Positions 1 through 64,000 of a stretch of 64,000 nucleotides of DNA are shown here, one piece after another. The DNA comes from Macrostomum lignano. Lineage: Eukaryota. The position numbers and the translations under genes are program-made. Location: assembly GCA_002269645.1 (NCBI GenBank), contig NIVC01003019.1:1-64000 (forward strand), given 5' to 3'. Numbering within the stretch: the stretch's first letter is position 1; every line of letters starts with the position of its first letter. The notes below the pieces were generated by a model, which did not search any database, had not been told where the DNA came from, and saw only the letters and a list, made by a program, of their open reading frames with translations.

Positions 1-415
1 TGTACACGAATCATTGGCATTCGGTAAGCCTTTTTCTTCATATTGCTTTAAACCAGTTGCATATTTTCTATGCAATACTTTATTTCTGTTGTAGAGTGAG
101 CAGGATTGCTGATCTAGAGGCTGCTGGGTACAACCTGGCTGACATCATGTCGATAACCGGTCAGGTTTCTGAAGGACAACTCGCCGTTACCTGTCCAAGC
201 GCCGTGATCGCTCGCTGCAGTCTACCAGTGAGGCTGTTTCTATGGCACTTGATTTGAATGGTTCTTCACAAGCTGTTGCGACTCCATTGCGTGAGAGTTC
301 ACCGGTGCCAGTACCTGTGTCGTCTTCCGTGCAGATCACCGGCATCAGTCATGACAATCCGTCGGTCAGGTACAGTTTCCACAACTGTTCATTCAATGGT
401 TGCAAATTTGAGTAA
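1..415 (+). pseudogene. Crypton-type tyrosine recombinase (DUF3504-like) 3-prime remnant with intron 24-94
   Basis: YTNH(C)IR | VSRIADLEAAGYNLADIMSITGQ...RRYL...YSFHNCSFNGCKFE*; two 1-nt indels (near 14 and near 175); runs off the window start. Confidence 0.7.
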
Positions 416-736
416 TGGACTCAACCGTCGTATTTTCTGGACTTTCTCCTGCTGTGTGATGAGAACATGACCATAGGTTAGACTTGCACTCAATTGACTA
501 AGCAGTGTTATTGTTGGAACATTTTTTGTTGGACTTCAATAAATATAAGAATTTCACGCTTCGTGTTACTTTTTTCGCCTATGGTATTGTTGTCCAGTCT
601 TGTTATTTTACCTCCAGAAAATGGCCGGTCATTGTCCGGAGGTCATTGCCATGAACAAATATTTCGGGCAATGAAGAGGAAGTCTTGTATAGCTCGATTC
701 TATCACTAATGATTTACTAATTGCTTGCCTATAGGG

Positions 737-1026
737 CATGGATGAAGGAATAGAAAGGATCGCTCATCTGAAAGCGAGTATATGGCCGAGGCTTCCTAAA
801 AATTGGGATATTCACCCCATGAATTTTATTGGCTGCTAGAATTTAATAATTGTACCCCCCCCCCTAAGTTCTTACAGGCTGAAGCTTATACTCGGAGGAA
901 ATTCCAAAGTCACGATTAACGTGCATGCTAGGCTGTAGTATAATGAACATAGAGAACCTATGCACGTAGACTCGTTACCATAGACTCGCTTTCAGATGAG
1001 CGATCCTTTCTATTCCTTCATCCAAG
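737..1026. mobile_element. MITE-like element with ~48-bp TIRs
   Basis: tggatgaaggaatagaaaggatcgctcatctgaaagcgagt is inverted at 979-1024. Confidence 0.7.
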
Positions 1027-1084
1027 CTATAGGGTCAATTGGCTTGAAATAATGCTATAGAGCATGGTGTGAGCCTTATATTAC

Positions 1085-1362
1085 CATGGATGAATAATTT
1101 AACCGGATCGCCAGAAGCTCGATTTTTTTGGTCCTAGCCATAGACAAGCACCAGCATCACAAGAAGCTCAGAATGCCGTACTTTCACACATTTTCACTTA
1201 TCCTACTAAGTATACTTATAAATAAAGGTTTGCAGCTTCTGCAGCGGCTATTTGTCTATGTGTGAAAGTACGGCATACTGAGCTTCTTGTGATGCTGGTG
1301 CTTGTCTATGGCTAAGACAAAAAATCGAGCTTCTGGCGATCCAGTTATATTATTCATCCATG
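1085..1362. mobile_element. MITE-like element with ~105-bp TIRs
   Basis: 1085-1190 is the near-perfect reverse complement of 1259-1362; both ends read CATGGATGAA. Confidence 0.75.
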
Positions 1363-1611
1363 TGTACTACCCGTTATTCCAAGCAGTTAGTCAAGTTGCA
1401 GGCTTTATTTTTCAACCATTTGTCTATGGGACATATATACATGCTCTATATGAGATAAAGCACGCTATTTCCGGGCACTATTTTAGGGCCCGAGAGCCGA
1501 TACTACGCGGTTTCATGCGGTTTCTAACGCTGTTCCCAGCTAAATCTCTGGGTGAAATGGCTAGCACACATCATTTAATCCTAATGAAAGCCGACATAGG
1601 TTTGGCGTTCG

Positions 1612-1635
1612 TTTTAGGGTTAGGGTTAGGGTTAG
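1612..1635 (+). repeat. Short interstitial (TTAGGG)n
   Basis: ttttagggttagggttagggttag. Confidence 0.7.
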
Positions 1636-2704
1636 CGTCGGCATTCAATTAACTATAGCGGCAGTCGAATTGTCAGCGGTCCGTATAACATTCCTATTAT
1701 ATTTGTCTTTTTGCTGTCCCTTCAGCAAAAATTAAACCGATGTTTATTAAACCATAAATATCGCTGTACGTCGGAAATATCTGCCCACGTCTCAACTCGT
1801 AACGTCGGATGGTTGTACGGTCTGGCAGTCAAATGTTAAACGTCGCGGACCCTTAGGTCTCTTCTAATCAGAGTTACTTAAGTTCGTCTAATAAGTCGCC
1901 GCTTTCATCGGGAAAAATAGAAATACGAGCGTCGTATGACGCCCATTGGCCTTATGAATACAACCCTATGCATCCGTATGCATTCATGTACAATAATATC
2001 AATACACAATACATTGATTGAGAATATTTGCAAACTCGGAGTCAATAGCCAAACGTCACAGTAGTACTTTTTAAACAGTGCACTGAAAAGACAAGAAAAG
2101 AATATTTTATTTGCCATCAAGGTTTGCTAGAAGCTTTTTGCCTTTAGAAGCAGAATATGTAGTCTCATTTTGGTCCAGCAAGTCTTCCCTGTGAATTGAT
2201 TCAAAGTACTACAAAATTTATAAAATATTACTAGTGAGATAAGGTAGCTACATATATTCCTTAACAGGGTGTGGTCTCGAAAACTGCAAGCCACACCCAA
2301 AAGATCATCAAAAGATTCATCACAAGCTTTAAGAATAATGCTCTTCCTACTCGTACTAGGGTGTAGCCTAGCGTACCTCGATTATAATTGGATTTAAGAA
2401 AGATCGATAGGTTCATTAATTTTTGTAATTATTTGTAAACTGAGCATCATTTTTTATTTTTACCAACAAAAGTAAGTTAAGGACGTCTTGAAAACAGAAC
2501 ACTGAATACTGCTACAAGATTCTGTGGCCAGTAAGAGAGAAGTTTCCACATGTCTTACGAGCTATAATCATAGCTGAATTTGAATTGAATTTAGAGTGCT
2601 TTCCTATGTGAACTTGATATCGTAATTACAAGTATAATACCCAGGTGTCCAAGATTCTAATGGAAAGTGCATCAGCATTAGCTTAGTCGCGCACACTTTG
2701 ACTG

Positions 2705-2958
2705 CATGGCTTGGGTCCGCTCATAAGTTTACGCCCCTTGAAGGCCGACCCCCAGGCACAGTAAAATTATATATACATGCTTAACGATAAATAAAGTTAG
2801 GAGGGCCACAATACACTCCTGTGCGACTCCGGTATGACTGCGTACGTATCCGCGCTTGTGTGCCTGCTTATGCAAATCGACGGAATGGGCAGTAATACCT
2901 CTTGCCGGTTGTGCGACAATATTGCTTAAAGTGCGGCACAACTTGAAGCGACCAAAAA
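2705..2958 (+). mobile_element. SINE family A, diverged copy
   Basis: Shares cgtacgtatcc...gggcagtaat.cctct.gccggttgtg...gcttaaagtgcg with the other copies; boundaries approximate. Confidence 0.65.
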
Positions 2959-3871
2959 ATCTTGCACCGTTTTCTTACCATGAATTTAAGTTGAAACCTT
3001 CGTTTCTTTCTAGTTGTAGGTCTGCTTTTCTCGTTCGTTCGGACCGAATGGGTACCAATGTAGCTTAGTAACGGGCGTTGTGGCAGTGACAGCTAGCCAA
3101 AAGTAGTCACTTTTTACAAGACGCAGACGCTATCACTGCAACAAAACAAATTCTCAAGGCCTGTATCCCCCATCAAAACCCTGTAGTTGAACAGTATTTT
3201 ACAAGGAAATAAACGAATACAAAAAAAATAATTTATGCTTACTGTAAGTAGAGAGCAGTGCTCCGGAACTGTTTTAGTCTTTTCCTCTGTCGAAGAGTAT
3301 CTTATTATAAGTTTAAGAAAAAGCGACGGAAAAGTGCAAGTTGGTAAAACTCGCAAGTAGTAGGTTAAGCATGAAGTTACCCAGTATTATTTACTGCACC
3401 AGTTTGCAGATCGAAACTTAAAAGTCAACGCAAAATCTGGGGCTAACTTAACTTGGTCGTCTGAGTGGAGTTAAAATAAAAATGAACACTTTCAAACGCC
3501 TTCACAATTGAAAAGCTTTAAGAAATCTTTTCATGCTAAAAAAACTAAAAATGAAATCAAAACAAAATGGTGCATTTTGAGAATTTATTTTGTAAAAAAA
3601 CAATTTTTACCACTAAAGCTCTAGAAGTTCAAAACACACTTCCATTGTTAGTATTTTTGGTGTTCTTTTTAAATTCAAAATAATTCCTCAAATTGCACCA
3701 TCAGATTTCGGAAAAATCCCCTATAGAGGACAAATAATTTTTAAAAAATGTTAAAAAGAAGAGCGACAGCAAACAAAATTGAGACGTTTTTGAGTACACT
3801 GCAATCTATGTGACAACTTTAGCCAATGGTTCATTAATTTGTGCGTCGCAAATGCAGGGCGCAAGACTTTG

Positions 3872-4600
3872 TTATTTTTCCTCTTCATCGTCTTCCACGT
3901 CTTCTTCCTCTTCGTCATCGTCCTCGCCCTCGGCTTTGTTAGCCCGTCGTTTGGCCATCTCGATGTGCGCTTCGACATTGTTTCGCAGAGTACTATTAGC
4001 CTTCACGACAAAGATGTTGTCGCCGTTCTGCAGACCCATAGCCTCGGGCGTGGTGTTGAAACTCACCTGCCTGTGCGGGATGCTGTTCTTGCTGCGAAGC
4101 CCGCCTACAAGCATGTCGCCAAAGAAGCCGTCGGTGGAGAACACAATATCAGGGTCCGTGTCCAGACCCATTCGGGACAGGAACGCCATCAATGGATACT
4201 TCATCGGCGCATCGACTAGCATCTTGAATCGAAGCTTTACCGTCCAACGGTCGAGCACGTTGTCGCTAAACAAGTCGACAGTTGAGCAGTTCATCTTCTC
4301 CTCGTAGACCATGAATTCCCAGGAGACTCGGCGGACGCGGAAGTACAGAAAGATCCATTTTGGCAGACCGCGACGCATTGTGATCTTGGCGCCGGCCCGA
4401 CGAGCGCAGGTCTTAGCCACGTCCTCGGCGCTGTTGTTCCGGTCGCACCAGGCGAAGACGGCATTGCTGGAGTTGTCGTAGTCGTCGTCGTCTTCGCTGT
4501 CCTCGTCGTCGCTTCCAGTTCCGGCGAAAGTGCCGCGAGGCAGCGGACCGAGGATTCGACCGCGCATGGCCTTGATGGATGATAAATATTGACCATGCAA
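3872..4600 (-). CDS. SUMO-like (ubiquitin-fold, Rad60-SLD type) domain protein with acidic tracts
   Basis: VKLRFKMLVDAPMKYPLMAFLSRMGL...FSTDG...TPEAMGLQNGDNIFV follows the SUMO pattern F-K-(V/M)-x3-(P)-(L/M)...G...TP-x2-(L/M)G-(M/L)-x2-G-D-x-I. There is no C-terminal di-Gly; D/E-rich stretches flank the domain; GC-rich codon pattern. Confidence 0.6.
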   Translation of the reverse strand: MHGQYLSSIKAMRGRILGPLPRGTFAGTGSDDEDSEDDDDYDNSSNAVFAWCDRNNSAEDVAKTCARRAGAKITMRRGLPKWIFLYFRVRRVSWEFMVYEEKMNCSTVDLFSDNVLDRWTVKLRFKMLVDAPMKYPLMAFLSRMGLDTDPDIVFSTDGFFGDMLVGGLRSKNSIPHRQVSFNTTPEAMGLQNGDNIFVVKANSTLRNNVEAHIEMAKRRANKAEGEDDDEEEEDVEDDEEEK

Positions 4601-4802
4601 ACTTACTCAGCATACATTCTAATCTTCGGACAAGTAAACTAACTAACTGGGCATTGGTTTGTAGGTTTCCATGGCTGGTAGTTCAGGATGCTACTATGTT
4701 CAGTAAAATCGAGGCTTTTATTTAACTATATTTACTTCAGTACAGTAAAAAACCACTAACAAAAGGTAACTGTGTCTAAATTAGTGCAGAAGGCAAATTT
4801 AC

Positions 4803-5246
4803 CTGAAATTCTGAATTGGAAGGCACGCTCGGACTTATTGGCATCCCAGTGATGCCAACTCGACCCTTGATGACGTATTGCTGACCGTCAAACAGCTCGT
4901 TACCGTAGATCTGCCTCAGGTGTCTCTCCATCAGCTGCCGGTTGCTGGGCGGTCGCTGCATTTGTCGAAGCTGCTGCCGCCGTTGAGCGCGCTGCACCCG
5001 AGCCACGGCAGCACCGGCAGCCGAATTGTTGAGGCTATTTGGAGCCGGTTCGAACTCGCTACCGGCAACCAGAGAATCTTTGCCGTACAGGTGGTAATTA
5101 TGCTGCTGCTCTTTTTTCTCTTTCTCTTCGAGTTCGTCTAGCAGTCGAAAGTTGTAGAGAGGACGCGGCTTTCGTAGCTCGCTAACGGAAAAGCTGTCAT
5201 CAAGGCGCCCATGAGGGGCATGGCCACGGATTAGTAGCTGGTTCAT
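4803..5246 (-). CDS. Probable upstream exon of the SUMO-like-domain gene (or a separate small gene)
   Basis: ATG at 5246 just after a ttttctag acceptor-like site; CAG|GTAAAT donor in phase 0 can join AAG|GCC at 4570 in frame (~379 aa total). Confidence 0.5.
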
Positions 5247-5564
5247 TTTCCTAACTAGAAAAGAATTTTTCTTTGACTGATTCTGATAGCGCGCAACTAA
5301 GCCGATGATCTACTAGTGCAACGATCGCTTTCGTTTCGAGCAGGGCAATTCAATTAGGGGCGACCAATGCACGGCCCATAGACTACACTTGATTGCAGCG
5401 AGTGACAGAGTTTATCTGCACGCATGTGTCTCGGCTGTCTAGGAACTTTTGAAGCGTGGAACGGGCAGTGAATTTTATAATACTAATCACTGATTAGCCA
5501 TAATTTCAATTCTCCTCTGCTACAAAAAATTGTATGCATTAGGGATTTTTTATTACATCTGCCC

Positions 5565-5759
5565 CACGGCTGCTTACGACTGTTCAGTCCATGGACTGGA
5601 AGGTCGCCACACACACCCTCAATTACCCACTTTACAGCTGGGTGAACTGAAGCAATGCAGAGTCAAAGTGTCTTGCTCAATGACACAAATTGTTCCAGTG
5701 AATCGAACCCCGACCTTTAAGTCGTGAGTCAGACGCTCTAACCATTAGTCTCCAGCTCC
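5565..5759 (-). mobile_element. SINE family B copy (3-prime truncated)
   Basis: Reverse complement shows A-box TAATGGTTAGAGC, B-box GGTTCGATTC and the same central domain. Confidence 0.75.
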
Positions 5760-6769
5760 ATTGTATTAGAAATAGGTATATTTATAAGGCAGACATGCAT
5801 GTACATAATGTCTTTGTATGTATTTGTTGTTATGAAGAAAAAGGGTCTGTTAAATAAAACACATTTAATACGCTACAGATTCATCAAGATTTCTGAAACA
5901 ATGTATTGATATTTTGCAATAAAATAGTTTCAACTACTCACGTGAACCAGCGCAAAGATAACTGAAGTCCAGACTGTACAGTTGAACATGTCGACATGCT
6001 ATTTTCTAGTGTTAAATTTTGCCGTCTAAAACTAGATAGAAGGAAAGGTTCTGATGTTTGTATTTATATCAGCTGCAAATCTCCCATGAGATTTGAACTC
6101 CCGAAAGCTTTTTATTGCATGCGCTAAAGGATTTGAGGCATGATGACTAGAAAGGATTTTCGCTATGCTTATGGAACATGCATTATGCATGATGGATTAG
6201 TGCACGTAACCCGGCATCCTGACTGACTGACCCGTGGACGGAGTGGTGACCTGCACCAGCTGACAACATTCCATGAAGCACGCAAAAAGACTTTGTTCCA
6301 AAAATGTCTAAAGTAGATTGACAGGAGTGCGTGCTCGGAGAGGATTAGCGTGCAATCTGACATTTTCACATTTTTGTCAGCTCGAAAACGGCCTCCGAAG
6401 CTTTTCTCATGCGTTTTTTGCAAATTTCTTTACCAGCAGTTAAAGCATTGAGTTGTTAGACTTTAAAGTGGCAATGTAAAATCAGGATCTTCGTTGGTCG
6501 CGTTGAGAATTCACCATCACATCCCCATAAAAACGATTTGCGTCACTAGTTACGTTTGCTGCTAAAAAGTGAATTGCATGGCTGCCTGACAAATTTGTCA
6601 CTTAGAGGCAGTCCGGTTCCAATCTCGTTTTTATTGGTTCATGGATTTCATGGATTTATCATGGATGCCTATGATGCTTTGTGGCGAAATGAACAGCAAA
6701 GTTTCTGTGGCTTCAGCCCTTTGCAAGTGGCGTTAATAGCGGTGGTTTTTTAGTATGGGATTGCAGCTA

Positions 6770-7052
6770 GTAAGGATTTTAGCCTAGTGCTTGAGCGTCT
6801 CAACTGAAATGTAGGCGTCGGTTCGATTCCCGATCCCACTAAAACAATTTGTGTCCTTGGCAAGACACTTAACTCTGCATTGCTTCAGTTCACCCAGCTG
6901 TAAAATGGGTGCCAGCATTAGCTGGGTGATTGAGGGTGTGTGGCAACCCCCCCCCCAGTCCTTGGACTGAACAGCCGTACGCAGCCTTCAGATGCGCCGC
7001 GCAATAGCTGCGACTGAGCTGTCGGTTGCACATCCGCCATTGGGGCAGGTGT
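6770..7052 (+). mobile_element. tRNA-derived SINE, family B, with CORE-like central domain
   Basis: B-box GGTTCGATTCC, then GTGTCCTTGGCAAGACACTTAAC...CAGTTCACCCAGCTGTAAAATGGG; shared with two other copies. Confidence 0.75.
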
Positions 7053-7179
7053 AATCAATAACTGTATGTATGTATACTAGCAATCAGCGCCCCCGTTGGG
7101 GAGCCAACAAAGAATGGAATACATTTTTTGAATGAAGTACATGTAGCTTCTCCTTGCAATAACCTCAGCAATTCCCCTT

Positions 7180-7380
7180 GTAAGAATTGACATCTCGGCG
7201 AATTCCCCCGTAAGCCTTGACAGCTCAGCTATTGTCCCCCGTGGGCCTTGACATCTCAACAATCCCCCTAACCCTAACCCTAACTCTAACCCTAACCCTA
7301 AATCCTTGACATTTCAGCAATTCTCCAAAGAGTCACAGCATTATAGTGATTCACTCCAAGCCTTGACAATTCTCAAATGA
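7180..7380 (-). repeat. (CCCTAA)n tract at 7265-7300 embedded in ~5 copies of ccttgacatctc.gc.attcccc
   Basis: Direct reading. Confidence 0.6.
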
Positions 7381-9369
7381 ATCTTCTATGTTCGACATGA
7401 CGCGCTTCTTTCATGTTTTACGTGACTCTTCTTTCTTTTTGACTTGAAACTGCTTTTATGTTTTACATGACGCATCTTCTATCAGCGCCCCTCGTTAAGC
7501 CTACCTCCGTGTTGCGTTCTATCACAGTGTTTCTGTGCTGCTAGATTTCTCACGGCATGATGAGCAATGACCGGTCAGGCCAACGCTCTGACCTTGATCT
7601 GGTCTGGCCTTGTTTCTGTCAGACCCCAAGACTGTTACTCGATAATTACGAGCGTGACTCTAATGAGTCAAAAACACCCCGTGGCAATCAATATTTCAGG
7701 CAATTAGTAAATAATAAATATTGTACATAAATTTGTGAGCATTGTATGTATATTTTATTTAGATGAAACTATACTCATAGTAATGACAATGTCACAATAG
7801 ACCTTAACAAACAATCAGTGTAGCACTTTGCAAGTGTGTTGAAAATTCGTTAAGCTAAAATGAAACGATAAAACTTGACGGCGCAATTCTTATGCATAAC
7901 AATATGCGCATGGGCCGTTTGAGTGCGTTGTTTGCAGATCGTTCATTTAGCAGGAAAACAAATAAACAAATAAATAGCAAAGCGAGCAAGAATAAACTAA
8001 AGCAAACTTACAAAGAACAAATTAGTAAAACTAGCAAACTGTAAAACAATACAAAAGCCGAGTAAATTATCCTAAAAGTCCATTATAAGTATTTATATAA
8101 AGTTTAGCGTATAATGTTTGCGATACCAGTTATTTTAGAGCAACGGGTACAAAATAACTGTAAGCTAAATTTCATGAATGAGGTCTGAAATTTGCAACCT
8201 ATTTCCGTCTTTCAAACTGTACAGTCGGCTTTTTGCAGGACAACGTTGGTTACAGTTTAAAAAAGTATAATGCAGATAAAATAATTAGTTAAGGTGCTTT
8301 TGCATGCGATTAGATTATTTGCTGGCGCCAGCGAATAAACGTGGAACAGATTTATGCTTTGACATCACAAAGGGCAACAAGGTGTGACATTTATAGATTC
8401 GTTTTTGCAAGCTTAATAGGGAATTTATTGAATTCAAATATCGTCATAAAGTTTGGATACGAGCGTAATATCAAATCCATCTGATTTGATAATCTGATGA
8501 TCACATCGAGCTAATTGGTTATTTTTCACTGTGTCTGCAAGCATTGAGACATTAAGAATCTGAGGTTAATTGCGTAGGTTCAAGAGCATTTTTACACCCA
8601 AGATGCAGAAAAGACAGCTTTTCGAAACCAGCGGAGGCTGCGATTAAATACAGGGAGATCATGCTCAAAATAGTGCGCTCTGCAATGCAAATACTACTCA
8701 TCTCTGTCAGTAGGAAACAAGCGCATTCATACTATTTGTTGACGCAGTAGATAAAATAATTGATTATGCATCGTGACTGAGTGGCGTTAATACCAAAAAA
8801 TTTGCGAAAAGAAAAATCAAACAATTTGCACAGCTAAAATTCAACTTTGCAGCATATTAAAATTTTGATTTTGGGGCGGAACAAATTCTATTAACAGCAG
8901 CACTGAGCACTCCATGTGTATGTGCTTAGAGCAGACTTTTTGAGCAGGTTTAAACGAATTCAGCCGCAGCACACCATGGGATAAGATAAATATAACTTTT
9001 GACAGCTTGTACTCAATCATTCTCAGCATATCTCGCCAATGCGTGCAACCCTTCCGTCTGATTTAGGGCAACAAGACAGTCCTAATCGTGTTTGGTTAGC
9101 CATGCAATTTGTCAGTAAAGTGCAGATCGTGGCTTCAATATTCGCCTTCGTAACTACAACTGTAGATGTATCGATTTGAGTAAATAAACAGTGAGACGGG
9201 TTCTAAAGAGGCCAAGCCTGAAAATAGACCAAATCAGAGCAGAATAAAAAGCCGATAGCTCGATAGACCGCGCCCGACAATCTATAAGAGGAGGAGGAAT
9301 TCCCTTTTCTCTCCTCCTTCTATCTTATTCCGCGGGCAGCGAGTGCATTTGCATATTCGCAATTTGCAA

Positions 9370-9375
9370 TTTATT
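9370..9375 (-). terminator. Candidate polyadenylation signal (AATAAA) of the active-zone gene
   Basis: tttatt on the plus strand, ~277 nt past the stop codon; motif only. Confidence 0.3.
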
Positions 9376-9651
9376 GGACCGAAACTGTCTCAGAGAGGTC
9401 TGAATCTCCTAGAGCTCTGGCAGCGAATTAATCAGCCAAAGAGATAGAGATAGACAGTAGAGAGAGAGAGAGAGAGAGAAGAAATGGCTTCGTTGGCTTG
9501 AGGGAGGCCACCATGGCCTCTAGATTCTGCAAGCCTCTTTTCCACTTTCATACTTTCTCTCACACGCATCCTCTTTCGCTTCCCTGGAGGCAAAGGCCGT
9601 CAGATTGAGGCCGAGTACGCAGCCCAGTGCAATTTCGGGGCTAAGTTAACT

Positions 9652-46878
<37,227 letters not shown>

Positions 46879-47119
46879 CTTCAGGAGGCGGCGGCGGTGG
46901 CACCTCCTGCTGACTCAGTTCGAGAGAATCTCGGCCATTCTCCGTGGATGGGCAGCGGTTAGCCGCTCCGCTCGATTGAAGGAATGACGGCCGGGCTGAA
47001 AAATAGCATCAGTGTTGGTGTTTTTCCACGGCTGTTTCTTAAAAGGTTGAGATTCATAATTTTGGTTGCTATTATAGATCTGTAAGCCAAATCGATACAA
47101 ATAAGAGAGTCGCATGTTT

Positions 47120-47955
47120 GACAGAGTATTTATCTGTTAGACAGGGGTTTCTACCATGTTAGAGACTAGAAACACTTGGTGTTTACCTGTTAGACAGAAG
47201 TGTTTATTATTTACGTGTTAGACAGTGGGTATTCATCTGTTAGACAGGGACTATTTACGTGTTAGACAGTGGGTATTTACCTGTTAGACAGGGAGTATTT
47301 ATCTGTTAGACAGGGACTATTTACGTGTTAGACAGTGGGTATTTACCTGTTAGACAGGGAGTATTTACCTGTTAGACAGGGAGTATTTACCTGTTAGACA
47401 GGGAGTATTTACCTGTTAGACAGGGAGTATTTACCTGTTAGACAGGGAGTATTTACCTGTTAGACAGGGACTATTTACGTGTTAGACAGTGGGTATTTAC
47501 CTGTTAGACAGGGAGTATTTACCTGTTAGACAGGGAGTATTTACCTGTTAGACAGGGAGTATTAACCTGTTAGACAGGGAGTAGTTACCTGTTAGACAGG
47601 GAGTAGTTACCTGTTAGACAGGGAGTATTTACCTGTTAGACAGGGAGTACGAGCTATTTACGTGTTAGACAGGGAGTATTTACCTGTTAGACAGGGAGTA
47701 TTTACGTGTTAGACAGGGAGTATTTACCTGTTAGACAGGGAGTATTTACGTGTTAGACAGGGAGTATTTACCTGTTAGACAGGGAGTATTTACCTGTTAG
47801 ACTGGGAGTATTTACCTGTTAGACAGGGAGTATTTACCTGTTAGACAGGGAGTATTTACCTGTTAGACAGGGAGTATTTACGTGTTAGACAGGGAGTATT
47901 TACCTGTTAGACAGGGGGTATTTACGTGTTAGACAGGGGGTATTTACCTGTTAGA
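47120..47955 (+). repeat. 22-bp minisatellite tatttacctgttagacagggag
   Basis: Direct reading. Confidence 0.92.
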
Positions 47956-48496
47956 GAGACAGACAGACAAGAAGTGCAGCCAAGACAACAAGTAGAAGAA
48001 ATTGGCGCAGAAATATGGTTAGAAAATCTCTCTTTAAATAGGACAGAATGGGGGTGAGTAGAACTTCCGCTCCTGAAGTTTGGCCAGCGGTACTACACTG
48101 CTTTTTGCGCCAAGAGAATAAAAGCAAGAGACAATGCGCCTCTTTCTTCAACTATCCGCAATCTTGACTGCATGGCCATGCTCTTCTGACAAGGCGCAGA
48201 GAACCTGACCCTAAACAAATCTTCCGTAATCTCCAAACGCCAGCTTTGCTCCAAATATGACTGTTTGTGGGCGTCAGCTCTTTTTCTCTGCGGACAAAAT
48301 ATTTTTCGTTCAGCTCAGTGAAAATAGGAAAAGTGCAGCAGGCTGATTCGCATTGATTTAGACTGCTTCAAACGGTGCACATGGTGCTTAGTTTGCCTTA
48401 TTAAAAGTTGTACTTGTAGTCTGTAGTGCTGCCAAAAAATTATATTCTAAATTATGCACATGGAACAGAAGTTTCTTGACGTCTAATTGGATTGTA

Positions 48497-49202
48497 GCTT
48501 CCCTCGGCTAGATAAAGCTTCCCTCAGATAGATAAAGCTTCCCTCAGATAGATAAAGCTTCCCTCAGATAGATAAAGCTTCCCTCAGATAGATAAAGCTT
48601 CCCTCAGATAGATAAAGCTTCCCTCAGATAGATAAAGCTTCCCTCAGATAGATAAAGCTTCCCTCAGATGGATAAAGCTTCCCTCAGATAGATAAAGCTT
48701 CCCTCAGATAGATAAAGCTTCCCTCGGCTAGATAAAGCTTCCTTCGGATAGATAAAGCTTCCCTCGGCTAGATAAAGCTTCCCTCAGATAGATAAAGCTT
48801 CCCTTGGCTAGATAAAGCTTCCCTCGGGTAGATAAAGCTTCCCTCGGGTAGATAAAGCTTCCCTCAGCTAGATAAAGCTTCCCTCAGCTAGATAAAGCTT
48901 CCCTCGGCTAGGTAAAGCTTCCCTTAATTATGCTAAGCTTCCCTCAGATAGATAAAGCTTCCCTCAGATAGATAAAGCTTCCCTCGGCTAGATAAAGCTT
49001 CCTTCGGATAGATAAAGCTTCCCTCGGCTAGATAAAGCTTCCCTCAGATAGATAAAGCTTCCCTTGGCTAGATAAAGCTTCCCTCGGGTAGATAAAGCTT
49101 CCCTCGGGTAGATAAAGCTTCCCTCAGCTAGATAAAGCTTCCCTCAGCTAGATAAAGCTTCCCTCGGCTAGGTAAAGCTTCCCTTAATTATGCTAAGCTT
49201 CC
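48497..49202 (+). repeat. 20-bp minisatellite agataaagcttccctcagat with a 260-bp higher-order duplication
   Basis: The variant unit cccttaattatgctaagctt recurs at 48921 and 49181. Confidence 0.92.
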
Positions 49203-49611
49203 GTAAAATGTACCAGCATCAGTAGCTTAACTGATTAATACCACCGTGTCTTATGAAGCAGTTTCTTCAACTTCTTCCTTAAGCCCTATTATTTATCAAA
49301 GATATGAAGGCTACAGAGCAAAGAAGAGAACTTCACACAGCAAACAGACGCTGAGGCAAAAGTAAACTTCTCAAAGAATTTACAGCCCCAGTAGGAAGGT
49401 AAAATCCACGAATCGATCTGGGACAAAAACAATAAATCCCTGCAGGTTGCATACTAAGCTGAGGCTCCTCGGCACTCATGGGCAGGAAGTAGGTTATCGA
49501 AAAACTTGCGCGTGACTTTTTTGAACTTTTTTCCGCACCCATTGTAACTCAATTTTGTCCAAATTTCAGATTTTTGATTGAGACTCTTCAAAATTTTAGA
49601 GATTCTTTAGA

Positions 49612-50290
49612 TTCATGAGATAGGGCAGCTTCATGAGATAGGGGAGATTCATGAGATGGGGGATATTCATGAGATAGGGGAGATTCATGAGATAGGGGAG
49701 ATTCATGAGATAGGGGAGATTCATGAGATAGGGGAAATTCATGAGATAGGGGAGATTCATGAGATAGGGGAGATTCATGAGATAGGGAAGCTTCATAAGA
49801 TAGGGGAGATTCATGAGATAGGGGAGCTTCATGAGATAGGGGAGATTCATGAGATAGGGGAGATTCATGAGATAGGGGAGATTCATGAGATAGGGGACAT
49901 TCATGAGATAGGGGAGCTTCATGAGATAGGGGACATTCATGAGATAGGGGGGATTCATGAGATAGGGGAGATTCATGAGATAGGGGAGATTCATGAGATA
50001 GGGGAGATTCATGAGATAGGGGAGATTCATGAGATGGGGGATATTCATGAGATAGGGGAGCTTCATGAGATAGGGGACATTCATGAGATAGGGGAGATTC
50101 ATGAGATAGGGGAGATTCATGAGATAGGGGAGATTCATGAGATAGGGGACATTCATGAGATAGGGGAGATTCATGAGATAGGGGAGATTCATGAGATAGG
50201 GGAGATTCATGAGATGGGGGACATTCATGAGATAGGGGAGATTCATGAGATTCATGAGATTTGTGAGATTCGTGAGATTCATGAGATTGA
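49612..50290 (+). repeat. 18-bp minisatellite ttcatgagataggggaga
   Basis: Direct reading. Confidence 0.92.
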
Positions 50291-50565
50291 GAATAAAAAA
50301 TATCGGAGCTTTATTGGAAATGGGCAGCAGTGGCAAGGAGACTCGATCCAAGTGAAGAGTAAATGACTGACAAGCGCCATGCAGTGTAAAGGACAAATGC
50401 AGTCAATACTGCTGTTGTGGAAGTGATGGAAATTCACTTGCTGCATAGGAGAAGGCGGACGGCGTCAGAGTTGGGATAAAGAACTCAATCAGTTGGGTTT
50501 CCGCTAGAGGCAAAGTAATTAACTGGGACAGTGAGATGCTGGATGGCGGATGCAGCGTTTGCTAA

Positions 50566-51637
<1,072 letters not shown>

Positions 51638-52409
51638 AGTGCCTCGCTCGTGCTTAAGAGTCAGCCATTTCGAACTTGGCAGCAGAGGATTAGGAAGAAC
51701 AGTAGGAGGGAATGGCTGCAAGGGGTTTGAAGTTGGTCTCTGTGCCAGTGTAGTATTTCACATGAATATCCATATACTGGTATATATATATGTGTGTACA
51801 TACCCCCTGAGAGCAGATCGCAGCCCGGAGTCCAGTCAGTGCCAGTTGTATGGCAGGGCTGACACCGGAGGGTAGAGAGGTCTTAATTAATTATTTATTG
51901 TAAGCCACGGGCCGCCTCCCCACCATCTCGCATCTTCCCTCTCCCGCCCAGGCTCTACTTCTTCAGCAGCAAGCGGTCAGCAATCCCAGCGGCTGGCAGT
52001 CCGGCATGACCACAGGGTTGCCTTCAACAAAACGTGGAGACCCAATAAAAGTCATATACATCCTTATGCAGCCCGGTCATTGCACTGAAGTAAGCTTAAA
52101 AGTTTCTTAAGAATTAAAGAGCTAACTAAATAAGAGTTTACTGTGTTTAGATACTTAGAGCTACTATATCTATAGACAGTTGATAAGTTAAACAAATTCA
52201 CTGGTGCCAAGAAGTTAGCGAGGAAATTGCATGCACCATTCCAGGGTGTCAGAAAGTGAGAGTGGAGAGCAATTAAGGGGAACTGGGAGTGTTTTAGACT
52301 GAGCATCCGGCCCTATTAGTTATGGCGACTGAGACTGGCAATAAAAAAGTGGTTGAAAGTGTTTCTTAAGCTTAGTAGAGCTTACCCGCATAAACCACTG
52401 TCTGTGGTT

Positions 52410-53100
52410 TATCGATCACAGATCACAGAATCGGAGTTAAGGAGGGCGATGACCGATCACAGAATCGGAGTTAAGGAGGGCGATGACAGAATCGATGAGG
52501 TGGAGGGCGATGACCGATCATAGAATCGGTGAGGTGAAGGGCGATGACCGATCATATAATCGATGAAGTGGAGGGCGATGACCGATCATAGAATCGTTGA
52601 GGTGAAAGGCGATGACCGATCATATAATCGATGAGGTGGAGGGCGATGACCGATCGCAGAATCGGAGTCGAGGAGGGCGATGACCGATCACAGAATCGAA
52701 GCGAAGGAGGGCGATGACCGATCACAGAATCGGAGCGAAGGAGGGCGATGACCGATCACAGAATCGGAGCGAAGGAGGGCGATGACCGATCATAGAATCG
52801 GAGTTAAGGAGAACGATGACCGATCATAGAATCGGAGTCAAGGAGGGCGATGACCGATCATAGAATCGGAGTCAAGGAGGGCGATGACCGATCACAGAAT
52901 CGGAGCGAAGGAGGGCGATGACCGATCACAGAATCGGAGCGAAGGAGGGCGATGACCGATCACAGAATCGGAGCGAAGGAGGGCGATGACCGATCACAGA
53001 ATTGGAGCGAAGGGGGGCGATGATCGATCATAGAATCGGAGTTGAGGGGGGCGATGATCGATCATAGAATCGGAGCTGAGGGGGGCGATGACCGATCACA
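52410..53100 (+). repeat. 34-bp minisatellite gatgaccgatcacagaatcggagcgaaggagggc
   Basis: Direct reading; about 20 copies. Confidence 0.92.
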
Positions 53101-54807
53101 GGTATCTTTTAAATGTCTAATTGAGTCAAACAGGTGCAGAGATCTCACCTTTGTTAACAGCCGGTTAAGAATTTGGACAAAAGCTAATTAGGAGCAATAT
53201 TTTAAATTAGTTGACGAGTCGATAAAAAATCTGACGCATGTTGCGTTAAATTTTTCGGTTGAGCAAAGCTAAACCAGAAGCCGCTGTCTGTGACCCGTTC
53301 TGCAATTTTATAGCCAAATAGGCGGTGGATAACAATTTTTTTGGCAGGAGTGGCGTGGAACAGCAGAAACCCATCTCTATCCGGCTTTGAGAAGGGCAGG
53401 GATGGCGGAGGGAGACGGCTGAGAGGGTGAAGGGTTGACTGAAGGGGGGCGAGGTGGGGGGGGGGGCTCTGACCCCGCACTAGCGGGCTGGGGGGAATCC
53501 GCATCTTCTCAAACACCCCACGAAAGTCGCGAATCAGACTCAGCTCCGCCTACCCCATCCTCTCTTCTCTCCTGGCTCTTCTGTCGTCTGCTTTTCCTTC
53601 CCCCCTCTGCGCCGGCTTTTCCCGGCTTCAACTGGAAACTGGGAGGCGGGCAGGGGGAGACAGCATTGCCAGCATCCAGCTCTTCCATAGGGAGCTGTAC
53701 TCAACCTCCCGGTCGGACATGAAGCTTCATTCTCTTTGCACTCTTGACTCTCCCCATGCTCTGTCCCGGGTTTCTCTTGCCCTATCCTGCACCCCCCCCC
53801 CAGTGCACTCGGGTGGCGAACGAGCTTTCTCGCGCCTGCTCAATTAAGAAACTCAGACAGAATTTCGTTCTGTACGCTTTCACCCCAGCGTCCAGCTATT
53901 TCAGTGGCACACTTTTGCGTGCAAGGAGAATATCGCCGCTTAGGGGGGGGGGATAAATTTAGAAATCCCCTCAGTCCAAACTCTCCCTCTAACCACCAGC
54001 CAGCTCGAAATGAGCGCCTCACGATGGCCCCGAGCGCATCTCCTGATCGCCACCCCGCCCACCAGCAAAGTGTAACTATTACTCCGAGGCCGAGTGCAGA
54101 TGGACAGATACCCCCTCCTGAGACAGCCAGAGTCCTGCACCACCCACTCCGAATTGGCGATCCCAATAAAGCCGGCTAAAATCCCCAACCCGCACCTCGA
54201 GAGCCACCCAGTATTCGAGAGCTATGACTATAAATACTCGGACAGAATTCCTTCTGCATCCCTATTTTTTGCTCGATTGCTGAGACTGGCCCCAGCTGGG
54301 AGATATTAGCCCGGGGGCAAACCGCCACAGAGAGTGCACACATTCCTGCGGCGACAAATGGGCAGAATTGTCGTCAGCTCTGGTTGTGATACGATGTCTT
54401 CCAAAGGTTGCTTGCAGCTGCACAGAGATGCCAGAGCCAAATTTGCTGTACAAAACGGGAGATGATTGCATGGCTTCAGTGCACCTTCCAAACTATCGTT
54501 CCCAGCAGACAGGCAGCTATCAATTATTTTCTCTCACTCCACTTGAGATCTACAACAGACAAATGACAAAAGTGACGATATAAAAAAGCGTTTGCTATTT
54601 TTAAAAATGAAACTGCTTATCAAACAATTTGAAAGGATCAATTTAAAAAAATGCTTCAACTCGCGCGCCAACATGGGATTGTGTTTCTGTACGAGCTACT
54701 TGAAGTAGCCTGACTATAGGTCAACAACTAAAATACGGTCGATGTGAACGTTCGAAGCTACTACATGAACTGTGACGAAAATAATATAATAGTAATAATT
54801 GATTAAA

Positions 54808-55082
54808 CCTGCACTAAATGGGCAGATGTGCAACCGACAGCTCAGCCGCAGCTATTGCGCGGCGCATCTGAAGGCTGCGTACGGCTGTTCAGTCTAAGGA
54901 CTGGGGGGTCGCCACACACACACCCTCAATTACCCCAGCTAATGCTGGCAACCATTTTACAGCTGGGTGAAGCAGAGTTAAGTATTTTGCTCAAGGATAC
55001 AAATTTTTCCGATTGAGTCGAGAATCGAACCCCCGACCTTTCAGTCGTGAGTCCGACGCTCTGACCACTATAGGCTGCAACC
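54808..55082 (-). mobile_element. SINE family B copy
   Basis: Reverse complement matches 6770-7052 over its full length. Confidence 0.78.
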
Positions 55083-56414
55083 CCGTAGTGACCAATGAAT
55101 TTTTTATAGTTTCGACTTGAGAAGCCAGTCTTGACTTTGGAGTTGACTTTGAGACGTAACTTTACCCCCCCTGAAAGACGTATATGGGGAATTCCTTTAA
55201 AATATGACCTTTACCTTGACCGTGAACATAAAGGATAAAATAGTATAGCTTCTTCCTCTTTGTCATGGCTAGATGTGTGCGTATCGATTTAAAGACTATC
55301 TATGTAGACCAAAATAACTTGTCCAGACTATCCAGTGTTGGTGTGCATATGGCCCTATATCTATTCGTACATGCCTTCTCGTTAAAACACTTCCTAATGC
55401 TAAGAGGATTAATTATTCGAAAGATTCTTCACAATACGCTCGTTCGATTGGCGATCAAAGCATTCCGAAAAAAACTTGAGTGGTCATAGGTCAGTTGATC
55501 TCAAATCAACTCCGCCTCTGGCTACGGCTACTGCATCGTGTCCGAAGGAAGAACCGTGGCGACCTTCTCCCAGCACACCGGAACCTGCTCTACCGTTGTC
55601 CAGAACGAACTTCTCGCCATCAGCTGCTGTCACCACTCGGATCAACCAGTGGGTGGCTTCAAAGCACAGGGAGAGGTGGGCTAACGCCCCCGACTGCCGG
55701 CAATCCCGCGCGGCTGCCCCCTGTCTTTGACCCGCCCTCCGCAGGGCCCTGCATGCTTGGACTCAACCTCAGGGACATCAGGGCGGTGACCATGGCTCTC
55801 TCGGGTCGTGGCTGTTTTGCCAGGCATCGCCACTTCCGGGGAAAATCCATAGTGAGAAATGCCCATGCTGCCTCTTCGGTGTTGAGCATGCGGAGCACTT
55901 CATTTGTGAATGCTTCACCTTTACTCAGGACAGGCTCACCTACCTCGGACAAAACCCTGGACGCTTCCAGGCCCGAGAGTTTCGATCTCTGCCAGCTCGT
56001 CCGCTACCTAAGGACGAGCGACCATCCACCTCCTGGACTCTTCAGAGGGGGACCGCGCTGCGGACACCGGCACCACTGGATCTCCCTGCACGACACCGCA
56101 GCACCAGCTGCCCGTGGTCGCCAGGGGTTAGCTAGAGCGACGAGATCTCTACAATCGTAGAGATTACAAGGCTCTGTAATGTCCGGGTAAATCTCAGCAG
56201 AAAAGACGTGCGGGCCATCACCATGACCTTCACGGTGCTACGCCAAGCATTGTTTTTTCCGCCTAGACATTAAAAATAACAAGCATTTTGTCTGCCAATT
56301 TCCAGTCTTTAACAAGGATCGACTGCAATACCTTGGGCCAAAGCCATGCTTGGGAATACGTCCATGAAATAGGTCTTAGTGTCTGTCTGTGCTAATGGCC
56401 TTCCGTTTTAGTAC

Positions 56415-56815
56415 CTGTCAGTGCTAGTGCCTTTCCATCTTAGTATCCGTCTGTGCTAGTGCAATTCCATCTTATTATCCATCTGTGCTAGTGCAATTCC
56501 ATCTTAGTATCCGTCTGTGCTAGTGCAATTCCATCTTAGTATCCGTCTGTGCTAGTGCAATTCCATTTTAGTATCCATCTGTGCTAGTGCTATTCCATCT
56601 TAGTATCCATCTGTGCTAGTGCCCTTCCATCTTAGTATCCGTCTGTGCTAGTGCAATTCCATCTTAGTATCCGTCTGTGCTAGTGCTATTCCATCTTAGT
56701 ATCCGTCTGTGCTAGTGCAATTCCATTTTAGTATCCGTCTGTGCTAGTGCCCTTTCATCTTAGTATCCGTCTGTGCTAGTGCTATTCCATCTTAGTATCC
56801 GTCTAAGTATCTTAG
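56415..56815 (+). repeat. 32-bp minisatellite tccatcttagtatccgtctgtgctagtgcaat
   Basis: Direct reading. Confidence 0.9.
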
Positions 56816-57000
56816 TATCCGAAACAATAACTCTTTAAATAATCTGAATGACTCTTTCACCCGGATGGTAAAAGCTGACTTTACAGCTGCGGTGCCACGA
56901 CAGTATATTTTTTCGTTTGAAATCGAATGGTTCAATCTTTAGCTTATCTTTAAATCAGCTTTAGTTTGTGTTAAAGAATAGCAACTCGACTTGTTGCAAG

Positions 57001-57872
57001 TTAGTAACGATAGGGGCCATTGTACCTGGCCGTCGACCGGAAACGCATGGCGGAGCCGAGGTAGCGCTTGCCCTGCCGCTGGTACCAGTTCGGCCAGGAG
57101 TACCGCCACCGACGTTCGCCTCCAAAACGAACGGCGGCGCCAAGATGTCTTTTAACCAGCTGTTCAGCAGAATCCTCCAAATCGTTGTTAGCGTCTTGGT
57201 CAATGTTGTGCGCAACACCTGTATCGAAGTACCAGTCAGCAAGGTAAGGCAGATTGTAGCTTCGCTTGTAATTAGGCACGCTCCAACGCCAGGGCGTGCC
57301 GACGTGACGCTTGAAACGGAGTCTCATAGCAGAGCCCATGTTCTTCTTGCTTCGGAGTCTCATCGCAGAGCCCATGTTCTTCTTGCTTCGGAGTCTCATA
57401 GCCGAGCCTAAGTACTTCTTGCCTCGAAGTCTCATGGCAGAAGCCATGCTCTTTTTGCCTCGAAATCTCATGGCAGAGCCCATGTTCTTCTTGCCTCGAA
57501 ATCTCATGGCAGAACCCATGTTCTTCTTGCTTCGGAGTCTCGTGGCAGAACCCATGTTCTTCTTGCTTCGGAGTCTCATGGCAGAACCCATGTTCTTCTT
57601 GCTTCGGAGTCTCATAGCAGCGCCCAAGTACCGTTTCACCTGCTCAATTCGATTTATCAGGTCGCTTGAAGCGCTTTGAGAAAATTCCTGCAGCGTTGGC
57701 TCATTGTCAATCGAATTGGCGCTCTGAAATCAATTGATTAGCGATGCAGATTGAGTGAGGGCTAGTTTGAAATGATTAAAAATATAGGTGCAACTCGGTA
57801 AGTAGGACTCACCTCGGCGATCACGGCAAGTGCGCTGCACAGAAGCAACATCAGTAGAGCTGCCCGGGTCAT
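57001..57872 (-). CDS. Neuropeptide precursor (260 aa), exons 57872-57813 and 57723-57001
   Basis: Signal peptide MTRAALLMLLLCSALAVIAE (not in the ORF track); 89-nt GT-AG intron in phase 0; repeated peptides separated by KK/KR; several G-KK/G-KR amidation signals. Confidence 0.9.
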
Positions 57873-58796
57873 TTCTCAGTAAGGTGGAGTTTTGCGAGGC
57901 CTGAAATGTTGGAGATAAAACAGTAGCGACTTCGCTAAAAATTTCTGTCACGTCTGATCAAGCTGTCTGATTTTGAGCTGAATAAATTAGACAAATTTTA
58001 CAGCTTCATAACAAGCTGAGTGAAACGTTTTCTTTCCTAGAAATGATTTGTTTTCAAAATCAGGCATCACGCAAAGCAGTAGAGGTCTTGAGCAGCTTTG
58101 CGAGTCCACAGCAGCATTCCGATGCCAAATTTGAATTTGAGAAGCTCTCGCGGAGACCGCTAGGATTACCCAGAGCGATTGCACAAGACATTTGCTTAAT
58201 CTCAATCCCTGTTAATTCTGCTCGGGTAGCACAAGCTGTCAGCGGATTTGTGCATAATCTAAAATATGCTTCATCACGTAATTACTGCAAGCCTAATGGA
58301 GCCCAACAACCAAATGGCTATAAATCCGCTCTACGAGTATGCTTGAGTCTCGCTTAGCGAGTTCATTGAGTAAGCAGTCTGGCTGAGTTACAGACAGCCA
58401 CCTGCAGCCTGTAGTTGCTACGCTAGACTTACTCAGTAGGCGAATGAAGTTCTGCAGCCTTGATCGAGTCTGTGTTTGAAATCTGTCTTTATTCAATGAG
58501 CAGAAAAAATTCTATGTCGAATTCTAGGGGGAACGGAGGCGAAGTTCAAGTGGAGAGGGAACGCGAAAGATTTTCGTCGCTTTTATTTTTCACTACTCGA
58601 AACTGAGACTACTGAGAAAACTGGATGGGCTGAGACCGTCAGGTACAACCAATGAGAACGCGTCTTGGTGAGAATGAAGCTCAGTACAAGCTCAGAAAAT
58701 GCTGCACCGAAAAATCCTCATTGGTCATTTCAGGGAGTCGAATTTAAAAAAGTTTGAGCTCAGGTTCGAGAATAGAGTTCAGTTTCAGATTCGAGT

Positions 58797-59115
58797 TCGG
58801 GTAGGGCTTAGGTTCGGTATTTGAGTAGGGTTTAGGTTCGGTATTTGAGTAGGGTTTAGGTTCGGTATTTGAGTAGGGTTTAGGTTCGGTATTTGAGTAG
58901 GGTTTAGGTTCGGTATTTGAGTAGGGTTTAGGTTCGGTATTTGAGTAGGGCTTAGGTTCGGTATTTGAGTAGGGTTTAGGTTCGGTATTTGAGTAGGGTT
59001 TAGGTTCGGATTTCGGGTAGGGTTTAGGTTCGGGATTCGGGTAGGGTTTAGGTTCGGGTTTCGGGTAGGGTTAAGGTTCGGGATTTGGGTAGGGTTTAGG
59101 TTCTGGATTGGAGTA
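58797..59115 (+). repeat. 24-bp minisatellite gtagggtttaggttcggtatttga (telomere-like hexamer substructure)
   Basis: Direct reading. Confidence 0.88.
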
Positions 59116-59509
59116 GAGTTTCGGATTCGAGTTTAGACTCAAGCTTCGAGCTTCTAGTTCAGGTTTAACGATTTTCAATTCGAAGTTTAGAGAGCCGCTA
59201 TGAAAATTTCGGAAGAAAAGTGCATTCAGAAATTTTTTCTGGTCCGATTTGTTCTATTTCTTGGAATGAGATACTCCCCTCATCCCATTCTCAACATGGA
59301 GAGGCGCGATAATAATCAGTTTGCTGTGAGTCCGTGAACGAGTAGGTTAATCCCAAGAGAAAGGCAGTCGTCTTCTGCGGGGGGAGAGGGCAATCTGTTC
59401 TTGGGGAAGGCAATGCTTCGAGCGTCCTTGGCTATTTTATCTCAGACTCTGCTAGAGCGAAAGAGATCTTCAGGGCGCTCTCTGAAAGAAGCAACGATAT
59501 TGCGGACAT

Positions 59510-60060
59510 GTAGTCTGACCAACATTGTGTCGACTCGCTAATATTTGTGTCAGTAGTCTGACCGACATTGTGCCAGACTGGCTAATATTTGTGTCAGTAG
59601 TTTGACCAAAATTGTGTCAGACTGGCTAATATTTGTGTCAGTAGTTTGACCGACATTGTGTGAGCTTCGCTAATATTTGTGTCATTAGTTTGACCAAAAT
59701 TGTGTCAGACTGGCTAATATTTGTGCCAGTAGTTTGACCAAAATTGTGTCAGACTGGCTAATATTTGTGTCAGTAGTTTGACCAAAATTGTGTCAGACTG
59801 GCTAATATTTGTGTCAGTAGTTTGACCGACATTGTGTGAGCTTCGCTAATATTTGTGTCAGTAGTTTGACCAAAATTGTGTCAGACTGGCTAATATTTGT
59901 GTCAGTAGTTTGACCAAAATTGTGTCAGACTGGCTAATATTTGTGTCAGTAGTTTGACCGACATTGTGTCAGACTGGCTAATATTTGTGTCAGTAGTTTG
60001 ACCGACATTGTGTCAGATTGGCTAATATTTGTGTCAGTTAACTAGCTGATATTGTGTCAG
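59510..60060 (+). repeat. 44-bp minisatellite ttgtgtcagactggctaatatttgtgtcagtagtttgaccaaaa
   Basis: Direct reading; internal ttgtgtcag duplication. Confidence 0.9.
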
Positions 60061-60442
60061 GTTACTAGTCTTGGAAAAGCGCAAAACCAAAGGAACAATA
60101 TAAAATTTTCCAAATCAAAAATATAAAAACATTTTTTTCAAATTTAGAGGCTGGTTATTCATTGTCACGTATTCTCTGTCTTTTTATTAAAATGAGGGCG
60201 AAAGAGTTAAAATTAGGATATGCATTTATTGGCTCAACCGCAATGCTTCTCGTTGCATCAATTGGCGAATGTGTTAAGGTCGTTGTTAAACTGTTTGTTT
60301 AACGTTTAACTAGGGAGTAGGTCCATTTTGTAAACATTGTGCATTCAAAGCGGAACCAGAATGGATTGCTAATCTATTTCTATCAATCTAGAATCATAAT
60401 GGATTGCTAATCTATTTTACTATTGTATAAACTAATAGGGGG

Positions 60443-60742
60443 GGGGGCGTAGCCCAGCGGTGGCGCAGCTGCTCTGGTGTGCCAGCGACCCAGGCTCGAT
60501 TCCAAGTGCAGTCACGGGGCTGAATTGGAATCTCGGCTTGGCTCTGCTCGTGCAATTAACGGCCTTGAGGGCCAACCCCCCAAGGCGCAGTGAAGTGTAC
60601 ATGCCTAACGATAATATAAAGTTAGGGCCGCTGTACACTCCTGTGTGAGTGTGTGCCTGCGTACGTATCCGAGCGCTTGTATGCCTGCTCAGGGGAGTCG
60701 GCGGAATGGGCAGTAATGCCTCTCGCCGGTTGTGTGCCAATG
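60443..60742 (+). mobile_element. SINE family A, 5-prime part (interrupted)
   Basis: Same head and body as 24965-24660 in the opposite orientation. Confidence 0.8.
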
Positions 60743-62003
60743 GTATATTCTTCTGCAGTCGGGATGCATGATATCGGTATAACACGCGAGCGCCGGTAGG
60801 CGCGAGTCGTGTTATTCCAATATCATGCATCCCGACTGCAGAAAAGTGCATTGACTAGTGTTTCCAAATAGGCTAGTTGTTTATGATCGAGAAAGACAAC
60901 GCAGTCTCAGTAGAATCTGTCTAGTTCAATTTTGTTATGTCATTTATCTCTCTCCCTCGCTGCCTTCTGATTGGCTCTCAGTTCTCGCCTCTTTCCTCGG
61001 TTGCGGACTCCACCCCACCCCCTGTCTTATCTTACACCCCCTCCAGTATATTTGAATAAATATACCCGTTTAGGCCCTGCGCTTCGCTATCGTTTTTTTC
61101 CGAAGCCTCTCCAAGGCCAATCTTTAAAACCGTACCGTTTCTCCGAGAAGACCGCTCGAGGATATCGATTCCTTCAAGAGTTTATGAAGAAACTTAGTGC
61201 GAGGGCCGGTCTAAGCAAGGTCTACACTAATCACTGTATTAGGTAAGTAAATTTCTTTTCCGATATGGTATATAAATAGTATATAAATAGTATATTTATA
61301 AATAATAGTTTTAACTAGTTCATGTAAAATTACTTTCCTTTGATTCTCCCACAGAGTCACTAGAGTGTGCGATCTAGACGCCGCTGGCCATTCGCTGCAA
61401 GACATAATGCTTATTACCGGTCAGAAATGTGAGAAGACGGTCAAAAGGTATTTAACCAGGTGCCGGGACCGCAGTCTGTTCAGGAGTTCCAAGGCAGTGA
61501 ACTGTGCACTAAGCCGGCATATTCCAAGCACAAGCACAATGCCGTCCAATGAGGCGTCTTTCTCTGCTAATGCGAGCGGCTCTATCAGTTCTACTGTCTG
61601 CACGCAAGTGATGACGGATCACCAGTTGCAATGCCACCCCACAATCAATTGACGAGCCGGTTCCTCGGCCAGTTCATATCGAGGCCTGTACGTCCGACCA
61701 AGAATATGCGTGTTTGCATTGACGGCAACAACAATTTTATTAACACTGTGTTTGAGTAGGGCGTATCTATCAAAAATACTAATTCTTCGAGAGAAACTAT
61801 GGCTTTAGACTTTTCCCCCTCATTTTCATGCTATAAGTAGTTGTTGTTTATAATTTACAATTATAAACCGGATAAATAAAAAATTAATCATCTAATAATT
61901 AATTTTTGTGTCATCTAAAAACTCGTTAAACTAATGTTTTTTTCTATGGACAATAGCACGCATCCCGCGTGCGTGTTAATGGGTAGCGAAATGCTTGTCA
62001 ATG
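60738..62003 (+). mobile_element. Crypton-like insertion (1,261 bp) carrying a tyrosine recombinase C-terminal fragment
   Basis: Splits a SINE and has CAATG at both junctions. Coding part ~61020-61242 (PPVYLNKY...FFPKP...FMKKLSARAGLSKVYTNHCIR), intron 61243-61354, then VTRVCDLDAAGHSLQDIMLITGQKCEKTVKRY to 61652. Confidence 0.75.
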
Positions 62004-62057
62004 TCGCTTAAAGTGCGCCAGGGTGCACACAACCCCCTGCCTCTAATAAAAAAATAA
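62004..62057 (+). mobile_element. SINE family A, 3-prime tail of the interrupted copy
   Basis: tcgcttaaagtgcgccagggtgcacacaaccccctgcctctaataaaa continues exactly where the 5-prime part stops, by comparison with the intact copy. Confidence 0.85.
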
Positions 62058-62379
62058 TAAACTAATACTATATTCGTGAACTAGTTACAATTATTAAACA
62101 GTAACTTGCATATTATAAGCACAACAAATTTTTTTTCTCAAATTATATGCAGCCTCTCAAATTTCTTTCTGAAAAATAAAAAAATCTGAGCAAACATCAC
62201 ATAATTATCTTGGCGATGAGTTTTCTTTCCTAAGCTAGTTTGCTATTGAAAGCAAAGAGAAATGTTTGTACGCTCAAGGAAATTTGATATATAGTAGGTC
62301 AAAGTTATTGATAGGACCTAGAATTTCTCTTGTAAAATTGTTGAATACAAACCCTGGTTTGTATTCTGTAAATGTCTCT

Positions 62380-64000
62380 AATTCTGGTGTGTGAATGTCT
62401 CTAATTCTGGTGTGTGAATGTCTCTAATTCTGGTGTGTGAATGTCTCTAATTCGGGTGTGTGACCATCTCTAATTCGGGTGTGTGACCGTCTCTAATTCT
62501 GGTGTGTGAATGTCTCTAATTCTGGTGTGTGAATGTCTCTAATTCGGGTGTGTGACCATCTCTAATTCGGGTGTGTGACCGTCTCTAATTCGGGTGTGTG
62601 AATGTCTCTAATTCGGGTGTGTGACCGTCTCTAATTCTGGTGTGTGACCGTCTCTAATTCGGGTGTGTGAATGTCTCTAATTCGGGTGTGTGACCATCTC
62701 TAATTCGGGTGTGTGACCGTCTCTAATTCGGGTGTGTGAATGTCTCTAATTCTGGTGTGTGAATGTCTCTAATTCAGGTGTGTGAATGTCTCTAATTCGG
62801 GTGTGTGAATGTCTCTAATTCTGGTGTGTGAATGTCTCTAATTCTGGTGTGTGAATGTCTCTAATTCGGGTGTGTGAATGTCTCTAATTCGGGTGTGTGA
62901 ATGTCTCTAATTCTGGTGTGTGAATGTCTCTAATTCTGGTGTGTGAATGTCTCTAATTCTGGTGTGTGAATGTCTCTAATTCTGGTGTGTGAATGTCTCT
63001 AATTCGGGTGTGTGAATGTCTCTAATTCGGGTGTGTGAATGTCTCTAATTCTGGTGTGTGAATGTCTCTAATTCAGGTGTGTGACCGTCTCTAATTCGGG
63101 TGTGTGAATGTCTCTAATTCTGGTGTGTGACCGTCTCTAATTCGGGTGTGTGACCGTCTCTAATTCGGGTGTGTGAATGTCTCTAATTCTGGTGTGTGAA
63201 TGTCTCTAATTCGGGTGTGTGAATGTCTCTAATTCAGGTGTGTGAATGTCTCTAATTCAGGTGTGTGACCGTCTCTAATTCGGGTGTGTGAATGTCTCTA
63301 ATTCTGGTGTGTGACCGTCTCTAATTCTGGTGTGTGAATGTCTCTAATTCTGGTATGTGAATGTCTCTAATTCTGGTGTGTGAATGTCTCTAATTCGGGT
63401 GAGTGAATGTCTCTAATTCTGGTGTGTAAATGTCTCTAATTCTGGTGTGTGAATGTCTCTAATTCTGGTGTGTGAATGTCTCTAATTCGGGTGAGTGAAT
63501 GTCTCTAATTCTGGTGTGTGAATGTCTCTAATTCTGGTGTGTGAATGTCTCTAATTCTGGTGTGTGAATGTCTCTAATTCTGGTGTGTGAATGTCTCTAA
63601 TTCGGGTGTGTGAATGTCTAATTCTGGTGTGTGAATGTCTCTAATTCGGGTGTGTGAATGTCTCTAATTCTGGTGTGTGAATGTCTCTAATTCAGGTGTG
63701 TGACCGTCTCTAATTCGGGTGTGTAAATGTCTCTAATTCGGGTGAGTGAATGTCTCTAATTCTGGTGTGTGAATGTCTCTAATTCGGGTGTGTGAATGTC
63801 TCTAATTCGGGTGTGTGAATGTCTCTAATTCAGGTGTGTGACCGTCTCTAATTCGGGTGTGTGAATGTCTCTAATTCTGGTGTGTGAATGTCTCTAATTC
63901 AGGTGTGTGACCGTCTCTAATTCTGGTGTGTGAATGTCTCTAATTCAGGTGTGTGACCGTCTCTAATTCTGGTGTGTGAATGTCTCTAATTCAGGTGTGT
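62380..64000 (+). repeat. 23-bp satellite gtgtgaatgtctctaattctggt, running off the window end
   Basis: Direct reading; about 70 copies. Confidence 0.95.

What the first reader, a model, noticed from the sequence alone, without database searches (positions are those of the whole stretch)
57001..57872. Neuropeptide precursor with an unfamiliar xxGxAMR(L/F)Rx peptide family, mixing amidated and non-amidated copies
Seen: signal peptide, then nine tandem 12-aa units (36-bp repeat): YLGAAMRLRS, NMGSAMRLRS x2, NMGSATRLRS, NMGSAMRFRG x2, SMASAMRLRG, YLGSAMRLRS, NMGSAMRLRF. Two more related copies follow (HLGAAVRFGGE, YLGSAMRFRSTAR). Known: G-KK gives amidation, so three would end in -MR(F/L)R-amide and the rest in free -RS/-RF. 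The core recalls myomodulin (-MLRL-amide) and FMRFamide, but the extra Arg fits neither, and I cannot assign a named family. A single S/G codon change appears to toggle amidation.
Basis: partly seen in the sequence, partly recalled or inferred. Interest (0 to 1): 0.7.

Follow-up and report, generated by a model that had tools for sequence, protein, structure and literature searches.

The report
Flatworm HIGA-type neuropeptide precursor gene
This is a real two-exon gene of the flatworm Macrostomum lignano that encodes a secreted multi-copy peptide precursor; its peptides belong to the "HIGA" neuropeptide family already described in annelid and ribbon worms, so it is a new member of a known family and not a new family.

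Summary
On the minus strand of 57001-57872 lies a two-exon gene. Exon 1 is 57872-57813, followed by an 89-nt GT..AG intron, and exon 2 is 57723-57001. It encodes a 260-aa protein with a signal peptide, nine tandem 12-aa units (a 36-bp repeat) and more related units at the C-terminus.

The window is GenBank NIVC01003019.1 of Macrostomum lignano. The gene is BOX15_Mlig031380g1, annotated only as "hypothetical protein".

The units [N/Y][M/L]G[S/A]AMR[L/F]Rx, each placed directly after a dibasic site, match the HIGA proneuropeptides. Platynereis dumerilii has HIGAAMRLRPSKFED and HLGAAMRLVQPK; nemerteans have HLGSAMRL-GKK and FLGSAMRYRQ.

An HMM built only from annelid and nemertean HIGA units scores the flatworm protein at 71 bits (E about 1e-15 for 1.8 billion sequences). 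Twelve unrelated multi-copy neuropeptide precursors score at most 4 bits.

In this family the N-terminus is conserved and the C-terminal tail varies. Amidated and free-acid copies on one precursor are usual. The S/G/A/F position is therefore the variable tail (P3 of the KK site), and there is no evidence that it is a regulated switch.

HIGA has not been reported from flatworms in the literature I could search. A side lead is that nemertean HIGA units link the family to arthropod NPLP1.

The parts
57813..57872 (-). Exon 1: start codon and signal peptide MTRAALLMLLLCSALAVIA|E. It has a positive n-region, a 16-residue hydrophobic core, and V-I-A at positions -3 to -1.
   Evidence: The peptide is identical in the paralogues, with only synonymous changes. 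No SignalP run was possible; the assignment is by inspection.
57724..57812 (-). Phase-0 intron of 89 nt, GTGAGT...TTTCAG.
   Evidence: The length is the same, and the sequence differs at 0 and 2 bases, in paralogous loci L001 and L002. The public gene span of 872 nt equals 783 nt of CDS plus this intron.
57001..57723 (-). Exon 2: the rest of the prohormone, including the stop codon (57003-57001).
57631..57723 (-). Acidic N-terminal propeptide (E)SANSIDNEPTLQEFSQSASSDLINRIEQV, followed by the first KR site.
   Evidence: net charge about -5.
57307..57630 (-). Array of nine 36-bp / 12-aa units, each a decapeptide [N/Y/S][M/L][G/A][S/A]A[M/T]R[L/F]R[S/G/F] plus KK (KR after the last). Unit k starts at 57630-36k. 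Units 4-6 (57522-57415) carry Gly, giving a predicted C-terminal amide.
   Evidence: The HIGA-unit HMM reports 9 domains in this protein.
57523..57558 (-). Third unit, NMGSATRLRS-KK (ACG for ATG). It is encoded in the genome but absent from the public 248-aa model of this locus.
57262..57306 (-). Degenerate HIGA-like unit HVGTPWRWSVPNY plus KR. It keeps the family's N-terminal His.
57148..57261 (-). Acidic spacer SYNLPYLADWYFDTGVAHNIDQDANNDLEDSAEQLV plus KR. Four of the seven amino-acid differences from paralogue L002, and its 2-residue insertion, fall here.
   Evidence: net charge about -8.
57109..57147 (-). Canonical HIGA-type unit HLGAAVRFGGE plus RR.
57064..57108 (-). WRYSWPNWYQRQ-G-KR, predicted to give WRYSWPNWYQRQ-amide. 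It is a Trp-rich peptide unrelated to the repeat.
57004..57063 (-). C-terminal HIGA-type unit with a long tail, YLGSAMRFRSTARYNGPYRY.

Best explanation
The locus is the Macrostomum lignano gene BOX15_Mlig031380g1. It encodes a 260-aa secreted prohormone of the HIGA proneuropeptide family.

Inferred mechanism:
1. The signal peptide is removed after Ala19.
2. A PC2-type prohormone convertase cuts at every KK/KR/RR.
3. A carboxypeptidase trims the basic residues.
4. Where a Gly is exposed, it is converted to a C-terminal amide.

Predicted products are six free-acid decapeptides (YLGAAMRLRS, NMGSAMRLRS x2, NMGSATRLRS, YLGSAMRLRS, NMGSAMRLRF) and three amidated nonapeptides (NMGSAMRFR-NH2 x2, SMASAMRLR-NH2). 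Further products are HVGTPWRWSVPNY, HLGAAVRFGGE, WRYSWPNWYQRQ-NH2, YLGSAMRFRSTARYNGPYRY and two acidic spacers.

The part under selection, and shared with annelid and nemertean HIGA peptides, is the N-terminal core x-[L/M/I]-G-[S/A]-A-M-[R/K/N]-[L/F], directly after the cleavage site. That core, not the C-terminus, is most likely what a receptor reads.

The 'extra' Arg9 and Arg7 sit at P4 and P6 of the KK site, positions where basic residues favour convertase cleavage. Residue 10 is P3, which is free to vary.

Shown here: the gene structure, the repeat, purifying selection and the family match. Inferred: processing, neuronal expression and signalling. The receptor is unknown.
For: Gene model and repeat.

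Species and locus identity: window 54001-60872 is 100% identical to NIVC01003019.1. The homologues are M. lignano 'hypothetical proteins'.

Selection:
- pN/pS is about 0.2 outside the repeats.
- Inside the repeats, positions 3-9 (GSAMR[L/F]R) are nearly invariant in 25 units yet use 2-3 synonymous codons each. Position 10 takes S/G/A/F.

Family sequences:
- The Platynereis HIGA precursor has KRHIGAAMRLRPSKFEDKR and many KRHLGAAMRLVQPK... units. Four of its peptides were detected by mass spectrometry as full KR-to-KR, non-amidated species.
- Nemertean HIGA precursors have KRHLGSAMRLGKK, KRFLGSAMRYRQRQ, KRHLGSAMKFGKR and KKNLGSAMRWKGGKR.

Statistics:
- An HMM of 79 HIGA units from annelid and nemerteans only scores the window protein 71.5 bits, E=1.1e-15 at Z=1.84e9. 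200 residue shuffles score at most 5.2 bits, and the periodic false positives of the phmmer search score below 8 bits.
- Twelve unrelated multi-copy L. longissimus proneuropeptides score at most 4.2 bits against the sub-model of 74 of these units (the five LAR/IAR units left out), which scores the window protein 71.1 bits.
- An exhaustive phmmer of 1.84 billion representatives independently pulled out two HIGA-like precursors, P0042 and P0054, among repeat noise.

Mixed amidated and free-acid copies occur on single nemertean HIGA precursors, and HIGA is listed among amidated pNPs.

M. lignano has a nervous-system-expressed PC2 homologue.

The public annotation is RNA-seq-guided.
Against: - There are no expression, peptidomic or receptor data for this gene, so neuronal origin is inferred from architecture and family only.
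- The match rests on a short motif (about 8 residues) repeated many times. HMM E-values for short repeated motifs are approximate, and convergence of short peptides cannot be formally excluded.
- Most M. lignano units begin with Asn or Tyr, whereas 73 of 79 reference units begin with His.
- The units abut without the acidic spacers seen in the annelid and nemertean arrays.
- Beyond the motif, alignment of the non-repeat parts is weak (z 0.9-4.8).
- HIGA peptides were not among the precursors detected by MS in Lineus longissimus.
- The word-indexed database searches found no other flatworm member.
Confidence: 0.78

Rival explanations
1. A flatworm- or Macrostomum-specific neuropeptide family whose likeness to HIGA is convergent. 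Short multi-copy peptides evolve fast, and a G-S-A-M-R core after a dibasic site could arise independently.
For: In 5.8 billion proteins the only close homologues are M. lignano copies. The N-terminal residue is N/Y, not H, in 10 of 12 units. There are no spacers between units. Similarity outside the motif is weak. No HIGA-like strings were found in the held planarian, polyclad or schistosome supplements.
Against: Eleven units match over 7-8 positions, including the position of the motif relative to the cleavage site. Two C-terminal units keep His-Leu-Gly-Ala-Ala or Tyr-Leu-Gly-Ser-Ala-Met exactly as in the reference species. N, Y and F at position 1 also occur in accepted nemertean HIGA units (6 of 79). 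HMM scores are 71 bits against at most 5 for shuffles and controls.
Confidence: 0.1
2. A derived myomodulin or FMRFamide-like (RFamide) precursor, in which an extra Arg has been added at the C-terminus.
For: Superficial -MRL- and -MRF- cores. Three units end in Gly-KK.
Against: Myomodulins end in RLamide/RMamide or PRXamide, and FLPs in RFamide. Both need Gly directly after that residue in most copies. Here none of the 12 units has RL-G, RM-G or RF-G followed by a dibasic site. Gly is present in only 3 of 9 units, always after a further Arg, and is replaced by S, A or F in paralogues. The conserved part is N-terminal, which is the opposite of those families. The nemertean FMRFamide precursor scores 4.2 bits with the HIGA model.
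Confidence: 0.03
3. A secreted cationic peptide or protein with a non-neuronal role, such as a gland secretion, an antimicrobial peptide or a reproductive secretion. Under this reading the KK pairs are simply part of a basic repeat and not cleavage sites.
For: No tissue data are available. The predicted peptides carry a net charge of +2 to +3. M. lignano has many lineage-specific secreted repeat proteins (my own knowledge, not tested here).
Against: The alternation of acidic spacers with dibasic-flanked short peptides, the Gly-dibasic sites, and the homology to precursors whose processed peptides were detected by MS in Platynereis all point to prohormone processing. Ten-residue peptides are short for antimicrobial action.
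Confidence: 0.07

Closest known systems
HIGA proneuropeptide (Platynereis dumerilii, GenBank KF515947, Conzelmann et al. 2013; nemertean HIGA, Thiel et al. 2021)
   Same: - A signal peptide and many copies of a peptide that starts directly after KR/KK with x-[L/I/M]-G-[S/A]-A-M-[R/N/K]-[L/F].
- Near-identical strings: Pdu HIGAAMRLRPSKFED and Lineus HLGSAMRL-GKK against window YLGAAMRLRS and NMGSAMRLRG.
- A variable C-terminal tail.
- Amidated and non-amidated copies on one precursor.
- Acidic spacers in part of the protein.
   Different: - The precursor is much smaller: 260 aa, against a Platynereis transcript listed at 1141 and hundreds of residues in nemerteans.
- The nine array units abut directly (a 12-aa period) with no acidic spacer.
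- Position 1 is Asn/Tyr/Ser instead of His in the array.
- Arg9 is invariant.
- There is an extra Trp-rich amidated peptide (WRYSWPNWYQRQ-NH2).
- It has not been reported from Platyhelminthes in the literature I could search.
Arthropod neuropeptide-like precursor 1 (NPLP1)
   Same: - A multi-copy precursor whose peptides share an N-terminal core directly after KR (x-[I/V/L]-[G/A]-[S/T/A]-L-A-R) and variable tails.
- Nemertean HIGA precursors open with HLGSLARHNWLPKP..., close to insect HIGALARLGWLPTLR.
- An insect-only NPLP1 unit HMM scores four of the six nemertean HIGA sequences tested at 33-67 bits (Tubulanus 14.8, Baseodiscus fragment 5.4), against at most 3.1 bits for 12 controls.
- The window's C-terminal YLGSAMRFRSTARYNGP aligns with Tribolium FLGSVARSGWFRPNSRYRSP (z=4.9).
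   Different: The M. lignano protein itself scores only 11 bits with the NPLP1 model. Its core is A-M-R, not L-A-R. Platynereis HIGA does not score at all. Homology of HIGA and NPLP1 is a lead, not established.
Myomodulin (spiralian orthologue of myosuppressin)
   Same: A multi-copy spiralian precursor with a -M-R-L- string.
   Different: Myomodulins are defined by the amidated C-terminus RLamide/RMamide. Here that residue is followed by Arg-x and mostly has no Gly, and conservation is N-terminal.
FMRFamide-like peptides
   Same: An -M-R-F- string in some units, and a multi-copy precursor.
   Different: No RF-Gly-dibasic site anywhere. The nemertean FMRFamide precursor is unrelated by the unit HMM (4.2 bits).

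Membership tests
HIGA proneuropeptide | Secreted precursor with an N-terminal signal peptide | tested here: met
   MTRAALLMLLLCSALAVIA|E has a basic n-region, a hydrophobic core and a small -1/-3 motif. This is by inspection only; no predictor was available.
HIGA proneuropeptide | Several copies of a peptide beginning directly after a dibasic site with the core [H]-[L/I/M]-G-[S/A]-[A/L]-[M/L] | tested here: met
   An HMM from 79 annelid and nemertean units gives 71.5 bits, 9 domains, E=1.1e-15 (Z=1.84e9). Shuffles score at most 5.2 bits. With the 74-unit sub-model (LAR/IAR units left out: window protein 71.1 bits), unrelated pNPs score at most 4.2 bits.
HIGA proneuropeptide | His as the first residue of the peptide (the 'H' of the name) | tested here: inconclusive
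   Only HLGAAVRFGGE and HVGTPWRWSVPNY start with His. The other 10 units start with N, Y or S. In the reference set 73 of 79 units have H, but N, Y and F also occur.
HIGA proneuropeptide | Variable C-terminal extension, with some copies amidated and most not | tested here: met
   Position 10 is S/G/A/F. Three of nine units have Gly-KK. The last unit has a 13-residue tail. The same mixture occurs in Lineus precursors. Platynereis MS peptides are non-amidated.
HIGA proneuropeptide | Acidic spacers between the copies | tested here: not met
   The nine array units are separated only by KK. Acidic stretches exist only before the array and in the C-terminal third. This is a feature of the known members, not a stated definition.
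HIGA proneuropeptide | Expression in neurons, with processed peptides detectable | not testable with these tools
   There is only indirect transcript support: the public RNA-seq-guided gene model has the same two-exon span.
Myomodulin | Peptides end in -RLamide, -RMamide or -PRXamide, i.e. that residue is followed by Gly plus a dibasic site | tested here: not met
   None of the 12 units fits. R-L or R-F is always followed by Arg, then S/G/A/F.
FMRFamide-like peptides | C-terminal RF-Gly followed by a basic cleavage site | tested here: not met
   There is no such site. HLGAAVRFGGE-RR would end in Glu.
NPLP1 (arthropods) | Repeated KR-x-[I/V/L]-[G/A]-[S/T/A]-[L/V]-A-[R/K] units | tested here: inconclusive
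   An NPLP1 unit HMM (27 units, 4 insects) scores the window protein 11.1 bits, controls at most 3.1, and four of the six nemertean HIGA sequences 33-67 bits (Tubulanus 14.8, Baseodiscus 5.4). The reverse HIGA model scores the NPLP1 proteins 1.4-15.1 bits.

The most novel reading that the evidence does not exclude
HIGA (annelids, nemerteans and now a flatworm) and arthropod NPLP1 are one protostome-wide family of N-terminally defined peptides. The compact M. lignano precursor, in a transgenic and RNAi-tractable animal, would then be a good place to find the still unknown receptor. That receptor could be a membrane guanylate cyclase, as reported for the NPLP1-VQQ peptide, rather than a GPCR. 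No paper in the held library mentions both HIGA and NPLP1.
Probability: 0.3. Interest if true: 0.55.

Novelty: new member of a known kind. Interest (0 to 1): 0.35.

Why it matters
It gives a name and a family to three "hypothetical protein" genes of a model flatworm. It extends HIGA peptides, first thought Platynereis-specific and later found in nemerteans, to Platyhelminthes. This argues that the family was present in an early spiralian.

It also corrects how these peptides should be read. The message is N-terminal and the C-terminal residue (including the amidation donor) is loose. This matters for designing synthetic peptides, antibodies and receptor screens.

The possible bridge to arthropod NPLP1 would turn two orphan, lineage-restricted families into one ancient one.

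Tried and rejected
- **Pfam scan of the precursor:** only sub-threshold noise.
- **Rfam over the whole window:** nothing.
- **Word-indexed homology search with the precursor:** only M. lignano copies.
- **Same search with P0042:** only two further unnamed metagenome or SRA proteins.
- **Same search with a 4-unit concatenated HIGA profile:** nothing useful.
- **Exhaustive phmmer:** 57 hits, of which all but P0001, P0042 and P0054 are unrelated periodic repeats, as the HIGA HMM confirmed.
- **Full-text searches for the peptide strings and for the locus tags:** nothing relevant.
- **Papers not held:** McVeigh et al. 2009 and Koziol et al. 2016, the main flatworm npp catalogues, are not in the library. 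I therefore cannot exclude that an M. lignano EST of this gene already carries an 'npp' number.
- **Other flatworm sources:** the held supplements or text of the planarian prohormone paper, the polyclad larval atlas and a schistosome neuropeptide-GPCR paper contain no HIGA-like strings. A 2026 review of flatworm neuropeptides does not list HIGA.
- **A conserved non-repeat module shared with nemertean or annelid precursors:** local alignments are driven mostly by the KR-HLG motif (z 0.9-4.8), so I do not claim it.
- **The window beyond this gene:** it holds only this one copy.
- **Structure prediction:** not attempted, because it is uninformative for a processed peptide precursor.

Full report
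**1. What is there**

The finding lies on the minus strand. Reading 57872 downwards there is an ATG and 20 codons (MTRAALLMLLLCSALAVIAE), then a GTGAGT donor at 57812. An 89-nt intron ends in TTTCAG at 57724. An open frame then runs from 57723 to the stop at 57003-57001. The spliced CDS is 783 nt and encodes 260 aa. Unspliced, exon 1 runs into a TAG within the intron.

Tandem Repeats Finder reports a 36-bp period, 8.6 copies, 88% matches and score 445 at 57317-57626. In protein terms there are nine 12-residue units, each a decapeptide plus KK (the last plus KR), at 57630-57307.

After the array come five further elements:
- HVGTPWRWSVPNY-KR
- a 36-residue acidic spacer followed by KR
- HLGAAVRFGGE-RR
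- WRYSWPNWYQRQ-G-KR
- YLGSAMRFRSTARYNGPYRY-stop

**2. Whose gene it is**

The only close homologues among 5.8 billion proteins are Macrostomum lignano "hypothetical proteins". Window 54001-60872 is base-for-base identical to GenBank NIVC01003019.1 at the same coordinates. The window is therefore the start of that Mlig_3_7 scaffold, and the gene is BOX15_Mlig031380g1 (PAA53821.1, UniProt A0A267DWZ1).

Two further copies exist on other scaffolds. Mlig010852 has 9 units. Mlig018182 has 7 units in the genome and 6 in the public model. This fits the known redundancy of this assembly. Older gene models fuse the gene with its downstream neighbour.

The public model for this locus has 8 units. It omits NMGSATRLRS-KK (57558-57523), which the genome encodes. 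The number of transcribed units is therefore uncertain by one.

The annotation was derived from RNA-seq-guided transcript assembly. A transcript with this two-exon span therefore has indirect support.

**3. Is it a real, constrained coding gene?**

Yes. Outside the repeats the window copy differs from L001 by 4 synonymous and 0 non-synonymous changes. It differs from L002 by 10 synonymous and 7 non-synonymous changes (pS about 0.10, pN about 0.02). Four of those seven replacements, and the only indel, fall in the acidic spacer.

Across the 25 repeat units of the three copies:
- Positions 3-9 (G-S-A-M-R-[L/F]-R) are almost invariant at the protein level, yet use two or three synonymous codons each.
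- Position 1-2 comes in two flavours (N-M or S-M, and Y-L).
- Position 10 is S (9), G (9), A (4) or F (3).
- Phe8 is always accompanied by Gly10 (6 of 6). This is what duplication or conversion of whole units would give.

**4. What family**

Pfam has nothing. An exhaustive phmmer of 1.84 billion representatives returned mostly unrelated periodic proteins. It also returned two precursors, P0042 and P0054, made of KR-H[L/M/I]G[A/S]A[L/M]... units. At the P0042 locus the motif continues through a further 732-aa frame with dozens of copies.

That motif led to the literature. Thiel et al. 2021 list a proneuropeptide group "HIGA" in nemerteans. The name comes from Platynereis dumerilii (Conzelmann et al. 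2013), where the precursor was then thought species-specific. Examples are:
- Platynereis: KRHIGAAMRLRPSKFEDKR and many KRHLGAAMRLVQPK...
- Lineus: KRHLGSAMRLGKK, KRFLGSAMRYRQRQ, KRHLGSAMKFGKR
- Baseodiscus: KKNLGSAMRWKGGKR

These match the window's KR-YLGAAMRLRS-KK, KK-NMGSAMRLRG-KK, KR-HLGAAVRFGGE-RR and KR-YLGSAMRFRS...

I tested this without circularity. The HMM was built from 79 distinct units (dibasic pair plus ten residues) taken only from Platynereis and six nemertean sequences.

| Target | Score |
|---|---|
| Window protein | 71.5 bits, nine domains, E=1.1e-15 for a 1.84-billion-sequence library |
| 200 residue shuffles | at most 5.2 bits |
| Shuffles of the array only | about 23 bits, contributed by the untouched C-terminal units |
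| Spurious phmmer hits | below 8 bits |
| 12 unrelated multi-copy L. longissimus proneuropeptides (allatostatin A, FMRFamide, pedal peptides, PSLamide and others), scored with the 74-unit sub-model below | at most 4.2 bits |

The twelve controls were scored with a sub-model of 74 of the 79 units, with the five LAR/IAR units left out; that sub-model scores the window protein 71.1 bits. I therefore file the gene as a HIGA-type proneuropeptide.

**5. How it most likely works**

By the standard rules of prohormone processing (established knowledge, not tested here), four steps follow:
1. The signal peptide is removed.
2. A PC2-type convertase cuts at KK/KR/RR.
3. A carboxypeptidase trims the basic residues.
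4. An exposed Gly becomes an amide.

A nervous-system PC2 homologue with a severe RNAi phenotype is known in M. lignano.

In Platynereis the HIGA peptides seen by mass spectrometry run from the His after KR to the residue before the next KR and are not amidated. In nemerteans a single precursor mixes Gly-terminated and free-acid copies.

Across all species the conserved part is the N-terminal seven or eight residues, and the tail is free. The "message" is therefore probably N-terminal.

Within the M. lignano unit, Arg7 and Arg9 are P6 and P4 of the KK site. Basic residues at these positions favour convertases (established knowledge). Residue 10 is P3. This accounts for the "extra Arg" and for the freedom of position 10.

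The S/G difference is indeed one base (AGC/GGC) and would change amidation. However, A and F also occupy the position, and F8-G10 linkage shows unit turnover. The mixture is also a family trait. I therefore read it as relaxed constraint, not a switch.

**6. How it differs from known HIGA members**

- The precursor is small.
- The nine units abut with no acidic spacer.
- Position 1 is N/Y/S rather than H, although these residues occur in accepted nemertean units.
- Arg9 is invariant.
- A Trp-rich amidated peptide (WRYSWPNWYQRQ-NH2) is present.
- Beyond the motif, similarity of the non-repeat parts is weak.

**7. Rivals**

Convergence with HIGA, a myomodulin or FLP derivative, and a non-neuronal cationic secretion are considered in the Rival explanations section. 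The myomodulin/FLP reading fails its defining C-terminal test. The other two cannot be excluded without expression and peptidomic data.

**8. Novelty**

I found no report of HIGA in flatworms:
- The only held papers that use the name for a neuropeptide are the two cited.
- A 2026 review of flatworm neuropeptides does not list it.
- The held planarian, polyclad and schistosome sources lack the motif.

The two main flatworm npp catalogues are not held. A prior 'npp' name for an M. lignano EST therefore cannot be ruled out.

My verdict is a new member of a known kind, of moderate interest.

**9. A lead beyond the finding**

Nemertean HIGA precursors begin with HLGSLARHNWLPKP... and contain RRYLGSLLRSG... 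These resemble insect NPLP1 units such as HIGALARLGWLPTLR and YLGSLARSG.

An HMM of 27 NPLP1 units from four insects gave the following scores:

| Target | Score |
|---|---|
| Four of the six nemertean HIGA sequences tested | 33-67 bits |
| Tubulanus | 14.8 bits |
| Baseodiscus (internal fragment) | 5.4 bits |
| M. lignano protein | 11.1 bits |
| 12 controls | at most 3.1 bits |
| Platynereis HIGA | does not score |

The reverse HIGA model, built without the LAR units, gives 1.4-15 bits on NPLP1 proteins, against shuffles of at most 3. No held paper mentions both names.

HIGA and NPLP1 may thus be one protostome family. An NPLP1-VQQ receptor is grouped with membrane guanylate cyclases. This suggests a non-GPCR receptor class to test. 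The lead is suggestive only.

Noticed in passing
window 57523-57558 (-): The public protein model for this locus (PAA53821.1, 248 aa) lacks one 12-aa unit (NMGSATRLRS-KK) that the genome encodes. The model for paralogue Mlig018182 likewise has one unit fewer than its genome (226 aa against 238 aa). Either repeat number is polymorphic, or short-read transcripts collapsed the repeat.
   Followed up: partly
window 46270-46997 (-) and 15902-17104 (-): About 10 kb downstream on the same strand lies an exon matching the 'RabBD domain-containing' part of older fused gene models (98% identity). An ORF with a C2 domain lies further on. Together they suggest a rabphilin- or synaptotagmin-like gene next to the prohormone gene. 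The older models (A0A1I8IP29, A0A1I8IQE1) wrongly fuse the two genes.
   Followed up: partly
window 56374-56804, 58801-59129, 59510-60000+: Satellite arrays flank the gene: a 32-bp unit x13.5 just 3' of it, and a 24-bp unit x13.7 and a 44-bp unit x11+ on the 5' side. At least the 44-bp and 24-bp arrays recur, with shifted registers, in the flanks of paralogous loci L001 and L002.
   Followed up: no
L003 10001-13698 (ENA ERZ25767047 ctg38672, a 1.39-Mb eukaryotic contig): An unidentified animal carries a very large HIGA-like precursor. It has more than 1,200 residues over two adjoining frames, with dozens of alternating KR-HLGSAMKFGHWNNEND and KR-HMGAALAAG-KR units. P0059, P0060 and P0054 are further unnamed HIGA-like precursors from ENA or Logan assemblies.
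   Followed up: partly
literature and supplement sequences: Nemertean HIGA units (HLGSLARHNWLPKP, YLGSLLRSG) resemble insect NPLP1 units (HIGALARLGWLPTLR, YLGSLARSG). An insect-only NPLP1 HMM scores four of the six nemertean HIGA sequences tested at 33-67 bits (Tubulanus 14.8, Baseodiscus fragment 5.4), against at most 3 for controls. No held paper links the two names.
   Followed up: partly
window 29435-32677 (-), 40010-41740 (-), 50550-51875 (+), 21017-22396 (-): Several long ORFs (441-1080 aa) have no Pfam match. Some sit in regions of high GC and strong strand skew (for example 40-44 kb, GC skew 0.38) and may be repeat-derived frames and not genes.
   Followed up: no

What the first reader, a model, noticed from the sequence alone, without database searches (positions are those of the whole stretch)
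60738..62003. Tyrosine-recombinase (Crypton-like) element caught inserted inside a SINE, with the empty site present in the same window
Seen: the SINE at 60443 stops at ...GTGTGCCAATG (60742) and resumes at CAATG|TCGCTTAAAG (61999-62003). The uninterrupted copy at 24965-24607 reads GTGTGCCTATGTCGCTTAAAG. So 1,261 bp was inserted with CAATG at both junctions, and the insert encodes the catalytic C-terminal half of a DUF3504-like tyrosine recombinase. Known: Cryptons are tyrosine-recombinase DNA transposons with short terminal direct repeats and introns, and their true ends are usually hard to define. Inference: this gives base-exact termini for an internally deleted element that moved after the SINE inserted.
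Basis: partly seen in the sequence, partly recalled or inferred. Interest (0 to 1): 0.8.

Follow-up and report, generated by a model that had tools for sequence, protein, structure and literature searches.

The report
Deleted Crypton-like transposon inside a SINE
A 1.26-kb, internally deleted copy of a tyrosine-recombinase (Crypton-type) DNA transposon sits inside a SINE-like repeat of the flatworm Macrostomum lignano with CAATG on both sides; relatives from other loci end at the same bases, and joining the two ends recreates a long palindrome.

Summary
A SINE-like repeat (60441-60742 and 61999-62051) is split by 1,256 bp, with CAATG at both junctions. Removing the insert and one CAATG restores the repeat.

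The host is Macrostomum lignano. The insert carries only the C-terminal ~200 codons, frameshifted, of a ~450-aa tyrosine recombinase. Most sampled relatives of that recombinase's full-length M. lignano homologue match Pfam DUF3504, Phage_integrase and QRICH1, the CryptonA type.

The proposed ends hold up:
- Two close relatives (metagenome contigs L008 and L011) end in ...GCTTGACAATG, and similarity stops exactly there.
- L008, an intact M. lignano element (L005) and a 33%-identical relative (L010) begin YAATG|(G)TATA-like.
- Full units are 1.94-2.02 kb with one ORF and no RT or DDE gene, so about 700 bp is missing here.

A head-to-tail (circle) junction therefore forms one 130-190-nt palindrome in the window element, L005 and L010.

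This fits the known Crypton model, in which a short core is shared by element and target. No other copy of this exact family, no true empty allele and no circle was available. It is a solid new member of a known kind, with moderate interest.

The parts
60441..60742 (+). Left part of the interrupted SINE-like repeat
   Evidence: 94.8% identical over 310 bp to the intact copy 24966-24607.
60738..60742 (+). Left CAATG: the target-side copy of the shared core
   Evidence: The third SINE copy reads CAAT at this position.
60743..60750 (+). 5' terminal octamer GTATATTC of the element
   Evidence: The motif YAATG|(G)TA(T/G)A(T/G)TT is shared with L005, L010 and L008.
60751..60843 (.). 93-bp palindrome (36-nt arms 94% complementary, extending to ~44 nt with a bulge)
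   Evidence: I1.: -44.7 kcal/mol, z = -10.75. L005 (9617-9720) and L010 (18-127) have a palindrome at the same position.
60849..60864 (-). Internal inverted copy (CATTGACTAGTGTTTC) of the 3' terminus, including the core
   Evidence: I4, 13/16; 44/5000 shuffles match as well anywhere in the insert. It lies 106 nt from the 5' end; in L005 the equivalent lies at 109 nt (22/23 match).
60913..60982 (+). Promoter-like 5' UTR stretch with an ATTGG (CCAAT-box-like) motif at 60970-60974
   Evidence: Short colinear matches to the L011 5' UTR (GAAnCTGTCTAnTTC; CGCTGC..CTTCTGATTGG). Promoter function is inferred.
61047..61242 (+). Remnant of exon 1 (homology from ~61052): ...RFFPKPL...FLQEFMKKLSARAGLSKVYTNHCI(R). 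About 240-250 N-terminal codons, including Arg-I and Lys, are missing upstream.
   Evidence: tblastn against the L002 protein; alignment A2; hhalign.
61243..61354 (+). Intron (GT...AG, 112 nt) at a position conserved in L002, L007, L008, L011 and window copy 2
61355..61652 (+). Exon 2 up to a premature stop: VTRVCDLDAAGHSLQDIMLITGQKCEKTVKRYLTRCRDRSLF... (catalytic Tyr in KRY)
   Evidence: 65% identical to P0001/L002.
61631..61759 (+). Frameshifted original C-terminus (...KNMRVCIDGNNNFINTVFE*)
   Evidence: Matches the C-termini of L002, L008 and L011 (KKMR.xIDGNxNxIDxxFE*) in another frame.
61956..61972 (.). 3' subterminal hairpin GCACGC-ATCCC-GCGTGC, inside a diverged copy of the palindrome's right arm (61951-61972 against 60818-60839)
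   Evidence: D2, I2. Conserved in L008 and L011.
61988..62003 (+). 3' terminus GAAATGCTTGTCAATG; its last 5 bases (61999-62003) are the right CAATG
   Evidence: Aligns with ...GCGCTTGACAATG (L008) and ...AACGCTTGACAATG (L011). Similarity stops after CAATG.
61999..62051 (+). Right part of the interrupted SINE-like repeat
   Evidence: 98% identical over 52 bp to the intact copy.
24607..24966 (-). Uninterrupted paralogous copy of the SINE-like repeat (reads CTATG at the site)
2708..2938 (+). Third, older copy of the SINE-like repeat (reads CAAT at the site)
1..714 (+). Second, diverged pseudogene copy of the same recombinase family (3' part only; cut by the window start)
   Evidence: tblastn; sequence; alignment to L007; homology with M. 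lignano contig L013 breaks at 714/715.

Best explanation
The 1,256-bp insert is a non-autonomous, internally deleted and decayed copy of a Crypton-type DNA transposon of Macrostomum lignano. Its only gene is a ~450-aa tyrosine recombinase of the DUF3504/QRICH1-domain (CryptonA-like) type.

Inferred mechanism, following the established Crypton model: the element exists transiently as a circle whose head-to-tail junction carries the core YAATG (here ...GCTTGT-CAATG-GTATATTC...). The recombinase exchanges strands between this core and an identical CAATG in the target, here inside a SINE-like repeat. The integrated element then has the core on both sides, one copy from the target and one from the element.

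This copy lacks the N-terminal half of the enzyme (Arg-I, Lys). It was therefore either mobilised in trans by a full-length relative or deleted after insertion.

In the circle, the 3' terminus, the core, the 5' palindrome and the internal inverted copy of the 3' terminus form one long palindrome. This is probably the cis-acting recombination region. The function is inferred; the structure is shown.
For: Shown:
- Clean interruption with CAATG on both sides; the target's own sequence was CAATG.
- Host is M. lignano (99% protein identity; 98% DNA identity over 13.8 kb).
- The insert fragment belongs to the recombinase family (hhalign prob 99.7%, E = 9.5e-26; 65% identity to P0001).
- Of 60 relatives of the full-length homologue P0010, 50 hit DUF3504, 47 Phage_integrase and 27 QRICH1.
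- Full-length relatives are compact single-ORF units: L005 ~1.96 kb, L008 1.94 kb, L010 2.02 kb.
- The 3' ends of the window element, L008 and L011 align over ~55 nt and diverge immediately after CAATG.
- 5' ends: CAATG|GTATATTC (window), TAATG|GTAGATTA (L005), TAATG|TATAGTTA (L010), CAATG|AATATTTT (L008).
- CAATG is element-borne: its inverted copy CATTG starts the internal repeat at 60849. In L005 the 23-nt 3' terminus matches 22/23 to an internal inverted copy at the same offset.
- Reconstructed junctions fold as continuous hairpins: window -51.5 kcal/mol (z = -12.4), L005 -57.9 (z = -17.6), L010 -70.4 (z = -16.3).

From the literature:
- An active Crypton (CryptonF-1_cRei) ends in CACCG and targets CAYCG, with clean excisions (PMC9977147).
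- Non-autonomous Cryptons exist (PMC3212892).
Against: - No second copy of this exact family from M. lignano could be examined. There is none elsewhere in the window, the exact-protein look-up found nothing, and the metagenome scan returned only two distant loci.
- L008, L011 and L010 come from metagenomes of unknown hosts.
- The nearest full-length relative, L008, has no 5' palindrome.
- In L005 the right junction reads TAAT|T rather than TAATG, so only 4 bases are shared there.
- There is no evidence here for circles, excision or recent activity. The copy is frameshifted and truncated.
- The 'empty site' is a paralogue.
- Placement among the named Crypton groups rests on Pfam domain hits in relatives, not on a phylogeny with reference Cryptons.
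Confidence: 0.8

Rival explanations
1. Same element and same integration mechanism, but a full-length autonomous copy inserted into the SINE and lost ~700 bp of its 5' coding region afterwards, in place. The deleted form never moved.
For: The copy is otherwise decayed (frameshift between 61560 and 61650). No second copy with the same deletion was found. Palindrome-containing DNA is prone to deletion (general knowledge).
Against: Both ends and ~300 bp of 5' and ~245 bp of 3' non-coding sequence are retained, which is the usual pattern of non-autonomous derivatives. Non-autonomous Cryptons are known and outnumber their masters. Nothing here decides between the two readings.
Confidence: 0.35
2. 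CAATG is an ordinary 5-bp target-site duplication made by a DDE transposase (or another staggered-cut enzyme), acting on an element that merely carries a recombinase gene fragment.
For: A 5-bp direct repeat flanks the insert. Subterminal inverted repeats exist (60849-60864 against 61988-62003).
Against: The extreme ends are not inverted repeats: GTATATTCTT... against the reverse complement ACAAGCATTT.... Full-length relatives encode only the recombinase. The same YAATG occurs at the ends of four elements in unrelated flanks, and as an inverted copy inside the element, so it belongs to the element.
Confidence: 0.04
3. A Helitron or other rolling-circle element captured a recombinase exon, or the insert is a composite of unrelated pieces.
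For: There is a hairpin ~27 nt before the 3' end (61956-61972). In one register the insertion falls between A and T.
Against: None of the six possible registers gives a 5' TC or a 3' CTRR end. There is no Rep/helicase. The order 5' palindrome, internal inverted copy, recombinase ORF, 3' end recurs in L005 and L010, so the pieces belong together. The 5' UTR motifs are colinear with L011.
Confidence: 0.02
4. Repair-mediated capture: a fragment of an element (or a broken circle) was pasted into a double-strand break in the SINE by microhomology-mediated end joining, without recombinase action.
For: A 5-bp microhomology at the junctions is compatible with end joining.
Against: End joining uses microhomology once per junction and does not leave the target intact with a duplicated core. 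The break points coincide with the ends seen in L008, L011, L005 and L010, which random breakage would not give.
Confidence: 0.04

Closest known systems
Crypton DNA transposons, CryptonA group / DUF3504-type recombinases (Goodwin et al. 2003; Kojima & Jurka 2011, PMC3212892; Glomhoppers, PMC13465315)
   Same: A single gene encodes a tyrosine recombinase and there is no RT. The recombinase has an N-terminal QRICH1-like domain plus a DUF3504/Phage_integrase catalytic domain. There are no inverted repeats at the extreme ends. A short direct repeat or microhomology of 4-6 bp flanks the element. Some lineages have introns. Boundaries are otherwise hard to see.
   Different: For animal Cryptons no terminal repeats of any kind were reported, and Glomhopper boundaries could not be defined. 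Here the ends are defined to within the core. They are accompanied by a ~100-bp subterminal palindrome and an internal inverted copy of the 3' terminus. The two Crypton papers I read for termini do not describe these features, and two of my full-text searches turned up nothing on them. No phylogeny with reference Cryptons was made.
CryptonF-1_cRei of Chlamydomonas reinhardtii (Lopez-Cortegano et al. 2023, PMC9977147)
   Same: A 5-bp core at one terminus (CACCG) is identical or near-identical to the target (CAYCG). Excision is clean and leaves one core. This is the same logic as CAATG here.
   Different: It belongs to a different Crypton group (CryptonF, with a GCR1_C domain) and has a different core. 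Its activity was observed experimentally, whereas here insertion is only inferred from one old copy.
Non-autonomous Cryptons CryptonI-1N1_RPro and CryptonA-1N1_OL (PMC3212892)
   Same: Internally deleted derivatives that keep a few hundred bp of each end of the autonomous element.
   Different: Those are abundant families defined from many copies. Here there is a single copy, and it is not known whether it moved as a deleted form.
DIRS1-type tyrosine-recombinase retrotransposons (inverted terminal repeats plus an internal complementary region)
   Same: An internal segment is complementary to the joined termini. Here the right palindrome arm plus 60849-64 is complementary to the 3' end plus the 5' end. 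Both encode a tyrosine recombinase and are presumed to have a circular intermediate.
   Different: DIRS elements encode Gag, RT/RNase H (and methyltransferase) and are ~5 kb. None of that is present in the 1.9-2.0-kb units. The resemblance comes from my own knowledge; it is a lead only.
Folded-DNA substrates of bacterial tyrosine recombinases (integron attC hairpins; CTX-phi attP for XerCD)
   Same: A long imperfect palindrome lies at the recombination site of a tyrosine recombinase, with the crossover placed asymmetrically in one arm.
   Different: Those act on single-stranded DNA in bacteria. Nothing here shows that the palindrome is extruded or single-stranded. This is recalled from general knowledge and was not tested.

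Membership tests
Crypton (tyrosine-recombinase DNA transposon) | Encodes a tyrosine recombinase with the catalytic R...H-x-x-R...Y residues | tested here: met
   The window fragment has NHCIR and KRY. Arg-I (GERGQEH) and Lys (SKN) are present in the full-length relatives P0010, P0007 and P0008 but are deleted from this copy. Phage_integrase scores above Pfam's cut-off for P0012 and P0015 and hits 47/60 relatives.
Crypton (tyrosine-recombinase DNA transposon) | No reverse transcriptase, RNase H or DDE transposase in the unit (separates it from DIRS/Ngaro and from MarCry-type composites) | tested here: met
   L005, L008 and L010 are 1.94-2.02-kb units with one ORF. An intron inside the insert excludes a processed retrocopy.
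Crypton (tyrosine-recombinase DNA transposon) | No terminal inverted or long terminal repeats; a short (4-6 bp) direct repeat shared by one terminus and the target | tested here: met
   CAATG lies on both sides. The extreme ends are not inverted repeats. YAATG occurs at the ends of L008, L010 and L005, with 4 of 5 bases at the L005 right junction.
Crypton (tyrosine-recombinase DNA transposon) | Dispersed multicopy family with uniform ends in one genome | tested here: inconclusive
   M. lignano has at least three diverged lineages (the window insert, window copy 2, L005) plus the UniRef fragments P0013 and P0014. No second copy of the insert's own family was retrievable.
Crypton (tyrosine-recombinase DNA transposon) | Excision as a circle and reintegration | not testable with these tools
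   This needs junction PCR or circle sequencing. L007 (possibly a permuted contig) and L011 (3' end followed by 5'-like sequence) are only hints.
CryptonA / DUF3504 lineage | Catalytic domain recognisable as DUF3504, N-terminal QRICH1-type domain | tested here: met
   The link is transitive. The window fragment matches the profile of the P0010 family at E = 9.5e-26. In that family 50/60 hit DUF3504 (best 1.5e-29) and 27/60 hit QRICH1. The window fragment itself gives no direct DUF3504 hit.
CryptonA / DUF3504 lineage | Phylogenetic placement with reference CryptonA recombinases | not tested
DDE 'cut-and-paste' transposon with 5-bp TSD (e.g. Transib-like) | Terminal inverted repeats at the extreme ends and a DDE transposase | tested here: not met
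   No TIR at the ends. No DDE gene in the full-length relatives.
Helitron | 5' TC, 3' CTRR preceded by a hairpin, insertion between A and T without duplication, Rep/helicase | tested here: not met
   None of the six registers allowed by the CAATG ambiguity gives TC...CTRR. No Rep/helicase.
DIRS-like retrotransposon | [quoted passage not shown] | tested here: not met
   No RT in the units. Only the 'internal complementary region' idea has a parallel.

The most novel reading that the evidence does not exclude
This clade of animal Crypton-like elements (window insert, L005, L010; recombinases only ~33% identical between the extremes) may use a recombination region not described for Cryptons. In the circle junction, the 3' terminus, a YAATG core, a ~100-bp palindrome and an internal inverted copy of the 3' terminus form one 130-190-bp palindrome, with the crossover placed asymmetrically in one arm. 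If this palindrome is the functional site (for example extruded as a cruciform or hairpin, as with integron attC or CTX-phi attP), it would be a eukaryotic tyrosine-recombinase transposon that recognises a folded or palindromic substrate. It would also give a structural link to the internal complementary region of DIRS retrotransposons.
Probability: 0.35. Interest if true: 0.65.

Novelty: new member of a known kind. Interest (0 to 1): 0.5.

Why it matters
Cryptons are the least understood class of eukaryotic DNA transposons. Their ends are notoriously hard to define: for animal Cryptons no terminal features at all had been reported, and the boundaries of the fungal DUF3504-type elements are still undefined (PMC3212892; PMC13465315).

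This locus, together with four relatives, gives ends exact to within the core, a conserved YAATG core and a conserved palindromic junction architecture. The family lives in Macrostomum lignano, which I know (from general knowledge, not checked here) as a laboratory flatworm amenable to transgenesis. The circle-junction sequence to look for can be written down directly.

DUF3504 recombinase domains were domesticated into ZMYM2/3/4, QRICH1 and KCTD1. Knowing what DNA the ancestral enzymes recognise is therefore of some wider interest. The insertion mechanism itself (a shared 5-bp core) was already shown experimentally for a CryptonF element, so the conceptual gain is incremental.

Tried and rejected
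1. Other copies in the window: none for the insert, its palindrome arm or its ends. The second recombinase copy (1-714) is too diverged to align outside coding sequence.
2. Motif CTTGTCWATG as a family signature in the window: 14 hits against 9.4 expected; 3/100 shuffles reach 14. Not significant, so dropped.
The second found only two distant loci, L009 and L010, and did not recover L002 or L008.
4. Exact-protein look-up of the window ORF 61365-61652: not on record.
5. L013 as an empty site for window copy 2: homology breaks at 714/715, but the other side in L013 is a different repeat. It is suggestive only.
6. Idea that the 5' UTR is inverted relative to L008 (a G-rich 14-mer matches in reverse): rejected. 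The informative motifs are colinear with L011, and the 14-mer is low-complexity.
7. Direct Pfam assignment of the window fragment: only Phage_integrase at E = 0.09 and no DUF3504 hit. This was resolved through relatives.
8. PDB sequence search with the family profile: no meaningful hit.
9. tRNA search to validate the SINE head: no call.
10. LTR (TG...CA), non-LTR (poly-A), Helitron and DDE readings of the junction were examined on the sequence and rejected.
11. Structure prediction was not run.
Full report
OBSERVATION. The sequence is as described. A ~360-bp SINE-like repeat has three copies in the window:
- an intact one at 24966-24607 (minus strand);
- an older one at 2708-2938;
- a split one, 60441-60742 (94.8% identical to the intact copy) and 61999-62051 (98%).

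The split copy stops at ...GTGTGCCAATG and resumes at CAATGTCGCTTAAAG. The insert body is therefore 60743-61998 (1,256 bp), with CAATG at 60738-60742 and 61999-62003. The intact copy reads CTATG and the older copy CAAT(A), so the target itself was most likely CAATG. The 'empty site' is a paralogue, not the allelic site. ARAGORN finds no tRNA in the repeat heads, so 'SINE' remains a reasonable label rather than a demonstrated fact.

HOST. Window ORF 3872-4600 (minus) is 99% identical to Macrostomum lignano protein BOX15_Mlig029560g4. Contig NIVC01000707.1 (L013) is 98% identical to window 715-14510. The window is therefore M. lignano, a free-living flatworm. It is very rich in satellites and in foldback-type inverted repeats.

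ANATOMY OF THE INSERT.
- 60743-60750: GTATATTC.
- 60751-60843: a 93-bp palindrome (DNA fold -44.7 kcal/mol, z = -10.75).
- 60849-60864: CATTGACTAGTGTTTC, the inverted complement (13/16) of the last 16 bases of the insert plus core (61988-62003, GAAATGCTTGTCAATG).
- To 61046: a non-coding stretch with an ATTGG box.
- ~61052-61242: coding sequence (...RFFPKPL...FLQEFMKKLSARAGLSKVYTNHCI-R).
- 61243-61354: a GT...AG intron.
- From 61355: exon 2 (VTRVCDLDAAGHSLQDIMLITGQKCEKTVKRYLTRCRDRSLF...), which runs into a premature stop at 61650-61652.
- To the stop at 61757-61759: the original C-terminus (KNMRVCIDGNNNFINTVFE*), which survives in another frame.
- 244 bp of A+T-rich 3' UTR, with a small hairpin at 61956-61972.

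WHAT THE PROTEIN IS. On its own the fragment gives only a weak Pfam Phage_integrase hit (E = 0.09) and no DUF3504 hit. Its relatives settle the question.
- The closest is a JGI metagenome contig (L002; 65% identity, same intron position). Its upstream exon supplies the missing N-terminal part, including GERGQEH (Arg-I) and SKN (Lys).
- Searching with that composite found full-length proteins, among them the intact, intronless 449-aa M. lignano protein P0010 (BOX15_Mlig009749g2).
- P0010 has 2,201 cluster representatives at E <= 1e-3 in the 1.84-billion-protein library.
- Of 60 sampled relatives, 50 match DUF3504 (best 1.5e-29), 47 Phage_integrase and 27 QRICH1.
- The window fragment matches the profile of these 60 with probability 99.7%, E = 9.5e-26, over P0010 residues 300-406.

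DUF3504 is the Crypton-derived recombinase domain (PMC3212892), and DUF3504-encoding elements are classed as CryptonA (PMC13465315). The insert therefore encodes the HxxR...Y half of a CryptonA-like recombinase, and about 240-250 N-terminal codons (~700 bp) are missing. The Gln in TGQK, where many relatives have TGHK, is shared with L002, P0010, P0008 and window copy 2. It is a lineage trait, not damage.

ARE THE ENDS REAL? No second copy of this exact family was obtainable, so I used relatives.

3' end. The last ~55 bases align between the window element, L008 and L011, the latter two being contigs from JGI sample 3300040801:
- window ...GTGTTAATGGGTAGCGAAATGCTTGTCAATG|TCGC
- L008 ...ATGGTAATGCTCGGTCTAGCGCTTGACAATG|AAAA
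- L011 ...GTGATAATGTAAGCATAACGCTTGACAATG|..., with its last 21 nt duplicated

Similarity ends exactly after CAATG in all three.

5' end.
- window CAATG|GTATATTCTT
- L005 TAATG|GTAGATTAAG
- L010 TAATG|TATAGTTATT
- L008 CAATG|AATATTTTTC

Upstream sequences are unrelated.

L008 is thus a 1,940-bp unit (83-2022) flanked by (A)CAATG(AA). L010 is a 2,024-bp unit (18-2041) flanked by TAATG/CAATG. L005 is a ~1,956-bp unit (9614-11569) with TAATG on the left and TAAT|T on the right. Each has a single recombinase ORF and no RT or DDE gene. The register within the core cannot be resolved, and L005 suggests that only YAAT may be obligatory.

A CONSERVED JUNCTION PALINDROME. In L005 a 104-bp palindrome (9617-9720) sits 3 nt inside the 5' end. 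It is followed at once by 9723-9745, which is 22/23 complementary to the 3' terminus 11547-11569 (0/2000 shuffles). The window element has the same layout. The internal inverted copy lies 106 nt from the 5' end, against 109 nt in L005 (13/16; 44/5000 shuffles for a match anywhere). L010, whose recombinase is only ~33% identical, has it too (palindrome 18-127; 128-165 inverted to 2003-2039).

Joining each element's 3' end to its 5' end gives one continuous hairpin across the join:
- window: -51.5 kcal/mol, z = -12.4
- L005: -57.9 kcal/mol, z = -17.6
- L010: -70.4 kcal/mol, z = -16.3

This shows two things. The chosen ends are the right ones, because the symmetry is only completed when they are joined. 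And CAATG is part of the element, because its mirror image CATTG (CATTAT in L005) sits in the other arm. L008 lacks the palindrome. This is unexplained; palindromes are easily lost, and L008 is itself decayed in exon 2.

MECHANISM. What is shown is a precise insertion at a core shared by element and target, in a family whose only gene is a tyrosine recombinase. The rest is inferred from the established Crypton model (Goodwin et al. 2003, as summarised in PMC3212892, and observed for CryptonF-1_cRei, which ends in CACCG, targets CAYCG and excises cleanly, PMC9977147). In that model, recombination between the core in a circular form and the same core in the target leaves one core on each side. 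This copy cannot make an active enzyme. It was either mobilised in trans or deleted after insertion, and I cannot tell which. That the long palindrome is the cis-acting site, possibly as an extruded structure, is a hypothesis only.

RIVALS.
- A DDE element with a 5-bp TSD is rejected. There are no terminal inverted repeats, there is no transposase, and the core is constant and element-borne.
- A Helitron or a composite is rejected. No register gives TC...CTRR, there is no Rep, and the same order of parts recurs in L005 and L010.
- Capture by end joining is unlikely, because the break points coincide with the family's ends.
- A retrocopy is excluded by the intron.

COMPARISON AND NOVELTY. Crypton-type elements, the shared-core insertion model and non-autonomous Cryptons are all known. 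However, Kojima & Jurka found no terminal repeats of any kind in animal Cryptons, and the boundaries of the fungal DUF3504 elements could not be defined in 2026. I found no paper on Cryptons in Macrostomum or on palindromic Crypton junctions in the searchable library. I therefore file this as a new member of a known kind. The conserved junction palindrome is a possibly new structural feature that deserves a genome-wide check.

LIMITS. There is one copy of this family. The relatives come partly from metagenomes of unknown origin. No phylogeny with reference Cryptons was made. There is no evidence of circles, excision or current activity.

Noticed in passing
window 1-714 (+): A second, diverged pseudogene copy of the same recombinase family, cut by the window start: ...YTNHWHS | intron 24-95 | VSRIADLEAAGYNLADIMSITGQ..., ending ...FHNCSFNGCKFE* at ~415. 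Its 3' region 612-655 aligns with the end of Logan contig L007. M. lignano contig NIVC01000707.1 (L013) matches the window at 98% from 715 onward but is unrelated to the left, and both read TACTAAT at the break. This may be a presence/absence polymorphism at a YAAT core.
   Followed up: partly
L007 1-1963; L011 1666-1760: L007 (1,963 nt, about one element length) looks circularly permuted: window copy 2 aligns across its end-to-start join, although the extension is weak (14/18). In L011 the terminal 21 nt (TAAGCATAACGCTTGACAATG) is tandemly duplicated and is followed by a short palindromic remnant and a third CAATG. Both could reflect head-to-tail or circular forms.
   Followed up: partly
L008 1231-1246 and 2007-2022: The 3'-terminal 16-mer of L008 has a 14/16 inverted match inside its own ORF (1/2000 shuffles), while L008 lacks the 5' palindrome present in the window element, L005 and L010. 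Unexplained.
   Followed up: no
window 725-1038, 1085-1362, 5625-6910, 13932-14550, 34815-35436: Several foldback or MITE-like long inverted repeats (arms 42-105 nt). Some carry TTGTCTATG-like motifs near or inside their arms, but the motif is not significantly enriched in the window.
   Followed up: partly
window 25726-26222, 28206-28702, 33333-33911, 36539-37461, 38390-39352, 40023-41568, 42416-43074, 47208-50287, 50565-51637, 52413-53101, 56374-60038, 62367-64000: The window is packed with micro- and minisatellite arrays, for example (TCTG)n, (TCTA)n and 12-44-nt units. The interrupted SINE lies between arrays at 59510-60038 and 62367-64000.
   Followed up: no
window 3872-4600 (-), 15902-17104 (-), 29435-32677 (-): Host coding sequence. 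The first ORF is 99% identical to M. lignano BOX15_Mlig029560g4. The second is a poly-Q-rich exon ending in a C2-domain-like stretch (...[25 protein letters not shown]), identified by eye and not run through Pfam. The third is a 1,080-aa low-complexity ORF.
   Followed up: partly
window 43640-45872 vs L013 17612-20330: A ~2.2-kb segment of the window matches the M. lignano contig at 92-95%, at a non-colinear position. It is either a dispersed repeat or a rearrangement between assemblies or haplotypes.
   Followed up: no
L005 10001-11350; L006; L012 compared with window, L002, L007, L008, L011: The intron after ...NHCIR is present in some lineages of the family and absent in others (P0010, P0008 and P0012 are continuous). 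The family therefore gained or lost an intron while remaining a mobile-element gene.
   Followed up: no
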